Shown here piece by piece: positions 1 through 64,000 of a stretch of DNA of 64,000 nt; positions within the stretch are counted from its first letter, which is position 1; every line of letters begins with the position of its first letter. Below the pieces are notes generated by a model. It did no database searches. It was not told where the DNA came from and saw only the letters and a list, made by a program, of their open reading frames with translations. Location of the stretch: the NCBI GenBank assembly GCA_052388375.1, contig JBQTIG010000038.1, forward strand, positions 927 through 64,926. The letters are read 5' to 3'. Position numbers and translations under genes: made by a program. This stretch comes from Planctomycetaceae bacterium (GTDB lineage: Bacteria > Planctomycetota > PLA2).

Positions 1-522
1 GGCAAGTCCGAAGGGGTGGAGAGCGCCTCGGAGCAGACGTTCACGGAGCGGCTGGAGCGTGCGATCTCCGAGAAGGCGTCGCTCTTCCAGGAGTTCTATG
101 TCGAGCACGACGAACGCGAGCAGTTGGACTATCGGCTCCAGTTCACCGTCGGCTACCGGCGCAAGCTCGTGGAGAAGGAGAACTTCGTCCTCCACGGCGA
201 GGCGGGCGGCGGCGTCCTGCACGAGGAGTTCCGCACCGGCCCCGAGACGGAGGGCATCGCGCAGGTCGGCTTCGACTTCGTCTGGAAGATCGGCAAGAAC
301 CTCACCTTCACCCAGCGCGTGGTGATCTTTCCGAGCCTCTCCGAAACCGGCGAATTCCGCATCCTCTCCGAGTCGGTCTTCACGACGCCTCTGGGCGAGC
401 GGCTCGACCTCCGGTTCGCGATCATCGACAAGTTCGACTCCAATGCACCCGCGGGGGTGAAGGAGAACGACCTCCTCGTCACCCTCTCGCTGCAGATCCG
501 CTTCACCGGGAAAGGCGGGTAG
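1..522 (+). CDS. DUF481-like outer-membrane beta-barrel protein, 5'-truncated by the window edge
   Basis: The ORF runs in from the window start with high GC3. Its alternating amphipathic beta-strand pattern (LQFTVGYRRKL, FDFVWKIGKNLTF, LTLSLQIRF) and C-terminal aromatic residue are typical of the DUF481/YdiY family. Confidence 0.55.
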   Translation, partial: GKSEGVESASEQTFTERLERAISEKASLFQEFYVEHDEREQLDYRLQFTVGYRRKLVEKENFVLHGEAGGGVLHEEFRTGPETEGIAQVGFDFVWKIGKNLTFTQRVVIFPSLSETGEFRILSESVFTTPLGERLDLRFAIIDKFDSNAPAGVKENDLLVTLSLQIRFTGKGG

Positions 523-540
523 TCGCCGGACGCACCGCGC

Positions 541-1218
541 TCAGAACGGGAAGAGGATCCCCCGCTCCTTGAGCAGATTGGGGCGGGAGGGCGAGAGCCG
601 GTAGAGCTTGGCCGGACGGTGAGCGCCCTCGCGGCGGGCGCCGCGGGTCTCCACCACCGCCCCCAGCGCGAGCATCTTCTTCCGGAAGTTGCGCTTGTCC
701 AGGGGGCGCTCGAGGAGCACTTCGTAGACCTGCTGGAGCTCCGTGAGGGTGAAGGGCTCGTCGAGGAGGCGCAGCGGGACGGTGCTGTACTCCGTCTTGG
801 TGCGCAAACGGTCCACCGCCTTGGCGAGGATGGCGGCGTGGTCGAACGCGAGGGGCGGCGCGTCGTGCGCGGGATGGAAGGCGGCGCCCGCCGCATCGCT
901 CCCCGCGACGGGCAGCGCCTTGGAAGGCGGCACCACGGCAAAGTAGGCTACGCCGATGACGCGGCCGCGCGGATCGCGCCGCGGATCGCCGAAGCTGAAG
1001 AGCTGCTCGAGGTAGAGGCCCGACAACCCGGTCTCTTCCGCCAATTCGCGCCGCGCCGCCTCCTCGAGCCCCTCGTCGGGGAGCACGAAGCCGCCGGGCA
1101 ACGCCCACTTGCCCTTGAAGGGCGGGCTGCCGCGCCGGATGAGGAGCGCTTCCAGGCGGCCTCCGCGGATCGCGAAGACCACCAGATCGACGGCGACGGA
1201 GGCCTCAGAGCCCGCCAT
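541..1218 (-). CDS. nrtR: NUDIX hydrolase with C-terminal winged-helix domain (NrtR-like regulator of NAD metabolism)
   Basis: It carries a Nudix box (GKWALPGGFVLPDEGLEEAARRELAEETGL) and a C-terminal DNA-binding-like region. It overlaps the nadE stop by 14 nt, in the nadE-nrtR arrangement known from NrtR regulons. Confidence 0.6.
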   Translation of the reverse strand: MAGSEASVAVDLVVFAIRGGRLEALLIRRGSPPFKGKWALPGGFVLPDEGLEEAARRELAEETGLSGLYLEQLFSFGDPRRDPRGRVIGVAYFAVVPPSKALPVAGSDAAGAAFHPAHDAPPLAFDHAAILAKAVDRLRTKTEYSTVPLRLLDEPFTLTELQQVYEVLLERPLDKRNFRKKMLALGAVVETRGARREGAHRPAKLYRLSPSRPNLLKERGILFPF

Positions 1219-2791
1219 GAAACCCCTGGGCGATAGGGCGGCGGCGGCCCAGCCCGAAGGCGCGGGGCGAGACCTTGAGGACCACGGCCCCCTGCTGTCG
1301 CTTGTACTCCGCCAGCGCGACCCCTCGCACCACCTGGCGCACCACGGCCTCGGGCACTCCGGCGGCGACGATCTCGCCGGGCGTCCGTCCCTCCTCGAGA
1401 TGAAGCCGCAGGGCGCGGTCGAGCAGCTCGTAGGGCGGCAGGGTGTCCTGGTCGGTCTGTCCCGGCCGCAGCTCCGCCGTTGGCGCGCGCGCGAAGCTGC
1501 GCGGGGGGATGGCGCCGGCGTAGGAGCGCGCGAATTCGTAGACCTGCCCCTTGTAGAGGTCGGCGATGGGCGCGAGCGCCCCCACCATGTCGCCGTGGAG
1601 CGTGCAGTAGCCCATCGCCAATTCGCTCTTGTTGGAGGGCACCAGGACCAGCGAGCGCTCTTTGTTGGCCATCGACATCAGGATCACGCCGCGCAGCCGC
1701 GCCTGGAGGTTCTCCTCCGCGGTGTCGAAGGGGCGCTCGCCCCAGAGGCGACGCAAGCCCTGCTCCAGGAGCGTGTAGCCCTCCCCGATGGGCGCCACGC
1801 GGAAGCGGATCCCAAGCGCCGCGGCAAGGGCGGCCGCGTCCTGCTCGCTCTCCGGCGCGCTGAAGGGCCCCGGCATGGCGATGCCGGTGACGCGGGCGGG
1901 CGAAAGCGCCTCCGCGGCGAGGCAGGCAACGAGGGAGGAGTCGATTCCCCCGCTCATGCCGACCAGCGCGGTGGAAAACCCGGTCTTGCGGAAGTAGTCC
2001 CGGATGCCCAGCAGGAGCGCCGCGCGGAGATCGTCGGTCCCCTCCGGCTCGGCGACGGCGGCGCGCAGGTCGGTCACCACGACGCCCTCGCGGAACGGGC
2101 CGGCGCGGGCGACGAGCCGCCCCGAGGCATCGATGGCGAAGGAGTTCCCGTCGAAGATGAGCTGGTCGTTGCCCCCCACCAGGTTGCAGAGCGCCGCGGG
2201 GATGCGGTGCCGCGCGGCGTGGGCCTGGAGGATCCGTCGGCGGAGCGCGGGCTTGCCGCGTTCGTAGGGCGACGCGCTGATGTTGACGATCAGCTCCGCC
2301 CCCGCGCGCCGGAGGTCGGCCACCGGATCCTCCTCGTAGAGCCCGCCGGTCCAGACGTCCTCGCAGATGGTCACCCCCACCGCGACGCCGCCGCAGGCGA
2401 TCGGAAGCGAGGGCGGCCCGGGCTGGAAGTACCGGCGCTCGTCGAAGACGTCGTAGCTCGGGAGCAGCCGCTTGGCGACCATCTCGGTCCGCCCCCCGCG
2501 GATCAGCACCGCCGCGTTGAAGAGCGGCTTGCCGGGGCCGGGGGCGGGGAGGGGGCAGCCCACCAGGAGGGGCGGGAGCGTCGCATCGGCCGCGAGCTCG
2601 CCCAGCGCGCGCGCGCAGGCCTGGAGGAAGGAGGAGTCCTCGAGCAGGTCGCGCGGCATGTACCCGCAGACCGCCAGCTCCGGGAAGAGCACCAGATCCG
2701 CCTCGAGCCCCGTTGCGGCGCGGCGGATGCGCTCCAGGTTTCCCGGGAAGTCCCCGACCGTGGCGTTGATCTGCGCGAGGGCGAGCCGCAC
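1205..2791 (-). CDS. nadE: Glutamine-dependent NAD+ synthetase (nitrilase domain + NAD synthase domain)
   Basis: The N-terminal CN-hydrolase domain (MRLALAQINATVGDF, FPELAVCGY) is followed by an NAD-synthetase PP-loop (GMSGGIDSSLVA). The 528-aa length fits two-domain NadE. Confidence 0.9.
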   Translation of the reverse strand: MRLALAQINATVGDFPGNLERIRRAATGLEADLVLFPELAVCGYMPRDLLEDSSFLQACARALGELAADATLPPLLVGCPLPAPGPGKPLFNAAVLIRGGRTEMVAKRLLPSYDVFDERRYFQPGPPSLPIACGGVAVGVTICEDVWTGGLYEEDPVADLRRAGAELIVNISASPYERGKPALRRRILQAHAARHRIPAALCNLVGGNDQLIFDGNSFAIDASGRLVARAGPFREGVVVTDLRAAVAEPEGTDDLRAALLLGIRDYFRKTGFSTALVGMSGGIDSSLVACLAAEALSPARVTGIAMPGPFSAPESEQDAAALAAALGIRFRVAPIGEGYTLLEQGLRRLWGERPFDTAEENLQARLRGVILMSMANKERSLVLVPSNKSELAMGYCTLHGDMVGALAPIADLYKGQVYEFARSYAGAIPPRSFARAPTAELRPGQTDQDTLPPYELLDRALRLHLEEGRTPGEIVAAGVPEAVVRQVVRGVALAEYKRQQGAVVLKVSPRAFGLGRRRPIAQGFHGGL

Positions 2792-2859
2792 TCTAAGTGT
2801 GCATACTACACGAAGAGCGCCCCCGCCCCCCTTTTTGGCCTCGCGTGTAGAGTGCCTGG

Positions 2860-3360
2860 ATGCTCCCCCTCGGCGCCTGGCTCGACCACCCGCAGTTCGG
2901 CAGGGGACGGGTCACCGGCCACAACGACACCCGCTACATCTGCACCTTTCCGGGCATCGGCCTCCGGGAATTCGACTCCCACGAGGCGGGGGTCAAGCCG
3001 GCCCCCACGCCGCCCCAGGGCGATCCCCTCAAGACCGCCCTGCGCGAAGTGCTGGACGAATACGGCTTCGGCGGCGTGTCGGAGATCCTGCCGCGGTTCG
3101 AAGGCGGCGAGATCGTCGTGCGGCCGAGCAAGGAGGGGACGAAGGAGATCCACCTTCCCGTGGACGCGCTCTTCCACAAGGTGGTGATGGTGCGCGACCG
3201 GCTGCGCGTGCTGGAGCAGAAGCTCAACGCCCACCCCAAGCTCACCGACGTGGAGAAGGTGGAGATGCAGCAGTACGTGACACGCTGCTACGGCAGCCTC
3301 ACCAGCTTCAACGTCCTCTTCAAGCGCGACGAGGACAAGTTCCGCGGTTCGGGAAGCTAG
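2860..3360 (+). CDS. Hypothetical cytoplasmic protein
   Basis: High GC3, balanced amino-acid composition, diverges from the nadE promoter region. I recognised no domain. Confidence 0.45.
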   Translation: MLPLGAWLDHPQFGRGRVTGHNDTRYICTFPGIGLREFDSHEAGVKPAPTPPQGDPLKTALREVLDEYGFGGVSEILPRFEGGEIVVRPSKEGTKEIHLPVDALFHKVVMVRDRLRVLEQKLNAHPKLTDVEKVEMQQYVTRCYGSLTSFNVLFKRDEDKFRGSGS

Positions 3361-3363
3361 CCG

Positions 3364-3882
3364 GTGTCCGCGGAGGACCGGGAGCGCTGGGAGGCGCGGT
3401 ACGCGGCGGGCTCGCACGCGGGAGAGGAGGCCGACCCCTTCGTGATCGAGGCGCTCCTCCATGCGCCGCGCGGCGGGCGCGCCCTCGACGTGGCGTGCGG
3501 GGCGGGCCGGCACGCCATCGCGCTCGCGCGGCGCGGCTACGCGGTGGACGCCCTCGACGTCTCCCCCGCCGCGATCGCGATGGCCCGCTCGCGCGCGGGC
3601 GGCCTGGCGGTGCGCTGGGCGGAGCGCGATCTGGACGACGCGGCGATCGAGGAGGGCGTCTACGCGGCGGTCGTCTGCGTCCACTACACCGACGAGCGGC
3701 TCGTGCCCCGGCTCGTGGGCGCCCTCGCGCCGGGCGGCCTGCTCGTCTTCGTCGCGCGCCCGCGCGCCCTCTGCCGCTTCGGGCCCCCGCCGGGCGCGAC
3801 GGCGCGCTGGTTCGCCTCCCTCGAGCCGCTCCTCGTCCGGGAAGGGGAGTCGCGCGTGCTCTTCGCCGGGAGGCGCCCGTGA
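3364..3882 (+). CDS. Class I SAM-dependent methyltransferase
   Basis: Motif I reads LDVACGAGRHAIALARRGYAVDALDVS and the acidic post-I residue is present. The stop overlaps the next start as GTGA. Confidence 0.75.
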   Translation: MSAEDRERWEARYAAGSHAGEEADPFVIEALLHAPRGGRALDVACGAGRHAIALARRGYAVDALDVSPAAIAMARSRAGGLAVRWAERDLDDAAIEEGVYAAVVCVHYTDERLVPRLVGALAPGGLLVFVARPRALCRFGPPPGATARWFASLEPLLVREGESRVLFAGRRP

Positions 3883-4580
3883 GATCGATCCTCATCGTCC
3901 CGCTCGTCCTCGCCTGGGTCGTGCTCTGCGCGTCGGTTGCGCTCCTCCTATGGCCCCTCTCCCGCTGGACGAGGTTCGGCGACGCCTGCGCGCGCTGGAT
4001 GGGGCGGGGCGTGCTCTTCCTCGGAGGGGTGCGCCGGCGCGTGATCTGCGGCGAACAGATGCGGGGAGGGCCCCGCGTCATCGTTGCGAATCACGCCTCG
4101 ATGCTCGACATCTGCGCGCTGTTCGCCACCCTGCCCCCGCCTTTCCGCTTCGTGTCGCGACCGTTCTACTTCTTCGTGCCGCTCCTCGGGTGGGCGATGT
4201 TCGTCCAGGGCCACCTCGCTCTCGACCCGTTGCGCCCGCGCAAGGCCGCCGCGGCCTTCGCCCGCATGGCGGACCGGCTGCGCCGCGGGATCAGCCTTGC
4301 GCTCTTCCCCGAAGGGGCGCGCAGCCCGGACGGGGCGGTGCATCGCTACAAGCGCGGGCCGTTCCTCGTGGCCATCGAGAACGGCGTGCCGATCCTCCCG
4401 GTGCGCCTGCGCGGGGCCTATCGCGCGCTGCCCCGCGGGACGTGGCGCATCCGCGCCGGGGAGATCACGGTGGAGTGCGGCGAGCCGATCCCCACGGCCG
4501 GATTGTCGCGGGAAGAGGCGCGCGAGCTGGCGGCGCGGGTGGAGGCGTGGACGCAGGGGGAGGGGGGCGGGGAGGAGTGA
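3879..4580 (+). CDS. plsC: 1-acyl-sn-glycerol-3-phosphate acyltransferase (LPLAT/PlsC family)
   Basis: It has an N-terminal TM helix, an HX4D-type motif (VANHASMLD) and an FPEGARS motif. The GTG start at 3879 overlaps the upstream stop. Confidence 0.75.
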   Translation: MRSILIVPLVLAWVVLCASVALLLWPLSRWTRFGDACARWMGRGVLFLGGVRRRVICGEQMRGGPRVIVANHASMLDICALFATLPPPFRFVSRPFYFFVPLLGWAMFVQGHLALDPLRPRKAAAAFARMADRLRRGISLALFPEGARSPDGAVHRYKRGPFLVAIENGVPILPVRLRGAYRALPRGTWRIRAGEITVECGEPIPTAGLSREEARELAARVEAWTQGEGGGEE

Positions 4581-5333
4581 TCAGTCCTCTTCCATCGCGG
4601 CGAGGACTTCGAGGGGGGACTTCCCGTCGTAGTTGGAGCCGCGCAGGGCGGCGAGGCGCTCCCGCTCGTCGAGACGAAGCATGCTCTCGAAGAGCACTTC
4701 GCTCGGCTGGATCAGGAAGTGGTTGAACCAATCGGAGGGGACGCAGCCGGGCAGGAAGAAGAAGGTCCCGACGGGGAAGTGGACCAGCGAGCAGCAGATC
4801 CCCACGATCTGGACGCGCAGGGAGTCCCAGAGCTGCTCCTGGGTGATGTGGCCGGCGTCGCGCATCCGCACGCCGAACCGGCGCGGATCGTCCAAGGCCT
4901 CGACCGTCGCGATCTGTTCGCGCGTCACGAGGCCGAGGCGCAGGAGCACGTTGCCCAGCCGTTCCGAGGCGTCCGTCGTGCCGGAAAAGACGATCTGGCC
5001 GCGCTTGAAGAAGACCACCTTGGTGAGCGGCCCCGTCGTCACGCAGAGCATCCCGTTCTGGCGGTTGTTCGCGAAGTAGAGAAACAGGTTGTTGAGGATG
5101 TCGTTGTGAAACGTCCCCATCATCGAGACGGGCAGCAGGACCGGGCGGGTGACCCCTTCGCCGCGGAACACCAGCGAGTCGCCCTCGACCGCGATGCGCG
5201 AAAAGCCACCATCCGCAAGACCGAGCGTCTTGCGTGCGATCTTCGGCATCATGACCGAGATCGTGTTGGTGGTCTGGTTCACCCGTGAGTCTCCCGATGC
5301 CCAAGCCAGTATCGGCCCGGCAGCGCGGGCCAC
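4581..5333 (-). CDS. DUF4388 domain protein
   Basis: The segment KVVFFKRGQIVFSGTTDASERLGNVLLRLGLVTREQ is characteristic of DUF4388. The start is uncertain: ATG 5333, a GTG near 5280 with a GGGAGA Shine-Dalgarno, or ATG 5252. Confidence 0.55.
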   Translation of the reverse strand: MARAAGPILAWASGDSRVNQTTNTISVMMPKIARKTLGLADGGFSRIAVEGDSLVFRGEGVTRPVLLPVSMMGTFHNDILNNLFLYFANNRQNGMLCVTTGPLTKVVFFKRGQIVFSGTTDASERLGNVLLRLGLVTREQIATVEALDDPRRFGVRMRDAGHITQEQLWDSLRVQIVGICCSLVHFPVGTFFFLPGCVPSDWFNHFLIQPSEVLFESMLRLDERERLAALRGSNYDGKSPLEVLAAMEED

Positions 5334-5398
5334 TTGAGCCTCCCCCGCCCGGGGGGCCCGGGCTCAGGGGGAGGGGGGGCGAGGGCCGATAGGGGAGC

Positions 5399-7813
5399 AT
5401 GCCGCGCGCCTCCCTTCTCCTGGGCCTTTTCCTCGTGGTCTCCTGCGCCGACCTCACGCAGGTCCCCCCGCCCCCGGTCCGGCTCTCGCTCCTCGACCAC
5501 CGACTCGCCGGGGTCGACGACGACGGACTGCCGACCCTGGCGGCCGCGGACACCCTGCGCCTCCTGCGAGCGGCCCCGTCCGGGGCGCTCGTGACGTTCC
5601 ACGTGCCGGACGTCGCCTCGGCTGGGCGGCGCATCCAGAAAACCGCGCTCTACCGCATCCTGACGAGCCGCGAGATCCGGCAGCTCTTCTCCTCCCTCAC
5701 CGCGTCGCTCCCGTTGCGCTTCCCGGCCTCGGGCCCGGTGTCCGGCGCGGCGGGCGGGGACACCGAGCCGCTGGACCTCCTCTCCTCGCTCCGGGGCGAG
5801 GTGGTGGTGAGCATCGAGGATCTGCCCATCGGCGAGGCAGGCGCGCCGGGCATGCCGCGCCTGCTGTTCATGGCGAACATCCTCGGCGCGGAGCAGGCGG
5901 CGGAGTCCCTCATCGAGGGGATCGGCGTCATGGCGGCGACGGATCGGGCGGTCAAGGTGGAGCGCGGCAGCGCGGGCGGTTCGCGCTTCGTGCGGGTGGT
6001 GCTCCGAAAGCCGATGGATGCCGTCCTCGAAATGGCGGTCCATCGCGGCGCCATCCTGCTCGGGCTCGGCCGCGAGATCGTCACCGAGGCGATGGAGCGG
6101 GCGGAGCGCGACGGGTCCTCCGCCGCGATCGACGCGGGATTCCAGCGCTGCCTCGAGGTGTGCGGCGATCCCCGCGACGCCTTCCGGCTGCACCTCGACG
6201 TCACCGCCTGGCTGCGGAGGTTCGGATCGAGGATCCCGGAGGAGACCCGCCGCGTGCTCACCGAACTCGGCCTCGACCGCGTACGCGGCCTCGCCTTCTC
6301 GCTTCGGCCCGAGGGGGACAACTTCGTGGTCTCGACCTTCCTCGATTCGCCCGGGGGCGAGGACAGCCTCACGCATCTCCTCAAGCGACACGCGGTGGAC
6401 CGGCAGTTCCTCGACCTCCTGCCCAGCGACACGATCGCCTTCTCCGTGTTCGCCCTGGACGGCCGGGCGATCCTGCGCACGCTGCGCACCGCCCTGCCCG
6501 ACGCCGGAGCCGCGGGGCTGGAGGGGTGGATCGGCGAGCTGGGCCGCATGGGAATCGATCTCGAGGGCGATCTCCTCGAAGTCTTCGGGCCCCGCTGCTC
6601 GCTGGTGACGCTTCCGGTGGAGCGCTCCGGCGCCGACGGCCTCGACGCGCTCTGGAAGCGGTTCCAGGGGCTGGTCCTCGTGACGGAGGTGCAGGACGCG
6701 GCGCGCGCGCACAAGGTGTTGGGCCGCCTGCCGCAGGGCACTGGGACGGTGCGCCGCGCCACCCGCACGGTCGGCTCGCACACGGTCCACGACTACCGGT
6801 TCGTGGCCGGCCAGCTCCCTCCGGGATTCTCGCTCTCGTACGCGCTCACCGATGCGCACCTCTTCGTCGCGCTCTCGGAGGATGCGATGACCCGGATGCT
6901 CTCCGTGGAACCCGGGCGGTTCGGCACGCGCTTCCGGGAGGCGGTCAAGGCCGCCCCGGAGACCGTCGCGAGCCTCTCGTACGAGGACGTGCGTTCCGGC
7001 GTCGAGACCCTCGTCGGGCTCTGGTCCTCCCCCACCACCTCGGCACCGGCGACCCCGGAGAAGGAGACCTCGGACGCGGGTTCCCTCGCCTCGCTCCTCC
7101 GCGGGCTCGAGCCCACGGTCTCCTACACGGTGGCGGACGACTCGGGGCTGCTGAGCGTGACCCGCTCCCCCACCGCCGGCTTCGGAGGCATGAACAGCCC
7201 CCTCTCGCTGCTGGTGGTCGCCTCGATCGCGATTCCCAACATGACCCAGGCGCGCATCCAGACCAACGAGTCCACCGCCCTCGTCACCCTGCGCTCCATC
7301 GAAGCCGGGCAGTCCGCGTTTCGCGCGCGGAGGCTGCTCGACTCCGACAACGATGGGGAGGGCGAGTTCGGCACCCTCGAGGAGCTGGCTGGCGACACGC
7401 CCCTGCGTTCCGGCCGCGCCGTCCCCCGCGACCTGACCCCGCTGCCGGGGCTCGTCCGCAACGCCTCCGGGGTCTACGAACGGAACGGCTACCTCTTCCG
7501 CGTCTTCCTGCCCGCCGAGGACGGGTCGCCCGTGGGCGTCGTCGGCTCCCAGCGCCGCGCCCCGGTGGACGGGGATCTCGCCGAGGCGATCTGCATCACC
7601 GTCGCCTGGCCGGTGGAACGCGATCGCACGGGACGGAACTGCTTTCTCCTCGACGCCAGCGGCGTGATCTACGCCTGCACCGATGGGGTCTACGAGGGAG
7701 CCAACCCGCCCCCGCCGGACGTGCTCTCCAGTCAGGCCAACAACATCGCGGCGGCGCCGCTCCCGGCCGGGCAGCCCGGCCGCGACGGCTGTTCCTGGAC
7801 CCGCGTGCGCTGA
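5399..7813 (+). CDS. Large lipoprotein with C-terminal type II secretion pseudopilin / type IV pilin-like domain
   Basis: The signal peptide plus lipobox (LFLVVSC) is preceded by a GGGGAG Shine-Dalgarno 4 nt upstream. The segment PLSLLVVASIAIPNMTQARIQTNESTALVTLRSIEAGQSAF matches the pilin alpha1 helix but lies about 600 aa into the protein, without a G-F/M-x-x-x-E prepilin cleavage site. Confidence 0.7.
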   Translation: MPRASLLLGLFLVVSCADLTQVPPPPVRLSLLDHRLAGVDDDGLPTLAAADTLRLLRAAPSGALVTFHVPDVASAGRRIQKTALYRILTSREIRQLFSSLTASLPLRFPASGPVSGAAGGDTEPLDLLSSLRGEVVVSIEDLPIGEAGAPGMPRLLFMANILGAEQAAESLIEGIGVMAATDRAVKVERGSAGGSRFVRVVLRKPMDAVLEMAVHRGAILLGLGREIVTEAMERAERDGSSAAIDAGFQRCLEVCGDPRDAFRLHLDVTAWLRRFGSRIPEETRRVLTELGLDRVRGLAFSLRPEGDNFVVSTFLDSPGGEDSLTHLLKRHAVDRQFLDLLPSDTIAFSVFALDGRAILRTLRTALPDAGAAGLEGWIGELGRMGIDLEGDLLEVFGPRCSLVTLPVERSGADGLDALWKRFQGLVLVTEVQDAARAHKVLGRLPQGTGTVRRATRTVGSHTVHDYRFVAGQLPPGFSLSYALTDAHLFVALSEDAMTRMLSVEPGRFGTRFREAVKAAPETVASLSYEDVRSGVETLVGLWSSPTTSAPATPEKETSDAGSLASLLRGLEPTVSYTVADDSGLLSVTRSPTAGFGGMNSPLSLLVVASIAIPNMTQARIQTNESTALVTLRSIEAGQSAFRARRLLDSDNDGEGEFGTLEELAGDTPLRSGRAVPRDLTPLPGLVRNASGVYERNGYLFRVFLPAEDGSPVGVVGSQRRAPVDGDLAEAICITVAWPVERDRTGRNCFLLDASGVIYACTDGVYEGANPPPPDVLSSQANNIAAAPLPAGQPGRDGCSWTRVR

Positions 7814-7981
7814 TCAGCTGGCGCGCCGCTGCGTCTCCGCCTGCCCCGGCTCGGGGCGCACGTCCAGGCGCCTCCCGCAATCGACGCAGTAGAGATAGGA
7901 GTGGGTCTCGAGGCGCACGTAGAGGTGCCGGGTCGTCTTCCGGCAGCGTTCGCCCGCGCAGTAGTAGTTGGTGCCCGTCAT
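7814..7981 (-). CDS. Small zinc-ribbon protein (CxxC-N18-CxxC), 55 aa
   Basis: MTGTNYYCAGERCRK...YCVDCGRRL has very high GC3, unlike the 171-aa extension upstream in the same frame, which is low-complexity. Confidence 0.45.
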   Translation of the reverse strand: MTGTNYYCAGERCRKTTRHLYVRLETHSYLYCVDCGRRLDVRPEPGQAETQRRAS

Positions 7982-8108
7982 GGTGTTGCTCGCTGTACGA
8001 TTCCTGGGTGCTGTATCGACTGGACGAAGGCGGAGAGTAAAGCGCATCGGCTTGGACTTCCCGATGCCGCCCCGGCGCCGGCGGCGTCGTGGCGGCGTTC
8101 GCGCATCC

Positions 8109-8753
8109 TCAATACGAAAGCCGTGCCGAAACCGCGATCCGTTTGGGAAACGAGGGATAGAGCAGCGAGGGCAGGGCGCCCTGCCGTTCGGCGATTCCCG
8201 CCAGGATCCGCGCATAGTGCGGGACGATGCGGGCCGCGCGCCGATCCGCCTCCAGCTCGGTCGCCCTCGCGAGGGGAACGGCGAGTACCAGAATAGGACA
8301 CAAGGGGATCGCGAAGGGGGGGAGAGCACGCAGGAGCGGCATCAGGAGACGCGCCGGACCGTCGGTGAAGGGCTCCCAGAAGAGGTCCCCGGCGGCCGCG
8401 TGAGCGATCTCATGCGCAAGAATCGCACGCCGTTCGCTTTCGCCCACCGCGGCGCCGAGGAGGAGTCCATACCCGCGGCCCGCGCGCACGCTCGCCGCGG
8501 TCCATCCGGGGAGCAGACGCACGAAGCGTGGCGCCGGGGCGCCGAGGAGTTCCGCAAGGGTAACGGCCTCGGCGAGGAGCGCGTCGCCGCCCTCCAGCGC
8601 GCGGGGCGCCCGCCCGCAGCCCCACCGGGAGAGCGCGGCGCAGGCAACGATGCATGCCGCGCCGGCGGGCCAGGGGAAGCCGAGCAGCCAGGGCAGGGCT
8701 GCCGCCGCGCCCGCGTTGAGCAGGAGCGCGCCGGCGCGGAGCAGGGGGATCAT
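8109..8753 (-). CDS. Integral-membrane zinc metalloprotease (HExxH; M48/M50-like)
   Basis: It has several TM helices and an HEIAH motif (AILAHEIAHAAAGD). Its ATG 8753 overlaps the pcm stop as ATGA. Confidence 0.55.
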   Translation of the reverse strand: MIPLLRAGALLLNAGAAAALPWLLGFPWPAGAACIVACAALSRWGCGRAPRALEGGDALLAEAVTLAELLGAPAPRFVRLLPGWTAASVRAGRGYGLLLGAAVGESERRAILAHEIAHAAAGDLFWEPFTDGPARLLMPLLRALPPFAIPLCPILVLAVPLARATELEADRRAARIVPHYARILAGIAERQGALPSLLYPSFPKRIAVSARLSY

Positions 8754-9409
8754 CGCGGATCGCCGGTGAGGGGAACGAAGCGGACCGCGGCCACGTCGCG
8801 GTGTTCCACCTTGCCCGCGCGCTTCTCGTAGACCCGCAGGACCTGCTCCACCCCCCCCACCGGCGCGACGAGTCGCCCCCCTTCGCGCAGCTGCGCGAAG
8901 AGCGCCTCGGGCACCGCGCGCTCCGGCGCCGCCGTCACCACGATGGCGTCGTAGGGCGCGAGGGGCGGCCAACCTTCCCTTCCATCCGCGAACCGGCAGA
9001 TCACGTTGGCGTAACGGAGGCGGAGCAGGGTGGCGGCGGCGGTGCGGGCCAGCGGCTCCACGTTCTCCAGGGTCACGACGCGGCCCGCGATCTCGGCGAG
9101 GACCGCCGCCTGGTAGCCCGACCCCGTGCCCACCTCCAGCACCGATTCCCCCCCGCGGAGTGCGCAGAGCTCGGTCATGAGGGCCACGATGTAGGGCTGG
9201 CTGATGGTCTGGCCGAACCCTAGCGGGAGGGGCCGATCGGCGTAGGCGTCGGCGCGCTCCTCCACGGGCACGAATTCGTGCCGCGGAACCGTTCGGAGCG
9301 CGGCGAGAACGAGGCTGTCCCGGATCCCGCGACGCTCGATCTGGCGGCGCACCATCTCGAGGCGCTCCGCGCGCGGATCGGAGAGCGAAGAGCTATAAAG
9401 ACGCGCCAT
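8750..9409 (-). CDS. pcm: Protein-L-isoaspartate O-methyltransferase
   Basis: QTISQPYIVALM and LEVGTGSGYQAA are the canonical PCMT motifs. Confidence 0.85.
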   Translation of the reverse strand: MARLYSSSLSDPRAERLEMVRRQIERRGIRDSLVLAALRTVPRHEFVPVEERADAYADRPLPLGFGQTISQPYIVALMTELCALRGGESVLEVGTGSGYQAAVLAEIAGRVVTLENVEPLARTAAATLLRLRYANVICRFADGREGWPPLAPYDAIVVTAAPERAVPEALFAQLREGGRLVAPVGGVEQVLRVYEKRAGKVEHRDVAAVRFVPLTGDPR

Positions 9410-9481
9410 GGATGCCGCTTCCCTCAAGGGTAGCCTACCGAAGTCACGCGACCAAGACTCCAGAGCGCAAGGGCGCGCGCG

Positions 9482-10615
9482 ATGAGCGCCCTCGACTGGG
9501 CTGCGCTCGTCGCGGGGGGGGTCGCGCTGCTGCGGCATGCGGCGGCACTGCCGCGCCTCGTCCTCTATCTGCGGAGGGCGCGCATCCGCTCCATTCCGCG
9601 AGGGGAAACGCCGCCGCTGACGCTCCTGAAGCCGCTCTTCGGCGACGAGCCCGATCTGGCCGAGAATCTCGAGGCGACCCTGCGCCAGAACTACCCCTCG
9701 TTCGAGGTGCTCTTCCTGCACGAGCGGCCCGGCGACGCCGCCCTTCCGGCCGCGCACGCCGCCGCCGCGAAGGTGCCCGACGTCCCCGTGCGCTTCCTCG
9801 AGGGGCGGGATCCCGCCGCGACCAACCCCAAGGCGGCGGTGCTCATCCTCGGGGAACTCGCGGCGCGGCATGCCATCCTCGTCGCCTCGGATTCCGACGT
9901 GCGCCCCGACCCGCTCTATCTCCGGGACGCGGCCAACGCGCTGGCGGGCCGGGACGTCGCGGTCTTCCCGCCGGTCCTCTTCGGAATGCGGACCCTGGGA
10001 GCCCGTCTCCTGGGACTTCTGGTGAACACCGAGGGATTCCTGTCGGTCCTCCTCGCCGCGGGGCGGTTCACGCCGGGCGCGACCATCGCGGTGCGCGTAC
10101 CGGCGCTCCGCGCCGCGGGAGGCTGGCGCGCGGTGTCCGGCCACATGGCCGACGATTTGGCGCTGGGCCGGGCGCTGCGGGCGTGCGGGCATCCGGCGGC
10201 GCTCGCTCGACGTGCCGTCCGCTGCCGCGCGCCGGACGCGGCCTTCGCCGCCGCCGCTCGCCACATCACGCGCTGGATGCGCACGGTGCGCCATGCCGCA
10301 CCCCTCCTCTTCCTCTCCGCGCTGCTCCCCGTATGCGCCCCCCTCCTGCTCCTCGCCGCGGGCCTCTTCGGCGCGCATCGCGGACCCGCGCTGGCGGCGC
10401 TCGGGCTGCTCACCCTAACCCGCGTCGCGGTCGCGATCGCCGTCGAGTTCCGCTTCTGCTGGGACCGGTCCCTCCTGCGCGCCCTTCCCCTCCTGCCCCT
10501 CCTCTGGTTCGTCGAGCCGCTCGCCTGGACGGCGGGCGCGCTCCCGGGCCGCGTCGAGTGGCGGGGACGCCGGTACCGGGTCCGGGGCGGCCGTGCTACG
10601 CTTGCGGACGGATGA
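9482..10615 (+). CDS. Glycosyltransferase family 2/21 (ceramide-glucosyltransferase-like), membrane bound
   Basis: The N-terminal TM helix is followed by LTLLKPLFGDEPDLAENLEATLRQNYPSFEVLFL, a D..D region and a C-terminal TM bundle. Its stop overlaps the trpS start as ATGA. Confidence 0.7.
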   Translation: MSALDWAALVAGGVALLRHAAALPRLVLYLRRARIRSIPRGETPPLTLLKPLFGDEPDLAENLEATLRQNYPSFEVLFLHERPGDAALPAAHAAAAKVPDVPVRFLEGRDPAATNPKAAVLILGELAARHAILVASDSDVRPDPLYLRDAANALAGRDVAVFPPVLFGMRTLGARLLGLLVNTEGFLSVLLAAGRFTPGATIAVRVPALRAAGGWRAVSGHMADDLALGRALRACGHPAALARRAVRCRAPDAAFAAAARHITRWMRTVRHAAPLLFLSALLPVCAPLLLLAAGLFGAHRGPALAALGLLTLTRVAVAIAVEFRFCWDRSLLRALPLLPLLWFVEPLAWTAGALPGRVEWRGRRYRVRGGRATLADG

Positions 10616-11589
10616 GCCGGAAGACCGTTCTCTCGCTCATGCGCGCGACCGGCGTCCTGCACCTGGGCAACTACCTGGGGGCCGCCCGGGACTTCGCCGC
10701 GCTCTCCACCGATCCCGCATACGACTGCTTGTTCGGCATCGCCGACCTGCACGCGCTTACCTCCCTGGGGGATCCCGAGGCGCTCCGCGCCTCGACCCGG
10801 GCGGTCGCCCGGGACTACCTCGCCGCCGGGGTCGATCCCGCGCGCGCCCTGCTCTTCCGGCAGTCGGCCATCCCCGAGACTTCCGAGCTCTTCTGGCTCC
10901 TCTGCAACGTGACGAGCGCGGGCGAGCTGCAGCGCTCGAAGACGTTTCAGGAGATGAGCCGCAAGCAGCCCGAAAACGTGAACGCCGGCCTGCTCACCTA
11001 TCCGGTGCTGATGGCGGCCGACATCCTGGGGCCGCGCGCGGATCTGGTGCCGGTGGGAGAGGACCAGATGGCGCATCTCGAGATGGCGCGCAACATCGCC
11101 CAGCGCTTCAACCATCGGTTCGGGGAGACCTTTCCCCTTCCCGAGGCCTTCCGCAAGAGCGCGATCCGGGTGCCGGGCCTGGATGGCCTGGGCAAGATGA
11201 GCAAGAGCGACGGCAACGGCTTCGCCATCGCGGAGACTCCCGAGCGGATCTGGGAACTGCTGAGGACGGCGATGACCGATCCGGCGCGCCAGCGTCGCAC
11301 CGATCCCGGCAACCCCGAGCTCTGCCCCATCGGGCAGATCCATCGCTACGTATCCCCCGCGGAGGACGTGGCGCGCACGGAGGAGGGGTGCCGCACCGCG
11401 GGAATCGGATGCATCGATTGCAAGAAGGTGTTGCACAGGAACGTCGTGACGATGCTCGCGCCCGTTCGCGAGCGGAGCGCCAAGCTCGCGGACGCCCGGG
11501 TCGAGGAGGTGCTCGCGGCGGGCGCCGTCCGCGCGCGGGAGCGCATCGCCGACACCCTCGCCGCGGCGAAGGAGAGGATGGGGCTGTGA
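10612..11589 (+). CDS. trpS: Tryptophanyl-tRNA synthetase
   Basis: It has the HIGH-like region (GVLHLGNYLG) and KMSKS itself (GLGKMSKSDGN). The length fits class I TrpRS. Confidence 0.9.
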   Translation: MSRKTVLSLMRATGVLHLGNYLGAARDFAALSTDPAYDCLFGIADLHALTSLGDPEALRASTRAVARDYLAAGVDPARALLFRQSAIPETSELFWLLCNVTSAGELQRSKTFQEMSRKQPENVNAGLLTYPVLMAADILGPRADLVPVGEDQMAHLEMARNIAQRFNHRFGETFPLPEAFRKSAIRVPGLDGLGKMSKSDGNGFAIAETPERIWELLRTAMTDPARQRRTDPGNPELCPIGQIHRYVSPAEDVARTEEGCRTAGIGCIDCKKVLHRNVVTMLAPVRERSAKLADARVEEVLAAGAVRARERIADTLAAAKERMGL

Positions 11590-12635
11590 GCGGCGGGGCG
11601 GGCGGCAACCTCACCTACGGGCAGTACCTCAACCTCGACCGGTTGCTCGCGTTGCAGAATCCTCCGGGGCCGGACGGCGGCGCGAGGACGCACCTGCATC
11701 ACGACGAAATGCTCTTCGTCGTCATCCACCAGGTGTTCGAGCTCTGGTTCAAGCAGATCCTTCACGAGCTGGTGCTGGCCCGCGACCTGCTCGCGGCGCC
11801 CGAGGTGCCGGAGCCGGACATGCCGCGCGTCGTCGCGGCGCTGGGCCGGGTGCACGAGATCCAGACGGTGTTGCTGGCGCAGTTCGACGTACTCGAGACG
11901 ATGACGCCGCTCGACTTCCTGGCGTTCCGCGGCGGACTCGGCTCGGCGTCGGGCTTCCAGTCGGCTCAGTTCCGCGAGCTGGAGATCGTCGCGGGGCTCC
12001 CCGAGACGCTGCGCATGGAGTACGACGGCGCCTCCTACGAGCGGTTCTTCGGCGCCGAGGCGCTCCGGCGCTTCCAGGCGCGCCGGGCCGAGCCGACCCT
12101 GCGCGACGCCATGCACGGCTGGCTCGCTCGCACGCCGATCGAGAGCGCGTTCGTGCGCAACTACCTCGCCTCGCTGGAGCGCTACGTCGCGGGGCAGCTG
12201 GCGCTGCACCGCGGGAATCCGCGCCTGGCGCCGGAGGAGCGCGCCGCCATCGAGCGCCGCCTCGAGGTCTACCGCGCGGATGGGCGCGACTTCCTCGAGG
12301 GGAAGGACGCGCCGGTCCATCGCGCCTGCCTCTTCATCCTCGCGCACCGCGACCAGCCGCTGCTCCACTGGCCGAACCGCCTCCTCGACGCGATCTGCGA
12401 GTTCGAGGAGTACTTCCGGCTCTGGCGCTTCCGCCACGCACGCATGGTGGAACGCCTCATCGGGCTGCGGGTCGGGACGGGCGGGTCGAGCGGCGTGGAC
12501 TACCTCGACGCCACGGCCATGCGCTACCGGCTCTACCCCGAACTCTTCCGCGCGCGCTCCTTCCTCGTGCCGCGCGCGCTCCTGCCGGACCTGGAGAACC
12601 CGGGTCGTTACGGCTTCGCCAAGGACGCCCGGTAG
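11586..12635 (+). CDS. kynA: Tryptophan 2,3-dioxygenase
   Basis: LTYGQYLNLDRLLALQ, HHDEMLFVVIHQVFELWFKQILHE and GGSSGVDYL are TDO signatures. Its GTG start overlaps the trpS stop as GTGA. Confidence 0.85.
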   Translation: MSGGAGGNLTYGQYLNLDRLLALQNPPGPDGGARTHLHHDEMLFVVIHQVFELWFKQILHELVLARDLLAAPEVPEPDMPRVVAALGRVHEIQTVLLAQFDVLETMTPLDFLAFRGGLGSASGFQSAQFRELEIVAGLPETLRMEYDGASYERFFGAEALRRFQARRAEPTLRDAMHGWLARTPIESAFVRNYLASLERYVAGQLALHRGNPRLAPEERAAIERRLEVYRADGRDFLEGKDAPVHRACLFILAHRDQPLLHWPNRLLDAICEFEEYFRLWRFRHARMVERLIGLRVGTGGSSGVDYLDATAMRYRLYPELFRARSFLVPRALLPDLENPGRYGFAKDAR

Positions 12636-13543
12636 TACTCGGCCGCGCGGCGGATCCCCTCCTCGAAGCGGACGCGAGGCGTCCAACGAAGCTCCTCGCG
12701 GGCCCGCGTGGCCTCCAGCGCGATGCAGTCGACCTCGCCCGGCCGCTTGGGGGCGAACTCCGGCTCCACGCGGCTGCCGAACTGGGCTGCGCATGCGCGG
12801 TACATCTCGAGATCGCTCACCTGGCGGCCCCAGCCGAGGTTGTAGATGCGATTCCTGGGGCAGCGCAGCGCCAGCCGGTTCGCCTCCACGATGTCGGCCA
12901 CGAAGAGGTAGTCGCGCGTCTTCGTGCCGTCGCCGAAGATGGTGCAGCGGCGCCCCGCGATGAGGTTTTCCATGAAGATGGAGACCACCCCCGCCTCGGA
13001 GCGCGGGGTCTGGCGGGGGCCGAAGACGTTGGGGTAGCGCAGCGCGACGAACTCCAAGGGCCCGGTGCTGGCGAACTGGAGGCCGTAGAGTTCGCCCGCG
13101 CGCTTGCCCACCCCGTAGGGCGAGAGCGGCTGGACCGGGAAGCTCTCGTCGAGCGGCAAGCGCTCCTTGGGCGGGTCGCCGTAGACCGCCCCCCCCGAGG
13201 AGGCGAAGAGGACACGCCGCGCGCCGCAATCGACGGCTGCCTGGAGCACCTGGATGGTCCCGAGGATGTTGATGCGGGCGTCCCGGATGGGATCCTCCAT
13301 GGAGGAGCGGACGTTGATCTGTGCCGCGTGGTGGCAGATTACCTCGGGCTGGAAGGCACGAACGAACTTGGCGAAGGCGGGGGTCGTGACGTCGACCTCC
13401 ACGAACTCTGCCGCCGCCGGGACGAATTCCGCCAGCCCGGTGGTGAGGTTGTCGGCGATGCCCACGTCGTGGCCGTCCGCCAGGAAGGCGTCGGCCACGT
13501 TCGAGCCGATGAAGCCGGCTCCGCCGGTCACTAGGATGCGCAT
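12608..13543 (-). CDS. NAD-dependent epimerase/dehydratase (UDP-glucose 4-epimerase family)
   Basis: It has the Rossmann motif MRILVTGGAGFIGSN and a YxxxK catalytic motif (SPYGVGK). Confidence 0.85.
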   Translation of the reverse strand: MRILVTGGAGFIGSNVADAFLADGHDVGIADNLTTGLAEFVPAAAEFVEVDVTTPAFAKFVRAFQPEVICHHAAQINVRSSMEDPIRDARINILGTIQVLQAAVDCGARRVLFASSGGAVYGDPPKERLPLDESFPVQPLSPYGVGKRAGELYGLQFASTGPLEFVALRYPNVFGPRQTPRSEAGVVSIFMENLIAGRRCTIFGDGTKTRDYLFVADIVEANRLALRCPRNRIYNLGWGRQVSDLEMYRACAAQFGSRVEPEFAPKRPGEVDCIALEATRAREELRWTPRVRFEEGIRRAAEYYRASLAKP

Positions 13544-13757
13544 CCGAAAGGTCCTCCAGGCACCTCTCTCTTTTCGGATCTATCGGGGAGCGGCCCAAAT
13601 CGTCCACGGCGGGTGCGCGGGGACGACGAAACCCGTTGTATCAGGGGGGTTTAGGTTTGGCGCCCCAGGAGCCGATTCCTTGGGGACGAGGCCTGTATCC
13701 CGTTCGCCCGCCCGGGGCGGCGGGGGTACGGGCCGGCACTTCGAGAGGAGCGATGCG

Positions 13758-14483
13758 ATGACCGGCACGAACATCCGAACCCTGGTCCTTATCCTGGCGG
13801 CGGCGGGCTTGGCCGGCTGCCGTACCCAGGCGGAGATGAACGCGGTCTTCGCGAAGGCGATCGCCTTGCGCACGGCCCCGGAATACACGATCGGCGAGAG
13901 CGACACGGTCACCATCCGCGTCCTCGACGACGCGACCGAGACCCTCGCCGTCTCGACGATCGTGCGTCCCGACGGCAAGATCTCCTTCCCCGAGCATGGC
14001 GACATCGACGTCTTGAACAAGACCGCGGCGCAGCTGCGCTCCGAGCTCGAGTCGCAGTTCCAGAAGACGCTCGGCCTCAAGGCCCCCAAGGTGTTCGTCG
14101 CGGTGACCGCCTTCGACTCCAAGACGGTGACCGTGCTGGGCGAGGTGAGGCTCCCGGGCCGCTACCCCTACACGGGCCAGATGCGGGTGACCGACCTGCT
14201 TGGCCTCACGCGCGGCGTCGTCGAGACCGGCTCGCCCAACCGCGCCCTCCTGTTCCGCGAGGTCGAGGGGGAGATGAAGGTCTACCACGTCAAGCTGAAG
14301 GACTTCCTGTGGAAGGCCGACTTCTCCACGAACTACTACGTCCGCCCCGGCGACCTGCTCTACGTGCCCCAGAACGGCTTCTCCCTCGTGGCCGAAAAGA
14401 TCCGGGTGGGCGTCTCCCCCCTCACCGCCCTGCTGAGCTTCCTCTCCTTCGGCACCGCGACGACCTCCTTCTTCGTCCCGTAG
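13758..14483 (+). CDS. Polysaccharide export lipoprotein (Wza/SLBB family)
   Basis: A GAGAGGAG Shine-Dalgarno lies upstream of the ATG. It has a lipobox (LAGC), a PES motif region (IGESDTVTIRV) and an SLBB-like segment. Confidence 0.75.
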   Translation: MTGTNIRTLVLILAAAGLAGCRTQAEMNAVFAKAIALRTAPEYTIGESDTVTIRVLDDATETLAVSTIVRPDGKISFPEHGDIDVLNKTAAQLRSELESQFQKTLGLKAPKVFVAVTAFDSKTVTVLGEVRLPGRYPYTGQMRVTDLLGLTRGVVETGSPNRALLFREVEGEMKVYHVKLKDFLWKADFSTNYYVRPGDLLYVPQNGFSLVAEKIRVGVSPLTALLSFLSFGTATTSFFVP

Positions 14484-14530
14484 CGCCTCCTTCGGCACCG
14501 CGACGACCTCCTTCTTCGTCCCGTAGCGCC
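14445..14530. repeat. Perfect 43-bp tandem duplication (2 units) spanning the stop codon of the Wza-like gene
   Basis: Unit tccttcggcaccgcgacgacctccttcttcgtcccgtagcgcc sits at 14445-14487 and again at 14488-14530, 100% identical. Confidence 0.9.
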
Positions 14531-14575
14531 TGCCCCCCACTCAAGTGGGCGGGCCGGCGGGGTCGAAGAGACGGT

Positions 14576-16276
14576 ATGACCGCACCCGCCGTGCGCGGCG
14601 GCTCCGCCGTCTCCGGCGGAGCCCGCTCCGAGAGGGTTCGCGCCGGAGCTCTCGAGGTGGACCGCCACCCGGTCACGAACGGGCGGTACGCCGCTTTCGT
14701 CGAGGAGACGGGCCACCGCCCCCCCTGCTACTGGCCCGGGGGCCGGCTGCCCGCGAGCCTCGTGAACCACCCGGTGGTGGGCGTCGACCTCTTCGACGCC
14801 TTGGCCTTCGCACGCTGGGCCGGCGGGGCGATCCCGACCGAGGAAGAGTGGCGGCTTGCGGCGGGGCCGGTCGCGCCCGGGGCCTACGCCTGGGGAGACC
14901 GTTTCGAAGGAGGCCGCTGCAATACGGTGCGCAGCGGACACAAGGGCACGACGCCGGTGGACGCCTTTCCCGGCGGGGCGGCGCCGAGCGGCTGCCTCGA
15001 TCTCTGCGGCAACGTCTGGGAGCTGACCGTGACGCCCTATCCGGGGGATGCCGAGGCGATCGTCGTCAAGGGAGGCTCCTGGTACGACTATCCGGTCCAC
15101 GCGCGGCTCGATTCCCGGTTCCGCGCGCCGATCGCGCGCGGGGGCCCCACCACTGGACTCCGCCTCGTCTACGGCCGCCCCTGGGCCGCGCCGGCGTGCA
15201 TCCCGGCGGAGCTCGTCGAGGAGTGCATGCGCTTCCGCAAGCGGAAGGAGGGGGAGCGCGAGGGGGAGGAGGCGGGGGCCCAGGAGTTCGCGGCCACCCT
15301 GCAAGCGCTCCAGCGGGAGGTGGAGGCGCGGATCGTCGACCTGGACGAGGCCGCCGCCGATGCGGGCCTCGACGTGGTCGCCGCGCTGGACCGTTTGGAG
15401 GAGGTGCTCGAGGCGGCGCCACCCGAGGAGCCTGGCGCCCCGGCGCTTCCCGTGCCCGCGCCGCCCTCTCCCCCGCCCCGGAACTCCACCCTCCTGCAAG
15501 CATCCCCCTCGCGATTTCGCGCGCATCCCCTGGCGGTCGCCGGCATACTCGCGTCCGCGCTCCTGCTCGTGGGGTGGCTCGTGGTTTCCGTGAGCGCCAC
15601 GCGCGGCGCGGGCCGCGTTCCCTCGCGGGAGCGCGCCACGGAGGAGGCAAGAACTCCTACGCCGGAGGTGTCGCGGTCCGCCGCCCCCCCCGACCGCGCC
15701 GCGGTCCGGGAGGCGCTGCGGGCCCTCGCGGAGGGTTCCGACCGCAAATGGGCGGAGGCGGAGACCCGCCTCCTCGCGCTCGGCGCCTCGGTGCGTCCGG
15801 ATCTCGAGGAGGCCCTCGCGAAGGGGCCAAACCCCAAGACCGAGTCCTCCCTCCGCTACCTCATCGCGCTGATCGAGGAGGCGGCCGAGCCGTCGGGGAA
15901 GCCGCCTCGCGCGGCGGAGGGGCGGCTGCGACCGGGGCTCCTCTTCTGCTTCGCCTTCCTCGACCAGGGCACGATGGCGGAGGCGCGCAAGGTGCGCCTC
16001 ACCGCCGCGGCGGAAGGGGTGCCCTTCCTCGCGCTCTACAACGGCCCCGCCCCCGCGTCCGAGGTGCTCCAGTCGACCGCCGCCGCCCTGCGCGGGTCCG
16101 AGGTCGCCTTCGACGCCGACGGCTCGCTCTCCGCGCTCCTCCGCGCCCAGAGATCGCCCCATATCGCCGCGCTGGGACAGGATCTCCAGCCCTACGCCAC
16201 GCACACCGGCCCGATCGGTCGGGCGGCTATCGCGGAGATGGCGCGCACGCTCCGCACCATCCTGCGCGGATGGTGA
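14576..16276 (+). CDS. Membrane protein with N-terminal FGE/SUMF1 domain, one TM helix and a C-terminal helical domain
   Basis: DRHPVTNGRYAAFVEETGH, GNVWELT and GGSWYD are formylglycine-generating-enzyme-fold signatures. A TM helix (AVAGILASALLLVGWLVVSV) lies around residue 320. Confidence 0.75.
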   Translation: MTAPAVRGGSAVSGGARSERVRAGALEVDRHPVTNGRYAAFVEETGHRPPCYWPGGRLPASLVNHPVVGVDLFDALAFARWAGGAIPTEEEWRLAAGPVAPGAYAWGDRFEGGRCNTVRSGHKGTTPVDAFPGGAAPSGCLDLCGNVWELTVTPYPGDAEAIVVKGGSWYDYPVHARLDSRFRAPIARGGPTTGLRLVYGRPWAAPACIPAELVEECMRFRKRKEGEREGEEAGAQEFAATLQALQREVEARIVDLDEAAADAGLDVVAALDRLEEVLEAAPPEEPGAPALPVPAPPSPPPRNSTLLQASPSRFRAHPLAVAGILASALLLVGWLVVSVSATRGAGRVPSRERATEEARTPTPEVSRSAAPPDRAAVREALRALAEGSDRKWAEAETRLLALGASVRPDLEEALAKGPNPKTESSLRYLIALIEEAAEPSGKPPRAAEGRLRPGLLFCFAFLDQGTMAEARKVRLTAAAEGVPFLALYNGPAPASEVLQSTAAALRGSEVAFDADGSLSALLRAQRSPHIAALGQDLQPYATHTGPIGRAAIAEMARTLRTILRGW

Positions 16277-16281
16277 GGCGG

Positions 16282-16444
16282 CTAGGGCCTGTCTGAATGC
16301 TCCATCGTCCGCCCGAGCCCGAGCGAGCGGGCTGCCGGCGAGCCGCGAGTCCGAAGCCGTATTGACCCCAAACAGGGCGATGGACGAGCGGCGAAGCCAG
16401 CGGCCCGCGCAGCCGGGCGAAGCCAGCTGGAGTGTTCAGACAGA
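16282..16444. mobile_element. MITE-like repeat copy 1 (163 bp, imperfect terminal inverted repeats)
   Basis: It is 95% identical (8 mismatches) to 49614-49776. The ends GTCTGAAT(G/A)CTCCATC and revcomp GTCTGA(A/C)(C/T)ACTCCA(G/T)C form terminal inverted repeats. It starts 6 nt after a stop codon. Confidence 0.8.
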
Positions 16445-16457
16445 TGGGATGAGAAGG

Positions 16458-16531
16458 CCGGTCTCCCTAGCGCAGTACCGTGAGGTCTGCATCAGTGTTG
16501 CGGGCTCAACGGCCCAGAAGGAGACCGGCCA
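16458..16531 (+). promoter_or_regulatory. Long-range 11-bp perfect stem (GGCCGGTCTCC ... GGAGACCGGCC) that sequesters the Shine-Dalgarno of the IS110-like remnant
   Basis: The 3' arm contains aAGGAGAccggcc immediately before ATG 16531, so the stem would occlude the ribosome-binding site. This is the translational control pattern common in IS transposase leaders. Confidence 0.5.
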
Positions 16532-16629
16532 TGACGCAGGATAGCACCTTGACCGTGGGCGTTTATGCCGGCGACGAGCACAGCCACCTGTGCGTGCTGG
16601 ACGGGGGCGGACAGGTCCTAGACCGCGAG
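16531..16629 (+). pseudogene. IS110-family transposase N-terminal remnant (about 33 codons)
   Basis: MTQDSTLTVGVYAGDEHSHLCVLDGGGQVLDRE follows the IS110 pattern V-G-[IV]-D-x-[GA]-K-x-x-H-x-x-C-V-L-D (K replaced by D here). The similarity ends where the frame runs antisense into the convergent DUF92 gene. Confidence 0.55.
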
Positions 16630-17283
16630 CGCGCCGAGCAGCGCCCCGGCACAGGTCGCGACGACGTTGCACCAGTCGTTGCCGCGCGCTCCGAGGCGCG
16701 GCTGCACGAACAGCCCGAAGAGGCTGTCGGCGAGGTTGCCTCCCATTCCCGCGGCGGCGACGCGCAGGGCCGTCGCCGCGTCGGGCAGCGCGTCGAGGAG
16801 GAGCGCGAGAAAGGGGACGATGGCCGCCGCGACGATCCCCGCCCCCGTTCCGAACGGCGTCATCCCGCCGTCCGCGCCCCGGACGACGCGGGGCCCGACG
16901 AGGAGCGCGCGCGGGACGCCGCCGAACCGCTTCCCCAATTCCCCGGAGAGCGTGTCGGAAAGCGCCGCCGCCAGAGCGCCGGTGGAGGCGGCCGCGCCCC
17001 AGACGAGGCCGCATCCTGACGCAAGCGCGGCCAGCGCCGCCGCGCCGCCGTTGCTTGCGACCTGACACCAGTCGCGCCGCCGTCCGGAGGCCGGCGAGCA
17101 GAGCGTGCCCAGCACGAGAAGAGCCGCGAGCACGGCGACCCCGGCCCAGCCGAGTCCGAGGGCCATGCCGCCCCCCACCAGGGCTCCCGCCAGCGCGCCG
17201 CGAAGGTCCACGGCTTCCTTCGCCAAGGCGAGCGCCGCGATGGCGGGAACCGCGGCGACCGGCCAGATGCCGTCGGGCGCCAT
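16618..17283 (-). CDS. DUF92 / VTE6-like polytopic membrane protein (putative prenyl-phosphate kinase)
   Basis: It has several TM helices and a conserved GGNLADSLFG motif. The longer 403-aa ORF in this frame is low-complexity upstream of Met 17283. Confidence 0.5.
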   Translation of the reverse strand: MAPDGIWPVAAVPAIAALALAKEAVDLRGALAGALVGGGMALGLGWAGVAVLAALLVLGTLCSPASGRRRDWCQVASNGGAAALAALASGCGLVWGAAASTGALAAALSDTLSGELGKRFGGVPRALLVGPRVVRGADGGMTPFGTGAGIVAAAIVPFLALLLDALPDAATALRVAAAGMGGNLADSLFGLFVQPRLGARGNDWCNVVATCAGALLGALAV

Positions 17284-17287
17284 GGAC

Positions 17288-17824
17288 TCATCCCAGCCAG
17301 GGCGCAAGCGCGAGCGCCGCTGCACCAGCGACGGGCAGATTGTCGTCGATCGGAAGCGGGAGCGATTCGACCGCCGCGCCCGCGGCGCCTGCGGCGAGCG
17401 CCATCGTCCAGGGGTGCGCCGTCCACGCATGCCCCAGCACGAGTGCGCAGGCGGCGGCGCCGGCGAGCGTCGCGGCGAGGGTCCCCGCCAGCGACTTGCG
17501 CGCGTTCCACGGAACGCGCGGACGCCGGAGCCGCTGGCCCACCGCAGCCGCGGTCGGATCTCCCACCGCAAGAACCACCCAGGCGCCGGCGGCGATCGGC
17601 AGAGGCGCGAGGAGGAGGAGCAGCAGCACGGCGAGAGGGTAGGTGGTGAGTCCGCCGAAGTGGCCCTCCTCGGGGCGACGGTAGGCGCGATCGAGACCGA
17701 AGTGCGGCGCGAGGAATGCGTTGTAGAGGAGCGCGCACGACGCGATGCCCGCTCCCCACGTTGCGCCGAGGCTCGGGAGCAGGAGCGCCGGGGCGCCAAA
17801 CGCGAGATGCACGAGGCGCCGCAC
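17288..17824 (-). CDS. CTP-dependent prenol kinase family protein (dolichol/phytol kinase-like)
   Basis: VGDPTAAAVGQRLRRPRVPWNARKSLAGTLAATLAG matches the VGD...VG.RFG...KT.EGS motif of COG0170 kinases. The GTG 17824 start has a GGGGAG Shine-Dalgarno 7 nt upstream. Confidence 0.5.
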   Translation of the reverse strand: MRRLVHLAFGAPALLLPSLGATWGAGIASCALLYNAFLAPHFGLDRAYRRPEEGHFGGLTTYPLAVLLLLLLAPLPIAAGAWVVLAVGDPTAAAVGQRLRRPRVPWNARKSLAGTLAATLAGAAACALVLGHAWTAHPWTMALAAGAAGAAVESLPLPIDDNLPVAGAAALALAPWLG

Positions 17825-17931
17825 GCCATCTCTCCCCTTTTTCGTTGACAAAGCGCCGTCCCCGCCCAAGAATCGCTCCTTTTGCGAGATCATAACCCTT
17901 TTCCTGACCGAGGGTTCGGAGGATCGGAGCG

Positions 17932-19146
17932 ATGAGCCAGAGCGCGACGTCTCCCCAGGGGGTGCTGCGCGCCCCGCGGGTGCTCTTCGACCTCAAGTGC
18001 CTGCTGCTCGCCCTTGCGGGTTTCGTGGTCCTCTATCTCGTCAACCTCGGGCTGGAGAAGTGGTTCGGCCAGGGGAATCCGATCGGGCAGATGGTCACCC
18101 TTCTCGCGACCGAGATCGGTCGCGTGGCGTTCCTCGGTGACGGCTTCCGGCGTGCCATGGACGGAGTCTGGGGCCTGCAGCCGCACGCCTTGAACTGGTG
18201 GCAGGGGCTCGTGACCGCCTTCCTCTTTTTCGCGACGTGGGCGGTCTTCGGGGGAGCTCTCCTGCGCACCTGCGCGCTGCGGCTCACCCGTGACGAGCCG
18301 ATCTCCCTCTCGCAGGCGCTCGTGTTTTCCGGAAGGAACCTTCGGGCGTTCCTCATCGCGCCGGTGCTGGTCGCCGTCGTGGCGGGGTTCTTCCTCGTCT
18401 GCATCGCCGCGGCCGGCTTCGTGATCAGCCTCCCGTTCATCGGCTCGTGGATCCTGGTCCTCCTGCTCTGGCCCTTGAGCCTCCTCGCGGCGCTGCTGGC
18501 GATCCTGACCCTGGTGGCCGGGCTCTTCGGCCTTCCGCTCATGTGGGCCGGCATCGCCTTCGAGCGGAACGGCGCGCTCGAGGCGCTCTCCCGCGCCTTT
18601 TCCTACATCTTCGCTCGCCCGCTGCAGTTCTTCTTCGGCTACCTGCTCATCTTCGTGTTCATGAGCGTCGTGATCCTGGTGGGCGACTCCTTCGAGGACA
18701 CGGCCAAGGAGTCGGTGCGGGTCTGGGGCGTGCGGGAGTCCTTCAAGGACATCGTCGCCTACCGGATCCCGGACAATGTCGGCGCCCTCGAGCCCGCCCT
18801 TCGGCGGACGATGGAGCAGCGCACCCGCGGCATCGCCGACCTGGACAACATCAGGCACGCCGGCGTGAAGGATTACGTCGCCTTCGCCTGGATGTGGCTC
18901 TTCCTGAGCCTCTTCCTGCTCGCCTTCAAGGCCTACGCGCTCTACGTCTTCCTCGGAGGGACCGCCTCGCTCTATCTCATCCTGCGGCGCGATGTGGACG
19001 GCACGGACGAGGAGGAGGTCTATCTGCCCGACGAGGAGGTCTCCGTCCCGACCCCCGCCGAGCAGCCTCGGTGGGTGGGAGGAGAGAAGCCGGCGGATCC
19101 CGGACCGGGCGGGGCCGGCGCGAGTCCGGGCGATCCGAAGCAGTGA
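17932..19146 (+). CDS. Polytopic membrane protein of unknown function
   Basis: It has at least 7 predicted TM helices, high GC3 and an acidic C-terminal tail. Confidence 0.55.
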   Translation: MSQSATSPQGVLRAPRVLFDLKCLLLALAGFVVLYLVNLGLEKWFGQGNPIGQMVTLLATEIGRVAFLGDGFRRAMDGVWGLQPHALNWWQGLVTAFLFFATWAVFGGALLRTCALRLTRDEPISLSQALVFSGRNLRAFLIAPVLVAVVAGFFLVCIAAAGFVISLPFIGSWILVLLLWPLSLLAALLAILTLVAGLFGLPLMWAGIAFERNGALEALSRAFSYIFARPLQFFFGYLLIFVFMSVVILVGDSFEDTAKESVRVWGVRESFKDIVAYRIPDNVGALEPALRRTMEQRTRGIADLDNIRHAGVKDYVAFAWMWLFLSLFLLAFKAYALYVFLGGTASLYLILRRDVDGTDEEEVYLPDEEVSVPTPAEQPRWVGGEKPADPGPGGAGASPGDPKQ

Positions 19147-20471
19147 AGAGGGGCGCGGTGCGGCTTGGTCCGGACGTGCTCGCGCGTGCCCGCGTCCATC
19201 TGGCGCGCACGGAGGAGGATCTCGCCCGGGCCATCGAGTTCTTCGGCACGTCGCGCGCCCGGGAAATCGTGGAGGGCCATCCGGAGGAGCGCGGATGCAT
19301 CCGGATGCTGGAGTTGGAAGGGACCATCCTCGCGGCGCTCCTCTTCGATCCCCGGCCGCTCGCGATCCGCGGCGCGCCGGTGCCCTGCGCGCGCATCGTC
19401 GAGACCGCGGGCGAGGATGGCCGGCGCCACTTCCGTGAGACCGGGGAATGCGAGCCGTTCGAGTTCCTGCTGGAAGAGCTGCTCGGCTATCTCTGGGCGC
19501 GCTCCTATCCTCTGGTCTACGCCCACGGCGAGGTCGCGCTCTATGCCCGCAAGGGATTCGTCCCCACGTTCCTGCACCCCCGGGCCTACGTGGACGTGGC
19601 GGCGGCCCTGCGCCTCCCCGCCCCCTACCGCGTCCGCCGGCTGAAAACCGACGACATCCGCCGCATCCCGGAGTTGCGGGTGCCCGGCGCCGCCGAGCAG
19701 CCCTCCGTCCTCGCCTCGGGGGTGCCGGCGTTCCACCACTTCTGCGTGGAGAGCCCGGCGCACGGCCTGCGCGGCTGGTTCAGCCTCGAAGTGTCTGCCG
19801 CCTCCCCATGGCACCCCAAGGTGTTCGTGCCCGAAGTGGAGCTCCTGGATCGCGAAGCCGCCTGCACGGTCCTGCGCCACTGCGCCGCGGAGGCGGCACG
19901 ACTCGACCTGACGGAAATCCACTTCAACGTCGGTGCCGGCCATCCCCTCGGCCGGCTCTGTCTCGAGCTGGGCGGGCGCGCCGTGGTCCGCGGCGCCAGC
20001 GCCGACGCGGGGAAGAGCGAGGAGATGCTCTGCCAGGTGGCGCGCGGGCCCCTCCTGAAGGCGCTCCTGCCGGGCATGGGTCAGCGCCTCGCGCGCTCCG
20101 CCTACGCCGAGGAGAACCGCAAGCTGGCGCTGGCTTCGGAGCGCGGCGCCATCCTGCTCGATCTGCGCCGAGGGACGATCCACGCGTCGGCAACCGAGCC
20201 CCCCGCCCCCGACCACGCCCTGATCCTCCCGGATTGGCAGCTCACGCAGCTGCTCGCCGGATATCGCGGAATCCGCGAGGTGGAGTGGCCCACCTCCCCG
20301 GTCGAGGTGGACATCCTGGACGTGCTCTTGCCCAAGGCGCCGCTCTACTCCCTTCCCGACCCCGACCACTGGGACGCGGTCCCTCCGCGGCAACCGCGCT
20401 CGAGCGAGGCAGAGGCGGTGGTGCGCGCTACGACCCTGCCGTGGGCCGCCGTTCCGCCACCAGGATCCTGA
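19143..20471 (+). CDS. GNAT-family acetyltransferase with C-terminal extension (Eis-like)
   Basis: Its GTG start overlaps the upstream stop as GTGA. An acetyl-CoA binding region follows (VYAHGEVALYARKGF). Confidence 0.5.
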   Translation: MKRGAVRLGPDVLARARVHLARTEEDLARAIEFFGTSRAREIVEGHPEERGCIRMLELEGTILAALLFDPRPLAIRGAPVPCARIVETAGEDGRRHFRETGECEPFEFLLEELLGYLWARSYPLVYAHGEVALYARKGFVPTFLHPRAYVDVAAALRLPAPYRVRRLKTDDIRRIPELRVPGAAEQPSVLASGVPAFHHFCVESPAHGLRGWFSLEVSAASPWHPKVFVPEVELLDREAACTVLRHCAAEAARLDLTEIHFNVGAGHPLGRLCLELGGRAVVRGASADAGKSEEMLCQVARGPLLKALLPGMGQRLARSAYAEENRKLALASERGAILLDLRRGTIHASATEPPAPDHALILPDWQLTQLLAGYRGIREVEWPTSPVEVDILDVLLPKAPLYSLPDPDHWDAVPPRQPRSSEAEAVVRATTLPWAAVPPPGS

Positions 20472-21087
20472 GGGAGTGCACGAGAGGGAAGCGCGCGAGA
20501 TCGGCCACGGCTCGAAAGCCGCACCGCGCGAAGCGCGCGGCCATCGCCGCCGGGGTCTCGGGGTGCTTGCCCGGCGCTCGGCCGCGGCGACGCGCCTGCC
20601 AGGCGCGCTTCCTGCAGGTGAAGGATCGCGCATCGAGGTAGGAGGCGAGGACAAAGCGCCCCGCGATGCGGCAGAGCTCGCGGGCGACGCGGTCGCGGAG
20701 CTCCTCGCTCGGGAAGTGGTGGAAGAGGCGGAAGCAGAAGACGGCATCGAAGGCGCGGTCGGCGTACCCGCTCGCCTCGAGGTCGCGCGCCTCCGCGGAG
20801 ATCGCGAGCCCCTCCGCGACGAACCGGGCGCGCGCCAGTTCCACCATGGCGGGCGAGACGTCGGCGGCGGCCACGCGATAGCCCATGAGGGCGAGCTTCG
20901 CGCTCAGGCGTCCCGACCCGCAGGGCGCGTCGAGGACGGTCGCGCCGGCGGGCACATGGCGGAACGCGCGCGCCACCAGCGCCCGCTCGGCTCGGTTCGC
21001 GCGGGTGGGTCGGTCCTTCGTGGCGGCGTACCGCGCGGCGCGATCGGCGTCGTAGTGCTTGCGGTAGGGCTCGACGGGTTGCTGCAC
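20428..21087 (-). CDS. Class I SAM-dependent methyltransferase
   Basis: Motif I reads VLDAPCGSGRLSAKLALMGYRVAAADVS. The 3' end overlaps the convergent GNAT gene by 44 nt. Confidence 0.75.
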   Translation of the reverse strand: MQQPVEPYRKHYDADRAARYAATKDRPTRANRAERALVARAFRHVPAGATVLDAPCGSGRLSAKLALMGYRVAAADVSPAMVELARARFVAEGLAISAEARDLEASGYADRAFDAVFCFRLFHHFPSEELRDRVARELCRIAGRFVLASYLDARSFTCRKRAWQARRRGRAPGKHPETPAAMAARFARCGFRAVADLARFPLVHSLRILVAERRPTAGS

Positions 21088-21149
21088 GGGCAGCGCGGAT
21101 CCTAGCCGCCCCGCCCCCGATCCGACAAATCTCCCCGTACAATCGCGCC

Positions 21150-23363
21150 ATGCGCCTGCTGGCCGCCCTCCTCGCGTTCGCCCTCCCCGCCCTCGCGCAG
21201 GGCCTTCCCCCGGCGAGCCGTATCGACGGCTGGACTTCCCAGAAGACGCAGCAGCGTCTGCGCCTCGAATGGGACTCGGTTCCCGACGCCACGCCGATCA
21301 AGCTCCCCGACGGGACCACCGAGCCCGCGCAGTCGCCCTGGCCGTTCCTGCTCTACGTCCAGAATCTCGACACCAAGTCGAGCGAGAAGATCGACGCCAA
21401 CATCCTCTCGGACACCCGCTTCTCCCTCGCTTCGCGAGTCTGCCGGATCATCCGCATCTCCCCCACCAAGGCGATCGACTTGCCCTACCTCGCCGTGGTG
21501 GAGGGCATCAAGGACCCTTCCATCGTCGTGTTCGACCGCGACTTCACCGTGGTCGGCGTTCTCAACGAGCAAAAGGAGTTCACCGCCGACCGCTGCCTGG
21601 GGCTCATGGCGAAGGCGATCGACGCGGCCTGCACGCGGCCCCTGGGGCCGTGGCTGAAGGAGTACGTCACGCTGCTCCAGGACGCGGAGAAGCTCTGGAA
21701 GGAGGAGCGGCGCATCGAGGACCTCGCGTCGCGCTCGGGCGACAAGAGCGAGGCGGACCGCCAGAAGGGGTTCCGGGAGGTAGAGGAGCTGGAACAGGCG
21801 CTCAAGGCGGAGGAGGAGAAGCTGCTCGATCGCGAGGAGGCGCTCAAGGCTTCCATGGCGGTGAAGGCCGAGGAGGCGGCGGCGCTCCCGACGACCACCG
21901 GGAAGGGCCGGGACAAGCGCGCCTTGACGCCGCAGGAGATGGAGGCCATGGGGGCCTTCCGTCGCTTCGCCCGCGACAAGAACCCGCTCGTGCGCGCCGC
22001 CGCGGTGGAGGATCTCGGATCCGTCGATTCGGCCCCCATCGTCGACTTGATCCTCACCGCCGCCAACGACGTCGATGTGCGCGTGATCCGCGCCGCGGGG
22101 GTGGCACTCGGGAAGATGCGCGCTCCCGAATCCCTCGATGCCATGACCGCGGCCCTGGCGGCGGGCAAGTCCTCCACCCGCGAGGCTGCGCTGCTCGGCT
22201 TCGCCCACGGCGTGCCCCACGCCGCCGCGGTGGCCGGCATCGTGGCCTGCCTCGAGAGCGGGAGCGACGACCAGCGCCGCTACGCGATGGAGGCGCTCGC
22301 GCGCCAGCGCGATCCCGCCGCGGTGGAGCCCCTGATCCGCGGGGTGCAGCGCGGACTACCCGCGCTGCGGGTTCTGGCCGCCACCGCCCTGGGCGAGATC
22401 CGCGCGCCGGCGGCGGCGGCCGCTCTGCTCGCCTGCCTCGCAGAGAGCGATTGGTCGCTCAAGAAGGCGGCGGCGGAGGCCCTCGGCAAGATACGCGTGA
22501 GGGAGGCGATCGAACCCCTTCTGGCGCGGCTCGAAGCGGAAGAGGGGCTCATGCTGGAGGTGATCCAGGCGGCGCTCGTCTCCACGACCGGCCAGGACTT
22601 CGGGTACAAGATCGAGAACTGGAAGCGCTGGTGGGTCATGGCCGGTCCCACCTTTCGCGTACCCACCGACGCGGAAGTCTTGAAGGCGAGGGCGCTGGCC
22701 GAGAAGGCGCTCGAGGGCTACGCCAAGCCGGACAAGCGCAAGTACCACAAGATCGAGACCCTCTCGCGCAAGATGGTGTTCATCATCGACATCTCCTCCT
22801 CCATGGGGGACAAGATCATCATCCCGCCGGACGCGCCGGCCTCCGCGGCGGAGGAGTTCCCCGACCGCATCAAGATGGAGATCGCGAAACGGGAGCTGAT
22901 CGAGATCCTCGCGACGCTGGACGGCAACGTCTACTTCAACATCATCGTGTTCGCGGGCCGCGCGAAGCTCTGGCAGGACACTCTGGTGCCGGGCTCGATG
23001 CGCACGGCGGCGATCAAGTTCGTGGCGGACCTGAAGCCGATCGCGCAGGGCGGCCGCAAGTCGGGCGGCGACGAGCAGAAGACCAACACCTACGGCGCCC
23101 TGGCCGCCGCCTTCGAGCAGAGCGACGCCGCCATACCCAACTGGAAGTCGCGGTCGCAGGTGGACACCATCTTCCTCGTGACCGACGGGCTCCCCACGAT
23201 CGGGGACATCGTCGATGTGCCCAAGCTCATCGACGCGGTGACCGAGTGGAACCGCACCCGCGGCGTGGTCATCCACGTCATCTGCTTCAACAAGCAGGAC
23301 GGCCAGCGCCTCGCGCCCTTGGCCACGCGCAACGGCGGGAAGTACGTGCTGCGGGGGTTCTGA
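21150..23363 (+). CDS. Secreted HEAT-repeat + von Willebrand factor A domain protein (paralog 1)
   Basis: A signal peptide is followed by a coiled-coil region, PBS-lyase-type HEAT repeats (LVRAAAVEDLG, VRVIRAAGVALG), a GQDFGYKIENWKRWW motif and a VWA domain with an imperfect MIDAS (FIIDISSSMGD; the canonical DxSxS has I at the second position). Confidence 0.8.
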   Translation: MRLLAALLAFALPALAQGLPPASRIDGWTSQKTQQRLRLEWDSVPDATPIKLPDGTTEPAQSPWPFLLYVQNLDTKSSEKIDANILSDTRFSLASRVCRIIRISPTKAIDLPYLAVVEGIKDPSIVVFDRDFTVVGVLNEQKEFTADRCLGLMAKAIDAACTRPLGPWLKEYVTLLQDAEKLWKEERRIEDLASRSGDKSEADRQKGFREVEELEQALKAEEEKLLDREEALKASMAVKAEEAAALPTTTGKGRDKRALTPQEMEAMGAFRRFARDKNPLVRAAAVEDLGSVDSAPIVDLILTAANDVDVRVIRAAGVALGKMRAPESLDAMTAALAAGKSSTREAALLGFAHGVPHAAAVAGIVACLESGSDDQRRYAMEALARQRDPAAVEPLIRGVQRGLPALRVLAATALGEIRAPAAAAALLACLAESDWSLKKAAAEALGKIRVREAIEPLLARLEAEEGLMLEVIQAALVSTTGQDFGYKIENWKRWWVMAGPTFRVPTDAEVLKARALAEKALEGYAKPDKRKYHKIETLSRKMVFIIDISSSMGDKIIIPPDAPASAAEEFPDRIKMEIAKRELIEILATLDGNVYFNIIVFAGRAKLWQDTLVPGSMRTAAIKFVADLKPIAQGGRKSGGDEQKTNTYGALAAAFEQSDAAIPNWKSRSQVDTIFLVTDGLPTIGDIVDVPKLIDAVTEWNRTRGVVIHVICFNKQDGQRLAPLATRNGGKYVLRGF

Positions 23364-23369
23364 CGCGGC

Positions 23370-24002
23370 CTACGGCAAGGGCCGGTAGGCGAGCGATCCG
23401 GCGTGGTAGCGGTTGGGGGGCAGGGCGCCGTAGTAGTCGTCCACCACATCGGGAAACGCGTCGGGATCCTCCGCGTAGCGTCCGGAACCGACGCTCGCCA
23501 GCAGGCCGTCCCCATCATCGAAGAGGGGAGGAGGGTCGATGGCGAGATCCCCGTGGACGTTTGCGTTGCGGTCGAGGTTCCCGGCGGGATACCCCACCAC
23601 GATCGTCCCCTCGAATCCGGCCTCCAGGAGCACCGGCGCGGCAAGGTCGACGTAGCGGAACCCCCCCTGCAGCGTGCCCCCGCCGGCGGGCAGGTCGACC
23701 GAAGCGACCATCACGCCGGTGCGGTCGTAGATGCGGACGGTGTGGTCGGAGGCGAGCCCGTCCTCCTGCCAGTCGAAGACGCCCAGGGAGGTCACCTCGA
23801 TGTCTCCCTGCAGGACGTCGAAGTCCAGGCCGAGGGAGAATCCCGCCAGGAGCTGGTCCGGCTCGAAGCCGGGCTCGACGGCGTCGAGGTTGGACGAGAA
23901 TGCGTAGACGAGCGGCGCCGGCGGGGCCCCGCTCCCGTTGCAAGCCGCGGCAAGGGAAAGCGCCGACGCGGCCACCGTCTTGAGGATCCATCGGAGTTGC
24001 AT
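23370..24002 (-). CDS. Lipoprotein of unknown function
   Basis: It has a signal peptide with lipobox (LAAACNG) and high GC3. Confidence 0.5.
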   Translation of the reverse strand: MQLRWILKTVAASALSLAAACNGSGAPPAPLVYAFSSNLDAVEPGFEPDQLLAGFSLGLDFDVLQGDIEVTSLGVFDWQEDGLASDHTVRIYDRTGVMVASVDLPAGGGTLQGGFRYVDLAAPVLLEAGFEGTIVVGYPAGNLDRNANVHGDLAIDPPPLFDDGDGLLASVGSGRYAEDPDAFPDVVDDYYGALPPNRYHAGSLAYRPLP

Positions 24003-24307
24003 GCCCGTCTCCTTGCGCCTCGTCGCGACAGCCCGCCATCCGCGCCGGCCCTGCCGCGACCCGAGGTCTTCTCGCGAAACCCTATGCCAGGGCGCGGGGG
24101 CGGCAACCGCCGAATCCCGTCGCCGGCTCGAAGTGAGACAGCCGAGAGACGCCTCACCCGGGTCCTCCTCGTCCTATCCCTGCGCCGGCACGCGGCGGGA
24201 CGCTTCGCGGACATCCCGCCGGGTTGCGCCGCGCGCCCCACGCGCTGGGGCGCAGGGCGGGACGGCCTTGGGCACGGGAGGCCCCCGCCCCCCTCCTGCG
24301 CATCCCC

Positions 24308-25000
24308 TTACGCCCGCTGCGTCCGGAACGCGAGGCGGCGTTGCATGGTCGAGCCCAGGGCGGCGAGGCGCGCCCGCACCGCCCCCGCCACTTCGCGCGC
24401 GGGCGGAAGGGCGTCGCCCGCGACCACCACACGATTGAAGTATCCCCTTACCTCGATGCAGACGGCGCGAGGAAAGGGCGCGGCAACGGCGCGCAGCAGC
24501 TCCGGCCACGTGCGGCCCGGATGCGGCAGGAGGTTGGTCGCCGCGACTCCGCCGGGCAGGAGCGCGTCGCGCACCATCGCGGGGAGTTCCCCAAAGCTCG
24601 CCTCCGGCTTCGTCGTGCCCGCGACGCCCGTCACCGTGAGGTCCTCGACGATCGCGTGGTAGCTCCCCGGCCTGCCGCGCAGCCAGGCGCCGGCCTCGTT
24701 GCGCGCCAGCCGCACCTCTCCCGCCCAGCCCGCGGCGAGCTCCCGGAACAGCGCTTCCCCTTCGCGCGAGAGATCCACCGCTTCGAGGGCGTGCCCGTAG
24801 CCCATCGCGCGCAGGGGAGCGACGATGCCTCCGCCCGCGAATCCCAGGAGCGCGCAGCGCGGTCCGGGGGCGAGAGCCGCGACGCACGCGGCGAGCAGGT
24901 CGCCGAGGCAGTGCGTGGGGCCCGGCCGGTCGAGGACTTCGCTCAGGATGGCGTCCCCCTCGAGCAGTCGGGCTCCGGTGGCGGTGCGGACGACTCTCAT
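24308..25000 (-). CDS. Spermidine-synthase-like / class I methyltransferase-fold protein
   Basis: A glycine-rich loop (LGFAGGGIVAPL) precedes an acidic residue. The start is ambiguous between ATG 25000 and GTG 25039. Confidence 0.4.
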   Translation of the reverse strand: MRVVRTATGARLLEGDAILSEVLDRPGPTHCLGDLLAACVAALAPGPRCALLGFAGGGIVAPLRAMGYGHALEAVDLSREGEALFRELAAGWAGEVRLARNEAGAWLRGRPGSYHAIVEDLTVTGVAGTTKPEASFGELPAMVRDALLPGGVAATNLLPHPGRTWPELLRAVAAPFPRAVCIEVRGYFNRVVVAGDALPPAREVAGAVRARLAALGSTMQRRLAFRTQRA

Positions 25001-25070
25001 GCGCGCCCGCCACTCTATCCCCGCGCCCGCGACGAGCACGCATTCGCGTCATCCCGTAGGGTGGAGCCGC

Positions 25071-26513
25071 ATGAAGGCGTACGATCTGATCATCCTGGGC
25101 GGCGGCGGCGCGTCCGCGCTGGCGCGCCGGGCCGGCAAGGCGGGCCTGAAGACGGCGCTCCTCGACCCGGGCCCCCTCGGGGGAACTTGTCCCAACCGCG
25201 GCTGCATCCCGTCCAAGCTGCTGCTCCAGCACGCCACGCTCGCGCAATCCATCCGCAGGGCGAAGCGGTTCCACATCGCCGCAAGCCTCGGCCGCATCGA
25301 CACGCGAGCCATCCTTGCGAGGATGCGCGCCACCATCGGCGGCACGCACGACGCCATCCGCCGCTCCCTGGGACGCGGCGTGCGGCACCTGCCCCACGCG
25401 GGGGAGTTCGAGGACGCGCGCACGATCCGCGCCGGCGGCGAGCGGCTCACCGCCGGGCGCATCGTCATCGCCACCGGGACGCGGCCGGCGCGCCCCCGCG
25501 GCATCGACGCGCCCTACGTCGTGAGCGACGACCTGTTCCTGCTCGATCAGGCGCCGCGATCGCTGATTCTCGTGGGCGGCGGATTCATCGCCTGCGAGTT
25601 CGCCCACTTCTTCGCGGGGGTGGGCACGCGGGTCACGGTTCTCGAGCGCGGGCCGGAGCTGCTCGCGCACGAGGACGCGGATGTGCGGCGCGCGTTCGCG
25701 AAGGCGTTCGCCCCGCGGATCGATCTGCGCACGGAGAGAGCGGTGGAACGGGTCTCCTTCGCGCGCGGGAGGTTCCGGGTCGAGCTCTCGGGAGGGGGGC
25801 GGGGGCGCATCCCCGCGAAGAACGGCCGGCGAGGCGCCAGGCCTTCGCGTGCGCACGCCCGGGGGCTGGAGACGGTCACCGCCGACGCGCTGGTGTACGC
25901 CATCGGGCGCGTACCCAACAGCGACACGCTGCGTCTCGATCGCGCCGGTGTCGCCACCGACGAGCGCGGCTACGTGAGGGTGAACGGCTACCTCGAGACG
26001 AGCGTCCCTGGAATCTGGGCCTGCGGCGACGCCAACGGCCGGCACCTCTTCACGCACGCCGCCACGGCCCAGGTGGAGTACCTGGGAGACCGGCTGGTGG
26101 ACCGCCACCCGCGCCTTCCGCTCGACCACGGGCCGATGCCGCACGCCGTCTTCACCGACCCGGAGATCGGTTCGGTGGGCGAGACGGAGGACCAGCTCCT
26201 GGCGCGCGGCGCGCGGTACGTGAAATCGGTTGTCGGCTACGCGGACGTGCCGAAGGGCACCGCGCTCCAGGAAGAGCATGGCCTCGCCAAGCTCCTCGCC
26301 TCGCCGCGCGGCGAGATCCTGGGATTCCACGTCGTGGGACCGGAGGCCTCGATCCTCCTCCACCAGGTGGTGCCGGTGATGCGCTGGCGCAACCACGTCT
26401 CCTCGCTCACCGGCGCCGTCACGGTCCACCCCTCGCTCAACGAACTGGTCGCCGCGGCCGCCTGGGATCTCCTCGACAGGCTGCCCCGATCGGCGCGGCG
26501 GGGACCGACCTGA
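25071..26513 (+). CDS. Pyridine nucleotide-disulfide oxidoreductase, class I (dihydrolipoyl dehydrogenase / mercuric-reductase-like)
   Basis: It has an FAD-binding GGG motif, the redox disulfide GGTCPNRGCIPSK, an NAD-binding GGGFIACEF and a C-terminal dimerisation domain with the HP motif. Confidence 0.8.
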   Translation: MKAYDLIILGGGGASALARRAGKAGLKTALLDPGPLGGTCPNRGCIPSKLLLQHATLAQSIRRAKRFHIAASLGRIDTRAILARMRATIGGTHDAIRRSLGRGVRHLPHAGEFEDARTIRAGGERLTAGRIVIATGTRPARPRGIDAPYVVSDDLFLLDQAPRSLILVGGGFIACEFAHFFAGVGTRVTVLERGPELLAHEDADVRRAFAKAFAPRIDLRTERAVERVSFARGRFRVELSGGGRGRIPAKNGRRGARPSRAHARGLETVTADALVYAIGRVPNSDTLRLDRAGVATDERGYVRVNGYLETSVPGIWACGDANGRHLFTHAATAQVEYLGDRLVDRHPRLPLDHGPMPHAVFTDPEIGSVGETEDQLLARGARYVKSVVGYADVPKGTALQEEHGLAKLLASPRGEILGFHVVGPEASILLHQVVPVMRWRNHVSSLTGAVTVHPSLNELVAAAAWDLLDRLPRSARRGPT

Positions 26514-26590
26514 CCCACGCCGGGTGCGCCGGCCGTGGCGTACCCCACCGCCGCAATCCCATTTCCGACAAGCACTTATGCGCTTCCCGG

Positions 26591-26605
26591 ACTTGCAGTG
26601 CAAGT
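26591..26605. other. Perfect palindrome ACTTGCA-G-TGCAAGT between convergent genes
   Basis: A 7-bp inverted repeat with a 1-nt spacer, sitting in the 104-nt gap between the oxidoreductase and the secreted-protein gene. There is no U-tract. Confidence 0.4.
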
Positions 26606-26617
26606 CTGAGCGAGGGG

Positions 26618-27790
26618 CTACTTCTTGGCGTATTGGGTGCGGACGTACTCTTGCCAGCGGGCATGGAGGACGTTGGGGGTGACGCCGAAGGCGTACTCGA
26701 TGCATTGCGCGGCGGTGGGCTTCTCCACGGTGTCGTCGATCTTGTCGAAGATCTTCGCGAATCGGATCGGGTCGGTGGCGATCATCCACTCCACGATCGA
26801 CCAGCTGAGCCCCTGCTCCTCGCCGGACAGTTCGCCGGGTTGGAGCTTCTCGCACCACTGGCCCAGCGGCGCGTCCTTGCCGCGGCGGACGATGTTGAGG
26901 ATGGTCGATTTCCATTCGGGCTTCTGGAACATCGTGGGCGCCTTTCCCTCGGACCAGCAGAAGGTGTTCGGCGAGGTCGCCTCGCGCCGCTCGTAGTAGT
27001 GCGCCAGGCCCTCCTCGAGCCAGGCCGGCGTCTCGCGGTAGTAGTTGCCGGCGCCGTCGGCGAGGTTGTGCGCCACGTTGTGGAAGATCGTGTTGTTCAG
27101 CTGGCGGTCCCCCCCGGGAACCTGCTGGGCCGCGTGGGTGAACATCATGAAGTTCGGCTCGCCCCGGTTGTGGTGCTGGATGCCCGCCTTGTCGTTGGAC
27201 TTGCCGATGAACTGGTCCACGAGGGAGTGGTGGTCGGCGTACTTCTCGAACAGGTAGAGCTCGTAGGGAGCCCCCATGCCGAGGTAGGGCTTGGCGATCG
27301 CCGTGAGCGCGGCGAAGTGGGCGTAGAGCCGCTCCATGCGCACATGGTAGAGGTGCGCCCGCTCGTGGGGGTCGAGCATCGTGCCCTGCAGGCCCGCCGT
27401 GATCTTGGGGAAGATCGCCTTCAGCCGCTCGAAGTCGCTCCAGTAGAAGACGCTGTCGGACGGCTTCACCTTCTCGCCGTGGAGGGTGCTCAGGATCTTG
27501 AAGTGGGGCGTCTGGATGGCGATCCACTTCCCCTCCACCTGGAGCTTCTGCACCAACTCCCCCACCGGCACGCGCATCATGGAGATGGGCTTTCCCTCCT
27601 CCGCCGGCAGTATCCCCTCCTCGATGCACCGGGTGCAGGTCCAGGGGGTGAAGAGGATCTCCAGGGGCGTCCCCGGCGTGCGCGGATGGGACTCATCCAC
27701 GCGATCGGATCCCGCCGCCGCGGGACTCGCGACGGCTACGAACGCCAGGCTGGCGACGAAGGCGACGGACAGGGGGGTGGCCCGCTTCAT
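26618..27790 (-). CDS. Secreted protein of unknown function, in a locally low-GC region
   Basis: It has a signal peptide (MKRATPLSVAFVASLAFVAVASPAAAG). The first ATG is at 27790. GC is about 62% against a flank of about 72%, and the protein is rich in K/N/Y/W/H. Confidence 0.6.
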   Translation of the reverse strand: MKRATPLSVAFVASLAFVAVASPAAAGSDRVDESHPRTPGTPLEILFTPWTCTRCIEEGILPAEEGKPISMMRVPVGELVQKLQVEGKWIAIQTPHFKILSTLHGEKVKPSDSVFYWSDFERLKAIFPKITAGLQGTMLDPHERAHLYHVRMERLYAHFAALTAIAKPYLGMGAPYELYLFEKYADHHSLVDQFIGKSNDKAGIQHHNRGEPNFMMFTHAAQQVPGGDRQLNNTIFHNVAHNLADGAGNYYRETPAWLEEGLAHYYERREATSPNTFCWSEGKAPTMFQKPEWKSTILNIVRRGKDAPLGQWCEKLQPGELSGEEQGLSWSIVEWMIATDPIRFAKIFDKIDDTVEKPTAAQCIEYAFGVTPNVLHARWQEYVRTQYAKK

Positions 27791-27863
27791 GCCCGATCGA
27801 TTATGCAATGAAACGGGCCCTTCCGCTCCCGGAAGGGCCCGCCCGACTGCCGGTTCCCTACGC

Positions 27864-28640
27864 TCAGGCCGGGAAGAGGTCGCAGCGCACCTCGGTCAGC
27901 ATGGTCTTGAGCTTCTCGATGACGCGGGAGTGGATCTGGCAGACGCGCGACTCCGTGAGGCTCAGCACCTTCGCGATCTCCTTCATGGAGAGCTCCTCGA
28001 AGTAGTAGAGCGTCACGACGATCTGCTCCTTCCGGTTGAGGTGCTTGCAGGCGAGGTCGCGCAGGTCGCTCTTGTGCACCGCCCGCGTGGGGTCGTCGCC
28101 GCCTTGGTCCTTGACCAGATCGAGGATGCGGTTGGAACCCTCCTCCGACCCGTCGGAGTTGTCGTCGCTCAGGCTGAGCATGGAGACGGGCTTGCTGTCC
28201 TTCTCGATGCGCATGTACTCCCCGACGCTGCATTTCAGGGCGTCGGCCATCTCGAACACCGTCGCCTCGCGCCCGAGGCGGGTCTGGAGCTTGCCGCAGG
28301 TGCGGTCCACCGTCGTCGCCTTGTGGCGGACCAGGCGCGGCACCCAGTCGAGGGCGCGCAGCTCGTCGAGGATGGCGCCGCGGATGCGGTTCACGCAGTA
28401 GGTCTTGAAGAGGACGCCGCGGTCGATGTCGAACCGGTCGATCGCCTCCAGCAGACCGAAGGTGCCCATGCTGACCAGGTCGTCCAGCTCGACCGACGCG
28501 GGAAGCGTCATGAGCATCCGCTCCGCCACGTACTTCACCAGCGGCAGGTAGGTCTCGATGAGCTTGTTCTTGTAGATCTTCCTGCGCGTGCGCTTGTACT
28601 TCACCCAGACGTCTCGTACCGCGCGATCGTCGATCCGCAT
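27864..28640 (-). CDS. RNA polymerase sigma factor, sigma-28 (FliA/WhiG) family
   Basis: It has region 2 (LIETYLPLVKYVAERM, DLVSMGTFGLLEAIDRFD), region 3 and a region 4 helix-turn-helix (LSMKEIAKVLSLTESRVCQIHS). Confidence 0.85.
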   Translation of the reverse strand: MRIDDRAVRDVWVKYKRTRRKIYKNKLIETYLPLVKYVAERMLMTLPASVELDDLVSMGTFGLLEAIDRFDIDRGVLFKTYCVNRIRGAILDELRALDWVPRLVRHKATTVDRTCGKLQTRLGREATVFEMADALKCSVGEYMRIEKDSKPVSMLSLSDDNSDGSEEGSNRILDLVKDQGGDDPTRAVHKSDLRDLACKHLNRKEQIVVTLYYFEELSMKEIAKVLSLTESRVCQIHSRVIEKLKTMLTEVRCDLFPA

Positions 28641-29059
28641 GGCTCAGCCTCCTCGTCTCCGTCCGCCCGTCGTGGCGCAGGCCTGCCGAACGGCTCCCGG
28701 CGAGGGGCAAGGGGGCGCAAAACGCCGAGCGCCCGGAGCCATGGCGGCATCCGGGCGCGCGGGGTGCGCGGTCCAGACCCGTGTGGCAGCTGGCTGCCTT
28801 GCCGCGCGCGGGCGCGGTTTAGGCCCTCTAGCTTTGCGCCGCCGGCTTTCGCCGACTTTGCCCTTTCAGCCGAGTTCCGACCGATACAGTCTGCTCGAAA
28901 AGAACCAAGTCCTTTTGGGACCGCGAGAAGACTAGCCCGCCGATGTCGCGAGGCAAGCGCAACCCACAATTATTTTAGACATTTTCTCAACCCTTTATGC
29001 GGCAACGGGTTGCGATCGGACCGCCGCGGGCGGCCGCGCATGCGCGTCGTATGTCCGGA

Positions 29060-30619
29060 TCAATCCACCCAGTCCCGGACCACGCGGAACCCGATGTCCA
29101 GCGCCCGCGACGCGGGGTCGGCGTGGTCGCGCCACTGGAGCGCGAGGGTCGCCGGATCGCTTTCATAGGAGCCCCCCCTCACGACACGGTGGCCGCCTTC
29201 GGCGGGTCCTTGGGGGTCGACCCGGGAAGAGCGCATGTACCAGCGCGGCTCGAAGCGATCGAGGCACCACTCGCGCACGTTGCCGCTCGTGTGCAAGAGC
29301 GAAAACGGGCCTTCGCCCTCCGGCAGGGAGTCCGCGGGCGCCGGGCCCACGGACTTGGTCACGCAGAGCGTGGAATCGAGGGTCGCTCCCCACGGGTAGG
29401 CGAGTCCGTCGGGCCCCGCCGCGGCCCGCTCCCACTCCGCCTCGGTAGGCAGGCGTCCACCCACCCAGCGGGCGTAGGAGAAGGCCGCGTACCAGGAGAG
29501 ACCGCGCACGGGATAGGTCTCGGTCCCGGCCGGTGCAGAGTCGCTGGTCCATCCCGCAGGCCGCAGATTCACGCCGGGGTCCTCGGGATGCCGGACCGCG
29601 GCGTCGTTCATTCGCCTCATGTAGGCCAGGAACTCCTCGTACTGGCCCGCGGTCACCTCGCTGCGGTCGATGAGGTAGGGCCTCAAGAACATGAGGTGCG
29701 CGGGCCCCAGAGGGGGCTTGTCCCCCGCCCCCCTCATGCCGATCCCCGCGGGGATCAGCACCATCTCCTGCCCGTCGGCGGCACGGAGAAGCGTGCGTTG
29801 GCCCCGGGCGGTCGTTCGCAGGTAGGTCAGGCCGGGGGGCGCCCGAAAGAGCGTGAACTGGGACTCGCCGATCCGCACGCGATTCTCGATGTCGCGCAGG
29901 TCGAGGTCGGCGTGCGGCGCAAGATTCCGCGCCATCGAGGTGTCGAACCGCAGCCGAACCACGCGCGCATGCACGGTCTCGCAGTCCGCGTGGCTGCGCA
30001 CCGGGGAGGGCACGGCCGCGGGGGGCATGGCCGACAGGGGGATTTCGACATCGAGCCGGGCGCGCTTGCCGTCGAGCCCTTCCGCCACCGCCTCCACGCG
30101 TGCCCCGACTTCATGCAGGACGCAGACGAATCGGTCCCCCGCCGGGGAGAGCGCCGCCGGCTGACCCGCGACGAGCACGCGCACGACGCCGCGCGGAGCG
30201 CAGGTTCCGCTCACTCGGATCGAGTCGGCGTCCACCTCCACGCCGGTGACGGCGAACCCCTCGGAAGGGCTGGAAGCTTCGAACGCGTCGGGGGGGCCCA
30301 GGAAGATGCTGCGCGCCGCGGGGGCGTCGGCTTCCGGCAGCTCGCCCTCCTCCCAGAATGGGCTCCGGGAGCCGCTCCTGGGGATCGCGAAAAAAGCCAC
30401 GAGGCCGAGCGCCGCCACGCCAACCAGGAGGATCATGGGACGGGCGCGGAGGCCTCGGCGGAACCTGAGCGCCGGCGGCTGGACGCCGCCGGCACGGGCG
30501 CTCCGCGCGGGAGTCGCGAGGATGGGCGCCGTGCCCACGCGCTGGGGGGAGTCCCCGCAATGGGGACAGCGGCGCATGTGGTCCGGATAGACCTCGGAAC
30601 AGTCGAGACACTTCGGCAT
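29060..30619 (-). CDS. Membrane protein: N-terminal zinc ribbon, one TM helix and a C-terminal FGE/SUMF1 domain
   Basis: The zinc ribbon reads CLDCSEVYPDHMRRCPHCG and the TM helix MILLVGVAALGLVAFFAI. DRSEVTAGQYEEFLAY, GNVREW and RGGSYESD are FGE-fold motifs. It is the last gene of the ECF sigma operon. Confidence 0.75.
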   Translation of the reverse strand: MPKCLDCSEVYPDHMRRCPHCGDSPQRVGTAPILATPARSARAGGVQPPALRFRRGLRARPMILLVGVAALGLVAFFAIPRSGSRSPFWEEGELPEADAPAARSIFLGPPDAFEASSPSEGFAVTGVEVDADSIRVSGTCAPRGVVRVLVAGQPAALSPAGDRFVCVLHEVGARVEAVAEGLDGKRARLDVEIPLSAMPPAAVPSPVRSHADCETVHARVVRLRFDTSMARNLAPHADLDLRDIENRVRIGESQFTLFRAPPGLTYLRTTARGQRTLLRAADGQEMVLIPAGIGMRGAGDKPPLGPAHLMFLRPYLIDRSEVTAGQYEEFLAYMRRMNDAAVRHPEDPGVNLRPAGWTSDSAPAGTETYPVRGLSWYAAFSYARWVGGRLPTEAEWERAAAGPDGLAYPWGATLDSTLCVTKSVGPAPADSLPEGEGPFSLLHTSGNVREWCLDRFEPRWYMRSSRVDPQGPAEGGHRVVRGGSYESDPATLALQWRDHADPASRALDIGFRVVRDWVD

Positions 30620-30657
30620 GGACTCAGTCCCCTATCGGCAGGGGGGCCGTGCCGGAC

Positions 30658-31692
30658 TTACCCCCCCGAACCTGGGCGGGGCCGGGGCGGGCGGACGCCG
30701 CGGATGGCCTGCAGCGCCCTGAAGAAGTCCTCCGGCGTCTCGCAGGAGGCGAGGTGGAGGAGCATTTCGCGAGGCAGGCTCATCCGGTCGAGGAGGTCGA
30801 GGCGCGCCAGACCCCGCGAATCGCGCTCCCAGGCGCGACGTTCCGCCGGGTCGGTGGGGGCGGGGCCCATGAGGGCCGCGATCCCGGGATCGAGGAACGG
30901 GCAGTCCTCGGGGCGGAACGCATAGCGGACCAGCTCGCGCTCGCGCGGAGTGAGGAAGACGCTCGGGCCCTCCACGAGGTAGTAGAGCTCGCGCTCCAGG
31001 TCCGCCTGGATCCGTCTCGTCTCCCCCCCCCGCACCTGCAGAAGCTGCGCGCGAATCAGATCGACGGCGGCGCGCTCCTCCTCGTGTGCGCTCTTCTCGA
31101 CGACCTCGGCGGCGGCGGCGCGCCTCTCCTCCTCGGTGAACTCGCGCCCCGCCTTGCGCTCCGCCTCCTGCACGAGCGCCAACACATGCCAGGCGACGAT
31201 CCCCCTCGTGCGGGCGCGCAGGGCCTCGTGCGCCTCACGCGCCGCAGCCGCGTCGAAGGGCTCGGGAAACAGGCGCAGGAACGTCGCGCGGCGCTCCTCG
31301 AGGTCGGGGAGGCGACGCAGCGCAAAGTCGAGCTGGATCTGGCGCCAGCGCATCAGGACCAACCGCCCCGCGAGCGGTCGAGCCTCGGGGGGGAGCGCCG
31401 CCAGCGCCTCGCGCAGCTCCCGGGGCACGAGTTCGTCCGCCCGCTCGCGGGGCGCACGCAGGAGCATCTCCCGCAGCTGGCCCTCCTTCAGCGCATCGCG
31501 CTTTTCCGGAGCCATCGCCCGATAGCGGCGATAGCGCTCCAGCACCATGCGCTGGCGCCAGAGCGGCAGCTGCCCCCACTCCCCCTCCCCGATCAGCCGG
31601 GCGACGGTGGCGGTCTCCTCGGGCGTGGCCGGTTCGTCCTCCCCGGCGCAGAGCGGGGCGGCGGCCAACAGGAGGATGAGCAGTCGAAGCAT
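30658..31692 (-). CDS. Periplasmic alpha-helical protein of unknown function
   Basis: It has a signal peptide (MLRLLILLLAAAPLCAG), is rich in R/E and has high GC3. Confidence 0.55.
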   Translation of the reverse strand: MLRLLILLLAAAPLCAGEDEPATPEETATVARLIGEGEWGQLPLWRQRMVLERYRRYRAMAPEKRDALKEGQLREMLLRAPRERADELVPRELREALAALPPEARPLAGRLVLMRWRQIQLDFALRRLPDLEERRATFLRLFPEPFDAAAAREAHEALRARTRGIVAWHVLALVQEAERKAGREFTEEERRAAAAEVVEKSAHEEERAAVDLIRAQLLQVRGGETRRIQADLERELYYLVEGPSVFLTPRERELVRYAFRPEDCPFLDPGIAALMGPAPTDPAERRAWERDSRGLARLDLLDRMSLPREMLLHLASCETPEDFFRALQAIRGVRPPRPRPGSGG

Positions 31693-31695
31693 GCT

Positions 31696-32115
31696 TCAGG
31701 AAGCGTCCAGCTCCGCGAGGACCTCCTGCTTGAGATCGCGCAGAGCGAGGCTGCCGTACGTGTCCACATCAGCCTCCCAGAAGTACTCCTGGGGCTCTTC
31801 CGTCGCGACCGGCTCGCTGGGCCCCGTTTCGCCGAGCGGCGGGAGGAGGGCGAGAAGGAGCGCCGCGGCGGCGGCCGCAAGCGGCAGAACGAGGCGAAGG
31901 AGGGGGGCGGGGCTGCGCGCGCGCCTCAGCACCCGCGCCGCGAAATCGGCGCGAGCCGTGGCGCCCGGGAGCGCCTCCAGCGCCTTGTCGACCGCCGCGA
32001 GGGCAAGCAGTTCGCGCCGGGCGGCGGGATCGGCCTCGATCTGCGCGCGAACGCGAGCCGCCTCGTCGGAGGGCAGCTCGCCGTCGAAGACGGCGTTCAA
32101 GGTATCGCGGTTCAT
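31696..32115 (-). CDS. Anti-sigma factor (single TM helix)
   Basis: It overlaps the sigma-gene stop as ATGA. It has an N-terminal anti-sigma domain and the TM helix LLRLVLPLAAAAAALLLALL. Confidence 0.6.
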   Translation of the reverse strand: MNRDTLNAVFDGELPSDEAARVRAQIEADPAARRELLALAAVDKALEALPGATARADFAARVLRRARSPAPLLRLVLPLAAAAAALLLALLPPLGETGPSEPVATEEPQEYFWEADVDTYGSLALRDLKQEVLAELDAS

Positions 32116-32732
32116 ACCGGCTCACTCCGGGCGGCCTTCGCAGGGCGCGCCGCGTGCAAATAGGGCTCGATCCGCGCGCGCACGTTTTCCCGCGCGCGGG
32201 TAAGCAGGCTCTTCACCGCCGGGACGGAGAGCTCAAGGGTCTGGGCGAGCTCCTCGTAGCCAAGGCCGTGGAACTTGTTCATGAGCAATGCCAACCGCTG
32301 CCGCTCGGGGAGCGCGTCCACCGCGGCACGGACCTGACCGCGCAGCTCTTCGCGGGCGAGCGCCTCGACGGGTCCGGCGCCAGCATCCCCCGTCGCGGCC
32401 GGCGCGGCGCCCTCCTCTTCACCCGCCTCCCGCAGGGGAGAAGCGCCGTGGGTCGCGCGCGTCTTGCGCCTCCGCATCTCGTTCAGGCAGGCGTTGGCGG
32501 CGACCCTGTAGAGCCAGGTGGTGAACTTCGCCTCGGGGCGATAGCGCTTGCGGGCGCGATAGATCCGGAGGAATACCTCCTGGGAGAGATCCTCGGCGTC
32601 GGCGCGGTTTCCCAGGTAGCGGTAGGTGAGGCTCATGACGCTGTTTTCGTGGCGCTGCACGAGGACCGAGTAGGCCGACTCGTCGCCCGCCTGGAAAGCG
32701 AGCATGAGATCCACGTCGGACCGCTCGGTCAT
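32112..32732 (-). CDS. ECF-subfamily RNA polymerase sigma-70 factor
   Basis: It has region 2 (DLSQEVFLRIYRARKRY, FTTWLYRVAANACLN) and a region 4 helix-turn-helix (GLGYEELAQTLELSVPAVKSLLTRAR). Confidence 0.85.
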   Translation of the reverse strand: MTERSDVDLMLAFQAGDESAYSVLVQRHENSVMSLTYRYLGNRADAEDLSQEVFLRIYRARKRYRPEAKFTTWLYRVAANACLNEMRRRKTRATHGASPLREAGEEEGAAPAATGDAGAGPVEALAREELRGQVRAAVDALPERQRLALLMNKFHGLGYEELAQTLELSVPAVKSLLTRARENVRARIEPYLHAARPAKAARSEPV

Positions 32733-32823
32733 CGGGAGCTTGCCATTCCTGGAACCCGCAGGGGAGGGGCCGGTTTCGCCCCGCCCTAACCCGGGAATTG
32801 CCATGATGTTAGCCTTACTCCAC

Positions 32824-33369
32824 ATGAAGAACCGGTGGAAACTCCTGAGGAGCGAGCTGGTCTACGACGCCGGCGTCGTCCGCCTCCTCAGGGAGGCCTA
32901 CGAGCACGCGGGCGCTCCCATCCACGATTTCTACCTGCTCGACGCCCCCGTCTGGGTCAACGTAGTCGCGCTCACGGCCGCCAGGCAGGTGGTTCTCGTG
33001 CGGCAGTACCGCCACGGCATCAAGGAGGTGACCCTGGAGGTTCCCGGCGGTGTGATGGACCCGAGCGACTCCGATCCGGGAGCCGCCGCCGCCCGCGAGC
33101 TCCTCGAGGAGACGGGGTATGGCAGCGAACCCCTCGTCCCGCTCGGCGCCATCACCTGCAACCCCGCCATCCTCGCGAATCGGACCTACTCCTTCTTCGC
33201 ACCCAACGCGCGGCGCGTCGCCGAGCCCTGTCCGGACGCGCACGAGGACATCGAGATGGAATTGTGCCCCCTCGAGGCGATCCCGCGCCTGCTTCGCGAA
33301 GGGGCCATCCACCACGCCCTGAGCGTGAGTGCCCTGGCGCTCCTGCTCCTGCGCGAGGCGCCTACCTAG
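32824..33369 (+). CDS. NUDIX hydrolase (ADP-ribose pyrophosphatase-like)
   Basis: The Nudix box reads GGVMDPSDSDPGAAAARELLEETGY. Codon usage favours the ATG at 32824 over 32803. Confidence 0.75.
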   Translation: MKNRWKLLRSELVYDAGVVRLLREAYEHAGAPIHDFYLLDAPVWVNVVALTAARQVVLVRQYRHGIKEVTLEVPGGVMDPSDSDPGAAAARELLEETGYGSEPLVPLGAITCNPAILANRTYSFFAPNARRVAEPCPDAHEDIEMELCPLEAIPRLLREGAIHHALSVSALALLLLREAPT

Positions 33370-33790
33370 CCAACTCCAGCATAGGTGCGGATTCAATACT
33401 CGCGCGCTCTCAAGCCATTGCAGGGAAAGCACTAACGTCGGATTTCCTGGTTGACGGATTCGCGCCTTGGGATAGCGTTTCGAGGCATCGGAGTGTGGAA
33501 GAGATGGAGTCGCGGAAGCCCCTGACCAACCCTTGCGACAGCACGCGGGAACCGTGCAGGGATACGGCTCCGTCCGGTCCTGATGTGGCTGGAGAGCGCT
33601 CGCCCGGGAGGGCGCGGTGGCCGATGGGCCGACCGGCGTACCGTCCGCAGGGATGCGCTCACACCCTCCTCGATTCATCGAACTCCACTCCCGGCGGCGG
33701 ACCTGACAAACCCTCTCTTACCGAATCCACTTAGCCCAGGTCCGTCCGCCACGCCCCGGCTGCGGTGACGCTTTCCGGGGAATCGAGCCA

Positions 33791-33820
33791 AGGGGCCGCC
33801 TTCGGGCGGCCCCTCTTTTT
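33791..33820 (+). terminator. Rho-independent terminator (10-bp GC stem AGGGGCCGCC-TTCG-GGCGGCCCCT followed by CTTTTT)
   Basis: It has a perfect stem, a GNRA-like tetraloop and a T-tract. It is oriented for plus-strand transcripts, but the nearest upstream plus-strand CDS ends 420 nt away. Confidence 0.65.
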
Positions 33821-33831
33821 CCCCCCCCCCC
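33821..33831 (+). repeat. Homopolymeric C tract (11 nt) in the promoter/leader region of the cysteine protease gene
   Basis: The cccccccccccgcggg run lies 52-62 nt upstream of ATG 33883. Confidence 0.85.
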
Positions 33832-33882
33832 GCGGGCCCCCGTTGCCCGTTGCGTGCAACTTGCCTCATAATCTCCTCCACG

Positions 33883-35322
33883 ATGGCTTTCTTGAAACCG
33901 CTGCCCCTTCTCCTCCTCTTCCTTCTCCTCACCTCCTGCCAGGACAAGGACCCCGCACCGGCAGCCCCTGGCGGAGGCGAGTCCCGGACGCTGGGCCTCG
34001 TGCTGGCCAAGCCGGAGCAGCTGCGCGGCATCCCCCTTGCGACCGCCCCTTATTCGGGGGACGAGCTGCCCTCCAAGGTGGATCTCTCCGAGAAGATGCC
34101 GCCGCCCGGGTTCCAGGGGAAGCAGAGCTCCTGCGTCGGCTTCTCGGTGGCCTACGCGCTCAAGAGCTACCAGGAGCTCCTCGAGGAGGGAAAGCCTCGG
34201 TCGGCCGGCGGCGGGCGCGCCGACCCGACGCGGGTCTTCAGCCCGGCCTTCGTCTACAACCAGATCAACAACGGTCGTGACGGGGGCGCCACCTTCATCG
34301 ACGCGCTCAACCTGCTCAGCCAGCAGGGTGCGACGCCTCTGGCCGAGATGCCTTATGACGAGAACGACTTCACGCGCCCGCCCTCCGGCCGGGCTGCCGC
34401 CGCGGCGCGCCGCTACCGCATCGATTACTGGCGCCAGGTGAACGTTGCGGACGTCAAGGAGGTGAAGGCGCACCTCAACGCCGGGTACCCCGTGATGATC
34501 GGGGGCCCAGTGGACGACGGCTTCCTCGCCATGCAGCGCGGAGGGGTATGGCGGTCGCCGAGCGGGCAGGTGAAGGGCGGCCACGCGATGCTCCTGGTCG
34601 GCTACGACGACGCGAAGAACGCCTTCCGTCTCATCAATTCGTGGGGCCCGGGCTGGGCCGACGACGGGTTCGGCTGGATCGACTACAACTACTTCCGCAC
34701 CGTCATCGTCGAGGCCTACGTCGCCAAAGACGCTCATAACGGGCGCGCCTCCGACGAGCGCCCCGATCCGACCCCCGATCCGACTCCGGATCCGACTCCC
34801 GATCCCACGCCGGATCCCACGCCGGATCCCACGCCCGATCCCACGCCCGATCCGCAGCCGTTCACGCCCCCCGAGGTGAGCTTCGCCATCACCAGCGTGC
34901 AGCACAACACGCAGTTCCCCGATCAGGAGGAACTGGGCTACTTCATGCGCTTCGACGGCACTCTCCAGATCCCGCCCGGAGCCGGCCGCGTGGACCAGAT
35001 CGTCGTGTTCTTCTATTACGACGCGGGCAAGGGCAACAAGGGCAAGGCGGTGCGCGGCTTGGACAAGCACTACGCGACCGTGGATGGAAGCGCCGCCTGC
35101 GGCACCGCCCCCTATGAGATCCCTCCCGAGGGGTTCGACACGACGTGGGCCTGCTGGATCCCGTACGCGGCGATGGATCTGCCCGCCGGGGTCTGGCGGC
35201 AGACGCCCCAGGGGCCGATCTACGCGCCGGCCACCACCGCCCTGGTCGCGGAGCCGGTGCTCTTCATCGACAAATTCGCCGTCCGCTCCGGCGGCGTGGT
35301 GCAGTTCCTCGTGACGAAGTAG
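33883..35322 (+). CDS. Papain-family (C1) cysteine peptidase lipoprotein with (PDPT)n linker and C-terminal domain
   Basis: It has a lipobox (LLTSCQD), the catalytic Cys context QGKQSSCVGFSVAYA, His in GGHAMLLVGYDD and Asn in NSWGPGWADDG. Confidence 0.8.
   Translation: MAFLKPLPLLLLFLLLTSCQDKDPAPAAPGGGESRTLGLVLAKPEQLRGIPLATAPYSGDELPSKVDLSEKMPPPGFQGKQSSCVGFSVAYALKSYQELLEEGKPRSAGGGRADPTRVFSPAFVYNQINNGRDGGATFIDALNLLSQQGATPLAEMPYDENDFTRPPSGRAAAAARRYRIDYWRQVNVADVKEVKAHLNAGYPVMIGGPVDDGFLAMQRGGVWRSPSGQVKGGHAMLLVGYDDAKNAFRLINSWGPGWADDGFGWIDYNYFRTVIVEAYVAKDAHNGRASDERPDPTPDPTPDPTPDPTPDPTPDPTPDPTPDPQPFTPPEVSFAITSVQHNTQFPDQEELGYFMRFDGTLQIPPGAGRVDQIVVFFYYDAGKGNKGKAVRGLDKHYATVDGSAACGTAPYEIPPEGFDTTWACWIPYAAMDLPAGVWRQTPQGPIYAPATTALVAEPVLFIDKFAVRSGGVVQFLVTK
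34762..34857 (+). repeat. In-frame 12-nt tandem repeat (8x) encoding (PDPT)8 linker, PDPT PDPT ... PDPQP
   Basis: ccgatccgactcc / ccgatcccacgcc units. The repeat could expand or contract by slippage. Confidence 0.85.
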
Positions 35323-35328
35323 CCCGCT

Positions 35329-36852
35329 CTAGTCGAGGCTTCGGATTCGGGAGAACGGCCACGCCACGAAGAAGGCGCGACCCAGGACGGCGCGCGTCTC
35401 CACCGGCCCGAAGTGGCGGGAGTCGCGGCTGTGCGGGCTGTTGTCGCCCAGCAGGAAGAGCTCGTCCTTGCGCAGGACGACAGTGGATCCGGGGGCGGTG
35501 GGCGACTGCTCATAGTAGACATCCCGCGCCGCCTCGAGCCCTTCGACCTCGGCCCTCTGGCCGCTGGCTTCGAGAGAGCAGCGCGCAGCCGGCCCGTACG
35601 TTTCGAGGGGGGCGCTCGCCACCTCCACCCCGTCCAGTTCGACGCGCAGGAGGTGGTCGGCATTGCTGATCCAGACCTCCCGCCAGACTCCGGGCTCCAG
35701 CAGGAAGGATTCGCCCGTAGCGATCTCGCGGCCGCCGGTCGAGACGCCCATGCCCGGCCCCGACGTGCGCAGCACGACGGTGTGCGTGTTGCGCCCGCCA
35801 GGGCTGCCCTCGTCGAGGACGAGGGTGATCGTGCAAGGTCGGGCGGTCGCGCGCACCCGGGCCCGCACCACGGCTTCCGGAGTCGGCGCCCCCGCCTCCC
35901 CCTCCACGCTCCCGTCGGCATGGCGCCTCCCGCGATGCAGCGGCGCGGGCTGCTCCCAGCGGTCGGGGCGCCCGGTGAGTCGAAAGTCGGCCTGCCCGAA
36001 GAGCGGGACGCGGAGGCGGTCCAGCAGCGCACGCTCCTTCACGAGCCGCTTGCCGTTCACGTGCAGATCGCCGCCCCCGATCCCCAGCGTCTCCCCGGGA
36101 AGCCCCATCGCGCGCTTCACGTAGCTCCCTCCTCCCTCCGGGGGCCGGAAGACGACGATGTCACCGCGCCGCGGCCGGCGTGAGTCGTAGGCGCGAAGCC
36201 AGACCAGGACCCAGGCGTCGCCGCCCTCGTCGGCGGGCTCGAGGGCGGGCGCCATGGAACTCCACTGCACCGCGTAGACGCCGATCAGGAAGAGGCGCAC
36301 CGCGGCGAGGGCGAGGCCGCACGCCAGGAGCGCGGCGACGATGCGCCCGCGCGGCTTGCGCATGGAGAGCCGCACCGCCGTCCCCCGCTCCGCCGCGCGG
36401 AGCATCCGGCGCACCGGGACCGGGTGCCCCAATTCGCGCAGCGCCAGTTCGGCGGCGCGGGGCTGCCGTTCGCCGTGAAAGACGCGACGGTCGGCGTCGG
36501 CGATCACGACGCGGCGCAGCTCCTCGAAGAAGTGGGGCGCCAGACCGATCGTGATGCGCGCGAGCGCCCCGTCGAGGAACGCCCGTTCGGCCGGGCCAAA
36601 CGAGAAGGAGGGCGGAGGGCCGGGGGGGCGCGGGGGGGGCGGGGGGACCGCCGCATCGACGCCCCAGATCTCCTCGCCCTCCGCGCGCAGGAGAGGGAGC
36701 GCCGTGCCGCGGGCGCGCAGGTTTGCCAGGGCGCCGTAGACCAGCGCCGCCCTGCCGCGCAGTCCCGCAACGCCCTCCGCCTGCAACCGCTCGAGGATGC
36801 GGCCCCCGGACGCGGGCCCCTGGAGCAGAGCCTTGTGCACCTCGCGTTCCAT
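35329..36852 (-). CDS. lepB: Signal peptidase I (S26) with about 120-aa N-terminal cytoplasmic winged-helix-like extension
   Basis: It has box B (SMAPAL), box C/D (RGDIVVF, YVKRAMGLPGET) and box E (GDNSPHSRDSRHFGPV). Its ATG 36852 overlaps the upstream stop as ATGA. Confidence 0.7.
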   Translation of the reverse strand: MEREVHKALLQGPASGGRILERLQAEGVAGLRGRAALVYGALANLRARGTALPLLRAEGEEIWGVDAAVPPPPPRPPGPPPSFSFGPAERAFLDGALARITIGLAPHFFEELRRVVIADADRRVFHGERQPRAAELALRELGHPVPVRRMLRAAERGTAVRLSMRKPRGRIVAALLACGLALAAVRLFLIGVYAVQWSSMAPALEPADEGGDAWVLVWLRAYDSRRPRRGDIVVFRPPEGGGSYVKRAMGLPGETLGIGGGDLHVNGKRLVKERALLDRLRVPLFGQADFRLTGRPDRWEQPAPLHRGRRHADGSVEGEAGAPTPEAVVRARVRATARPCTITLVLDEGSPGGRNTHTVVLRTSGPGMGVSTGGREIATGESFLLEPGVWREVWISNADHLLRVELDGVEVASAPLETYGPAARCSLEASGQRAEVEGLEAARDVYYEQSPTAPGSTVVLRKDELFLLGDNSPHSRDSRHFGPVETRAVLGRAFFVAWPFSRIRSLD

Positions 36853-36854
36853 CA

Positions 36855-37295
36855 GCGGGCTCTCACCAGCGCGAAGGGAAGTTCGGCGAGGGTCCGGGCA
36901 AAGGCGGGACTCGCGGTGGCGGCGGCGAGAAAGAGCCCGCCGGAGAGCGCCGCCGCGATGGCCACGAGCAGGACCATGCGCGGCCCCTTGAGGCGGAAGG
37001 CGCGCCAGGCGCAGGGAAACGCGATGACGAGGGTGCCCCACAGGTGGAGATCCCGGTAGAGCGTGCTGCGTGGATCGATGGGTTCAAGATGGAGGCTCCG
37101 CCCCGCCACGAGGATGCAGAGCAAGCAGATGGAATAGAAGAAATGGCGCATGGAGCAGGCGAGCGCGCTCAAGACGCGCCGGTACTCGGCGCGCACCAGG
37201 TTGGCGGCGATCCACCACGGGAAGGTGCTGGCCGTCGCGAGGAGCAGGAGCACGCCGACGTAGTGGAGGACTCGCTCGACCGGATCGAGGGGCAC
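36855..37295 (-). CDS. Small 4-TM membrane protein
   Basis: High GC3 and 4 hydrophobic helices. It is translationally coupled to the LepB-like gene. Confidence 0.5.
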
Positions 37296-37301
37296 CGGCC
37301 C

Positions 37302-38561
37302 ATGCTACCCGCGCGCAAGCTACAATCCCCGCGCTTGGACCGCCGCACCATCCGGTCGTGGGCGCTCTACGACTTCGGCAACTCGGCCTTTGCGGCGCTT
37401 TTCCCCTTTGTCTTCGGCGTCTACTACACCCAACATGTCGTCGGGAACGCCGACGGCCGCGGAGACGCCTGGTGGGGCCGGATCAGCTCAGCCTCCATGC
37501 TGCTGGTGGCGCTCTCCTCCCCGCTCCTGGGAGGCATCGCCGACCATGCGGGCATCCGCAAGCGGATGCTCGCGCTCTACACCGCCGCCGGCGTCGCCGC
37601 GGTGCTCGCCTTTTCCGGGGTAGGTCCTGGCATGGTCCTGGCGGGCTTTTTCGTGGGCGTCCTCGCGAACTTCGCCTTCGAGGGGGGCAACGTCTTCTAC
37701 AACGCGTTCCTGCCCGAAATTGCGCCGCCCACCCACCAGGGGCGCATCTCGGGCCTCGGGTTCGGCGTCGGGTACGCGGGCTCGCTGGTGGCGATCGGCG
37801 GGGCGGTCCTCGTTCTGGCGCAAGACGGCCCGCTCACGGCCATCTGGATCCTGCTGGCCTGCCAGTGGGCGTTTTTCGCCCTGCCCGCCCTCCGCAACCT
37901 CCCCCGGGACCGGAGCAGCGGGATCGGCGTGGTCTCTGCGGCGCGCGTGGGGGTCGCGCAGACCCTCGCGACGATCCGGGACGTGCTCGGGATGCGCGAC
38001 CTGCGCCGGTTCCTCCTCGCCTACTTCTTCTACGAGGACGGCGTCAACACGGTGATCATCTTCTCGTCGGTCTACGCCACGACGTCCCTCGGCTTCACCA
38101 TGAGCGAGGCACTCGGCCTGCTGGCCCTCGTGCAGGTCTCCGCCCTCGCGGGATCGTTCGCGATGGCGGGCCCGACCGATCGCGTCGGCCCCAAACGGAT
38201 CGTGCGCGGGGTGCTGCTCTGGTGGATCGTAGTGGTGACGGCGGCCTTTTTCGCGCAGACCAAGCTCTCCTTCACCTGCGTGGCCGCCCTGGCGGGCCTG
38301 GGGCTGGGAAGCATCCAGGCGGCCTCCCGCGCCTTCATGGCCCGACTGGTGCCGGCGGGGCGCGAGGCGGAGATGTTCGGGTTCTACGCCCTTTGCGGGA
38401 AGTCGGGCGCGATCCTGGGGCCGCTTCTCTTCGGGGAACTCTCCCCGCGCATCGGCCAGCGCGGGGCGATCCTGAGCGTGGCGGTCTTCTACGCGATCGG
38501 CTACCTGCTGCTCCGCCGCGTCAGTCTTCCAGCTCCGTGTTCCAGTAGCGATCCGAGATGA
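37302..38561 (+). CDS. MFS transporter (UMF1/Atg22-like family)
   Basis: The N-terminal motif is RSWALYDFGNSAF, and it has 12 TM helices. Confidence 0.75.
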   Translation: MLPARKLQSPRLDRRTIRSWALYDFGNSAFAALFPFVFGVYYTQHVVGNADGRGDAWWGRISSASMLLVALSSPLLGGIADHAGIRKRMLALYTAAGVAAVLAFSGVGPGMVLAGFFVGVLANFAFEGGNVFYNAFLPEIAPPTHQGRISGLGFGVGYAGSLVAIGGAVLVLAQDGPLTAIWILLACQWAFFALPALRNLPRDRSSGIGVVSAARVGVAQTLATIRDVLGMRDLRRFLLAYFFYEDGVNTVIIFSSVYATTSLGFTMSEALGLLALVQVSALAGSFAMAGPTDRVGPKRIVRGVLLWWIVVVTAAFFAQTKLSFTCVAALAGLGLGSIQAASRAFMARLVPAGREAEMFGFYALCGKSGAILGPLLFGELSPRIGQRGAILSVAVFYAIGYLLLRRVSLPAPCSSSDPR

Positions 38562-39126
38562 AGTTCTCCCAGGAGGCCTTCCGCCTCCCGATCGCGATCT
38601 CCACGTCGCTCGACCAGCGCGGAATGCGCGGCACGCGGAGCAACCGCATCCCCGCATCCACCGGCGTGCGGTTGGACTTGCGTTTGTTGCACTCCACGCA
38701 GGCCAGCGCGCAGTTCTCCCAGGTGGTGCGGCCCCCGCGGGAGCGGGGGAGGATGTGGTCGATGGAGAGTTCTTCGCTGCCCGGACGGCAGCCGCAGTAC
38801 TGGCAGGTGAACTGGTCGCGCCGGTAAAGATTGCGGCGGCTGAAGGCCACCTTCCTGCTCGGGTAGCCGTCGTAGAGCGCGAGAACGATCACCTCCGGCA
38901 CCCGGATGTTGAGCGAGACCGTGCGGATCTGCGGCTCGTCCCGGGCCACCGCGAGGGAGGACCAGGAGTCGAAATCGTGCGTCTCGTAGGTGTCGGGACA
39001 GATCACCCGGGCCACCCGCTGGTAGACCAGGCATAGAGCGTGGCGGACGGATGTGGTTGTGATGGCCGCCCAGGAGCGGTTGAGCACCAGGGTCCGGTCG
39101 TCGAGGGTGGAGAAGGTGGCATCCAT
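38521..39126 (-). CDS. HNH endonuclease (standalone)
   Basis: The HNH-type zinc finger reads CQYCGC...HILPRSRGG...WENCALACVECNKRKSN. Confidence 0.8.
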   Translation of the reverse strand: MDATFSTLDDRTLVLNRSWAAITTTSVRHALCLVYQRVARVICPDTYETHDFDSWSSLAVARDEPQIRTVSLNIRVPEVIVLALYDGYPSRKVAFSRRNLYRRDQFTCQYCGCRPGSEELSIDHILPRSRGGRTTWENCALACVECNKRKSNRTPVDAGMRLLRVPRIPRWSSDVEIAIGRRKASWENFISDRYWNTELED

Positions 39127-39272
39127 GGGCGAGCGCCGAGGGATTGTACCCTTGAGAGGCGCGCCGGAAACTACCCCCTTGCGCGGCGACCCGGCTCGCC
39201 GCTAGGATTCCTGTTCGACAGGAGGGCACCCGGCTCGATTCCAGCGGGAACGTCGGGCAATAGGGAGGCGCC

Positions 39273-39300
39273 GAGGCCGGTCCTCTCGGGGACCGGCCTC
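39273..39300. other. Perfect 11-bp GC hairpin (GAGGCCGGTCC-TCTCGG-GGACCGGCCTC)
   Basis: It is followed on the plus strand by CGCCGTTTTCC. It sits in the 210-nt gap between two minus-strand genes. Confidence 0.5.
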
Positions 39301-39336
39301 CGCCGTTTTCCGGGGAGACGCGTGAGCCCGATCGGG

Positions 39337-39990
39337 TCAGCGCCAGATGACGTAGTCGCCGGTGGCCTTGGCCCGCAGCTCCCTGAGCTGCAGCGCCGTG
39401 AGGGAACTCGCCTTGAGGACGCGCATCGGCGCCCGACCCGTAGCGCTGGCGCCCGCCGGGCGATCGCCCGCCGCGGCAAACCCCTCGGGAGATACCGCTA
39501 CACAAGCGGCGTCGGCCGCGCGGGGATCCTTCTCGTCCACCACCTCGAGGACCTTCAGCCCCGGCTTCCAGGAGGCAGCTGATGCCGCCGTGGTGCCGGA
39601 GCCGGGCCCGTAGACCAGGAGCCCCTCGAGTTGCAGCATCAGCACCAGCTCGCGCGCCCGGGCGAGCTCCATGCTCGCCGGAAGCCAACCCCACACCTTG
39701 AAGCGGCGCTTCTGCACCCGCTCCAGCTGCTCTTTCCAGAACGCCGCTTCGCCGCCGGGAGCGCCCTGGAGTTCGAGCGCGAGGAAGCTGTAGCCATCCC
39801 CGGCGAGGAGGTCCGCCAGCCGGTCGGAAAACCTGCTGAAGCTCTCCACGTAGCCGCGCCGCTCTTTGACTCGGATCTCGATGGGCGCCGGCGGTATCGC
39901 GAAGGCGATCGCTCCGAGGAAGAGGACCGCAAGGCCCGCGATCACCCGCGACGCCCCCTTCGGCAGGGGATCCCGTACGGCGAAGGTCAT
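39337..39990 (-). CDS. Membrane-anchored protein of unknown function
   Basis: An N-terminal TM helix (VIAGLAVLFLGAIAFAI) is followed by a soluble domain. The upstream 110 codons of the ORF are low-complexity. Confidence 0.45.
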   Translation of the reverse strand: MTFAVRDPLPKGASRVIAGLAVLFLGAIAFAIPPAPIEIRVKERRGYVESFSRFSDRLADLLAGDGYSFLALELQGAPGGEAAFWKEQLERVQKRRFKVWGWLPASMELARARELVLMLQLEGLLVYGPGSGTTAASAASWKPGLKVLEVVDEKDPRAADAACVAVSPEGFAAAGDRPAGASATGRAPMRVLKASSLTALQLRELRAKATGDYVIWR

Positions 39991-40152
39991 AGCGCGCGAT
40001 TCTAGCAGCCCCCCCCAAGCTCCCGGCGGCGCGGGCCGGCCAACCCTCGCCGATGGCGAGGACGGCGCCGAGGCGCCGAGGCGAGAGTCGCGGCTCGCGG
40101 CCCGCTCGCGCCACGCTGCGGCAAGGCCCGTCGAGGATAGAATGAGTCCGTC

Positions 40153-40362
40153 GTGACCGAGCGCTCCCGCAGAATCGTCGTGAACGTCGCACGCAGCCAC
40201 GAGGAGGCGGAAGCTTGGGACCTCCGATTCTGGCACGATCTCGGTCCGACGGCGCGGCTCGAGGCGATGTGGGACATGGTTGTCGAGAGCGGCATGTGGA
40301 AAGGCGGCGATGGCAGTCAACCCCGACTTCAGAGATCTCTTTGCCGCCTTGAACGCCGCTGA
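40153..40362 (+). CDS. Small protein (69 aa) upstream of and overlapping the nucleotidyltransferase-fold gene
   Basis: It has a GTG start and high GC3. It overlaps the next gene by 53 nt in a different frame. Confidence 0.35.
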   Translation: MTERSRRIVVNVARSHEEAEAWDLRFWHDLGPTARLEAMWDMVVESGMWKGGDGSQPRLQRSLCRLERR

Positions 40363-40762
40363 GGCGCGCTACCTCGTCGTCGGGGCGCACGCCGTGGGCT
40401 TCCACGCGCGGCCGCGATTCACGAAGGATCTCGATCTCTGGGTGGAGCCCGCGCCCGCGAACGTGGGTCGCGTCCTCACGGCCCTCGCGACGTTCGGCGC
40501 GCCCCTTCGCTCGCTCACCGCGGCGGACCTGTCCGACCCGCGGACGGTGTTCCAGATCGGCGTGGCGCCGAACCGCATCGACATCCTGACGGCGCTGGAA
40601 GGGCTCACCTTCGCCGGTGCGTGGGAGCGGCGCGTCGAAGGGCGGTACGGCGACTGCACGATCCACGTTCTCGCGCGGGACGACCTCATCCGGAACAAGC
40701 GCGCGGTGGGTCGCCCCCAAGACCTCGAGGACGTGCGGGCTCTCGGGGGCGGCGCCGGGTAG
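40310..40762 (+). CDS. Minimal nucleotidyltransferase-fold protein (pol-beta superfamily; AbiEii/MNT-like)
   Basis: The segment GAHAVGFHARPRFTKDLDLWVEP matches the GS-x9-13-DhD nucleotidyltransferase motif. The C-terminus carries DDLIRNKRAVGRPQDLEDVRAL. Confidence 0.5.
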   Translation: MAVNPDFRDLFAALNAAEARYLVVGAHAVGFHARPRFTKDLDLWVEPAPANVGRVLTALATFGAPLRSLTAADLSDPRTVFQIGVAPNRIDILTALEGLTFAGAWERRVEGRYGDCTIHVLARDDLIRNKRAVGRPQDLEDVRALGGGAG

Positions 40763-41076
40763 CGGAGCGCCAGGCGCGAGGGGCTGCCGGCGTCCCGCAG
40801 CCGGAGGGGACTGCCCGCACCGGCCTCGCCAGGACCCTCCCCGTTCCCAGGGGGTGCCCTCGGCGCAGACCCCCGTACGCTGCTTGGGACGACCTCGCCT
40901 CGCTGCGCGCGATCTCGTGCGTACGCGATCTGGCGACGGCACGGCGATGCGCAGCGGAGGCGCCATGGCGCACCACGCTCACGGGGGAGCTCCAGCGCAA
41001 GAGGTCTGCCGGAGGCTGGAGACTGCGGCCAGAAGTCGTCCCCCCCGGGCTTCCGCCTTGCGCCTCCCGATCCCCC

Positions 41077-42144
41077 CTACGCCCCCTTCCCCCCCATCGC
41101 CCGCGCAAGGAGCGTCACCGGATGCAACACCTCCACGCGCACGCGGCGTCGGGCCAGGCCGCGGGCGAGCCAGAGCATGCAGCCGGGATTGCCGCTGGCC
41201 ACGATGGCGGCGCCGGAAGCTTCCACGGCGTCGAGCGTCGTCTCGCGCACGGCGCGCGCGAGACGGCCCTGGAGCGACATGTAGAGGCCGCCGGCGCCGC
41301 AACAGTTGCCCGCGCCGGCAAGCGGCACGCGCACCAGCCCTTCGATGCGGTCGAGCAGCGCCGTCGCGTCCACCTGCTGCGCGTGGCGCAGATGGCAGGG
41401 CGCGTGGTACGCAACAACCACGCCGGGCAGCGACGCGCCGGGGATCGGACCCTGGTCGAGCAGGAACTTCGTGAGATCGGTGAGGCCGGGGGTGGTGCTG
41501 CAGCCCGCCGCGGCGGAGAGAACCACGTCGTAGCCGCGCAGCGCGCGCGCGTTCGTCTCGCGCAGCGCGTCGTCGCGCAGACCGGCGTGGCGGTGGAGCG
41601 CACCGCAGCAGACCTGGCCCGGCGGCGCCTCCACCGCGTAGCCGAGGCGCGTGAGGACGACCGCCGCTTCGGCGGCAAGGTGCGGATAGAGCGCTGGCGT
41701 GACGCATCCCGCATGCAGCGCCACGCGCGCTTTCGGGCGCGCGGGAGGCGTGGGCCATGCCGGGGAGGGGGGCGGGGAGGGAAGCCGCCCGAGCCAGCGG
41801 CCCACGCGGGTCAGCGCGCCGAGGAGCCTCGGGCGCGGGAGCAGATGGCGCAAGAAGAGGCGCGCGCGCAGGCCGGGGCCGCCCAAGCGGGCGCGCCCCT
41901 CCTCCAGGAGCTCGCCGTAACGCACCCCGGAGGGGCAGACCGACTCGCAGGCGCGGCAGCCGATGCAACGGTCGATGTGGAGCCGTACGTCGGCGGCGTC
42001 GGCGCGTCCCGCGTCGAACGCCTCCAGGAGCGCGATGCGCCCGCGAGGGGAATCGGCCTCCTCGCGCAGCACCGCATAGGTGGGGCAAGCGGGGAGGCAG
42101 AGTCCGCAGTGCACGCAGGAGCGGGAGAGGTCGGCGATGCTCAC
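41077..42144 (-). CDS. glcF: Glycolate oxidase iron-sulfur subunit
   Basis: It has two 4Fe-4S ferredoxin motifs (CVHCGLCLPACP, CIGCRACESVCP) followed by two CCG domains. Its GTG start overlaps the glcE stop. Confidence 0.75.
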   Translation of the reverse strand: MSIADLSRSCVHCGLCLPACPTYAVLREEADSPRGRIALLEAFDAGRADAADVRLHIDRCIGCRACESVCPSGVRYGELLEEGRARLGGPGLRARLFLRHLLPRPRLLGALTRVGRWLGRLPSPPPSPAWPTPPARPKARVALHAGCVTPALYPHLAAEAAVVLTRLGYAVEAPPGQVCCGALHRHAGLRDDALRETNARALRGYDVVLSAAAGCSTTPGLTDLTKFLLDQGPIPGASLPGVVVAYHAPCHLRHAQQVDATALLDRIEGLVRVPLAGAGNCCGAGGLYMSLQGRLARAVRETTLDAVEASGAAIVASGNPGCMLWLARGLARRRVRVEVLHPVTLLARAMGGKGA

Positions 42145-42797
42145 GGCGCAAACGCGGCGCAGAGCCGCCGGAACAGGGGATCGCTGCGCTCGGGCGCATC
42201 CGCTTCGCTGCCCACGATGCGCGGGGTCGCGAGCAGGATGCCCGGGGCGGGGCCAGCGGGGAGAAACGACCGGACGCGGCTCCAGGCGGGGCGGAGCGCG
42301 GCACGCGCCTCGATCGGATCGCACTCTTCGTAGCCCTCCGGCGTCGGCTCGCCGCGGCGCAGCCAGCGCACCGTGGCCCCGCTCCAAACCGCGCTCCCCG
42401 GCCCCCTCTCCGCATCCTCCCGGACGGTTCCCTCCAGGCGCGCGGCGCGCCAGCCGCGGGGAGGCGGGCGCACGCGCAGGTGCGCTTCCAGGATGCGACC
42501 CAGTCGGCCGCGCGCGCCCGCGAAGGCGCGGGCGAGGTCGTAGCCGGCGACGTTCTTCACCACGGTGCCGCCGAAGCGGACCACGCTCCCGTCCTGCAGC
42601 CGCGCTCGGATGCCGAGCACTTGCGCCCGCGTCGGCCCGAGCAGCCCCCAGAGCAGATCGCCGCCGCCGCGGTCGATCCACTGCGCAACCGTCAGGTCGG
42701 GACGGTCGGACGCGAAGAGCCACGGGCGCACCCGCTCCTCCACCTCGGCGCAGGGCGCGTCGCCCGAAACGGTGACCACGCCGTCAGGAAACGACAC
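42141..42797 (-). CDS. glcE: Glycolate oxidase FAD-binding subunit (N-terminally short)
   Basis: GGTVVKNVAGYDL is the GlcE hallmark. The start is uncertain: GTG 42797 would overlap the glcD stop by 14 nt, while GTG 42779 or 42776 follows it. Confidence 0.6.
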   Translation of the reverse strand: MSFPDGVVTVSGDAPCAEVEERVRPWLFASDRPDLTVAQWIDRGGGDLLWGLLGPTRAQVLGIRARLQDGSVVRFGGTVVKNVAGYDLARAFAGARGRLGRILEAHLRVRPPPRGWRAARLEGTVREDAERGPGSAVWSGATVRWLRRGEPTPEGYEECDPIEARAALRPAWSRVRSFLPAGPAPGILLATPRIVGSEADAPERSDPLFRRLCAAFAP

Positions 42798-44169
42798 GGA
42801 ACGCCTCCTCGCGCCGGAGCGCCTCCGCGCACGCCTTGGGGCCGGGAAGCACTTTGCCGGGATTGAGGATGCGGCGCGGGTCGAAGGCGGCGCGCACGCG
42901 CTCCATCGCCTTGAGGGAGGCCGTGTCGAAGAGGAGCGGCATGAGATCGCGCTTTTCGACGCCGATGCCGTGCTCGCCGGTGAGCGAGCCGCCGGCGCGC
43001 AGGCAGATCTCGGCGATCTCTTTCCCGGCCGCTTCGACGTTTTCGGCCTCGTCGCGCCGGTGGGCGAGGAGCGGGTGCAGGTTGCCGTCGCCGGCATGGA
43101 AGACATGGACGAGCGTGAGGCCGCGACGCTCCGCCGCCGCGTCGATGGCGCCGACCGCCTCGCCCATGCGGGAGCGCGGCACCACGCAGTCCATCACGGT
43201 GCACTCCTCCGCGAGCCGACCCATGGCGCCGAACGCCCCCTTGCGCCCTTTCCAGAAGCGCCTCCGTTCCGCTTCGTCTTTCGCGCGGCGCAGAGGCCAG
43301 CGCGCGGCGATCCACTGGAACGCCTCCTCCACCTCTTCGGGGAACCCCTCCAGCTCCGCGAGAAGCACCGCCCCGGCGTCGCGCGGATAGCCGGCGGCGA
43401 AGACCGAATCCTCCACCGCCGCCACCGCGCGCCGGTCGAGGACCTCGAGCGCGGCCGGCAGGAGCCCTTCGCCGAGGATCTCCTGCACCGCGTCGCAGGC
43501 CTCCTGCATCCGCGCGAAGGGCAGGAGCAGCGTGGCGGTCGCCGCCGGGAGCGGGAGGAGGCGGAGCGTCGCCTCGGTGACGATGCCCAGGGTGCCTTCG
43601 CTCCCGATGAGGAGGGAGAGGACGCACTCGTCGTCGGTCTCGTGGACCGTTCCCTCCGCATCGATCAGCGTGATCGCGGCGACGTGGTCGGTCATGGTGC
43701 CGTGGCGCAAGCAGTGCGGCCCCCCCGACCCGCAGGCGACGTTGCCGCCGATCGTGCAGGCGGGTTGGCTCGAGGGGTCGGGCGCGAAAAAGAGGCCGTG
43801 GGGGGCGGCGGCTTCGCTCACGCGCAAATTGACGACACCCGCCTGGACCCGCGCGGTGCGCGAGGGAGGATCGAGGGCGAGGATGCGGTCCATCTTGGCC
43901 AGATCGAGGAGGACGCCGCCCGCGCAGGGGCGCGCCCCCCCGGCCAGGCCGGTCCCCGCACCGCGCGCCACGATGGGGATGCCCGCGCGCGCCAGCACGC
44001 GCACGCAGGCCGCCACTTCGCCGGTGTCGAGAGGGTAGGCCACCGCGTCGGGCAGTTCCCGATAGAGCCGCAGGCCGTCGCACTCGTGCACGAGAAGCGT
44101 CGCGCGGTCGTCGCGCACCCGGTCCGCGGGCAGGACGCGACGCAACAGCTTGGCGGCCGCGACGCTCAC
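42784..44169 (-). CDS. glcD: Glycolate oxidase subunit GlcD (FAD-linked oxidase)
   Basis: It has the FAD-binding PCMH domain (GAGTGLAGGA) and a C-terminal oxidase domain (GHAGDGNLHP, GEHGIG). Its GTG start overlaps the upstream stop as GTGA. Confidence 0.85.
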   Translation of the reverse strand: MSVAAAKLLRRVLPADRVRDDRATLLVHECDGLRLYRELPDAVAYPLDTGEVAACVRVLARAGIPIVARGAGTGLAGGARPCAGGVLLDLAKMDRILALDPPSRTARVQAGVVNLRVSEAAAPHGLFFAPDPSSQPACTIGGNVACGSGGPHCLRHGTMTDHVAAITLIDAEGTVHETDDECVLSLLIGSEGTLGIVTEATLRLLPLPAATATLLLPFARMQEACDAVQEILGEGLLPAALEVLDRRAVAAVEDSVFAAGYPRDAGAVLLAELEGFPEEVEEAFQWIAARWPLRRAKDEAERRRFWKGRKGAFGAMGRLAEECTVMDCVVPRSRMGEAVGAIDAAAERRGLTLVHVFHAGDGNLHPLLAHRRDEAENVEAAGKEIAEICLRAGGSLTGEHGIGVEKRDLMPLLFDTASLKAMERVRAAFDPRRILNPGKVLPGPKACAEALRREEAFRVVS

Positions 44170-46616
44170 CGCGACGCCTCGGACGCGGTCCAGGCGGGCC
44201 ACAAGACGCCCGCCATGCGGCGCGGGATCTCGGCGCCCTTTTCGCCCGCCGCCCGCAGCAGGCGCGCGTGGGCGAGATCGAGGAAGCGGGTGTCGGCCTC
44301 CATGCCCGACTGCGCGCAGGCGAGCAGCGTGAGCGCATCGAGCCAGGCGAGTCGCAGCGCGCCGGCGCGGCAGCGCTTCTCCAGGGCGTCGAGGAGCGCG
44401 CCGAGCTGCGGTTCGGGAATCCCCTTGCCGGGATCTTCCGGTCCCAGAATGCCCGCGATCAGCCCCGCGATGAGCTTCTCGGAGGCGCGCCCCTCCTCGA
44501 TCTCGCCGCGATAGTGCTCCGCGAACTCCACGGGCCGCACTTCGCGCCGCCCGAGATAGAGCCGCTGGTGGTCGCGGCGCAGGGCGCGCACCCGATCGGG
44601 ATCGCGGAACGCGAGTGCGAGCCAGGCTCCATACTGCCGCCAAATCGGCCGCTCCTCGCGCTCGCCGAAGGCCTCCATCGCGGCGGCGCATAGCCGCGCC
44701 GCATCCGGCCCCACCCGCAGATCGGCGCGAAGGCTTCCCGCCACCGGGCTGAGCCGCAACGCCAAGGCGGTGCCTGCGACGCGCGCGTAGCCATCCTTGC
44801 GTTGCAGAAGCGCCATCACCCCCGTGCCGTCCCCCTGGGCGAGAAGTGTCTGCGCCGCGAGGACGGCGACGGCGAGGGATCGTTCGGCGCACAGGCGGTA
44901 GGCGGCCGCGAGATTCGCTTCGTTCCCCTCGCGGGTCGCGGCCACGAGCACGCGCTCCAGCGCCTCCACGCGCAGCAGCTCCGCATGCTCCAGGAGAGTC
45001 TGCAGGGGAAGCGCGCGCCCGCGCTCGGCCCAGGGCAGGAGCTCCGCGAGCGTCTCGGGCGTGCGGGCGTGGAGCGCCGCGAGCCGTTCCGCCGGTTCCG
45101 AGCCCATGCGCGCGAGGAAGCGCACGAGGTCGCGCCGCTCCTCCTCCTCCTGCGTGCGCGCCAGCCGCGCGGCGACGAGATCCAGCACGTGGCCCAGGGT
45201 CGCCCCGCGCGCCGGCACCGGCTCGGAGCCGTCCTCGGGCAACGCCGCAACCAGCTCGATCTCCTCTTCGCGCGAACCGAAGAAGGTCACGGCAAGGCGC
45301 TCCAGCCGGAGCGGGCGGCGCAGGAGGCGGTTGTCGCGTCCCGCCGAACCGGGGGAGGGGCCCACGAAATCGGGGTAGTCCTGGGAGCGCGAGGGGAGGA
45401 GGACGCCGAGGAAGAGCTTTCCTCCCGCGCCGTCCTCCGTCGTGCAGGACCAGAAGAGCGGCAGATCGAGGCGCACCACCCGGGCGACCATCGGCGTCGC
45501 CTCCGGCGTCGCCCGCTGGAGGAGGACGTGGAGGAGCCGGAAGCGGCGGGCGTCCGCGGTCGTTTCCGGCGCGGGCATGGCGACGTCGCGCGACGCCGCG
45601 AACTCCGCGAGCGGGCGGGGCGGCTCGCCGTGGCCGGCGGCCAGCAGCAGTTCGCAGGTCTCCCGGAGCGGCGGGAGCGGCGCCAGGCGATCGAGCACGA
45701 GATCCATGAGGAGGCGCCTCTCGCGCGCGGGGAGCGCGGGCTCGCAGAGCAGCTCGAGGAGCAGCGGGGGCGCGCCGGCCACGAAGGCGGCGTCCTCGCG
45801 TCCCTGGGCGTCGACGCTGCGCGAGAGCGCCAAGAGCCCCTCGCCGTCGAGGGACCGCCGGCGGTAGGCGCGCAGGAGCGGGGCGCGGGCGTGCACGCCC
45901 CCCGCGAGGGGAGCCAATTGCGCCTGGGAGTCGTCGTCGAGCAGGGCCGGGAGGCAGAGGATGGAGGCCCCCTCGGCGAGAGAGTCATGGGCGGCCGGAT
46001 CCGCGCGGGTGCGGCGGTCGAGGGCGAGCAGCGAGGGAAGGAGCCTTTCACGGACGAGCCAGGCGGTGCGCGCATCGGGGCGCACCCGGCCCTCCAGCAC
46101 CTGGACGCAGCGCACCGCCTCGAGGAAGAAGCGCAACCGCACCGCGTCGGTCAGGGCCGGAGCGTCGAGCGCCGAGGCCGCGTGGGCCAGGAGGAGGTTG
46201 AGCGTTCCCGAGCCGACCGGTTGGGGCGCGCGGTAGGCGCCTTGGAGCGCGGCGAGCCCTTCCAGCGCCGCGCGGTGCTCGTCGCGCAGGCCGAGGCCCG
46301 ACTCCGGGCCGCGCAGCGGCGGCAGTTCGAGCGCAGGCTCCAGCACACCGACGAAGAGCTCGGCGAGCGGGAGCAGCCTGCCACCGGTTTCGACCAGGAC
46401 ACAGGGCGCGTCCACGAACCGGCGCGCCCGCTCGATTTCCTCGAGGGCCGCCTCCATCCTGCGCCGCTCTTCGGGTCCCGCGTCAGGCCAGCGCCGAAGC
46501 ATCTCCGCCTCCTCGGCGCGGCCGCCGCGGTAGGGACCGGCCACGAGGGGGGCCGCGAGGAAAACGAGGAAGAGCGCGAGGCGCCGCACGTTCCCCCACT
46601 CTACGCCTTCAGGCAT
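44166..46616 (-). CDS. Large (816 aa) secreted alpha-helical protein of unknown function
   Basis: It has a signal peptide (LALFLVFLAAPLVAG), uniformly high GC3 and is leucine/arginine-rich and helical. It is coupled upstream to the GT2 gene and downstream to glcD. Confidence 0.55.
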   Translation of the reverse strand: MPEGVEWGNVRRLALFLVFLAAPLVAGPYRGGRAEEAEMLRRWPDAGPEERRRMEAALEEIERARRFVDAPCVLVETGGRLLPLAELFVGVLEPALELPPLRGPESGLGLRDEHRAALEGLAALQGAYRAPQPVGSGTLNLLLAHAASALDAPALTDAVRLRFFLEAVRCVQVLEGRVRPDARTAWLVRERLLPSLLALDRRTRADPAAHDSLAEGASILCLPALLDDDSQAQLAPLAGGVHARAPLLRAYRRRSLDGEGLLALSRSVDAQGREDAAFVAGAPPLLLELLCEPALPARERRLLMDLVLDRLAPLPPLRETCELLLAAGHGEPPRPLAEFAASRDVAMPAPETTADARRFRLLHVLLQRATPEATPMVARVVRLDLPLFWSCTTEDGAGGKLFLGVLLPSRSQDYPDFVGPSPGSAGRDNRLLRRPLRLERLAVTFFGSREEEIELVAALPEDGSEPVPARGATLGHVLDLVAARLARTQEEEERRDLVRFLARMGSEPAERLAALHARTPETLAELLPWAERGRALPLQTLLEHAELLRVEALERVLVAATREGNEANLAAAYRLCAERSLAVAVLAAQTLLAQGDGTGVMALLQRKDGYARVAGTALALRLSPVAGSLRADLRVGPDAARLCAAAMEAFGEREERPIWRQYGAWLALAFRDPDRVRALRRDHQRLYLGRREVRPVEFAEHYRGEIEEGRASEKLIAGLIAGILGPEDPGKGIPEPQLGALLDALEKRCRAGALRLAWLDALTLLACAQSGMEADTRFLDLAHARLLRAAGEKGAEIPRRMAGVLWPAWTASEASR

Positions 46617-47205
46617 CCTTGCCCTCGCGGAAGCGAAAGCCCTCCTTGCGGCCTTTCTCCACCAAGCCGTGATAGAGCCTCCGGCGCTCCTCGAGAAGGG
46701 CGGGTGTGCGCAGCGCCTCCTTCTGGTGGTGGATCACGCAGGAGTCGCTGAAACGCCGCTGGAAGCCGCGGGCCAGCTCGTGGACGGGCCGTTCGAACCT
46801 CAGTTCGGGGACGTTGGGAAACAGCCGCCCCTGCCGGTCGGGGTAGAACCGGTCGTCGGGTGCGGGGCGGGTGCGCTCTAGGTCGAGCCAGTGGCGTCGC
46901 GGGAACTCCCAGATGCAGCTCCGCGCGAGGAGCGGCCGCGGATCGCCCTCAAGGACCTCGTCGGCGTCGAGCATCAGGACCCAGTCGGCGCTGGCGCCGC
47001 GGAGCGCCTCGTTGCGCATCTGGGCGAAGTCCTCGAACGCCACGTCGAACACGCGCGCCCCGCCGGCGACCTCCCGGGTGCGATCCCGGGTCCGGGAATC
47101 GACCGCCACCACGACTTCGTCCACGACCCCCTGCACCGAGGCAAGCGTGAGCGGGAGGCCGACTTCCTCATCGCGGGCGATCACCACAAGGGCCAGACTC
47201 GGCAC
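46609..47205 (-). CDS. Glycosyltransferase family 2 (short form)
   Basis: It has an N-terminal GT-A fold motif (LALVVIARDEE) and the DxD motif MLDADEV. Confidence 0.65.
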   Translation of the reverse strand: MPSLALVVIARDEEVGLPLTLASVQGVVDEVVVAVDSRTRDRTREVAGGARVFDVAFEDFAQMRNEALRGASADWVLMLDADEVLEGDPRPLLARSCIWEFPRRHWLDLERTRPAPDDRFYPDRQGRLFPNVPELRFERPVHELARGFQRRFSDSCVIHHQKEALRTPALLEERRRLYHGLVEKGRKEGFRFREGKDA

Positions 47206-47252
47206 GGAGCAAGCCTATCAAGTTCCCGCCGGGGGATGGCCGAGGGGGAAGT

Positions 47253-47708
47253 GTGAAGAAAGGCGTCGCCGCCGTCGTCGGTTTGGCCATCGTGGGGATG
47301 GCCGCGATCGTCATTGGACGGCACATGCTCAAGCCCGCCGCCGAGAAACAGGAGCGGAGCCGCACGGTGCTCACCGGTCTCACCGAGCCGCGCCTCGCCC
47401 GCTGCCGCATCCTGGAGGACAGCGAGGTGCCCGAAGGGGTCGAGGCGCCGCGGGTCGGCGAAGCGGTCGTCTACCTGGCAGTGGAGATCCTCTACCCGGC
47501 CGCCGCGCGGGTCCCCGAACATGCCGGGATGTTCCTCTCCCGCGTGAACGGGGCCAGCGGCCGCGACCTGGAGCCCGTCCACACCGAGACCGACAGCGAC
47601 GAGGATGGGGCCTACCTCTACCTGGTATTCAAGGTGGAGGAGGAGTTCCAGTACGCCCAGATCCGTCGCGAGGACAAGGTGGTCCTCGCGCGCGTCTCCC
47701 CCGAGTAG
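47253..47708 (+). CDS. Membrane-anchored protein of unknown function
   Basis: A GAGGGGGAAG Shine-Dalgarno precedes GTG 47253. It has an N-terminal TM helix. Confidence 0.45.
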   Translation: MKKGVAAVVGLAIVGMAAIVIGRHMLKPAAEKQERSRTVLTGLTEPRLARCRILEDSEVPEGVEAPRVGEAVVYLAVEILYPAAARVPEHAGMFLSRVNGASGRDLEPVHTETDSDEDGAYLYLVFKVEEEFQYAQIRREDKVVLARVSPE

Positions 47709-47718
47709 ACTCCGTGGC

Positions 47719-48888
47719 GTGACGAGTCGCGCCCTCGCTCCCTTCGGAACCTCCGTCTTCACCGTCATGTCCGCACTGGCGCGCAGCCATGGCGCCGTCA
47801 ACCTCGCCCAGGGGTTTCCAGACTTCGACGGGCCCTCCTGGCTCTACGACGCGGCCATGGATGCCATGCGGCGCGGCATCAACCAGTACTCCATCAGCCA
47901 TGGGGCGACGGCGCTGCGCCGGGCCATCGCGGAGGACGTCGAGCGGCTCTACGGCATTGCCTACGACGCGGAGCGCGAGATCACCGTCACCTGCGGCGCG
48001 ACCGAAGGGATCGCGGCGGCGATTCTCGGACTCCTCGACCCCGGCGACGAGCTGCTCACGTTCGAACCCTTCTACGACTCCTACGCGGCCTGCGCGGCGC
48101 TGGCCGGCGCGCGGCTTCGCGCGGTCCCCCTGCGCCCCCCCCACTTCGCCTTCGACGAGCGCGAATTGGAGGCGGCCTTCGGCCCCCGCACGAGGCTGTT
48201 CCTGCTCAACACGCCGCACAACCCCACCGGCAAGGTCTTCCGCGAAGCGGAGTGCGCGGTGCTCCTCGATCTTTGCAGACGGAACGACTGCCTCCTCGTG
48301 GCGGACGAGGTCTACGAGCACCTCACCTTCGAGGGCGCGCGCCACATCTCCCCCGCCGCCCTCGACCGAGAACGGGTCCTGCGCCTCGGGAGCGCCTCCA
48401 AGACCTTTTCGGTGACCGGCTGGAAGATCGGATGGGCCTGCGGACCCGAGGCGGCCACCGAGGGGGTGCGGCGCGCGCATCAATTCCTCACGTTCTGCGC
48501 CGCCTCGCCGCTCCAGGAGGCGGTGGCGCAGGCGCTGCGCGAGGCGCCCGGGCGCGGGTACTACGAGACGTTCCGCGCCGACTACGCGCTGCGCCGCGCC
48601 GCGGTTCTGGAGGCCCTGGCCAGCGCGGGCCTGCGCGCCTTCCCCCCCGACGGCACCTACTTCGTGATGGCCGACTACCGCGCCCTCAGCGACGAGGGGG
48701 ATACCGCGTTCGCGCAAAGGCTCGTGCGCGAACGCGGGGTCGCCGCCATACCCCCCCGCTCGTTCTACGAGCACCCCGAGCATGGCCGCCACCTCCTGCG
48801 CTTCGCGTTCTGCAAGTCGGTGGAGACTCTCCGGGAGGCGGGGCAGCGGCTGGCGGGCGGGGCGGGGCATGCGATTCCTGGATCTTGA
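47719..48888 (+). CDS. Class I/II PLP-dependent aminotransferase (kynurenine/methionine aminotransferase-like)
   Basis: The N-terminus (FGTSVFTVMSALA) is typical. The PLP lysine region is SASKTFSVTGWKIG and an NPTG motif is present. Confidence 0.85.
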   Translation: MTSRALAPFGTSVFTVMSALARSHGAVNLAQGFPDFDGPSWLYDAAMDAMRRGINQYSISHGATALRRAIAEDVERLYGIAYDAEREITVTCGATEGIAAAILGLLDPGDELLTFEPFYDSYAACAALAGARLRAVPLRPPHFAFDERELEAAFGPRTRLFLLNTPHNPTGKVFREAECAVLLDLCRRNDCLLVADEVYEHLTFEGARHISPAALDRERVLRLGSASKTFSVTGWKIGWACGPEAATEGVRRAHQFLTFCAASPLQEAVAQALREAPGRGYYETFRADYALRRAAVLEALASAGLRAFPPDGTYFVMADYRALSDEGDTAFAQRLVRERGVAAIPPRSFYEHPEHGRHLLRFAFCKSVETLREAGQRLAGGAGHAIPGS

Positions 48889-48928
48889 GAACCATTCTCA
48901 TAAACTCCCGGGCATGGCCTCCCCTCCC

Positions 48929-49135
48929 ATGACCCGCTGCGAGTGCGCCGCCCTCGCCTTCAAGGAGGTGGCGCTCATTGCGGAGCGGGAGGGGTTGGGC
49001 GAGTTCGAACTGCTCTGCGCCCGGAGCGGTTGCGCCGTCACCTGCACCGCCTGCAAGCCCGACCTGCGCGCGTTTCTCCAGGCGCGCGCCGCCGGCGCCG
49101 CCCGCCTTGGCGCGGCGCGTATCATGGCGTCATGA
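48929..49135 (+). CDS. bfd: Bacterioferritin-associated ferredoxin (BFD-like [2Fe-2S] domain)
   Basis: The 2Fe-2S ligands are C-x-C ... C-x-x-C (MTRCECAAL ... CAVTCTAC). Its stop overlaps the bfr start as ATGA. It could alternatively start at ATG 48914. Confidence 0.65.
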   Translation: MTRCECAALAFKEVALIAEREGLGEFELLCARSGCAVTCTACKPDLRAFLQARAAGAARLGAARIMAS

Positions 49136-49617
49136 AGGGCAACCCCGAAGTCATCGACGTCCTCGGCGAGGTCTTGTGCGCCGAGTTGACCGCCATCAAC
49201 CAGTACTTCATCCACGCCAAGATGTGCGCGGACTGGGGCTACCACGCGCTGGCCACCTACGGTCGCGCCGAGTCCATCGACGAGATGAAGCACGCCGAGA
49301 TAGTCATCGAGCGCATCCTCTTCCTCGAGGGCGTGCCCAACATGCAGAAGTACATGAAGGTGAAGGTGGGCAAGACGGTTCCGGAGCAGTTCCAGAACGA
49401 CGTCGAGCTTGAGTACGGCGCGGTGGAACGGCTCAACCGCGGCATCGCGATCTGCGTGGAGAAGAAGGACAACACCACGCGGGAGCTGCTCGAGACCATC
49501 CTCGCCGAGGAGGAGCACCACATCGACTGGCTCGAGACCCAGCTCCATCTCGTGAAGACGATCGGGGTCGAGCGCTACCTGTCCATGAAGCTCGGGGAGG
49601 AGAAGGCCGGACACTAG
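49132..49617 (+). CDS. bfr: Bacterioferritin
   Basis: MKGNPEVIDVLGEVLCAELTAINQYFIHAKM has the ferroxidase Glu/His ligands and the heme-axial Met. It is 161 aa. Confidence 0.9.
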   Translation: MKGNPEVIDVLGEVLCAELTAINQYFIHAKMCADWGYHALATYGRAESIDEMKHAEIVIERILFLEGVPNMQKYMKVKVGKTVPEQFQNDVELEYGAVERLNRGIAICVEKKDNTTRELLETILAEEEHHIDWLETQLHLVKTIGVERYLSMKLGEEKAGH

Positions 49618-49782
49618 GGCCTGTCTGAATACTCCATCGTCGGCCCGAGCCCGAGCGAGCGGGCTGCTGGCGAGCCGCAAGTCCGAAGCCGTATTGACCC
49701 CAAACACGGCGATGGACGAGCGGCGAAGCGAGCGGCCCGCGCAGCCGGGCGAAGCCAGATGGAGTAGTCAGACAGACCCTAG
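49614..49782. mobile_element. MITE-like repeat copy 2 (169 bp with 25-bp terminal inverted repeats)
   Basis: The terminal inverted repeats are CTAGGGCCTGTCTGAATACTCCATC and revcomp CTAGGGTCTGTCTGACTACTCCATC. The bfr TAG stop is the first 3 nt of the element. Confidence 0.8.
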
Positions 49783-49785
49783 CCC

Positions 49786-51300
49786 GTGCTCCGCGCCGCC
49801 GCGCTCCTGGCCCTCGCGCTGCTCGCCCGCGCGGAGGGCTGGCCCTTCGGCGGCGAGGGGATGCTGGGGCGGCGCGATCTCTACAACCTGGGGCCGCTGG
49901 GCCTCAAGGCTTCCGACGCCGACGGCCCGCCCCCCGATCCCTCCGGCCCGCCCCAGGGGCGCCGCAGCGTGCGGATCGATCCCGGCGCGGGGGATGACTA
50001 TCCCGCGCGACTCAAGGTCGAACTGCTCTTCCCGGATGGCCCGGCGGCGCAGGCGGGGCTCGCGCCGGGAGACATCCTCACCGGCGCGGAGGGGGCGCGG
50101 TTCCAGGACGGTGTCGCCGACGCCGTTGCGAAGGTGATTCTCCGTGCCCAGGCGGGGAAGGGGCTCGTCACGCTCCCGGTGGTCCCCGCCGCCGGCGGCG
50201 AGCCGCGCAAGGTGCGCGTGACGATTCCGGCGCTCGGCAAGGAGGCGCTGGATCCGACTCGCGGCGGCGCGCGGGGCCGAGCCGTGGAGGAGGCGCTCGC
50301 CTGGCTGGCCGGAAAGCAACTCGAGACCGGCGGGTTCGCCGAAACGCTCTCGGGGCATAACGGCGCCGTCGTGCTCACCGCCATGGCGGGACTCGCGTGG
50401 TCGGGGGCGGGGGGTGGGCTCTCCAAGGGACCCTACGGTGAGAATCTGCGCCGCCCCGCGGCGTTTCTCTGCGAGTCCGTCAAGACCCTCTCCGGCGGCA
50501 CGGCCGCGCAGAAGGCACAGGGAGCGGTCCTCAACCAGTGCAACTGGGGCTGCGAGCACGCCGGGCTCTTCCTGGGCGAACTCCAGGCGCATACCCCCGA
50601 CGACGCGGTGAAGGAGGCGCGCTTCTTCTGCGGGAGGCGGCTCCTGGAGACGCAGGAGAGTTCGGGTGGCTGGGCGCACGGGCCCGGCGGCCCGAACCCC
50701 CTCGGCTACGTGGAGCTCAACATCGTGCCCGGCCTCGCCCTCGGCGCGCTCGGGATGGCGAAGCAGGCGGGCATCGAGGTCGCTCCCCAGGCCCTGGAGA
50801 GAGCGATCGCCTATCTGAAAGCGAGCGGCGGCGACGACGGGGGCGTCGGCTACTCCACCGAGCCCGGACAGAAGGGCATCGGCAACATCGGCCGCACCGC
50901 GGCCGCCTGGCTCGCCCAGGAGTGCCTCGGCCTCGGCCGAGAGGCGGGGGCGAAGAAGGCCGGCAAGCATGTCGAGGCCCATGCGAGCGAGATGTTCGGC
51001 GGCCATGCGAGCCTGATGCAGCACTTCCTCCTCGCCGGAGTGGCGGCGCAGACGCTGGGCGGGGAGGCGCGCAAGCGCTACTGGAGCGTGGCCCAGCGCG
51101 AGCTGCTCCTGGCGCGCGCGCCGGACGGCTCGTTCCAGCCGCGGCCCTGGCACGAGAGCCTGGCCATGCAGAGCAACAGCGACGTCTCCTTCGGCGAGGT
51201 CTGGACGACCGCGGCTTGGACCGTGGTCCTCCTCGCCGACGCCGGACCGAAGGACGCGCACCGCGGCTTCCCCGCCTGGACCGGGCATCCGGGCAGGTGA
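49786..51300 (+). CDS. Secreted PDZ-domain + prenyltransferase/squalene-oxidase-repeat (alpha/alpha toroid) protein
   Basis: It has a GTG start, a signal peptide, a PDZ domain (GLAPGDILTGAEG) and then QxxxGGW-type repeats (LETQESSGGWAHG, KQLETGGFAE). Confidence 0.65.
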   Translation: MLRAAALLALALLARAEGWPFGGEGMLGRRDLYNLGPLGLKASDADGPPPDPSGPPQGRRSVRIDPGAGDDYPARLKVELLFPDGPAAQAGLAPGDILTGAEGARFQDGVADAVAKVILRAQAGKGLVTLPVVPAAGGEPRKVRVTIPALGKEALDPTRGGARGRAVEEALAWLAGKQLETGGFAETLSGHNGAVVLTAMAGLAWSGAGGGLSKGPYGENLRRPAAFLCESVKTLSGGTAAQKAQGAVLNQCNWGCEHAGLFLGELQAHTPDDAVKEARFFCGRRLLETQESSGGWAHGPGGPNPLGYVELNIVPGLALGALGMAKQAGIEVAPQALERAIAYLKASGGDDGGVGYSTEPGQKGIGNIGRTAAAWLAQECLGLGREAGAKKAGKHVEAHASEMFGGHASLMQHFLLAGVAAQTLGGEARKRYWSVAQRELLLARAPDGSFQPRPWHESLAMQSNSDVSFGEVWTTAAWTVVLLADAGPKDAHRGFPAWTGHPGR

Positions 51301-51496
51301 GGCCGCCTACTTCGATTCCTGCGCCTCAGGCAGGATGTCGAGGCCGTTGGGCAGCACGAGGTCGAGACCGCCGTCCTGCGCGCGCACCAGGAAACGGCGC
51401 ACGCGGTCGCCCGCGGTGAGATAGGTTACCCGCGACTTTCCGGTACAGACTACGGCGCGGGCACGTCGAAAAGTGCCCCCGCGAGGGCAGCGCGGG

Positions 51497-51829
51497 TTAG
51501 CCCCTGGTAGAGGATCCCGACGCCTCCTTCGCACGATGAGCCAACACATGATTGACCAGCCGACGAATGGTCGCGTCCGTTGTGCGAAGGCGGACTGTCG
51601 CGCGGAATCGCTTCAGGCCTAGGTTGAGGAGCAGGCGCCCGAGGCACTCGTCGGCAAAGCTCGGGGTGATGGCTTCGATCCCCTCAAAATCCACCAGGAT
51701 CTTCTCACGCCCTCCAAGGCGCCCGACGGCTTCGACCAGTCGCTTGCGAACCATGGCCCCCTGATCGCGGGTGAGGAGGGAGTCGCCCCACGTCACCAGC
51801 CTGATCGGATGCTCACTAGTCGCCACCAA
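51497..51829 (-). CDS. STAS-like domain protein (DUF4325-type anti-sigma antagonist-like)
   Basis: KILVDFEGIEAITPSFADECLGRLL is the DUF4325 pattern. It overlaps the GHKL gene end by 14 nt. Confidence 0.55.
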   Translation of the reverse strand: MVATSEHPIRLVTWGDSLLTRDQGAMVRKRLVEAVGRLGGREKILVDFEGIEAITPSFADECLGRLLLNLGLKRFRATVRLRTTDATIRRLVNHVLAHRAKEASGSSTRG

Positions 51830-53162
51830 AGAAATCCTCCATTTCGAATCCCTGAGGGGCGGGCAGCGAAGCGTACACGTCGCTCATGGGAAGCAGATTC
51901 TCAAGATCGAAGAGAATCGCCACAATCGTACCCTTCCATGCTTTGTGGGATACGGTTTCGGTCCGCCGTCTCCCCATCTTCCGGAACGCGCAAAGGCTCT
52001 TCTCCCCTGAAGTCAGCAGAAAAGTGCCGCCGTTTCGCACGGCGATCTCGCTCACGACGTACAGCCCGTAGCCGGCATGGCCCGGATCGTCGCCGATCCG
52101 TACCGGCCGGCTCGTCACGAGGGGTAGCGTCGCCAGCCTCAGCGGGTCTTCCCCGGCTCGGATTCGGTCTTTTGCGACGCTATTGGTTCCCGCGAGAAAG
52201 CTCAAGTGGATGCCGAAACCCGTATCGACGACTGTTGCGGTCAGTTTCTTCCGCGCCGGGTAGTACTGTGCCGACACGAGCGCCGTCCGCTCGATCCCTG
52301 CATGCCGCTGAACGTTTTCGATGAGTTCCGCAAAGGCCACGAGGAGCGCATTGTGATCCGCCTTGCCGACGAATCCCCGCCGGTCGCAGATGCCGACGAT
52401 CTCCGCGGCAAGGAGATCCGCGCTCGATGCTCTGTCTATCGGAGCGATCGCGACCCGCCAGCCGCCGTCGGCACCCCGGTCCACGTAGAGCTTTCCCTCG
52501 AGCACGTCGTGGAAGCCGATGCGCTGGAGGTAATGCTCCGTCGCGGCGGAGGCACCCTCCAGTTGCGGACGCACGGATCGCTCGATACACCAAGCAGCAA
52601 GGAGGGTCAGCCCCGTCACGTACAGGTGATCCACGTCCGTCAGGTCCAACACGAGCCCGCCGGACGCATCCACCTCCGCCAAGGCGTCCACCAAGACCCG
52701 GATGCCATTGAGGCTTGTGGACTGAGTGGTCAGACCGATACGCGCTGGAGCCTTGCGCTTGCGCACGGAGACCTCCAGAGACTTCGGCGTCTTGGATCCT
52801 CGCAAGACTTCGTCCCCCTCTTCGATAGGGGTCGCACGGCTAGCGAACGGACTTGAACTTCCGCCCTTCATCGCCTGGAGAACCGCGGCACGCAGGTTCT
52901 TGGGGCAGCGTCCCTGACGCGCGATGCTCTTGACGACCACGCGATTCCACCGGTCGTCGCGCATCGCAAGGGATCCGAGGAGGGGAGGGATCGTGCGAAT
53001 CGCGATCGCCGTCGGATGTGATCTCAGGATCTCGAACAGCCGCGCCGCAGCCGGCGCAACGGGGAGAGCCAGGAACTCCGTGGCGAGACTGGGGGGGATC
53101 GGGCCGGCCATTCGTTCATCGAGGAGATCCTGCACGAGCGCGTCAAGGTCGCGGGAAGTCAT
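51816..53162 (-). CDS. GHKL-family ATPase (RsbW/SpoIIAB-like serine kinase fold) with about 280-aa N-terminal extension containing a second STAS-like segment
   Basis: The C-terminus has an N box (FAELIENVQRHAG), G1 (VVDTGFGI) and G2 (GYGLYVV). The mid-region IRVLVDALAEVDASGGLVLDLTDVDHLYVTGLTLL is STAS-like. Confidence 0.6.
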   Translation of the reverse strand: MTSRDLDALVQDLLDERMAGPIPPSLATEFLALPVAPAAARLFEILRSHPTAIAIRTIPPLLGSLAMRDDRWNRVVVKSIARQGRCPKNLRAAVLQAMKGGSSSPFASRATPIEEGDEVLRGSKTPKSLEVSVRKRKAPARIGLTTQSTSLNGIRVLVDALAEVDASGGLVLDLTDVDHLYVTGLTLLAAWCIERSVRPQLEGASAATEHYLQRIGFHDVLEGKLYVDRGADGGWRVAIAPIDRASSADLLAAEIVGICDRRGFVGKADHNALLVAFAELIENVQRHAGIERTALVSAQYYPARKKLTATVVDTGFGIHLSFLAGTNSVAKDRIRAGEDPLRLATLPLVTSRPVRIGDDPGHAGYGLYVVSEIAVRNGGTFLLTSGEKSLCAFRKMGRRRTETVSHKAWKGTIVAILFDLENLLPMSDVYASLPAPQGFEMEDFFGGD

Positions 53163-53421
53163 CGAGACACGCGGATTATAGCGCAATGGCGTTCGCGGGC
53201 TGCGCGGAGAACATTCGCAACATCGCCTATCACGGGTTCTCGTTCGCGCGCAGCGCCTGTGGCCTTGGCCGGGCCCGGCACCAAGCTGCAACCAGCCTCA
53301 GGGGAGGGGCAACGAGGTGGAGCGTCGATCGTCGGCCGCGAGGGAGCTGCCGCGGAGCGATGGCTGGACAGCGGAACAAGCGGTCTGCGCAAGCGGAGGA
53401 TCGCCAACGCGCGCACCTCGG

Positions 53422-55017
53422 TCAGTCGCTGCCCAGGGGCTTGGGCTTGCGGATGTCGACGCAACTGCCGCCGTTCTGCTCGGCCAGAGCGCGCATGAAG
53501 TCGGCCATCTCGTCGGGGTCCTCGTACTTGTCCGCCTTCTCGATGGCGGGCCGCCCCATGACCAGCGCGATGCAGTGGATGATGACCCGTCGGAAACGGT
53601 TGCAAGCGCGCACCTTCGCCAGGATCTCCTCCGGCACGATGGTCCGCCCGGTGGAGGGCATCCCGTCGCTCAGGAAGTAGATCGTGTCCACCAGCGGGTT
53701 GTCTTCGAAGGCCTGCATCAAGGTGTCGTGGGTGTTGGTGCCGCCCCGCGGCAGGAGCTGCGCCTCGCTCCAGGAGAGCGCGTCCGCCACGTTCTTCGGC
53801 GAGGCGACCACCTCCCCCTTCTTCTGCCAAATGCTCGGCGCCCCGGCGAAGGTCATGACATTGAAGTAGGTCTTCTCGTCGAGGCTGCGGATCGCCTTGT
53901 AGAGCTCCTTCCGAGCCGTTTCGATGCGGTTGGGGTGGTACTCGGGCCAGGCCATCGAGCCGGAGACGTCCACGATGAAGAGCACGCGGTCGGAGAGGAT
54001 CTTGAAATCGAAGAAGCTGGCCACGCTGATGCTCTCGCCCGCGGCGAGCTTGCCCTCCTCGGTGAGGCGGCCCGTCTCCTTGTCGCGCCACCATTTCTCC
54101 CAGACCTCAGGGGCGTAGCGGAAGTCCTGCCCGCTGATTGCCTTGAGCGCGCCGTAGGCCTTCTCCTTCGCGCGCAGGTTGCCCTCCCGCAGGAGCAGCG
54201 TCAATTCGGGGAAGAGCGCCTCGGCCTTTCGTGCGCCCGCAGCGACCGCCGCCGCCTCGCGCACGATGGGCACCTCGTCCTGGAACAGGGCGCGCATCGC
54301 ATCGAGGAGATCGGGGGCGCTTCCCAGGCCGAGGAGCACGTCGGCGGCGGCGAGGCGCAGCCTCCAGTCCGCGGAACCCGCAGCGGCGCGCAGCAGCGCC
54401 TCCGCGCCCGGCCCGCCGATCCGCCCCAGGGCGACGTGGATCTCGAAGAGAAGCGCCATGTCGGGTCGCTCGCGCTTGAGCGCCCGGGCGAGCAGCGCGG
54501 TGAGCGGCTCGCTGGCCTCCTTCGTGCCGAGCACGCCGAGCGCCTGCACGCAGCCGAGCTGGATCTCGTCCACAGGGCTCGAGAGGAGCTTCTCCACGAG
54601 CCACGGGCCCACCTGCGGGTCGGAGGAGAGCGCGAGGGCGCCGCCGACGTAGGATGCGAGCACGGTCCGGGACTCCCGTTGGACGGTCGCCACCATGCGC
54701 TTGACCGCGGCCAGATCCCCGATGCCGCCGATCGAGACCATGGCGTTGATGCGCGCACGGATGTCGGCGTCCTGGTCGAGGATCGCCTGCAGGCGCTTGC
54801 AGGTCTCTTCGTGGCGCACGCCGGCCAGTTCGCGGGCGATCTCGCGGCGCCGGCGCCGTTGCCTCACGTCCTGGTTGCGGGCCAGATCCTGGTACTCCGC
54901 CCACAACTCCTCCAGGCGCTCGTTCGCCGCGCGCGGGTCGGGGGCGCCTTCCTCCTCGGCGGAGAGCAAGGCGGGCGCGAGCATCAGGAGCAGGCTGGCC
55001 GCGACGCGGGCGCGCAT
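53422..55017 (-). CDS. Secreted HEAT-repeat + VWA domain protein (paralog 2)
   Basis: It has a signal peptide, HEAT repeats, a GQDFRYAPEVWEKWW motif and a VWA domain with a DxSxS MIDAS (FIVDVSGSMAW). It shares architecture with 21150-23363. Confidence 0.8.
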   Translation of the reverse strand: MRARVAASLLLMLAPALLSAEEEGAPDPRAANERLEELWAEYQDLARNQDVRQRRRRREIARELAGVRHEETCKRLQAILDQDADIRARINAMVSIGGIGDLAAVKRMVATVQRESRTVLASYVGGALALSSDPQVGPWLVEKLLSSPVDEIQLGCVQALGVLGTKEASEPLTALLARALKRERPDMALLFEIHVALGRIGGPGAEALLRAAAGSADWRLRLAAADVLLGLGSAPDLLDAMRALFQDEVPIVREAAAVAAGARKAEALFPELTLLLREGNLRAKEKAYGALKAISGQDFRYAPEVWEKWWRDKETGRLTEEGKLAAGESISVASFFDFKILSDRVLFIVDVSGSMAWPEYHPNRIETARKELYKAIRSLDEKTYFNVMTFAGAPSIWQKKGEVVASPKNVADALSWSEAQLLPRGGTNTHDTLMQAFEDNPLVDTIYFLSDGMPSTGRTIVPEEILAKVRACNRFRRVIIHCIALVMGRPAIEKADKYEDPDEMADFMRALAEQNGGSCVDIRKPKPLGSD

Positions 55018-55075
55018 GCGAGCATCCTACTCTTTGGGCCGGAGCAGGGGGACTCCCCGTCGTATACTTGGCGCC

Positions 55076-55807
55076 GTGAAAGTCGCCTTGGTGGAGACGG
55101 ACACCGTCTGGGAGGACGAGAAGGCCAACCGCAGGGCGGTCGAGGAGGCGCTCCCGCCGGCGGACCTAGCCGTCTATCCCGAACTCACGTTCAGCGGGTT
55201 CACCATGAATCCGCGCGTGGACGCGCGGGCGGAACCGTTCCTGCGCGAGTTGGCCGGCCGCACCGGAACCTACGTCGCGGCGGGCTACGTGGCGAAGGGA
55301 CCTGCCAACACGGCGGGCATGGCGGCGCCGGACGGCACCATCCTGGCGCGCTATTCCAAGTTGCACCCGTTCCGTGTCGCGGGGGAGCACGAGCACTACG
55401 TCCGGGGGGACGAGATGCCGGTCATCCCTGTGCGCGGCTTCCAGATCGCGATGCTCATCTGCTACGACCTGCGCTTTCCCGAGGCGTTCCGTGACGCGGC
55501 GCTGCGCGGCGCCGACCTCTTCCTCGTCCTGGCGAACTGGCCCGCGGAGCGTATCGCGCACTGGAGCACGCTCCTGCGCGCCCGCGCCATCGAGAACCAA
55601 GCCTACGTGGTCGGCGTCAACCGCGTGGGCAAGGACCCCGCGCATTCCTACCCGGGTCTCTCCCTCGCGGTGGATCCGCTGGGGGAAGTCCTGCGGGAGG
55701 GGGCGGGGACCGTGGAGCTGGATCCGCTCAAGCCCACGAGGCTGCGCAACAAGTTCCCCGCCCTCAAGGACGTGCGCACCGACCGCTACCGCCTCGGCCC
55801 GGCCTGA
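55076..55807 (+). CDS. Carbon-nitrogen hydrolase (nitrilase superfamily, Nit/omega-amidase-like)
   Basis: The catalytic triad context is E (VYPELTF), K (RYSKLHPF) and C (AMLICYDLRFPE). It has a GTG start. Confidence 0.8.
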   Translation: MKVALVETDTVWEDEKANRRAVEEALPPADLAVYPELTFSGFTMNPRVDARAEPFLRELAGRTGTYVAAGYVAKGPANTAGMAAPDGTILARYSKLHPFRVAGEHEHYVRGDEMPVIPVRGFQIAMLICYDLRFPEAFRDAALRGADLFLVLANWPAERIAHWSTLLRARAIENQAYVVGVNRVGKDPAHSYPGLSLAVDPLGEVLREGAGTVELDPLKPTRLRNKFPALKDVRTDRYRLGPA

Positions 55808-55813
55808 ACGGCG

Positions 55814-56701
55814 TCAGCGCCGCGGGTCGTTCTCGTGGCAGTCCTGGCAGACGACGACCTTGGTCAGCTGATCGCGCGCCTCGCGGTTCAGCTTTTCGAC
55901 CCACTTCTCCATCAGGTCCACCATGAAGACCTTGTCGTCGGCGAGGCGAGGCGGGCGGGGAAGGTCGCGGGCTCCGAGGACGTTCTTGTCCATCGCCGCG
56001 CCGAACTCGTCCTTGTGGCAGCTGGAGCAGCGTACGGTGCCGGGCTCCTTGAGGAGCGGCTGCCAGCGCGCGGCGGGGCCGCGATTCGTCGCGGGCTTCT
56101 CCTCCAGGGCGCGGAGGAAGGTGGTCATGAAGTAGGAGTAGTCCTGCGCGCGCTGCTGCCGCTCCGCCATGCCGCCGGAAGGGTCGTCGGCGTGACAGGT
56201 GGTGCAGGTCACGGCGGTCTCGAGCCGGTCCCCATGCTCGCGGTTGAGCCGCTCCACCCAGTTCATCATGAGCATGATCATGAACCGCTTGTTCTGGCGG
56301 TAGGACTGGACGGCCTCCGCGCCCGGATCCATCTGCTTCATCCCCTCGATGTTGAAGCGCGTCGGGTCGTGGCAGTCCTGGCACGAGATGGGGTTGGACG
56401 GATCGAGGAGCGGCGAGGACCAGGCGGCGTTGGGCTTGGCGTTCTTGGGGAGCGAGACTAGGGCGGCCACGAACTTCTTCATGAAGTGCGCCTTGGCCGC
56501 GGACTCCGCCGCCCGGTCCCCCTGGGCGGGCGGGGCGTCATGAGGGTCGACGTCGCGGGACCGCGGCCGGGGCGCGGGTTGGGGACCCGGCACCGACGCG
56601 CGCTCGGCTTCGGAGAGGCTCTTGAGGAAGTAGCCGAGGAGCAGGCCGAAGAAGAGCCCGACGACGAGCATCGGAGCGGAACGCTGGGTCTGGGCGGCCA
56701 T
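55814..56701 (-). CDS. Membrane-anchored tetraheme cytochrome c (photosynthetic-reaction-centre cytochrome c subunit-like repeats)
   Basis: It has four CxxCH motifs (CQDCH, CTTCH, CSSCH, CQDCH), each preceded by a Met-containing helix (FMIMLMMNWVERLNRE, VFMVDLMEKWVEKLNRE). It has an N-terminal TM anchor. TATAAT lies 9 nt upstream of the ATG. Confidence 0.7.
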   Translation of the reverse strand: MAAQTQRSAPMLVVGLFFGLLLGYFLKSLSEAERASVPGPQPAPRPRSRDVDPHDAPPAQGDRAAESAAKAHFMKKFVAALVSLPKNAKPNAAWSSPLLDPSNPISCQDCHDPTRFNIEGMKQMDPGAEAVQSYRQNKRFMIMLMMNWVERLNREHGDRLETAVTCTTCHADDPSGGMAERQQRAQDYSYFMTTFLRALEEKPATNRGPAARWQPLLKEPGTVRCSSCHKDEFGAAMDKNVLGARDLPRPPRLADDKVFMVDLMEKWVEKLNREARDQLTKVVVCQDCHENDPRR

Positions 56702-56738
56702 CGCGGACGGATTATAGGGCCGCTCGCAAGCCGCGCCG

Positions 56739-58232
56739 TCACCGCCAGTGCGGCTGGAGCGTCGTTTCCAGCGCGTCGGGGCGCCGCTGGACCGCCTCGA
56801 TGACGACCTCGCTGGCACGGGCGCCCTCGATCACGAGATAGCCGTCGAAGGAGACGATCCTCCGGCGCGCAAACACCGTAGAGAGCAGCACCCGGGCGCG
56901 CCGCCCGGACGCAAGCGTGCCGGGATACTGGTCCACTAGGCGGCCGTCCCCGTCGTAGAACTTGAAGACGAGGCGCGCCTCCCGCTGCCCGAGATTGAGC
57001 GTGAACAGTTCGGCATCGATGGCGCGGCGCACCTCCATCTCCAGCCGCGGGAAGACTGCTCTGCCGGCCTCCGCACCGGGCTCGGGCCGGAAGATGTCGG
57101 CCTCCGAGTCCGGCTCGGGGTCGGGGTCGGTCCGGTCGCGGGGCGCCGCGGCGTCCCCCGGAATGCGCAGGAAGTAGACCGAGCCGCCATCGGCGCGGGC
57201 GGCAAGGGACCAGCCTGCCCTCGTCGGGTTGACCACGAGTTCCCGGATGGCGCCGCCCGCCAGGATGGTCTCGTGCAAGAGCCGCCCCCGGTTGGCGTCG
57301 ATCACCCCGATCCAGGCCTTGCCGTCCCGCATGCCGGCGACGGCCACGGAGTCCTCCCCAAGCGCCGAGATGCAGGTAAGCTCGCCCTTTCCGAACACCG
57401 CGGCCCAGACCGGATCGCGCTTGCCCGTGGCATCGTCCTTGAAGATGTCCTTGAACTTGTGGACCGAGGGACGCGCATCGGGATCGAGGAGGAAGACCGC
57501 CGCATCGTCGCCCCTCCGCCCCGCCACCCAGATCCTGCCCGGCGTGGCGACAACGGCCGAAGGCACGAATCCGTCCGCCTTGTACGGATAGTCCTGGGTC
57601 AGGTCCCATCCGCCTCCCTCCCTCCCGCCGAAGCGGAGAAGCGAGGGACCTTCGGCCGCGACGAAGAAGTCGGGCTTGCCGTCCCTGTCGACATCGCAGG
57701 AGCAGCGCGTCGCCGCGAGGAACTTGCGGCCGGGGCGAGCGAGGAAATCGACGCGACCTACCCCAGCCTCGTTCCAGACGGCGAGATAGAGGTTGGCCCC
57801 CTCGGCGAGGCAGAGGAGCGCCTCGGAGTCGTCGCCGCCGAAGCCGAGGAGCCGGTACTCCCCGCCGCTCCCCACCGCGAGACCGCGGCTGTCCGCGGTC
57901 CAGCCGCGCCCCTGGGGCCAGGTACGGTGCAGAAGCGTCGTCGCCCCCCGGCGTTCGAACGCCAGGAGCCGCTCGCCCTGGCTGCAGAGGCCCCCGGCCG
58001 CTCCGGCGATCGTCGAGACGGCGACGGACCGCGCGGCCGTGTCGACGATCCAGAACTCCGTGCGCGCTCCGCGGGAAACCAGGGCGGCGAGCGTGTGGCT
58101 CTCCCCGCGGCGCAGCGCCGTGAGGCCGACGATGGTGCCGTCGAGGTCCTTCTTCGAGACCACCACCAGCGGGTCGGCGGCGGCCGGCGTGGAGAGCAGT
58201 GCGAGGAGGGCGGGCAGGGCGAGGAATCGCAT
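56739..58232 (-). CDS. Secreted protein of unknown function (FG-GAP/beta-propeller-like)
   Basis: It has a signal peptide (MRFLALPALLALLSTPAAA) and DxDGxxD-like segments (CDVDRDGKPDFF). The upstream 650 codons of the 1154-aa ORF are antisense to the radical SAM gene and low-complexity. Confidence 0.5.
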   Translation of the reverse strand: MRFLALPALLALLSTPAAADPLVVVSKKDLDGTIVGLTALRRGESHTLAALVSRGARTEFWIVDTAARSVAVSTIAGAAGGLCSQGERLLAFERRGATTLLHRTWPQGRGWTADSRGLAVGSGGEYRLLGFGGDDSEALLCLAEGANLYLAVWNEAGVGRVDFLARPGRKFLAATRCSCDVDRDGKPDFFVAAEGPSLLRFGGREGGGWDLTQDYPYKADGFVPSAVVATPGRIWVAGRRGDDAAVFLLDPDARPSVHKFKDIFKDDATGKRDPVWAAVFGKGELTCISALGEDSVAVAGMRDGKAWIGVIDANRGRLLHETILAGGAIRELVVNPTRAGWSLAARADGGSVYFLRIPGDAAAPRDRTDPDPEPDSEADIFRPEPGAEAGRAVFPRLEMEVRRAIDAELFTLNLGQREARLVFKFYDGDGRLVDQYPGTLASGRRARVLLSTVFARRRIVSFDGYLVIEGARASEVVIEAVQRRPDALETTLQPHWR

Positions 58233-58298
58233 CCTCCAAGGGTACCCTTTTCCAGCCGACAGAAGGAGGGGAGTAGAATCTCTCACTCCGGCCTCCCC

Positions 58299-59882
58299 AT
58301 GCGCGTCCTGTTCGTCTATCCCAACATCGACTGCCCCCCGGGCATCAACCACGGGCTGGCGGCGATGTCGGGCGTTCTCAAGTCCCGCGGACACGCCGTG
58401 GATCTCGTCCACGTCTGCGACAACCTCTGGGAACTCCCCACCACCGGGCAGGTGCTCGATCGCATCGACGCCTTCCGCCCCGACATCGTCGGCTTCTCGG
58501 TCATGTCGCAGCAATTCCCCTGGTCGTGCGGCATCAGCCGGGCCCTGCGGGCGCGGCATCCTGCGCTTCCGCAGGCGGTGGGCGGCGTTCACTGCACGAT
58601 GGTGCCGGAGGAGGTCGTCGCCTGCGCGCTGTTCGACTACGTCTTCCTGGGGGAGTGCGACCTCGCCTTCGCCGAACTGGTGGACCGGATGCGCGACGGC
58701 GGGGATCTCGCCTCGGTGCCCAATTCCCGCATCCCGGCCCGGTTCTCCCCGACCGGCGTGGAGATCCGCAACGCCGTGGGGCCGTTCCCCGACCTCGCGG
58801 CCCTGCCCGAGACCGACTACGACCTGTTCGACATCGAGCACATCGTGGAGCGGAAGAACGGGTGGATGGGCCTCATCACCTCGCGCGGCTGCCCCTACAA
58901 GTGCACCTACTGCTTCAACAAGGAGATCGTCGACCTCTACAAGGAGGAGGGCGGGGCGACCACGGTGAAGGAGTACCTGCGCGCCTACCCCGTGGAGCGG
59001 ATGATCGAGGAGATCGCCGCCTTGAAGCGGCGGCATCCGGGCATCAAGACCCTCATCATCGATGACGACCTCTTCACCCTGAACAAGCCCTACGTCCATC
59101 GCTGGACCCAGGCCTACCGGGAGAGCGGCATCGGCCTCCCCTTCGTCGTGAACGCCCATGTGCAGTGCTTCGACGACACCATGGCGAAGGCGCTCGCGGA
59201 CGCCGGGTGCCGCATCGTGAAGTACGGCCTGGAATCGGGGTCGGACCGGGTTCGCAAGGAGGTCTTGTGGCGGTTCATGACGAACCGGCAAATCGCCGAG
59301 ACCACCGCGGCGGCGCACCGGCACGGGCTCCACACGAGCGCCTTCATCATGTTCGGCCTCCCCCACGAGTCTCGGGAGGAGATCTTCGAGACCCTGCGGC
59401 TCTGCGCCGAAGTCAAGATGGGGCGCTTCCGCTGGGCGATCTTCTTCCCGTTCCCGGGCACGGCGGGCTATACCATCGCGAAGGAGGCGGCCCTCATCGA
59501 CTGGAGCCGCTGGGAGAACATGGGCAACTACTTCGACGCGAGCTGCCTCAAGTTCGGCGAGGCGCACGACCTCTTCCTCGAGAAGCTCGGCGCGCTCTGC
59601 CCCTGGTACGTGAACGCGCTCACCGACTGGCCCAGCGCGAAGACCTACACCGAGCTGGTGCGCGAGGTGGAGGCGATGGACCGCGAGACCTTCCGCCGGC
59701 GCCGCACCGAACTCATCGCCTACGATCGGGAACTGTCGGAGCAGCTCCTGCGCCTCGATCTCCCCCACTACTCGCTCCGTTACGCCCACGTGATGGGGGT
59801 GCGATCCGACTTCGTGCGCTGGGAGCGGCGCCTGGAGCAGTCCAGCCGCGAAGAGCAGGCGGTGGTCTACACCCTGGATTGA
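58299..59882 (+). CDS. B12-binding-domain radical SAM protein (class B)
   Basis: An N-terminal cobalamin-binding Rossmann domain (MRVLFVYPNID, DIVGFSV) precedes the radical SAM CxxxCxxC box (SRGCPYKCTYCFN). Confidence 0.85.
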   Translation: MRVLFVYPNIDCPPGINHGLAAMSGVLKSRGHAVDLVHVCDNLWELPTTGQVLDRIDAFRPDIVGFSVMSQQFPWSCGISRALRARHPALPQAVGGVHCTMVPEEVVACALFDYVFLGECDLAFAELVDRMRDGGDLASVPNSRIPARFSPTGVEIRNAVGPFPDLAALPETDYDLFDIEHIVERKNGWMGLITSRGCPYKCTYCFNKEIVDLYKEEGGATTVKEYLRAYPVERMIEEIAALKRRHPGIKTLIIDDDLFTLNKPYVHRWTQAYRESGIGLPFVVNAHVQCFDDTMAKALADAGCRIVKYGLESGSDRVRKEVLWRFMTNRQIAETTAAAHRHGLHTSAFIMFGLPHESREEIFETLRLCAEVKMGRFRWAIFFPFPGTAGYTIAKEAALIDWSRWENMGNYFDASCLKFGEAHDLFLEKLGALCPWYVNALTDWPSAKTYTELVREVEAMDRETFRRRRTELIAYDRELSEQLLRLDLPHYSLRYAHVMGVRSDFVRWERRLEQSSREEQAVVYTLD

Positions 59883-60847
59883 CGTCCCAGCAGCCGGAGG
59901 GCCGCGACGCGCAGGCCGCTGATCTCGATGCGGAAGATGTCGAGATCGTGGTGGATCCCGATCGAGAACCGGCGCAGTTCGAGGGGATCGCTTCCGGGCG
60001 GGTTGCTCCCGCGACGGCAGCTCACGGCACTCTCGACACCCGCTTCCCGGAGCGCCGCCTTGTCCGCCTCGTCGAAGTCCCCCGGCTGTCCGTTCGGGTA
60101 GCTGAAGAGCCGCTCGCGCGCCCCGGTCCACTCCCGCGCCAGCTGGACCGAGCGCCGGATCTCCTCGTTCCGGCGCTCCCGGGACTCGTTCCGGAGAATG
60201 CAATGGCGGTGGGTGTGCGCCCCAAAGGAGAGGAGGGAGGAGTCGAAGCGCCCCAATTCGTCGCGGCGCAGCGGGCGGAGAGTCTCGCGCTGGATTTTGG
60301 TCGGCTCCGCCCCCGCCTCCCGCCAGTCGCGGTCGATCAGGGCCTCGACCTCGTCGAGAGGACGCGTCAGGTAGTCCTTCATCGCGCAGGCGCCGGGCCT
60401 CTCCGGAAGGCCGCTCCGGCGCCAGAAGTCGCGCAGGAGGCGGATGCGGTCGTAGGGGAAGAGCGCGCCGGTCTCCACGTAGTGGGTGGCCAGGTAGATG
60501 GTGGCGGGGATCGCGTGCTCCGCGAGAATGGGAAGCGCCTCATGCAGGTTGTTGGCGTAGCCGTCGTCGAAGGTGACCGCGACCGCACCGGGCGGAAGCG
60601 TTCCCTGCCGGAGACGGTGCACCGCCTCCCCGAGGGGAAGAGGCCGGAGGCGCCGGCGGAGATAGCCCATCTGCTCGCGGAAGCGCGATGCGGAGACGAA
60701 ATAGGCGGGCACCCACGGTTCCCGGGCCAAGGCATCCGGGCAGACGCCGTGGTACTCGAGAACGCGCAGTCGCCTGCGGCCGGCCGCCAGGACCGCCGCG
60801 GGGATCCCCGAAATCACCGCGGCGCGCATGAGAGCCCGCTTCATCAT
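59867..60847 (-). CDS. Polysaccharide deacetylase (CE4 / NodB homology)
   Basis: It has the TFDDGY motif and His motifs (HTHRH). Confidence 0.75.
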   Translation of the reverse strand: MMKRALMRAAVISGIPAAVLAAGRRRLRVLEYHGVCPDALAREPWVPAYFVSASRFREQMGYLRRRLRPLPLGEAVHRLRQGTLPPGAVAVTFDDGYANNLHEALPILAEHAIPATIYLATHYVETGALFPYDRIRLLRDFWRRSGLPERPGACAMKDYLTRPLDEVEALIDRDWREAGAEPTKIQRETLRPLRRDELGRFDSSLLSFGAHTHRHCILRNESRERRNEEIRRSVQLAREWTGARERLFSYPNGQPGDFDEADKAALREAGVESAVSCRRGSNPPGSDPLELRRFSIGIHHDLDIFRIEISGLRVAALRLLGRQSRV

Positions 60848-60918
60848 TTCGCTGCGCCTAGTATCGGCCCGTTCCCCGGGATGCGCGAGCCCGCGCCGCG
60901 CCGCGCCGGGGGCGAACG

Positions 60919-61506
60919 ATGACTCCGCATCGCGCCGCCTTCTTCGATCTCGACGACACGCTCATCGACACCAGGCGCCTGCTCCTGCCGGACGCGCTGC
61001 GCCGCACCGCGGCGGCGCTCGGCGTCGAGGCGTCGCGGCTCGATCCGGGGGGCAAGAGGATCGGCGAGGTGGTAGCCCCGCTGGGCCCCCTCCCCCCCGA
61101 CCTCCTGGCCGCGGCGGCCGCCGCGTGGCACGCCCCCGAGGTGCCCGCATTGGAGCCGCTCCCCGGGGCGCGCGCGATGCTCGCCCGTCTCCGCGGCCGC
61201 CTCCCGCTCTTCCTCGTGACGCGCGGAAACCTCATGCGGCAGGCGCGAAAGCTGGAGCGCTGCGGACTCGGCCCCAGCTTCGACCGCATCGTGATCCGCC
61301 CCATCGAGGCGCCGGGAAGCAAGGCCGACGACTTCCGGCGTCTCCTGCTCGAGCATGGCTTGGCGCCCGGGGATTGCGTCGTGGTGGGCGACGATCCGCG
61401 CGACGAATTAGCCCATGGCGCGGCCCTCGGCTGCGCGATCCTGCAGGTGCCGGCGACGCCGTTCGACAGGATCGCCGACCGGCTCCTGGGCGAGCAGGCG
61501 GGCTGA
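60919..61506 (+). CDS. HAD-superfamily hydrolase
   Basis: Motif I reads FFDLDDTL and motif IV VVGDDPRDE. Confidence 0.75.
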   Translation: MTPHRAAFFDLDDTLIDTRRLLLPDALRRTAAALGVEASRLDPGGKRIGEVVAPLGPLPPDLLAAAAAAWHAPEVPALEPLPGARAMLARLRGRLPLFLVTRGNLMRQARKLERCGLGPSFDRIVIRPIEAPGSKADDFRRLLLEHGLAPGDCVVVGDDPRDELAHGAALGCAILQVPATPFDRIADRLLGEQAG

Positions 61507-61515
61507 GGGCGGCCT

Positions 61516-62571
61516 TCAGGCGCGGGCGGACGACGGCGCCCGGAGATGCGCCCGGATATCGGGGCAGTACTTCACCTTCCAGATGCGTGCGTCCACGACG
61601 AAGTGCACCCCCGTCATCGTGTAGGCCAAAGGGACGAGCAGATCGACCCGCTGCAACCCGACCACGATCGCACCGTAGATGATGCCCGTTGCGAAGTAGA
61701 GCCAGCGCCAGCGCTTCTGCACGAGCCGGCTCGTGACGGGGTTCTCGGGGGAGAATCCTTCGGCGTACTTGTTGCGGTTGTAGAGCCAGGTGATCGCAAT
61801 GTACTGGGTGGCGTGGAACGAGGTGATCGCGACGAGGATCACGATCAACTCCGTGGCCAGGGCTGCCGCGGCCAGGACGAGACCGGAGGCCATGACGATG
61901 ACCAGGCACTTCTGCCACGCGATCTCCCCGAATCGCCAGTGGCGGTAGATCTCGCGGAACGCCATGGCAAGAAAGCCCACGGCCACCACGCCCATGACCG
62001 CCATCGCCCAGGGGACCGGCACGTGAGGCGTCAGGAGCCTGCGATCCACCTCGCCGAGATCCTGGAGCCGGAAGATGTAGAGGACGGGGGAGAAGATCCC
62101 GCCGAAGAGGCAGAAGTTGTCGATCCAGGTGTCCCACGCTCCCAGGCTTGAGGCGGGACGCCTCCGGTCGTAGAGCTTCACGAATCCGTAGTGCTGCTTG
62201 GCTTGGTGCCAGGCGGACGCGTAGAGGATGAGCGACAGGGCGTAGCCCATGCCCAGCAGCGCGGCCCCGGTGAAGGTGAGGAAGACGACGACCGCGGTGA
62301 GGACGTAGAAGCGGCGCGCGCGCCCGAATTCGGTCCGGTCGAGGTAGGTCCGGGTGAAGGTGTGGAAGACATGGACCTGGTCGAGGCAGATGGAGATCAG
62401 GGCGCAGAGGAGGAGCGTGGCGTAGGCGGGGATGAGCGCGCGCACGCCCAGCACGAGGAAGCCCAGCAGCCCGCTCCCAATGAAAAACGTCAGGTCGAAC
62501 CGAGGACCGACGATCCAGGGGGAGGGGGCTTGGCGCGCGGCGGCGGGGGCGGCGCAGGTGGCGGTGGTCAT
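61516..62571 (-). CDS. Polytopic membrane protein of unknown function
   Basis: It has about 9 TM helices from Met 62571. The upstream 117 codons of the ORF are low-complexity. Confidence 0.5.
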   Translation of the reverse strand: MTTATCAAPAAARQAPSPWIVGPRFDLTFFIGSGLLGFLVLGVRALIPAYATLLLCALISICLDQVHVFHTFTRTYLDRTEFGRARRFYVLTAVVVFLTFTGAALLGMGYALSLILYASAWHQAKQHYGFVKLYDRRRPASSLGAWDTWIDNFCLFGGIFSPVLYIFRLQDLGEVDRRLLTPHVPVPWAMAVMGVVAVGFLAMAFREIYRHWRFGEIAWQKCLVIVMASGLVLAAAALATELIVILVAITSFHATQYIAITWLYNRNKYAEGFSPENPVTSRLVQKRWRWLYFATGIIYGAIVVGLQRVDLLVPLAYTMTGVHFVVDARIWKVKYCPDIRAHLRAPSSARA

Positions 62572-62641
62572 TCCAGCGTGGCGTAAGGATAAGGGCGGCC
62601 GGGGACCTTGGCAACGAGGGCTTGCGCCCCGCCCCCCTTCC

Positions 62642-63973
62642 ATGATTCCCTTTCCGCCCATGGCGTCTCTCCGGATCGTCGTCTTTCTCCTCGCCGCCGC
62701 CGCGGCCGCCGCGTCGGAGGAGGACCTGGCGACCGAGAACGCCCGGCTGCGGGGAGAGCTCGCGACGTTGAAGGGGGCGGATCCGGATGCCGCCACACGG
62801 CGGGTGATCGAGCAGTACCTCGAGGATTCCCGGCCGGCGGGGGGCGCGCAAGCGGCGACCTGCGGCTTCGACCACGGCTTCTTCCTCGCCGCCGCCGACG
62901 GGCTCCACCTCCTGCGTTTCAACCTCGTCGCGCAGTTCGGCTGGTTCGCCAGCCGCGACTACAGCGACACGCACAGCCAGGCGCAGTCGGTGTTCGAGCT
63001 GGAGTCGCTCCGGCTGCGCCTCTCGGGGCACGCCTTCACCGAGCGTCTCACCTTCTTCGTGGACCTCGAATTGGCCCCGGCGGCGCGCCGCTTCCAAACG
63101 ACCGCCGACACGATCTCGGAGGGGTACTTCGTCTACCACCGCCGCCCCTGGGAGCACCTCCGCTTCAAGGGGGGGCGCTTCCGCCCCCGGTTCACCTCCG
63201 GGGAGGAGGCGGCGGACCACGCGCTGATGTTCGCCGCCCGCAGCCTGGTGAACGAGTTCTTCACGGTCGGGCGGACCGAGGGCATCGCCATCGTGGTGGA
63301 GAACCTGCGCGGAGGCCGCTCCGCCGTGGAGCTTGCCATCACGAACGGCTCCGAGCGCTTCAACCCCGACGCCCCCGTGATCGCGGACGACTCCCGCGCG
63401 GTCGTGAGCTTTCGCTGGGCGCGCACCCTGATCGGCGAGGGGGTGCCCTGGACCCACGCGGCGTTCGAGGGCGATCCGGGACAGAGCGCGGAGCCGGTCC
63501 TCGTGCTGGGGATAGGAGTGCACTTCGAGGACACGGTGATCGGGTCCATGGCGCAGGTTCAGTACAGGCAGATGACCGTCGACCTGATGTGGCGCCGGGA
63601 GGGGATGTGGGCCACCCTCAATCTATTCGGGCGCTTCCATAAGGAGGGGCTCGCAGGTGGGGGCGGGGAGGACTTCGGCGCCCATGCCGCCTTCGCGCGG
63701 TACCTGGTTCCCGGGCGCATCGCCCTCGCCTTTCGCGCCGGCTGGATCGAGTATGCCGCCGTCTCGGGCGGAGGCAGCGATCTCCTCGAGGCCACCTTCA
63801 GCTTCATCTTTTCTTGGCGCGACGAGGCTGGGAGCGTGCCCGGAGACCGGCTGAAGGTGAACCTCGACCTGGGATACGTCCAGAACGTGGCCCTGGGCTC
63901 GATGACCGCCGAGTTGCCCGCTGGATTCGTACAGGGGCTGGTCTTTCGCGCCCTGCTGACGGTCATCTTCTGA
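62642..63973 (+). CDS. Outer-membrane porin (phosphate-selective OprO/OprP-like)
   Basis: A signal peptide and coiled-coil N-terminus are followed by amphipathic beta strands that end in a terminal Phe (LLTVIF). Confidence 0.5.
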   Translation: MIPFPPMASLRIVVFLLAAAAAAASEEDLATENARLRGELATLKGADPDAATRRVIEQYLEDSRPAGGAQAATCGFDHGFFLAAADGLHLLRFNLVAQFGWFASRDYSDTHSQAQSVFELESLRLRLSGHAFTERLTFFVDLELAPAARRFQTTADTISEGYFVYHRRPWEHLRFKGGRFRPRFTSGEEAADHALMFAARSLVNEFFTVGRTEGIAIVVENLRGGRSAVELAITNGSERFNPDAPVIADDSRAVVSFRWARTLIGEGVPWTHAAFEGDPGQSAEPVLVLGIGVHFEDTVIGSMAQVQYRQMTVDLMWRREGMWATLNLFGRFHKEGLAGGGGEDFGAHAAFARYLVPGRIALAFRAGWIEYAAVSGGGSDLLEATFSFIFSWRDEAGSVPGDRLKVNLDLGYVQNVALGSMTAELPAGFVQGLVFRALLTVIF

Positions 63974-64000
63974 GCTTGCTCCCCTCCGGGCGGCCGCAGG

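What the first reader, a model, noticed from the sequence alone, without database searches (positions are those of the whole stretch)
21150..23363. Paralogous secreted HEAT-repeat + VWA proteins share a GQDF.Y....W.+WW motif
Genes 21150-23363 and 53422-55017 have the same architecture: signal peptide, PBS-lyase HEAT repeats, then a VWA domain with a MIDAS-like motif. They share a short tryptophan-rich junction motif (GQDFGYKIENWKRWW / GQDFRYAPEVWEKWW) that I do not recognise from characterised VWA proteins. The MIDAS has the canonical DxSxS in paralog 2 (DVSGS) but is imperfect in paralog 1 (DISSS). Secreted VWA plus HEAT is unusual, since most bacterial HEAT-VWA proteins are cytoplasmic and BatA/CoxE-like.
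Basis: seen in the sequence. Interest (0 to 1): 0.55.

Follow-up and report, generated by a model that had tools for sequence, protein, structure and literature searches.

The report
Exported HEAT–VWA paralogs with tryptophan cap
Two anciently duplicated, apparently exported HEAT-repeat plus von Willebrand A proteins of an uncultured planctomycete share a real tryptophan-rich motif, but that motif is a widespread, unmodelled last repeat of bacterial HEAT arrays rather than a feature of VWA proteins.

Summary
Both genes exist as described: 21150-23363 (+), 737 aa, and 53422-55017 (-), 531 aa. They are homologous (28% identity over 448 aa). Each has a signal-peptide-like N-terminus, a HEAT array, the GQDF-x6-W-x2-WW motif and a VWA domain.

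- DISSS is a perfect DxSxS. Both proteins have the full MIDAS set.
- Paralog 1 has about 250 extra N-terminal residues.
- The GHKL/DUF4325 neighbours are a strain-specific insertion, absent beside orthologues in four other genomes.

The motif is not VWA-specific. A 43-residue profile finds 3,206 clusters (50% identity). The exact motif occurs in at least eight phyla. Half of the ORFs end within 15 residues of WW. In a census, 84% carry HEAT repeats and 17% VWA.

AlphaFold2 shows the motif as the last HEAT-like helix pair, with a longer loop and three Trp on one helix face. No Pfam, NCBIfam or PDB entry covers it.

Function is inferred: exported, metal-dependent binding adaptors. Interest is modest.

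The parts
21150..23363 (+). Paralog 1 gene (737 aa): signal peptide, N-terminal alpha/beta domain, helical hairpin, HEAT array, Trp hairpin, VWA
   Evidence: ORF. Pfam HEAT_2 82 bits. About 80 full-length orthologue clusters at 46-93% identity. AF2 pLDDT 85.4.
21150..21200 (+). Signal-peptide-like N-terminus MRLLAALLAFALPALA|QG
   Evidence: Heuristic positive in 72 of 80 orthologues, with a conserved 'AQG' site. In AF2 it is a detached low-pLDDT helix, residues 2-16. SignalP was not available.
21219..21629 (+). Conserved N-terminal alpha/beta domain (aa 24-160; 'PWPF', 'DTRF' and 'DLPYL' motifs). Family unknown.
   Evidence: Conserved in A1/A5. AF2 gives strands 66-70, 99-103, 124-128 and 134-138 plus helices, pLDDT about 90. 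No Pfam hit and no PDB sequence hit.
21642..21854 (+). Long antiparallel helical hairpin (aa 165-235)
   Evidence: AF2 helices 165-197 and 201-235.
21930..22589 (+). HEAT array: six canonical helix pairs with a period of about 31 aa, plus helix A (aa 467-480) of the seventh, terminal pair
   Evidence: Pfam HEAT_2 and HEAT_PBS. AF2 helix pairs 279-480. Foldseek match to alphaRep, TMt 0.72.
22590..22655 (+). Trp motif GQDFGYKIENWKRWWVMAGPTF: the loop and helix B of the terminal (seventh) HEAT-like helix pair
   Evidence: W491, W494, W495 conserved in 79-80 of 80. AF2 loop 481-487 and helix 488-501.
22737..23360 (+). VWA domain with a complete MIDAS: DISSS 22788-22802, KTNTY 23079-23093, VTDGL 23178-23192
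   Evidence: Pfam VWA_2 26.6 bits, just under the cut-off of 27. Alignment to ITIH4/ITIH1. Foldseek ITIH4 VWA TMt 0.75, E = 2.9e-7. Coordinates checked.
53422..55017 (-). Paralog 2 gene (531 aa): signal peptide, HEAT array, Trp hairpin, VWA
   Evidence: ORF. Pfam HEAT_2 74 bits, VWA_3 43 bits, VWA_2 36 bits. 100% identical NCBI MAG protein P0121. AF2 pLDDT 89.9, pTM 0.86.
54958..55017 (-). Signal-peptide-like N-terminus MRARVAASLLLMLAPALLSA|EE
   Evidence: Heuristic positive in 42 of 46 orthologues.
54133..54936 (-). HEAT array (aa 28-295)
   Evidence: Pfam. AF2 helix pairs. Foldseek match to alphaRep.
54076..54132 (-). Trp motif GQDFRYAPEVWEKWWRDKE
   Evidence: AF2 loop 296-302 and helix 303-314.
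53425..54018 (-). VWA domain with a complete MIDAS: DVSGS 53956-53970, GGTNT within 53731-53748, SDG within 53656-53676
   Evidence: Pfam VWA_3 and VWA_2 above their cut-offs. Alignment to ITIH4, E = 9e-6. Invariant D350, S352, S354, T427, D451. Coordinates checked.

Best explanation
What it is (shown):
- The two genes are ancient paralogs of an exported HEAT-VWA protein superfamily. Both families are conserved side by side in a clade of uncultured Planctomycetota.
- Each protein has a Sec-type signal peptide, a PBS-type HEAT solenoid and an ITIH-like VWA domain with a complete MIDAS.
- The shared GQDF-x6-W-x2-WW motif is the loop and second helix of the last HEAT-like helix pair. Helix A ends in 'aL..iTG'. 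A loop about 4-5 residues longer than usual carries the conserved D-F. Helix B carries Trp at i, i+3 and i+4, which is one face of the helix.
- This Trp hairpin is a widespread, so far unmodelled element that terminates bacterial HEAT arrays in many phyla. It occurs with or without a following domain. VWA is only one of several partners.

How it works (inferred):
- The Trp face packs onto the preceding repeat and closes the otherwise open hydrophobic core of the solenoid. In HEAT-VWA proteins it also forms the base of the linker to the VWA domain.
- The proteins act in the periplasm or outside the cell as two-surface binding adaptors. The MIDAS cation captures an acidic residue of a partner, and the HEAT groove provides a second protein-binding surface.
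- The partners are unknown.
For: Homology and architecture.

Orthologue conservation of the motif and MIDAS.

Both families on the same contigs, about 25-30 kb apart on opposite strands, with long-range synteny to the window.

Signal-peptide-like N-termini: 72/80 and 42/46.

AF2 models:
- Paralog 2: helix 281-295, loop 296-302, helix 303-314, pLDDT about 87-94, pTM 0.86.
- Paralog 1: seven helix pairs of about 31-aa period. The last has a 7-residue loop instead of 2-4, followed by helix 488-501.

The first half of the motif profile aligns to the final repeat of alphaRep HEAT proteins.

VWA: aligns to ITIH4/ITIH1 with DxSxS, T and D all matched. Foldseek top VWA hits are extracellular ligand-binding VWAs: ITIH, LapA, CLCA1, ANTXR2.

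Generality of the hairpin:
- 3,206 representative clusters at E <= 1e-3.
- Many hits at the extreme C-terminus or in 2-5 copies.
- At least 120 loci in at least 8 phyla.
- 57 of 114 ORFs end within 15 aa of WW.
- HEAT_2 in 105 of 125 hits and VWA in about 21 of 125.
- Other downstream domains.
Against: - No experiment or solved structure exists for any member.
- I could not read model coordinates, so burial of the three Trp and contact with the VWA domain are not measured.
- Export rests on a home-made heuristic, not SignalP.
- Some proteins carry the hairpin without any Pfam-detectable HEAT repeat, in tandem copies: P0200 (5 copies) and P0242 (3 copies). P0218 and P0208 (2 copies each) were scanned only against NCBIfam, which likewise gave no HEAT-related hit. 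This fits an autonomous module better than a mere cap.
- Gene neighbourhoods give no conserved operon partner that would name a ligand.
- The census is biased toward relatives of the query profile.
Confidence: 0.62

Rival explanations
1. The Trp hairpin is an autonomous extracytoplasmic binding or anchoring module, not just a cap. Its Trp- and Arg/Lys-rich amphipathic helix would tether exported HEAT proteins to the membrane interface, to peptidoglycan, or to each other. The HEAT-VWA proteins would then be envelope-anchored MIDAS receptors.
For: - Tandem copies without Pfam-detectable HEAT repeats: P0200 has 5 and P0242 has 3. P0218 and P0208 have 2 each and gave no HEAT-related NCBIfam hit.
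- In P0200 the copies lie between TM1 and the rest of an OppB-type permease, which would be a periplasmic loop (the topology is from general knowledge of OppB/DppB).
- 64 of 111 motif proteins look exported.
- The motif is often at the very C-terminus and followed by basic residues, consensus WW..NK..F.
Against: - 84% of hits sit directly after HEAT repeats.
- AF2 places the helix as a confident, regular continuation of the solenoid.
- The i, i+3, i+4 Trp spacing matches the core-facing positions of an ordinary HEAT helix B.
- No binding data exist.
- My export heuristic is crude.
Confidence: 0.18
2. The proteins are MoxR/BatA-type or CoxE-type VWA partners, or Ro60/Rsr-like HEAT-ring plus VWA RNA-binding proteins. 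In either case they would be cytoplasmic or membrane-anchored chaperone or quality-control factors.
For: - Ro60 structures appear among the Foldseek hits because they combine HEAT-like repeats with a VWA domain.
- There is a weak NCBIfam BatB hit.
Against: - Ro60 TM-score is 0.21 with rmsd about 20 A.
- No TROVE, CoxE or BatA Pfam hit.
- BatB scores 14.6 bits against a cut-off of 350.
- Both families have conserved signal peptides.
- No AAA+ MoxR gene is adjacent in any of seven contexts.
Confidence: 0.04
3. Paralog 2 works together with the adjacent GHKL ATPase and DUF4325 (STAS-like) proteins as a signalling or defence module.
For: In the window the three genes are on the same strand and adjacent, spanning 55017 to 51497.
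Against: - The GHKL/DUF4325 pair is missing next to the 91%-identical orthologue and next to orthologues in three further genomes.
- Synteny shows it as an insertion between the HEAT-VWA gene and the DUF6288 and ferritin genes.
Confidence: 0.03

Closest known systems
PBS-lyase-type HEAT-like repeats (Pfam HEAT_2 PF13646 / HEAT_PBS PF03130; structurally the alphaRep scaffold, e.g. PDB 3LTJ, 4XL5)
   Same: - Repeat period of about 31 aa, helix A-turn-helix B.
- Pfam scores are far above the cut-off.
- Foldseek TMt is 0.6-0.8.
- Helix A and the 'ITG' turn of the motif align to the last alphaRep repeat.
   Different: - The terminal repeat has a longer loop with conserved Q-D-F-G, and a helix B whose three core positions are Trp.
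- Neither Pfam model nor any solved structure covers this part.
- The alphaRep C-cap has no Trp (sequence seen).
VWA domain of inter-alpha-trypsin inhibitor heavy chains (ITIH1/ITIH4; PDB 6FPY, 9C4F) and Pfam VWA_3
   Same: - Best sequence and structure match for both VWA domains.
- DxSxS, T and D MIDAS residues all align.
- Extracellular, ligand-binding type.
   Different: - No VIT domain; a HEAT array sits in front instead.
- Identity is only about 20-27%.
- Paralog 1 has a conserved insertion of about 20 residues after the DxSxS loop.
Ro60/Rsr (HEAT-like ring + VWA)
   Same: The combination of alpha-solenoid and MIDAS VWA in one chain.
   Different: - Ro60 is cytoplasmic and RNA-binding with a TROVE module.
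- Here there are signal peptides, no TROVE hit, and TM 0.21.
BatA/BatB and CoxE-type bacterial VWA proteins
   Same: A VWA domain with a MIDAS.
   Different: - Those families have no HEAT repeats as far as I know (from memory).
- BatB scores 14.6 bits against 350, and there is no CoxE Pfam hit.
- No MoxR neighbour.

Membership tests
HEAT repeat proteins (Pfam HEAT_2 PF13646) | Score above the Pfam gathering cut-off (27.7 bits) | tested here: met
   82.0 bits (paralog 1) and 74.3 bits (paralog 2).
HEAT repeat proteins | Solenoid of antiparallel helix pairs | tested here: met
   AF2 helix pairs with a period of about 31 aa. Foldseek match to alphaRep, TMt 0.63-0.73.
VWA domain (Pfam VWA_2 / VWA_3) | Score above the gathering cut-off (27 bits) | tested here: inconclusive
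   Paralog 2 meets it (VWA_3 43.2, VWA_2 36.4). Paralog 1 is just below (VWA_2 26.6, VWA_3 21.5).
VWA domain | Rossmann-like alpha/beta fold superposable on solved VWA domains | tested here: met
   Match to the ITIH4 VWA: TMt 0.73 (paralog 2) and 0.75 (paralog 1), E = 8e-8 and 2.9e-7.
VWA domain with functional MIDAS | DxSxS plus a downstream Thr plus a downstream Asp | tested here: met
   - Paralog 1: D547-I-S549-S-S551, T645 (the Thr aligned to ITIH 'GGT'; T647 is also conserved), D679.
- Paralog 2: D350-V-S352-G-S354, T427, D451.
- All are aligned to ITIH and conserved in orthologues.
- Metal binding itself was not tested.
ITIH / VIT-VWA proteins | VIT domain N-terminal to the VWA | tested here: not met
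   No VIT hit. HEAT repeats occupy that position. NCBIfam marine sortase target scores 34 bits against a cut-off of 552.
Ro60/Rsr (TROVE + VWA) | TROVE module and global fold match | tested here: not met
   No TROVE Pfam hit. Foldseek TM 0.21, rmsd about 20 A.
BatA/BatB aerotolerance VWA proteins | NCBIfam BatB model cut-off | tested here: not met
   14.6 bits against a cut-off of 350.
CoxE-type VWA (PF05762) | Pfam VWA_CoxE hit | tested here: not met
   Absent from the Pfam hits at E <= 0.1.
Phycobilin lyase / NblB HEAT proteins | NCBIfam equivalog cut-offs (300-330 bits) | tested here: not met
   CpcE 34.1 bits and NblB 30.4 bits. This is generic repeat similarity only.
MoxR-associated VWA systems | Adjacent MoxR-type AAA+ ATPase gene | tested here: not met
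   None among the immediate neighbours in seven contexts or in the window neighbours scanned.
Sec-exported proteins | Cleavable N-terminal signal peptide | tested here: inconclusive
   - A home-made n/h/c-region heuristic is positive for both proteins and for 72/80 and 42/46 orthologues.
- The 'AQG' site is conserved.
- SignalP was not available and there is no localisation data.

The most novel reading that the evidence does not exclude
The Trp hairpin (consensus aL..iTGqDFG.D...W..WW..nk..F) is an undescribed, autonomous module of about 35 residues found in exported proteins. It occurs in more than 3,000 protein clusters across at least eight bacterial phyla. On this reading it does more than cap HEAT arrays: it tethers or oligomerises envelope proteins at the membrane interface or on peptidoglycan. 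The HEAT-VWA families would then be envelope-anchored, metal-dependent receptors.
Probability: 0.17. Interest if true: 0.55.

Novelty: new variant of a known kind. Interest (0 to 1): 0.3.

Why it matters
- HEAT and VWA are both well-known binding domains, so the proteins themselves are ordinary members of known kinds.
- What is not in the libraries I could check (Pfam-A 2025, NCBIfam 20, PDB sequences) is the Trp-rich terminal hairpin. A literal-string search of 8 million papers also found nothing relevant. The hairpin turns out to be very common in bacterial HEAT proteins that mostly look exported.
- A dedicated profile would improve domain-boundary annotation for thousands of 'HEAT repeat domain-containing' proteins.
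- A profile could also give a natural C-cap for designed HEAT-like scaffolds.
- If the hairpin has a binding role of its own, it would point to how these abundant planctomycete envelope proteins are positioned.
- Nothing here bears on a long-standing open question.

Tried and rejected
- **Word-index search with the motif alignment.** The 43-aa version found only 22 candidates and no hits, which wasted one capped search. The exhaustive profile search replaced it.
- **Literature string search** for WxxWW, WRRWW, GQDFG and similar. It returned only antimicrobial-peptide and unrelated papers.
- **Pfam and NCBIfam scans of motif-only small proteins**. No model covers the Trp part.
- **PDB profile search with the motif**. 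Only the helix A half matches alphaRep.
- **N-terminal domain of paralog 1.** No Pfam hit and no PDB sequence hit. The whole-model Foldseek list was dominated by HEAT and VWA matches. A thioredoxin-like fold is my guess from the strand/helix order and was not tested.
- **Cluster-member names for ten motif proteins**. Almost no taxonomy came back; one is Candidatus Omnitrophota.
- **PADLOC**. Generic HEAT-ARM hits for the two paralogs, and only weak partial DrmA N-terminal hits for the GHKL/DUF4325 pair.
- **Gene-context search for a conserved partner**. Only loose synteny and no operon partner.
- **Rejected readings:** Ro60-like, BatA/CoxE-like, phycobilin lyase, and linkage to GHKL/STAS.
Full report
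**1. The observation**

The window is 70.7% G+C. ORF 21150-23363 (+) encodes 737 aa and ORF 53422-55017 (-) encodes 531 aa. In each case the start is the first possible one after an upstream stop.

Pfam results:
- Paralog 1: HEAT_2 82 bits, HEAT_PBS 45 bits, VWA_2 26.6 bits (cut-off 27).
- Paralog 2: HEAT_2 74 bits, VWA_3 43 bits, VWA_2 36 bits.

BLASTP aligns the two over 448 residues at 28% identity, E = 9e-28. The alignment runs through the HEAT array, the motif and the VWA domain.

A six-frame regular-expression scan finds G.DF.[YF]...W..WW only twice in 64 kb, at 22590-22634 and 54088-54132. These are homologous positions in the two proteins. The motif is therefore shared by descent, not by chance.

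No NCBIfam model reaches its cut-off for either protein.

**2.

*MIDAS.* DISSS is D-x-S-x-S exactly.
- In paralog 1 it aligns to ITIH1 'DISGS', KTNT aligns to 'GGTN', and VTDG to 'LTDG'.
- Paralog 2 aligns the same way to ITIH4, E = 9e-6.
- In 80 orthologues of paralog 1, D547, S551 and D679 are invariant, and S549, T645 and T647 are at least 90% conserved.
- In 54 orthologues of paralog 2, D350, S352, S354, T427 and D451 are invariant.
- Both MIDAS sites are complete.

*Architecture.* The two are not identical. The AlphaFold2 model of paralog 1 (80-sequence alignment, pLDDT 85.4, pTM 0.69) shows these parts:
- A detached N-terminal helix, residues 2-16.
- A conserved alpha/beta domain, residues 24-160.
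- A long helical hairpin, 165-197 and 201-235.
- Seven helix pairs, 261-501.
- One further helix, 507-520.
- The VWA domain, 530-737.

Paralog 2 (pLDDT 89.9, pTM 0.86) goes from the signal helix straight into HEAT repeats (28-295). These are followed by the motif and the VWA domain (334-531).

The extra N-terminal domain of paralog 1 has no Pfam hit and no PDB sequence relative.

**3. Orthologues and paralogy**

- Paralog 1 has about 85 full-length clusters at 46-93% identity.
- Where the source names these clusters, they are 'HEAT repeat domain-containing protein' from Planctomycetota MAGs, apart from one partial protein labelled Myxococcota.
- Paralog 2 has about 65 clusters. They include a 100% identical NCBI protein from a 'Planctomycetaceae bacterium' MAG.
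- The two families occur on the same contigs.
- In ENA contig k141_854744 they lie about 25 kb apart on opposite strands, as in the window.
- tblastn shows gene-by-gene synteny between that contig and the window across both regions.
- Each family is about 50-57% identical between genomes, against 28% between the paralogs. The duplication is therefore old.

**4. Is the motif conserved?**

Yes.
- Family 1: G481 78/80, D483 78/80, W491 80/80, W494 79/80, W495 80/80.
- Family 2: D298 53/54, W306 54/54, W309 53/54, W310 40/54.

In addition, 15 more distant HEAT-VWA proteins (483-920 aa) carry the motif, or a degenerate version in one case, 35-55 residues before their DxSxS. Nearly all of them begin with a hydrophobic, signal-like segment.

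**5. Is it a VWA feature?**

No.

*First sign.* The same sequence ('ITGQDFGTD...WRRWWQTQK') sits at the extreme C-terminus of HEAT-only proteins found in the first search.

*Profile search.* A 43-position profile of the motif region was searched against 1.84 billion representative proteins.
- It found 3,206 proteins at E <= 1e-3 and 54 at E <= 1e-10.
- Among the best 144, the motif is often within a few residues of the C-terminus.
- It often occurs in 2-5 copies per protein.
- It is also found in proteins of 35-150 aa.

*Consensus.* 200 instances give A-L-x-x-[IL]-T-G-Q-D-F-G-x-D-x-x-x-W-x-x-W-W-x-x-N-K-x-x-F.

*Genome scan.* An exact back-translated pattern (GQDFG-x5-W-x2-WW) was scanned over one genome per GTDB species.
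- Most loci are from Planctomycetota. Others are from Acidobacteriota, Chloroflexota, Verrucomicrobiota, Bacteroidota, Desulfobacterota/Thermodesulfobacteriota, Nitrospirota, Bdellovibrionota and Proteobacteria.
- About 0.5 chance matches were expected, by my own arithmetic.
- Of 114 ORFs not cut by a contig end, 57 stop within 15 residues of WW, 14 within 16-40, 13 within 41-150, and 30 continue for more than 150 residues.
- The long continuations are VWA_3, PT-HINT, FGE-sulfatase, DUF3179 or further HEAT repeats.

*Pfam census.* In 125 profile hits, HEAT_2 is present in 105 (84%) and a VWA domain in about 21 (17%). This census is biased toward relatives of the query.

**6. What the motif is structurally**

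- In both models it forms helix A, a loop and helix B, and continues the solenoid.
- In paralog 1 the six preceding pairs have 2-4-residue inter-helix loops. The last pair has a 7-residue loop (481-487, GQDFGYK) before helix 488-501.
- In paralog 2 the loop is 296-302 and the helix is 303-314.
- The first 29 positions of the motif profile align to the last repeat of alphaRep proteins ('...AADALGEIGGERVRAA'). No PDB chain matches the Trp part.
- Trp at i, i+3 and i+4 lies on one helix face. These are the positions that face the core in an ordinary HEAT helix B. That correspondence is inferred from the repeat pattern; I could not read coordinates to measure burial.
- No Pfam-A or NCBIfam model covers the Trp part.
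- A full-text string search found nothing relevant.

**7. Location**

- Both N-termini have a basic residue, an uncharged hydrophobic core of about 10-12 residues and a small-x-small site.
- The same heuristic is positive for 72/80 and 42/46 orthologues. The failures are mostly truncated gene calls that start just after the signal peptide.
- The 'AQG' site is conserved in family 1.
- There is no lipobox Cys.
- Among generic motif-bearing proteins, 64 of 111 look exported.
- In P0200, five hairpins sit between TM1 and the remainder of an OppB-type permease. That position is periplasmic in the accepted OppB/DppB topology (general knowledge).
- All of this is suggestive only. SignalP was not available.

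**8. Gene context**

*GHKL and DUF4325.* The GHKL-like gene (51816-53111, HATPase_c E = 3e-4) and the DUF4325 gene (51497-51826) follow paralog 2 on the same strand. They are absent beside:
- the 91%-identical orthologue;
- the 53% orthologue, which has ferritin downstream and a GAF-SpoIIE gene upstream;
- the 49% orthologue, which has a Fasciclin/SOUL gene downstream;
- the 45% orthologue.

Synteny shows the pair as an insertion.

*Upstream of paralog 2.* In the closer genomes a block is conserved upstream. It consists of a B12-radical-SAM gene, an exported protein of about 500 aa, a membrane-anchored tetrahaem cytochrome and a CN_hydrolase.

*Paralog 1.* A convergent DUF1570/peptidase-MA-like gene (26618-27808) is conserved downstream in three genomes. 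Two unknown genes upstream (17932-19146 and 19179-20471) are conserved in one of them.

None of this names a ligand. No MoxR ATPase is adjacent anywhere.

**9. Mechanism**

*Shown:*
- domain composition;
- a complete MIDAS residue set in both proteins;
- the helix-loop-helix nature and position of the motif;
- its conservation and spread.

*Inferred:*
- The Trp face closes the C-terminal end of the solenoid.
- The proteins are exported.
- The VWA domain binds an acidic residue of a partner through a divalent cation, as in ITIH, integrin I-domains and ANTXR2 (established VWA biology).
- The HEAT groove supplies a second binding surface.

The best VWA structural matches are all extracellular ligand-binding domains: ITIH1/4, LapA vWFA, CLCA1 and ANTXR2.

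*Main rival.* The hairpin may be an autonomous binding or anchoring unit. This reading is kept alive by tandem, HEAT-free copies (P0200, P0242, P0218, P0208) and by the basic tail after WW.

*Rejected.* Ro60-like, BatA/CoxE-like, phycobilin-lyase and GHKL-linked readings fail their defining tests (see the membership table).

**10. Verdict**

The motif is real, conserved and unmodelled, but it is a general terminal element of bacterial HEAT arrays. Exported HEAT-VWA proteins are common in this lineage.
- The proteins are new members of known kinds.
- The hairpin is a new variant of the HEAT repeat and is worth a profile model.
- Interest is modest.

Noticed in passing
window 51497-53111 (-): A GHKL-like ATPase (431 aa) and a DUF4325 protein (109 aa) form a strain-specific insertion between paralog 2 and the DUF6288/PDZ gene. 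The pair is absent from the 91%-identical relative. Both proteins give weak partial hits to the N-terminal part of a PADLOC 'DrmA' model (E = 1e-9 and 4e-8), so this may be a small mobile defence or signalling cassette.
   Followed up: partly
P0200 (667 aa, JGI metagenome protein; not in the window): Five tandem Trp hairpins, with no detectable HEAT repeats, are inserted after TM1 of an OppB/DppB-type ABC permease. This is presumably the periplasmic loop.
   Followed up: partly
L026, L049, L052, L057, L082, L098, L099, L122 (Isosphaeraceae and relatives): The Trp hairpin is followed by a sequence resembling a pretoxin-HINT domain ('...WW.DQ.GY.Y.S' then HSCF...GIHRFWKAG...VHDNS). Pfam confirmed this for L026 only (PT-HINT, E = 6e-18). 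The other loci are judged by eye. Other loci have FGE-sulfatase (L121) or DUF3179 (L097; L107 by eye) after the hairpin.
   Followed up: partly
window 21219-21629 (+), aa 24-160 of paralog 1: A well-conserved alpha/beta domain with invariant P65 and near-invariant W64/F66 ('PWPF'), and 'DTRF', 'DLPYL' and 'DRDF.VVG' motifs. It has no Pfam or PDB sequence match. The strand/helix order suggests a thioredoxin-like fold without CxxC; this was not tested.
   Followed up: partly
window 55076-59882: A gene block is conserved upstream of paralog 2 in three other genomes. Its members are a CN_hydrolase (55076-55777, +), a membrane-anchored tetrahaem cytochrome c (55814-56818, -), an exported protein of about 480 aa (56739 to about 58190, -) and a B12-binding radical SAM enzyme (about 58299-59882, +).
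   Followed up: partly
window 26618-27808 (-): A DUF1570 / peptidase-MA-like protein (396 aa) is conserved convergent to paralog 1 orthologues in three genomes. In the window it is separated from paralog 1 by about 3.2 kb of inserted genes, including a DUF4082 protein (23370-24002) and an unknown ORF (24308-25039).
   Followed up: partly
window 20428-21087 (-): A class I SAM methyltransferase gene is inserted between paralog 1 and its conserved upstream neighbours. It is absent at this position in the syntenic contig k141_854744.
   Followed up: no
L002 8638-9954 (relative's contig): In the 53%-identical relative, a GAF-SpoIIE (PP2C) phosphatase gene sits directly upstream of the paralog 2 orthologue on the same strand. 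The window instead has a GHKL/STAS-like pair downstream. Both are partner-switching-type components, which may be coincidence.
   Followed up: no

Follow-up and report, generated by a model that had tools for sequence, protein, structure and literature searches.

Organization and conservation of the operon

The window, i.e., the whole 64-kb stretch of DNA analyzed, contains at 29060-32732 four genes on the same strand, in agreement with the four-gene operon proposed in the first-pass annotation. These genes and the flanking regulatory elements are as follows.

32753..32777, minus strand: ECF-type promoter motif GAAACC-N-GGGTT (CGAAAC, 15 nt, GGGTT), ~20 nt upstream of the sigma factor start
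32112..32732, minus strand: ECF (group 4) sigma factor, 206 aa
31696..32115, minus strand: putative anti-sigma factor, single-pass, 139 aa
30658..31692, minus strand: P344, 344 aa, predicted to be secreted and all-alpha
30631..30639, minus strand: conserved box GCCGATAGG, 12 nt before the start codon of FGE1, candidate sigma-28-type -10 or translational element
29060..30619, minus strand: FGE1, bitopic membrane protein, 519 aa, last gene of the operon
28782..28872, minus strand: c-di-GMP-I riboswitch (Rfam RF01051, 66.7 bits versus a gathering score of 35)

The order ECF/anti-sigma/P344/FGE1 is kept in 10 of 10 related loci from Planctomycetota MAGs, in which the proteins are 36-69% identical to those of the window, and the arrangement is therefore not due to chance. 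Because the wider neighborhood, with genes for an S26 peptidase, a NUDIX protein, a FliA/WhiG sigma factor, a DUF1570 protein, and HEAT/VWA proteins, is also syntenic, the order of the operon may owe as much to shared descent as to function. The riboswitch lies in the leader of the FliA/WhiG gene (27864-28640), is preceded by a conserved promoter-like block, was detected in 9 of 9 related loci, and delimits the ECF/FGE1 unit at its 3' end. The operon belongs to a small uncultured group of Planctomycetota.

The sigma factor, its promoter, and the anti-sigma factor

The sigma factor matches Pfam Sigma70_r2 (4.6e-22), Sigma70_r4_2 (5.4e-15), and Sigma70_ECF as well as NCBIfam TIGR02937 (110.8 bits versus a cut-off of 42.9), while none of the named NCBIfam equivalogs was reached at its cut-off. 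Its start (MTERSD, at 32732) was set from an alignment of orthologs, to which it is 56-69% identical. The motif CGAAAC-N15-GGGTT was found before the sigma factor gene in each of the nine loci that include this region, where it is the sole conserved block in otherwise unalignable upstream DNA. The strict motif occurs once in the 64-kb window, compared to 0.07 occurrences expected, and there is one copy per orthologous locus. We infer that this AAC-type promoter is recognized by the operon's own ECF sigma factor.

The gene for the putative anti-sigma factor overlaps the sigma factor gene by 4 nt (ATGA), as annotated previously, which fits translational coupling. The protein has the single transmembrane (TM) helix suggested for it (residues 73-91, with four K/R before and none after), a cytoplasmic anti-sigma-like N-terminus without zinc ligands, and an acidic periplasmic tail of 48 aa. 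Its probable identity as an anti-sigma factor is suggested by below-threshold matches to Pfam zf-HC2 (E 0.01) and to the NCBIfam models PRK13920 (6e-7) and NF052375 (1.8e-4); a profile search against the PDB gave no match. In the ortholog alignment, the tail contains the conserved motif Y.WE.D.DTYGSLGL, which would be suitable as a docking peptide.

P344 is a predicted secreted helical protein

P344 starts 3 nt past the anti-sigma stop codon. The proposal that it is a periplasmic helical protein agrees with its signal-peptide-like N-terminus and with an all-alpha AlphaFold2 (AF2) model (pLDDT 81.9), which matched no PDB fold at E<=0.001. A P344 profile found 29 matches among 1.84 billion representatives, and the weak matches are true DUF3106 proteins; P344 itself scores 18 bits for DUF3106, under the gathering cut-off of 24.3. 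As judged from these searches, P344 appears restricted to the clade that has the operon and to have a DUF3106-like N-terminal segment. Two genes for true DUF3106 proteins (loci L088 and L089) directly follow genes for an ECF sigma factor and a small protein, and one DUF3106 protein found with the P344 profile has a weak match to Pfam Metal_resist (heavy-metal resistance). A literature search on DUF3106 function returned no relevant paper.

FGE1 combines a cytoplasmic zinc ribbon with a periplasmic FGE fold

The layout previously outlined for FGE1, i.e., a zinc ribbon, a single TM helix, and a C-terminal FGE fold, was recovered together with two beta domains in between.

30557..30610, minus strand: cytoplasmic C4 zinc ribbon with conserved Cys (CxxC...CxxC), residues 4-21
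30380..30436, minus strand: TM helix, N-in, residues 62-80, Kyte-Doolittle 2.58
29780..30259, minus strand: periplasmic beta-strand domains, approximately residues 121-192 and 214-280, AF2 strands with pLDDT 81-93
29075..29770, minus strand: periplasmic FGE-sulfatase-fold domain, residues 284-515, PF03781 E 3e-40

FGE1 has ~70 full-length orthologs (40-84% identity), for which all available names and record titles indicate Planctomycetota MAGs. In the ribbon, C4, C7, C18, C21, R16, R17, P19, and G22 are invariant among 24 sequences, and the matches to Pfam Zn_Ribbon_1 and DZR are below threshold (E 0.004). The TM helix is flanked by five K/R in the 15 residues before it and two after, and the AF2 model (pLDDT 73.8) has a helix at 62-77. 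The beta-strand domains matched no Pfam family. For the FGE domain, whose fold is C-type-lectin-like, the best Foldseek matches are the FGE structures 6s07 and 2q17 (E 3e-15; TM-score ~0.6 on the target), while the nearest non-orthologous relatives in sequence are the Cys-less ectodomains of Ser/Thr receptor kinases, with 36-42% identity to the C-terminal ectodomains of the transmembrane kinases P0099 and P0106.

Transcription of FGE1

FGE1 starts 38 nt past P344 in the window. The spacer is 38-42 nt in the closest relatives and ~100-380 nt in several other genomes, and at all orthologous loci it includes a (G/T)(C/T)CGAT(A/G)G box 11-21 nt before the FGE1 start (57 nt in one locus), which in nearly all orthologous loci has the longer form (G/T)(C/T)CGATAGG. 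The long spacer in several genomes and the conserved box raise the possibility that FGE1 is transcribed independently of the ECF system, possibly as a member of the FliA/WhiG (sigma-28) regulon of the adjacent riboswitch-controlled sigma factor, with the synteny simply inherited. In favor of this scenario, the box matches 7 of 8 positions of the sigma-28 -10 consensus (GCCGATAA), FGE1 is always followed by the FliA/WhiG gene, and synteny spans the whole neighborhood. However, the corresponding -35 is a weak one, with TAAG, TCAG, or TAAA at N16-17 in place of TAAA at N15, and several loci have none; GCCGATA[AG] is not enriched overall (10 found versus ~11 expected in 222 kb); the spacer is short in the closest relatives; the orthologs of FGE1 and P344 are neighbors at all loci examined and lie on one contig in every paired case checked; and the box could be a ribosome-binding or translational element. 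On balance, we consider independent transcription of FGE1 unlikely.

The suggestion that FGE1 is under envelope-stress sigma control is uncertain: the conserved ECF promoter and the lack of a terminator-like site between P344 and FGE1 speak for it, while the variable, sometimes long spacer with its own box speaks against it. ECF control of FGE1 is plausible.

If under such control, FGE1 and P344 could belong to the output of the ECF regulon and not be sensors, that is, they could be envelope proteins made under stress, e.g., a chaperone-like helical protein and a lectin-like capturing or shielding protein. Consistent with this idea, both genes lie downstream of the apparently autoregulated promoter with no intervening terminator, the operon is the only visible target in the window because the strict motif is found nowhere else in it, and one DUF3106 protein found with the P344 profile has the weak Metal_resist match. 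By contrast, a family-invariant cytoplasmic zinc ribbon is hard to fit with an effector confined to the periplasm, the nearest relatives of the FGE1 ectodomain are parts of receptor kinases, and the motif scan covered just the 64 kb of the window. We therefore regard a role purely as outputs as possible but rather doubtful.

FGE2 is an unrelated neighbor

The first-pass annotation had paired FGE1 with a second FGE-fold membrane protein of opposite topology.

14576..16276, plus strand: FGE2, a separate family outside the operon, PF03781 at residues 20-198, E 1e-29

As proposed, the FGE domain of FGE2 (20-198) precedes its TM helix (319-337). The protein consists of a short FGE domain, an acidic helical linker, the TM helix, a helical segment outside the cytoplasm, and a C-terminus that weakly resembles thioredoxin but lacks CxxC, for which profile positions 460-574 gave weak but consistent matches to thioredoxin-family PDB entries (E 0.007-0.7). 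Because none of 14 FGE2 orthologs has a signal peptide, the FGE domain is predicted to be cytoplasmic, and the two proteins thus have opposite topologies, FGE1 being N-in with its FGE domain outside. The pairing itself did not hold. The two belong to different FGE subfamilies, and the FGE2 domain is similar to FGE domains that occur in fusions with NACHT, KAP, TIR, and CHAT domains; the gene before FGE2 always encodes a Poly_export/SLBB (Wza-like) protein; FGE1 and FGE2 are on different contigs in one genome; and a conserved ECF promoter was not found at FGE2. No link between FGE2 and the ECF operon was found in this analysis, and FGE2 is an unrelated neighbor of this operon.

The FGE fold of FGE1 is most likely a binding module

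The copper-binding Cys pair is absent from both FGE1 and FGE2. In FGE1 and 23 orthologs, 'ESDPA--' (family consensus RGGSxASPxE) aligns with 'LCHDSYC' of Streptomyces coelicolor FGE, while FGE2 and 13 orthologs have 'GGSWYDYPAHARLD' at the catalytic Cys segment. The Ca-site-1 loop is missing from FGE1 as well, and on these grounds neither protein is a classical FGE. The first-pass annotation had pointed to EgtB/PvdO-type iron ligands as the alternative center; this comparison is not fully applicable because the EgtB center also needs a DinB domain, and neither FGE1 nor FGE2 contains one of the EgtB type. In agreement with the first-pass annotation, the search of the window revealed no sulfatase, with no sulfatase domain among the 29 ORFs scanned and no C/S-x-P-x-R signature in a plausible ORF.

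FGE1 could nevertheless be an enzyme that catalyzes some reaction besides formylglycine formation, e.g., a PvdO-like oxidase or an enzyme that modifies an envelope substrate in another way. By sequence, its domain lies nearer to true actinobacterial FGEs (E 6e-22) than to GldK or PvdO. Ca site 2 is largely retained (G446, E450), as are several His, Asp, and Arg residues that are nearly invariant. Yet, the Cys pair, the Ca-site-1 loop, and DinB are missing; the NCBIfam models for EgtB, SenA, GldK, and PvdO all score far under their cut-offs (30-70 bits versus 360-500 for the PvdO, EgtB, and SenA equivalogs); and the homologs linked to kinases point to binding. We consider such an enzyme highly improbable. 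With the Cys pair and DinB lacking and no sulfatase detected among the ORFs scanned, classical sulfatase maturation is unlikely, and binding or sensing, the latter already suggested in the first-pass annotation, is the better reading. The FGE fold of FGE1 most likely binds something and does not mature sulfatases.

A model for the ECF module

In the explanation that we favor, and to which we give about an even chance, the operon encodes a self-contained and autoregulated ECF sigma/anti-sigma envelope-signaling module with two lineage-specific extracytoplasmic partners, P344 and FGE1. The anti-sigma factor would keep the sigma factor at the membrane. The binding partner of P344 and/or of the FGE1 ectodomain would be an envelope ligand or the anti-sigma factor's conserved acidic tail in the periplasm, and binding could influence how stable the anti-sigma factor is, in the way that RseB acts on RseA; release of the sigma factor would then induce the operon from its own promoter. 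FGE1 would act as a non-catalytic binding receptor or co-regulator, similarly to the kinase ectodomains and TagR. The roles of P344 and FGE1 are suggested by gene position and analogy. The module, with FGE1 and P344, is an uncharacterized variant of a familiar type of signaling module.

Comparison with known systems

In the Escherichia coli rpoE-rseA-rseB-rseC operon, an autoregulated ECF sigma factor is co-transcribed with a single-pass anti-sigma factor and with periplasmic and membrane modulators of the latter. The operon described here similarly has a sigma factor gene, a gene for a putative single-pass anti-sigma factor whose cytoplasmic N-terminus would bind the sigma factor, and then genes for a periplasmic and a membrane protein. 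However, no similarity of P344 or FGE1 to RseB or RseC is detectable, the periplasmic part of the anti-sigma factor is only ~48 aa, the promoter is CGAAAC-N15-GGGTT, and no named ECF equivalog is reached. The ECF sigma/small protein/DUF3106 (PF11304) trios match the gene order, with a small protein of ~110-140 aa followed by a secreted helical protein, while P344 has double the length, stays under the DUF3106 cut-off, and has FGE1 as the next gene.

With the copper-dependent FGEs (SUMF1; S. coelicolor, T. curvata), FGE1 shares the fold, much of the sequence, and part of Ca site 2; it differs in lacking the Cys pair and the Ca-site-1 loop, in being membrane-anchored in the periplasm, and in having no sulfatase detected nearby. 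The Ser/Thr kinases P0099 and P0106 are, like FGE1, single-pass proteins with an extracytoplasmic Cys-less FGE fold, and P0106 also aligns with FGE1 just before the FGE domain. An FGE-sulfatase ectodomain has been recorded for the Proteo1 kinase family as well. In the cytoplasm, these proteins have a kinase in place of the 22-residue zinc ribbon of FGE1, and they are not known to occur in an ECF context.

TagR (PA0071), a protein of the Pseudomonas aeruginosa H1-T6SS whose annotation gives an FGE-sulfatase domain, is a non-enzymatic accessory of trans-envelope signaling that acts upstream of the kinase PpkA in the threonine-phosphorylation pathway. It is periplasmic, as is the FGE domain of FGE1, a likeness drawn from its annotation; in contrast to FGE1, it is soluble or outer-membrane-associated, lacks a zinc ribbon and a TM helix, and has a kinase and the T6SS, not an ECF sigma factor, as the targets of its signaling. 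The Tsi3 T6SS immunity proteins have an FGE-like fold without catalytic cysteines and work by protein-protein binding (10.1101/2021.05.21.445229). While Tsi3 neutralizes a toxin and has no signaling context, a Cys-less FGE-like protein that acts through protein binding provides a precedent for a binding role of FGE1 (10.1101/2021.05.21.445229).

A conserved operon encodes an ECF sigma factor, a probable anti-sigma factor, P344 and FGE1

The first-pass annotation described a four-gene operon on the minus strand of the window (G+C content, 70.7%), which we annotated using Pfam scans of selected ORFs. The ORFs, Pfam domains, transmembrane (TM) helices and an ATGA overlap agree with that description:

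32112-32732, minus strand: ECF sigma factor, Pfam Sigma70_r2 and r4_2; start (MTERSD) set by ortholog alignment
31696-32115, minus strand: anti-sigma factor, 139 aa; ATGA overlap with the sigma stop codon, read directly
30658-31692, minus strand: P344, 344 aa; start 3 nt past the anti-sigma stop codon
29060-30619, minus strand: FGE1, zinc ribbon/TM/FGE-fold protein, 519 aa; start 38 nt past P344

The sigma factor contains only the r2 and r4_2 domains based on Pfam and scored 110.8 bits against the superfamily model TIGR02937 (cut-off, 42.9), and it belongs to the ECF class (group 4) of sigma-70 factors by these two features; no named NCBIfam equivalog matched it at its cut-off. The gene order ECF sigma/anti-sigma/P344/FGE1/FliA-WhiG sigma/DUF1570-like protein was found in all 10 related loci examined. 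Across these loci, identity to the proteins of the window was 56-69% for the ECF sigma factor, 38-46% for the anti-sigma factor, 36-46% for P344, and 41-48% for FGE1.

One TM helix (residues 73-91) occurs in the anti-sigma factor, preceded by four K/R residues and followed by none, consistent with an N-in orientation. Its match to zf-HC2 in Pfam was below the cut-off (E 0.01), as were those to the NCBIfam anti-sigma models PRK13920 (6e-7) and NF052375 (1.8e-4), and its profile had no match among PDB sequences. The ZAS subclass of class I anti-sigma factors carries H-x3-C-x2-C zinc ligands. Because the ortholog alignment (A4) contains no His/Cys ligands, the protein is not a ZAS. The periplasmic tail of 48 residues is acidic and contains the conserved motif Y.WE.D.DTYGSLGL.

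P344 has a signal peptide-like N-terminus and an all-helical AF2 model (pLDDT, 81.9) that had no match in the PDB at E<=0.001 using Foldseek. The family profile found only 29 proteins among 1.84 billion representatives, and apart from a few weak profile matches, homology searches returned nothing beyond in-clade orthologs. P344 scored 18.0 bits against DUF3106 (PF11304; gathering cut-off, 24.3), and its profile matched true DUF3106 proteins only weakly (E 3e-7 to 7e-5) and within the N-terminal 90 residues. By these comparisons, the relation is remote and partial, and we do not count P344 as a member of DUF3106. Two of the DUF3106 proteins matched by the profile were looked up, and both are encoded directly after genes for an ECF-type sigma factor and a small protein; because of this shared arrangement, the first three genes of the operon resemble a larger form of a trio, "ECF/small protein/DUF3106", that recurs elsewhere and is unstudied. 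We found no relevant paper on DUF3106, and the locus supplies a recurring ECF context for these widespread, unstudied proteins.

A protein identical to FGE1 is recorded as "formylglycine-generating enzyme family protein" of a Planctomycetaceae MAG. It starts with a C4 zinc ribbon in which C4, C7, C18, and C21 are invariant in 24 sequences and which matches Zn_Ribbon_1/DZR below threshold. A TM helix (residues 62-80) preceded by five K/R residues is followed by two beta-strand domains (~121-192 and ~214-280; pLDDT, 81-93) and an FGE-sulfatase domain (PF03781, residues 284-515, E 3e-40), and the best structural matches in Foldseek are true FGEs. The ~70 full-length orthologs are 40-84% identical, and all of their available names and record titles refer to Planctomycetota MAGs. 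Outside these orthologs, matches cover the FGE domain only.

We conclude that the combination of an ECF sigma factor, a non-zinc anti-sigma factor, a DUF3106-like 344-aa protein, and a zinc ribbon/TM/FGE-fold protein is new and uncharacterised and is confined to one uncultured Planctomycetota lineage. We found no description of it in the literature and no paper tying ECF sigma factors to FGE-sulfatase or DUF3106; the main text of the ECF reclassification by Casas-Pastor et al. (2021) mentions neither FGE nor DUF3106.

FGE1 and FGE2 lack the catalytic cysteines of classical FGEs

A second FGE-fold membrane protein is encoded elsewhere in the window:

14576-16276, plus strand: FGE2, a real gene, separate from the operon

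Both proteins have the PF03781 fold (E 3e-40 for FGE1 and 1e-29 for FGE2). The short FGE domain of FGE2 is N-terminal (residues 20-198) and is followed by a TM helix (residues 319-337), a helical segment, and a C-terminal part whose matches to the thioredoxin family are weak though consistent and which has no CxxC motif. None of 14 FGE2 orthologs has a signal peptide. In more distant relatives, the domain is joined to NACHT, KAP NTPase, TIR, CHAT, or kinase domains, and these fusions point to a cytoplasmic subfamily. The opposite topology proposed earlier for the two proteins is thus borne out, the FGE domain of FGE2 being N-terminal with no signal peptide and FGE1 being N-in. By contrast, we found nothing to connect the two functionally: FGE2 has a context of its own, with a Poly_export/SLBB (Wza-like) gene always directly upstream and no conserved ECF promoter, and in one genome the two genes lie on different contigs.

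Human FGE binds copper through the catalytic cysteines C336 and C341. The corresponding LCHDSYC segment of Streptomyces coelicolor FGE aligned to ESDPA-- in FGE1, and the consensus of the FGE1 family at this position is RGGSxASPxE, with Cys in 0 of 24 sequences; in the FGE2 family, this segment reads GGSWYDYPAHARLD. The copper-binding Cys pair is thus missing in both families. Human FGE also has two Ca2+ sites (N259/I260/D273/F275 and N293/G296/A298/E300). By alignment only, the site 1 loop of FGE1 is ~11 residues shorter, and site 2 is partly kept, with H443 replacing Asn and G446 and E450 retained.

In EgtB, OvoA, and SenA, a DinB_2 domain at the N-terminus and an FGE-like domain together form an iron centre. 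Neither FGE1 nor FGE2 has a DinB domain in Pfam, and scores were far below the cut-offs for EgtB (TIGR03440, 69.6 versus 360 bits), SenA (69.3 versus 420 bits), and the GldK and PvdO equivalog models, which argues against the EgtB/PvdO type. Consistent with the earlier remark that the window contains no sulfatase gene, Pfam detected no sulfatase domain in the 29 window ORFs scanned, and the C/S-x-P-x-R signature occurs in no plausible window ORF.

Together, these alignments and scores provide good support that FGE1 and FGE2 are not classical FGEs and have lost FGE catalysis, and the annotation "formylglycine-generating enzyme family protein" is misleading for both genes. That FGE1 is an enzyme of another chemistry is a reading that we consider very improbable.

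The operon is preceded by a conserved candidate ECF promoter

The motif CGAAAC-N15-GGGTT is the sole conserved block in otherwise unalignable DNA upstream of the sigma gene and is present in all nine loci covering this region. It occurs once in the 64-kb window (0.07 expected) and once per orthologous locus. ECF promoters typically carry an AAC core in their -35 element. We infer that the motif is used by the ECF sigma factor of the window and refer to it as a candidate promoter. Because its conserved -35 element has this AAC core, the operon is probably autoregulated. The ATGA overlap with the adjacent anti-sigma gene and the AAC-core motif in nine loci also agree with the typical makeup of ECF systems. 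We detected no terminator-like site between P344 and FGE1. P344 and FGE1 could then be outputs of the ECF regulon; such a reading fits genes behind an autoregulated promoter, and we regard it as possible but doubtful.

A near-copy of the motif with a 14-nt rather than a 15-nt spacer, GAAACCCGTTGTATCAGGGGGGTT at 13628-13651 on the plus strand, is palindromic in part and is found in the divergent region that precedes the Wza-like gene, itself upstream of FGE2. As an ECF promoter of these two genes, this GAAAC-N14-GGGTT site was rejected as a probable chance occurrence because of its shorter spacer and its absence from the compared loci L086 and L087.

FGE1 may have a promoter of its own

P344 and FGE1 are separated by 38-42 nt in the window and in the loci most closely related to it, and by ~100-380 nt in other loci. 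In every locus, this spacer contains the box (G/T)(C/T)CGAT(A/G)G 11-21 nt upstream of the FGE1 start (57 nt in one locus); the copy in the window is:

30631-30639: GCCGATAGG, box upstream of FGE1

Promoters for sigma-28 (FliA/WhiG/SigD) have the consensus TAAA - 15 nt - GCCGATAA. The box agrees with the -10 consensus GCCGATAA at seven of eight positions. On the -35 side, the match is weak (N16-17 spacing) or missing altogether, and the motif shows no general enrichment (10 found versus ~11 expected in 222 kb). Judging from this similarity, FGE1 may own a promoter that possibly depends on the adjacent FliA/WhiG sigma factor; alternatively, the box may be a translational element. The box also fits another explanation, in which FGE1 was inherited as a neighbour of the ECF genes and is transcribed from a separate promoter; we find this explanation unlikely.

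A GCCGATAA box before a gene for a 148-aa protein in locus L008 was rejected because the orthologous upstream regions have GGTAGCAT instead. A second exact copy of GCCGATAGG in the window (5385-5393, plus strand) is found 6 nt upstream of the ATG that starts an 804-aa ORF (5399-7813), which has no Pfam match and a signal peptide-like start (MPRASLLLGLFLVVS). Such an arrangement would suit a leaderless transcript made from a promoter of the sigma-28 type. This box is kept in L093, an 83%-identical sister contig that was the sole metagenome match and is uninformative on conservation.

A c-di-GMP riboswitch lies in the leader of the downstream sigma gene

The gene following FGE1 encodes a FliA/WhiG-family sigma factor, and the 419-nt gap between them belongs to this gene. 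Along the 5' to 3' direction, a sigma-70-like promoter block and a hairpin, both conserved, are followed in the gap by a c-di-GMP-I riboswitch and then by a GC-rich hairpin with a T-run:

~28895-28990, minus strand: promoter-like block, conserved, upstream of the riboswitch (A-rich tract, CTTGCC, 16-17 nt, GGGCTAGTCTTC)
28908-28922: conserved hairpin GGTC(C/T)CAAAAGGA(C/G)(T/A), 3' of the promoter-like block
28782-28872, minus strand: c-di-GMP-I riboswitch RF01051, 66.7 bits (gathering score, 35)
~28715-28760: GC-rich hairpin and T-run 3' of the aptamer
27864-28640, minus strand: FliA/WhiG-family sigma factor, TIGR02479 248.9 bits (cut-off, 189.6)

The hairpin at 28908-28922 was flagged by a terminator scan. 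We rejected it as the operon terminator because it sits 3' of the conserved promoter that serves fliA/whiG and is part of the leader of that gene. In nine of nine related loci, the riboswitch occupies the same position in the fliA/whiG leader, with scores of 62-78 bits including the window.

Positions of the c-di-GMP-I riboswitch in the related loci
L001: 9759-9849
L003: 9690-9782
L004: 9766-9856
L006: 8765-8855
L007: 7002-7094
L008: 9019-9105
L009: 1723-1816
L011: 8710-8800
L012: 8830-8921

The GC-rich hairpin and T-run were seen in all three loci folded, and their position after the aptamer suggests that the riboswitch acts through transcription termination. In this way, c-di-GMP as second messenger would have direct control of a motility/development sigma factor.

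In every locus, the FliA/WhiG gene is followed by a gene that may be co-transcribed with it, and several further genes of the window were recorded:

26618-27808, minus strand: secreted 396-aa protein following the FliA/WhiG gene, 48-60% identity; DUF1570 about at the cut-off (24.0 versus 22 bits), Peptidase_MA_2 below the cut-off, HExxH-like sequence HNVAHNL
21150-23363, plus strand: HEAT-repeat and von Willebrand A domain protein, in the conserved neighbourhood of related loci
53422-55017, minus strand: second HEAT-repeat and von Willebrand A domain protein
33850-35322, plus strand: secreted papain-family (Peptidase_C1) protein with a long (PDPT)n linker and a C-terminal domain of no assigned family, between NUDIX and S26 signal peptidase genes; no such gene there in L001, L003, and L004
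57273-59882, plus strand: 869-aa B12-binding radical SAM protein; N-terminal extension long and without Pfam match

A model for the ECF operon and its relation to known systems

We think that the locus is best read as an ECF/anti-sigma switch to which two extracytoplasmic partners are dedicated. The structure of the genes, the topology of their products, the conserved promoter motif, and the missing catalytic residues were observed, and the mechanism described here is inferred. The ECF/anti-sigma part is well supported, while we put the chances of the partner roles assigned to P344 and FGE1 at about even. RseB controls the stability of RseA and serves as a model for how these proteins could act: P344 and/or the FGE1 ectodomain would bind an envelope ligand or the conserved anti-sigma tail and control anti-sigma stability, the zinc ribbon would be the cytoplasmic contact of FGE1, and released sigma factor would induce the operon.

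A bolder proposal, which we consider improbable, is that FGE1 is a new type of trans-envelope receptor bridging the ECF and c-di-GMP/sigma-28 circuits. Transcripts of FGE1 would then come from ECF read-through and also from a FliA/WhiG-type promoter of the gene's own, the groove of the dead FGE domain would bind the conserved anti-sigma tail or another envelope peptide, and the invariant zinc ribbon would relay the signal to a sigma or anti-sigma partner in the cytoplasm. If true, the state of the envelope would be tied to the adjacent motility/development sigma factor controlled by the c-di-GMP riboswitch; more generally, if the sigma-28 link holds, envelope sensing would be connected to c-di-GMP-controlled motility or development.

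Returning to the switch with two partners, ECF modules are a major bacterial signalling mechanism, and signal sensing is obscure for most groups, above all in Planctomycetota. Here, a catalytically dead FGE fold has apparently been recruited as an extracytoplasmic binding module beside an ECF/anti-sigma pair, and the locus is a compact and conserved example that can be tested. ECF modules with accessory envelope proteins and non-catalytic FGE folds in signalling are both well known. FGE folds also serve as targets of DGRs. TvpA was among the PDB matches, and no reverse transcriptase, as would go with a DGR-type variable protein, was found among the window ORFs scanned.

Orthologs aside, the sequences closest to the FGE1 domain include the C-terminal ectodomains of some transmembrane Ser/Thr kinases (36-42% identical), which also lack the Cys pair; one such kinase, P0106, aligns with FGE1 also over residues just N-terminal of the FGE domain. 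TagR of the Pseudomonas aeruginosa H1-T6SS is annotated as an FGE-sulfatase-domain protein. TagR has a role in signalling, and its type comprises a non-catalytic periplasmic FGE domain together with a PpkA-type kinase and a T6SS; no kinase or T6SS genes were seen among the window ORFs scanned. A kinase survey lists FGE-sulfatase among kinase-associated domains, and Tsi3 is a Cys-less FGE fold that acts through protein binding (10.1101/2021.05.21.445229). By alignment and topology, FGE1 likewise has a periplasmic, non-catalytic FGE domain, and at most it would work like TagR; we do not count it as a member of the TagR type.

What the first reader, a model, noticed from the sequence alone, without database searches (positions are those of the whole stretch)
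51497..55017. Partner-switching-like module (STAS-GHKL fusion + DUF4325 STAS) downstream of a secreted HEAT-VWA protein
The minus-strand run is HEAT-VWA paralog 2, a 260-nt gap, a 448-aa protein and a DUF4325 STAS protein that overlaps the preceding gene by 14 nt. The 448-aa protein has an RsbW/SpoIIAB-type GHKL kinase fold at its C-terminus and an embedded STAS-like segment. The roughly 200 N-terminal residues have no obvious family. Kinase-antagonist pairs normally sit with a sigma factor or phosphatase, and here neither is adjacent. The window does hold a sigma-28 and an ECF sigma elsewhere.
Basis: partly seen in the sequence, partly recalled or inferred. Interest (0 to 1): 0.65.

Follow-up and report, generated by a model that had tools for sequence, protein, structure and literature searches.

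The report
Stand-alone CapK/CapS-like kinase–STAS switch
The two small minus-strand genes are a self-contained, probably horizontally acquired kinase-plus-substrate switch related to the DNA-damage-sensing CapK/CapS and VapK/VapS immune regulators described in 2026. This version lacks both known outputs and is unrelated to the HEAT-VWA gene beside it.

Summary
Window 51497-53162 (minus strand) encodes a 448-aa protein ("K") and an overlapping 109/110-aa DUF4325 STAS protein ("S"). K consists of a helical N-domain, a linker, a STAS domain and a GHKL domain.

The link to the HEAT-VWA gene does not hold. In 13 Planctomycetota loci only K and S are conserved together. No HEAT-VWA gene, sigma factor or phosphatase recurs. 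The pair's GC3 (0.74-0.75) lies 3.5-3.9 SD below the window's other ORFs, HEAT-VWA included (0.93). The pair's GC is 6-15 points below its flanks in 12 of 12 loci.

The closest known systems are CapK/CapS and VapK/VapS/VapC (Chambers et al., EMBO J 2026). There, an ssDNA-activated STAS-GHKL kinase phosphorylates a conserved Ser on a STAS protein. K matches the kinase of a canonical vapKSC operon (hhalign 97.8%, E 1e-12). S's only significant PDB match is Escherichia VapS. The ATP-binding boxes and a TPSF acceptor motif are invariant.

It differs in three ways: a HEAT/VHS-like N-domain replaces CapK's HTH, S has no wHTH domain, and there is no VapC gene. Similar two-gene pairs occur on a phage and a plasmid. 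Fused K-S proteins also exist.

Verdict: a new variant of a known kind, with the output unknown.

The parts
51816..53162 (-). K gene: 448-aa CapK/VapK-family STAS-GHKL protein kinase (NCBI ACT4PV_05735)
   Evidence: ORF and NCBI call. hhalign to the K of a canonical vapKSC operon: 97.8%, E 1e-12. phrog_3364 E 1.7e-17. N-terminal part of PADLOC DrmA profile PDLC02567, E 1.2e-9.
52863..53162 (-). K residues 1-100: six-helix alpha-solenoid (HEAT/VHS-like) N-terminal domain with a conserved [KR]GRCP motif; specific to the Planctomycetota subfamily
   Evidence: AF2 domain model pLDDT 91, pTM 0.83. Best Foldseek PDB matches are VHS, alphaRep/HEAT and TOG domains, E >= 0.3, TMq <= 0.58, and no HTH. 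R85, C86 and P87 are nearly invariant.
52758..52862 (-). K residues about 101-135: low-confidence, poorly conserved linker
   Evidence: pLDDT below 50 at 101-128. Gappy alignment region.
52440..52751 (-). K residues about 138-241: cis STAS domain (motif DHxYVxGLxxLAAW)
   Evidence: Pfam STAS_2 0.025 and STAS 0.031. beta-alpha-beta pattern in the AF2 model. G184, L185 and W191 invariant, Y181 nearly invariant. His179 sits in the column of the family's aromatic residue.
51903..52421 (-). K residues 248-420: GHKL (Bergerat-fold) kinase/ATPase domain with N box (N283), G1 (D313, G315, G317), G2 (G364, G366) and a basic RKK patch after QYYP
   Evidence: Invariant columns. Pfam HATPase_c 3.6e-4. Foldseek hits to GHKL domains. 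Family-wide alignment.
51819..51902 (-). K residues 421-448: conserved C-terminal tail VYxSLPxPxGxxxEDFF, shared with a Deinococcus VapK-like protein (...EEDLF)
51497..51826 (-). S gene: 109-aa single-domain STAS protein (DUF4325), CapS/VapS-like, with invariant T54-P55-S56-F57-x-D59-E60. An alternative TTG start lies at 51829.
   Evidence: Pfam DUF4325 5.4e-9, above the gathering score. Only significant PDB match is Escherichia VapS 9z7o, E 2e-4. hhalign to Deinococcus VapS-like 92.6%. Invariant motif.
51816..51840 (-). K/S junction: GGAGGA Shine-Dalgarno (51835-51840) inside the end of K, S start codons TTG 51829 / GTG 51826, K stop TAG 51816-51818. This suggests translational coupling.
   Evidence: Read directly from the sequence. 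4-nt ATGA overlaps in L001 and L003.
53163..53421 (-). 259-nt intergenic region upstream of K; it holds a perfect TATAAT at 53175-53180, 13-18 nt before the ATG. Possible own promoter, not shown.
   Evidence: Sequence. The consensus scan found no full sigma-70 promoter. No upstream element is conserved among orthologous loci.
53422..55017 (-). HEAT-VWA gene: adjacent neighbour, NOT part of the module
   Evidence: Absent from all 12 related loci compared. GC3 0.93 against 0.74-0.75 for the pair.

Best explanation
Window 51497-53162 is a self-contained two-gene phospho-switch of the CapK/CapS-VapK/VapS family. K is a Ser/Thr kinase built from a cis STAS domain and a GHKL domain. S is its small STAS-domain substrate, translated in a coupled fashion from the overlapping downstream gene.

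Proposed mechanism, inferred by homology. A signal bound at the STAS/GHKL interface of K switches the kinase on. In CapK that signal is single-stranded DNA from DNA damage or phage infection. K then phosphorylates S on the invariant TPSF motif, most likely Ser56. This changes what S binds.

This Planctomycetota subfamily differs from the two characterised forms in three ways. S has no DNA-binding wHTH domain. There is no VapC toxin gene. K carries a HEAT/VHS-like helical-repeat domain instead of CapK's HTH. The output is therefore either a partner encoded elsewhere, perhaps recruited through K's N-domain or bound by unphosphorylated S, or K's own kinase activity on host targets with S acting as a decoy or antitoxin.

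The cassette is compositionally foreign and unrelated to the neighbouring HEAT-VWA gene.

Shown here: domain composition, intact catalytic motifs, homology to VapK/VapS-type proteins, strict K-S synteny, lack of any conserved third gene, and atypical composition.

Inferred: kinase activity on S, the activating ligand, and the output.
For: Homology.
- The K profile against the 300-aa K of a canonical K-S-PIN operon on Deinococcus gobiensis plasmid P5 gives hhalign 97.8%, E 1e-12, over 219 columns.
- The S profile has one significant PDB match, 'Escherichia VapS' 9z7o (E 2e-4), and matches Deinococcus VapS-like at 92.6%.
- S passes Pfam DUF4325. The PIN.4 clade is known to be coupled to DUF4325 genes (PMC5499597).

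Catalytic and acceptor features.
- The N box Asn283 (the equivalent, CapK N218, is essential) and the G1 and G2 boxes are invariant.
- T54, P55, S56, F57, D59 and E60 are invariant in 16 S proteins.
- A basic patch follows QYYP, and the C-terminal acidic-aromatic tail is shared with VapK-like proteins.

Linkage.
- S immediately follows K in every related locus.
- Natural K-S fusions exist: P0082, P0087, P0099, P0145 and P0062, and phrog_5816.
- One PADLOC DrmA profile matches K and then S at its N-terminus.

Independence from neighbours.
- Only K and S are shared by the 13 loci.
- Neighbours are housekeeping genes that differ between loci.
- GC3 z-scores are -3.5 and -3.9.
- The pair's GC is 6-15 points below its flanks in 12 of 12 loci.

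Mobile-element presence of minimal K+S pairs.
- Bacteroides phage BF1-TP2 and Pseudomonas conjugative plasmid pBYT1-1 carry them.
- A Francisella prophage has a DUF4325 gene after a 293-aa ORF.
- K matches phrog_3364 at E 2e-17.

Mechanism of the characterised relatives: PMC13373217.
Against: - No biochemical data exist for this subfamily.
- The column holding the ssDNA-stacking aromatic residue (CapK W68, VapK F54, Deinococcus W53) is His179 here. A Tyr lies two residues later, so the ligand may differ.
- In HMM and hhalign alignments VapS Ser48 falls opposite Pro55, one residue away from Ser56 and Thr54, so the acceptor residue is not pinned down.
- Foldseek's best solved-structure matches for K are GyrB, Topo II and MutL ATPase domains at weak E-values (about 1e-3), not SpoIIAB or RsbW.
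- Pfam kinase-type HATPase_c_2 is below threshold.
- No effector or output can be named.
- The window context is not a defence island.
Confidence: 0.72

Rival explanations
1. Classic partner-switching module. K acts as an RsbW/SpoIIAB-like anti-sigma factor that sequesters an unlinked sigma factor, such as the window's sigma-28 or an ECF sigma. S acts as the anti-anti-sigma antagonist.
For: The domain logic is the same (GHKL kinase plus STAS with a phosphorylatable Ser). There are weak hits to the anti-sigma antagonist model TIGR00377 (0.06) and to RsfB 8ih8 (0.42). ECF sigma genes lie 8-10 kb away in L001 and L003. An output encoded elsewhere is needed in any case.
Against: No sigma factor or PP2C phosphatase is conserved near the pair in 13 loci or within about 8 kb in the window. 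Planctomycetota carry many ECF sigmas, so distant ones are expected by chance (established knowledge). The family is compositionally foreign and occurs on phages and plasmids. Its characterised members act on a repressor or a toxin, not on sigma factors (PMC13373217).
Confidence: 0.1
2. K is not a protein kinase. It is a GyrB/MutL/MORC-like GHKL ATPase acting on nucleic acid, with S as an adaptor or regulatory subunit.
For: Foldseek's best PDB and viral matches are topoisomerase II, GyrB and MutL ATPase domains. K has a long ATP lid of about 45 residues between G1 and G2. The family is linked to DNA-related systems through the DrmA fusion.
Against: Those matches are weak (E >= 1e-3, TM about 0.2) and cover only the generic Bergerat fold. 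There is no transducer domain. K is clearly homologous to VapK-type proteins, and the related CapK is an experimentally shown kinase. The invariant Ser/Thr motif on S argues for a phospho-acceptor.
Confidence: 0.1
3. Functional three-gene operon with HEAT-VWA: the secreted HEAT-VWA protein is regulated by, or signals to, the K-S pair.
For: The genes are on the same strand and adjacent, 259 nt apart. K's N-domain is itself HEAT/VHS-like.
Against: HEAT-VWA is absent from all related loci. Its GC3 is 0.93 against 0.74-0.75 for the pair. The upstream neighbours elsewhere are unrelated genes: TyrRS, RecQ, trypsin-like protease, dihydrolipoyl dehydrogenase. HEAT-VWA carries a signal peptide, whereas K and S are cytoplasmic.
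Confidence: 0.03
4. Decayed remnant of a capKS or vapKSC locus that lost its output gene and no longer functions.
For: No output domain or gene is present. The K gene appears split in L012 and L014.
Against: Intact pairs with invariant catalytic and acceptor motifs persist across Planctomycetia and Phycisphaerae at only 30-50% identity, which implies purifying selection. The same minimal architecture recurs on a phage and a plasmid. The splits may be assembly indels.
Confidence: 0.05

Closest known systems
VapK/VapS of the vapKSC toxin-antitoxin/anti-phage system (Chambers et al., EMBO J 2026, PMC13373217; VapS-VapC structure PDB 9z7o)
   Same: K has the STAS-GHKL core. A small STAS (DUF4325) protein is encoded immediately downstream. 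S carries a conserved Ser/Thr at the start of STAS helix 2. K has a conserved C-terminal acidic-aromatic tail. Profile-level homology holds for both proteins.
   Different: There is no vapC/PIN gene in the window or in any of 13 loci. S lacks a conserved C-terminal inhibitory helix; its tail of about 8-10 residues is unconserved. K has an extra 100-aa helical-repeat N-domain. The acceptor motif is TPSFxDE rather than xSxF. The aromatic ssDNA-contact column holds His.
CapK/CapS transcriptional regulators of immune operons (same paper)
   Same: K has a three-part build: an N-terminal accessory domain, then STAS, then GHKL. The gene order is K then S. The catalytic Asn is conserved, and so is the acceptor Ser near position 54-56 of S.
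   Different: CapK's N-domain is an HTH, whereas here it is a HEAT/VHS-like alpha-solenoid. CapS has a C-terminal wHTH and represses a downstream immune operon. Here S is STAS only, and what follows it is a convergent housekeeping-type gene (DUF6288-PDZ protein).
SpoIIAB/SpoIIAA and RsbW/RsbV (or RsbT/RsbS) partner-switching pairs
   Same: A GHKL Ser kinase phosphorylates a single-domain STAS protein. S56 aligns with SpoIIAA Ser58 when counted from the conserved Gly seven residues downstream (my reading of the sequence together with established knowledge).
   Different: No linked sigma factor or PP2C phosphatase. K carries its own cis STAS domain. Sequence similarity to these families is below every curated threshold.
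Stand-alone K+S pairs on mobile elements (Bacteroides phage BF1-TP2 gp43/gp42; Pseudomonas plasmid pBYT1-1; phrog_3364/phrog_5816) and K-S fusions, including the N-terminus of a PADLOC DrmA (DISARM) profile
   Same: These have the same minimal two-component logic without wHTH or PIN. Their S proteins share the SFxDE motif with the window's S.
   Different: They lack the N-terminal helical domain. They are uncharacterised, being annotated only as 'ATP-binding protein' and 'STAS-like/DUF4325'. The Planctomycetota copies are chromosomal, among housekeeping genes.

Membership tests
CapK/VapK-type kinase with CapS/VapS-type STAS substrate (broad K-S family, PMC13373217) | K contains a STAS domain followed by a GHKL domain in one chain | tested here: met
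   Pfam weak hits. AF2 model. hhalign 97.8% to the K of a vapKSC operon. Family alignment.
CapK/VapK-type kinase with CapS/VapS-type STAS substrate (broad K-S family, PMC13373217) | The S (STAS/DUF4325) gene immediately follows K | tested here: met
   Found in the window and all related loci. The genes overlap by 11-14 nt here.
CapK/VapK-type kinase with CapS/VapS-type STAS substrate (broad K-S family, PMC13373217) | Absolutely conserved Ser/Thr on STAS helix 2 of S | tested here: met
   T54 and S56 are invariant in 16 sequences. The register relative to VapS S48 is off by one.
CapK/VapK-type kinase with CapS/VapS-type STAS substrate (broad K-S family, PMC13373217) | Conserved GHKL catalytic Asn (CapK N218) and ATP-binding G boxes | tested here: met
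   N283, D313, G315, G317, G364 and G366 are invariant.
CapK/VapK-type kinase with CapS/VapS-type STAS substrate (broad K-S family, PMC13373217) | Conserved aromatic residue in the K STAS domain that stacks on ssDNA (CapK W68 / VapK F54) | tested here: inconclusive
   The family's aromatic column (Deinococcus W53; F/Y/W in most members) holds His179 in this subfamily. Y181 is nearly invariant two residues later and W191 is invariant.
CapK/VapK-type kinase with CapS/VapS-type STAS substrate (broad K-S family, PMC13373217) | K phosphorylates S when activated by ssDNA or DNA damage | not testable with these tools
   Needs a kinase assay or AF3 complex modelling.
capKS (strict sense) | N-terminal HTH on K | tested here: not met
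   The N-domain is a six-helix alpha-solenoid. Its best matches are VHS, HEAT and TOG domains.
capKS (strict sense) | S carries a C-terminal wHTH DNA-binding domain | tested here: not met
   S is 109 aa. The STAS domain spans about residues 13-98, followed by a short unconserved tail.
capKS (strict sense) | Followed by an immune operon (Bub, CBASS, Thoeris and others) | tested here: not met
   Downstream lies a convergent DUF6288-PDZ gene. There is no PADLOC hit apart from the DrmA N-terminal match of K and S themselves.
vapKSC (strict sense) | A VapC-like PIN toxin gene downstream of S | tested here: not met
   No such ORF exists in the window, and there is no third conserved gene in 13 loci.
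vapKSC (strict sense) | S has a C-terminal helix that blocks the toxin active site (VapS residues 94-116) | tested here: not met
   The tail after the VNxVLAxR helix is about 8-12 residues long and unconserved.
Anti-sigma kinase / anti-anti-sigma partner switching (RsbW-RsbV, SpoIIAB-SpoIIAA) | Genetic linkage to the regulated sigma factor and/or a PP2C phosphatase | tested here: not met
   No conserved neighbour in 13 loci. None within about 8 kb in the window.
Anti-sigma kinase / anti-anti-sigma partner switching (RsbW-RsbV, SpoIIAB-SpoIIAA) | Match to curated family models (Pfam HATPase_c_2; TIGR00377 antagonist) | tested here: not met
   HATPase_c_2 scores 19.1 bits against a cut-off of 27.4. 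TIGR00377 scores 13.2 against 53.45, and that match is on K's cis STAS, not on S.
Pfam DUF4325 (STAS-like) | Score above Pfam's gathering threshold | tested here: met
   36.1 bits against 23.
DISARM DrmA | Helicase core of DrmA | tested here: not met
   K and S match only positions 25-243 and 323-395 of the 1750-position profile PDLC02567. There is no helicase here.

The most novel reading that the evidence does not exclude
Stand-alone K+S pairs may form a third, uncharacterised functional class of the CapK/VapK family. Members would be this Planctomycetota subfamily with its HEAT/VHS-like N-domain and the minimal versions on phages and plasmids. In this class the kinase itself would be the effector. 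S would act as a decoy substrate or antitoxin that is consumed on activation, after which K phosphorylates host targets to arrest growth. In the Planctomycetota version those targets might be recruited by the N-terminal solenoid. With His replacing the ssDNA-stacking aromatic residue, the activating ligand may not be ssDNA.
Probability: 0.2. Interest if true: 0.7.

Novelty: new variant of a known kind. Interest (0 to 1): 0.45.

Why it matters
The CapK/CapS-VapK/VapS switch was described only in 2026, and only in two wirings: a repressor and a PIN antitoxin.

This locus shows the same kinase-substrate core persisting without either output. It is conserved across two classes of Planctomycetota, consistently AT-shifted relative to its hosts, and carries a new protein-interaction-type N-domain. 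Together with the phage and plasmid two-gene pairs, the K-S fusions and the DrmA fusion, this suggests the module is a general, portable sensor cassette.

If so, the missing output is a concrete open question. It could be answered with simple assays: K toxicity with and without S, Phos-tag phosphorylation, and pull-downs.

It also corrects the annotation. The pair should not be read as a sigma-factor partner switch or as part of a HEAT-VWA operon.

Tried and rejected
- HEAT-VWA trio: rejected by synteny and composition.
- Linked sigma factor or phosphatase: all-against-all clustering of flanking ORFs from 13 loci found no conserved third gene. The only partial recurrences were TyrRS (3 loci, 2 lineages), ABC-F and RecQ (2 loci), all housekeeping genes.
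- Promoter and terminator: the consensus scan found no sigma-70 promoter. It found only intragenic terminator-like hairpins. The hairpin after S is not better than shuffled sequence (z -1.6). No upstream motif is conserved across loci.
- Mobile-element scars: no flanking direct or inverted repeats of note and no tRNA.
- Sequence search of PDB with the K profile: nothing significant.
- Foldseek of full K against PDB and BFVD: only generic GHKL matches.
- N-domain: the Foldseek PDB search gave only non-significant helical-repeat matches. The word-indexed search with the N-domain alignment found nothing.
- Literature: 'DUF4325' and 'STAS-like + ATPase + defense' gave only incidental mentions. The MADS/Hma idea was not supported by any hit.
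- Contigs of the fused K-S proteins were too short to show context, except for an MNT/HepT pair beside P0099.

Full report
**1. What is there**

The window is high-GC DNA (about 0.70). Its 448-aa protein is identical to NCBI 'MAG: hypothetical protein ACT4PV_05735 [Planctomycetaceae bacterium]'. The minus strand carries three genes in a row:

- **HEAT-VWA**, 53422-55017, 531 aa. Pfam HEAT_2 scores 1e-20 and VWA_3 scores 6e-11.
- **A 259-nt gap**, 53163-53421.
- **K**, 51816-53162, 448 aa.
- **S**, 51497-51826/51829, 109 or 110 aa depending on the start codon. It scores 36.1 bits against Pfam DUF4325, above the cut-off of 23.

**2. Anatomy of K**

The AlphaFold2 model was built on 11 homologues (pLDDT 79, pTM 0.74). 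It shows four regions:

- A six-helix domain at residues 1-98.
- A disordered linker, with pLDDT below 50 at 101-128.
- A beta-alpha-beta STAS-type domain at about 140-241.
- A GHKL domain at 248-420.

Pfam sees HATPase_c (3.6e-4), HATPase_c_2 (1.3e-3) and STAS_2/STAS (0.025/0.031), all below threshold. The Bergerat-fold signatures are nevertheless invariant across the family: N box FAELIENVxRHAG (N283), G1 DTGxGI and G2 GHAGYGLY. The ATP-binding machinery is therefore intact.

The N-domain was modelled alone (pLDDT 91). It is a small alpha-solenoid. Its best matches in PDB are VHS, alphaRep/HEAT and TOG domains, none significant (E >= 0.3, TMq <= 0.58). It is not an HTH. It carries a nearly invariant [KR]GRCP motif.

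**3. Synteny and composition**

Close homologues are rare: 11 in the word-indexed 5.8-billion-protein search. In the species-representative genome collection all 10 loci are Planctomycetota (Planctomycetaceae, Pirellulaceae, Thermoguttaceae, Phycisphaerae).

A DUF4325 gene directly follows K in every locus examined. All-against-all clustering of flanking ORFs from 13 loci found only K and S shared by all. HEAT-VWA, sigma factors and phosphatases do not recur. The neighbours are unrelated housekeeping genes such as TyrRS, ABC-F, RecQ, bacterioferritin, an aminotransferase and a nitrilase.

The composition of the pair is atypical:

| Measure | K | S | Comparison |
|---|---|---|---|
| GC3 | 0.751 | 0.736 | 38 other window ORFs: 0.893 ± 0.040; HEAT-VWA: 0.93 |
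| z-score | -3.5 | -3.9 | |

The pair's GC is also 6-15 points below its flanks in 12 of 12 loci.

The pair therefore behaves as an autonomous, compositionally foreign cassette.

**4. What it is related to**

A literature search found Chambers et al., EMBO J 2026 (PMC13373217). The paper describes two systems.

- **CapK/CapS.** CapK has HTH, STAS and GHKL domains and is activated by about 20 nt of ssDNA bound between the STAS and GHKL domains; W68 is essential. It phosphorylates Ser54 of CapS (STAS plus wHTH). This dissociates the CapS repressor dimer and de-represses a downstream immune operon.
- **VapKSC.** VapK (STAS-GHKL) is proposed to phosphorylate Ser48 of VapS, a STAS protein with a C-terminal helix. 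Phosphorylation would release the PIN toxin VapC.

Tests run here:

- The S alignment's only significant PDB sequence match is 'Escherichia VapS' 9z7o (E 2e-4).
- A VapS fragment led to a canonical K-S-PIN operon on Deinococcus gobiensis plasmid P5.
- The window's K profile matches that operon's K at hhalign 97.8%, E 1e-12, over 219 columns. The S profile matches its S at 92.6%.
- The two K proteins share even the C-terminal tail: VY..LP...EDFF against ...EEDLF.
- S has invariant T54-P55-S56-F57-x-D59-E60 at the STAS phospho-site.
- One PADLOC DrmA profile matches K at positions 25-243 and S at 323-395.
- Several representatives are single-chain K-S fusions.
- K matches phrog_3364 (E 2e-17). 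S matches the C-terminal end of the 441-position phrog_5816.

The exhaustive profile search found 4723 cluster representatives at E <= 1e-3 and 137 at E <= 1e-30. About 40 of the top 150 include the N-terminal domain.

**5. How it differs**

- S has no wHTH domain, and its tail of about 10 residues is unconserved.
- There is no PIN gene or any other third gene.
- K's N-domain is a helical repeat rather than an HTH.
- In a 37-sequence family alignment, the aromatic column (Deinococcus W53; F/Y/W in most members), probably corresponding to VapK F54 and CapK W68 although those two sequences were not in the alignment, holds His179 in this subfamily. A nearly invariant Tyr181 lies two residues later.
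- The acceptor motif is xSFxDE. This motif is shared with two-gene K+S pairs on Bacteroides phage BF1-TP2 and Pseudomonas plasmid pBYT1-1. VapS proteins have xSxF instead.

Minimal K+S pairs lacking both known outputs therefore form a recurring architecture of their own. The 2026 paper does not discuss it.

**6. Most likely mechanism**

Shown: homology, intact catalytic and acceptor motifs, obligatory K-S linkage, and natural K-S fusions.

Inferred by homology: K is a signal-activated Ser/Thr kinase that phosphorylates S, most likely on Ser56. Ser56 sits seven residues before the conserved Gly, as SpoIIAA Ser58 does. Phosphorylation would alter the binding behaviour of S. The signal may be ssDNA, because the basic R304-K306 patch after QYYP is retained. 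The His-for-aromatic change makes this uncertain.

The output is unknown. I rank the possibilities as follows:

- (a) S, or K's solenoid domain, engages a partner encoded elsewhere.
- (b) K itself is the effector and S is a decoy or antitoxin.
- (c) A classic sigma-factor partner switch.

Option (c) has no genomic support.

**7. Rivals**

- A non-kinase GHKL ATPase. Foldseek's weak best hits are GyrB, Topo II and MutL.
- A HEAT-VWA operon. This is refuted.
- A decayed remnant. This is unlikely, because the motifs stay invariant at 30-50% identity across two classes.

**8. Verdict**

The module is a kinase/STAS switch, but not a trio with HEAT-VWA and probably not sigma-directed. It is a new variant of a recently described kind. 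It is moderately interesting, because the output of stand-alone K-S pairs is an open and testable question.

Noticed in passing
window 51497-53162 and loci L003, L006-L015: The K+S pair is 6-15 GC points below its flanking DNA in all 12 loci compared, across hosts whose flanking GC ranges from 0.59 to 0.77. This is a consistent AT-shift, typical of mobile accessory genes.
   Followed up: partly
L012 7839-9167; L014 7950-9354: The K gene is split into two ORFs in these two MAG loci. This could be pseudogenisation or assembly indels.
   Followed up: no
L007 3026-4342, L009 9629-10948, L013 4697-5926; L012 5724-7739, L010 13529-15736: Tyrosyl-tRNA synthetase lies directly beside the pair in three loci from two lineages. 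RecQ lies directly upstream of K in L012 and about 4 kb downstream in L010. This could be chance or weak linkage.
   Followed up: partly
window 21150-23363 (+) and 53422-55017 (-): There are two VWA-containing paralogs in the window, 29% identical over 274 aa of the VWA region. Both have native codon composition.
   Followed up: partly
window 51468-51481 and 52019-52032: A 14-nt near-repeat, GAAAAGTGCC(C/G)CCG, occurs just after the S stop codon and again inside K. Inside K it is part of a terminator-like hairpin at 52045-52027. Its significance is unknown.
   Followed up: no
L001 (= L010 region) 2345-6406 and 18287-20044: The Pirellulaceae locus carries TA/defence-like genes within about 10 kb of the pair: a Polbeta nucleotidyltransferase, a PIN protein, and an AAA_15/AAA_21 ATPase with DUF3226. 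The fused K-S protein P0099 sits next to an MNT/HepT pair (L020).
   Followed up: no
L016 (Deinococcus gobiensis plasmid P5) 3527-5879: A canonical vapKSC-type operon (ATP-binding protein, STAS-like protein, PIN protein) is preceded by an HTH regulator gene and flanked by GIY-YIG nuclease genes.
   Followed up: partly
window 44166-46616 (-) and 62432-63973 (+): These are large ORFs (816 and 513 aa) with native GC3 and no Pfam match at 1e-5.
   Followed up: no
window 48782-49617 (+) and 49786-51300 (+): Pfam identifies a ferritin-like domain protein (bacterioferritin by my reading of the sequence) in the 48943-49617 ORF and a DUF6288 + PDZ protein at 49786-51300 that converges on the S gene. 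A short ORF just upstream (48782-49135) looks Bfd-like by eye from its translation but was not scanned. All have ordinary host composition.
   Followed up: partly
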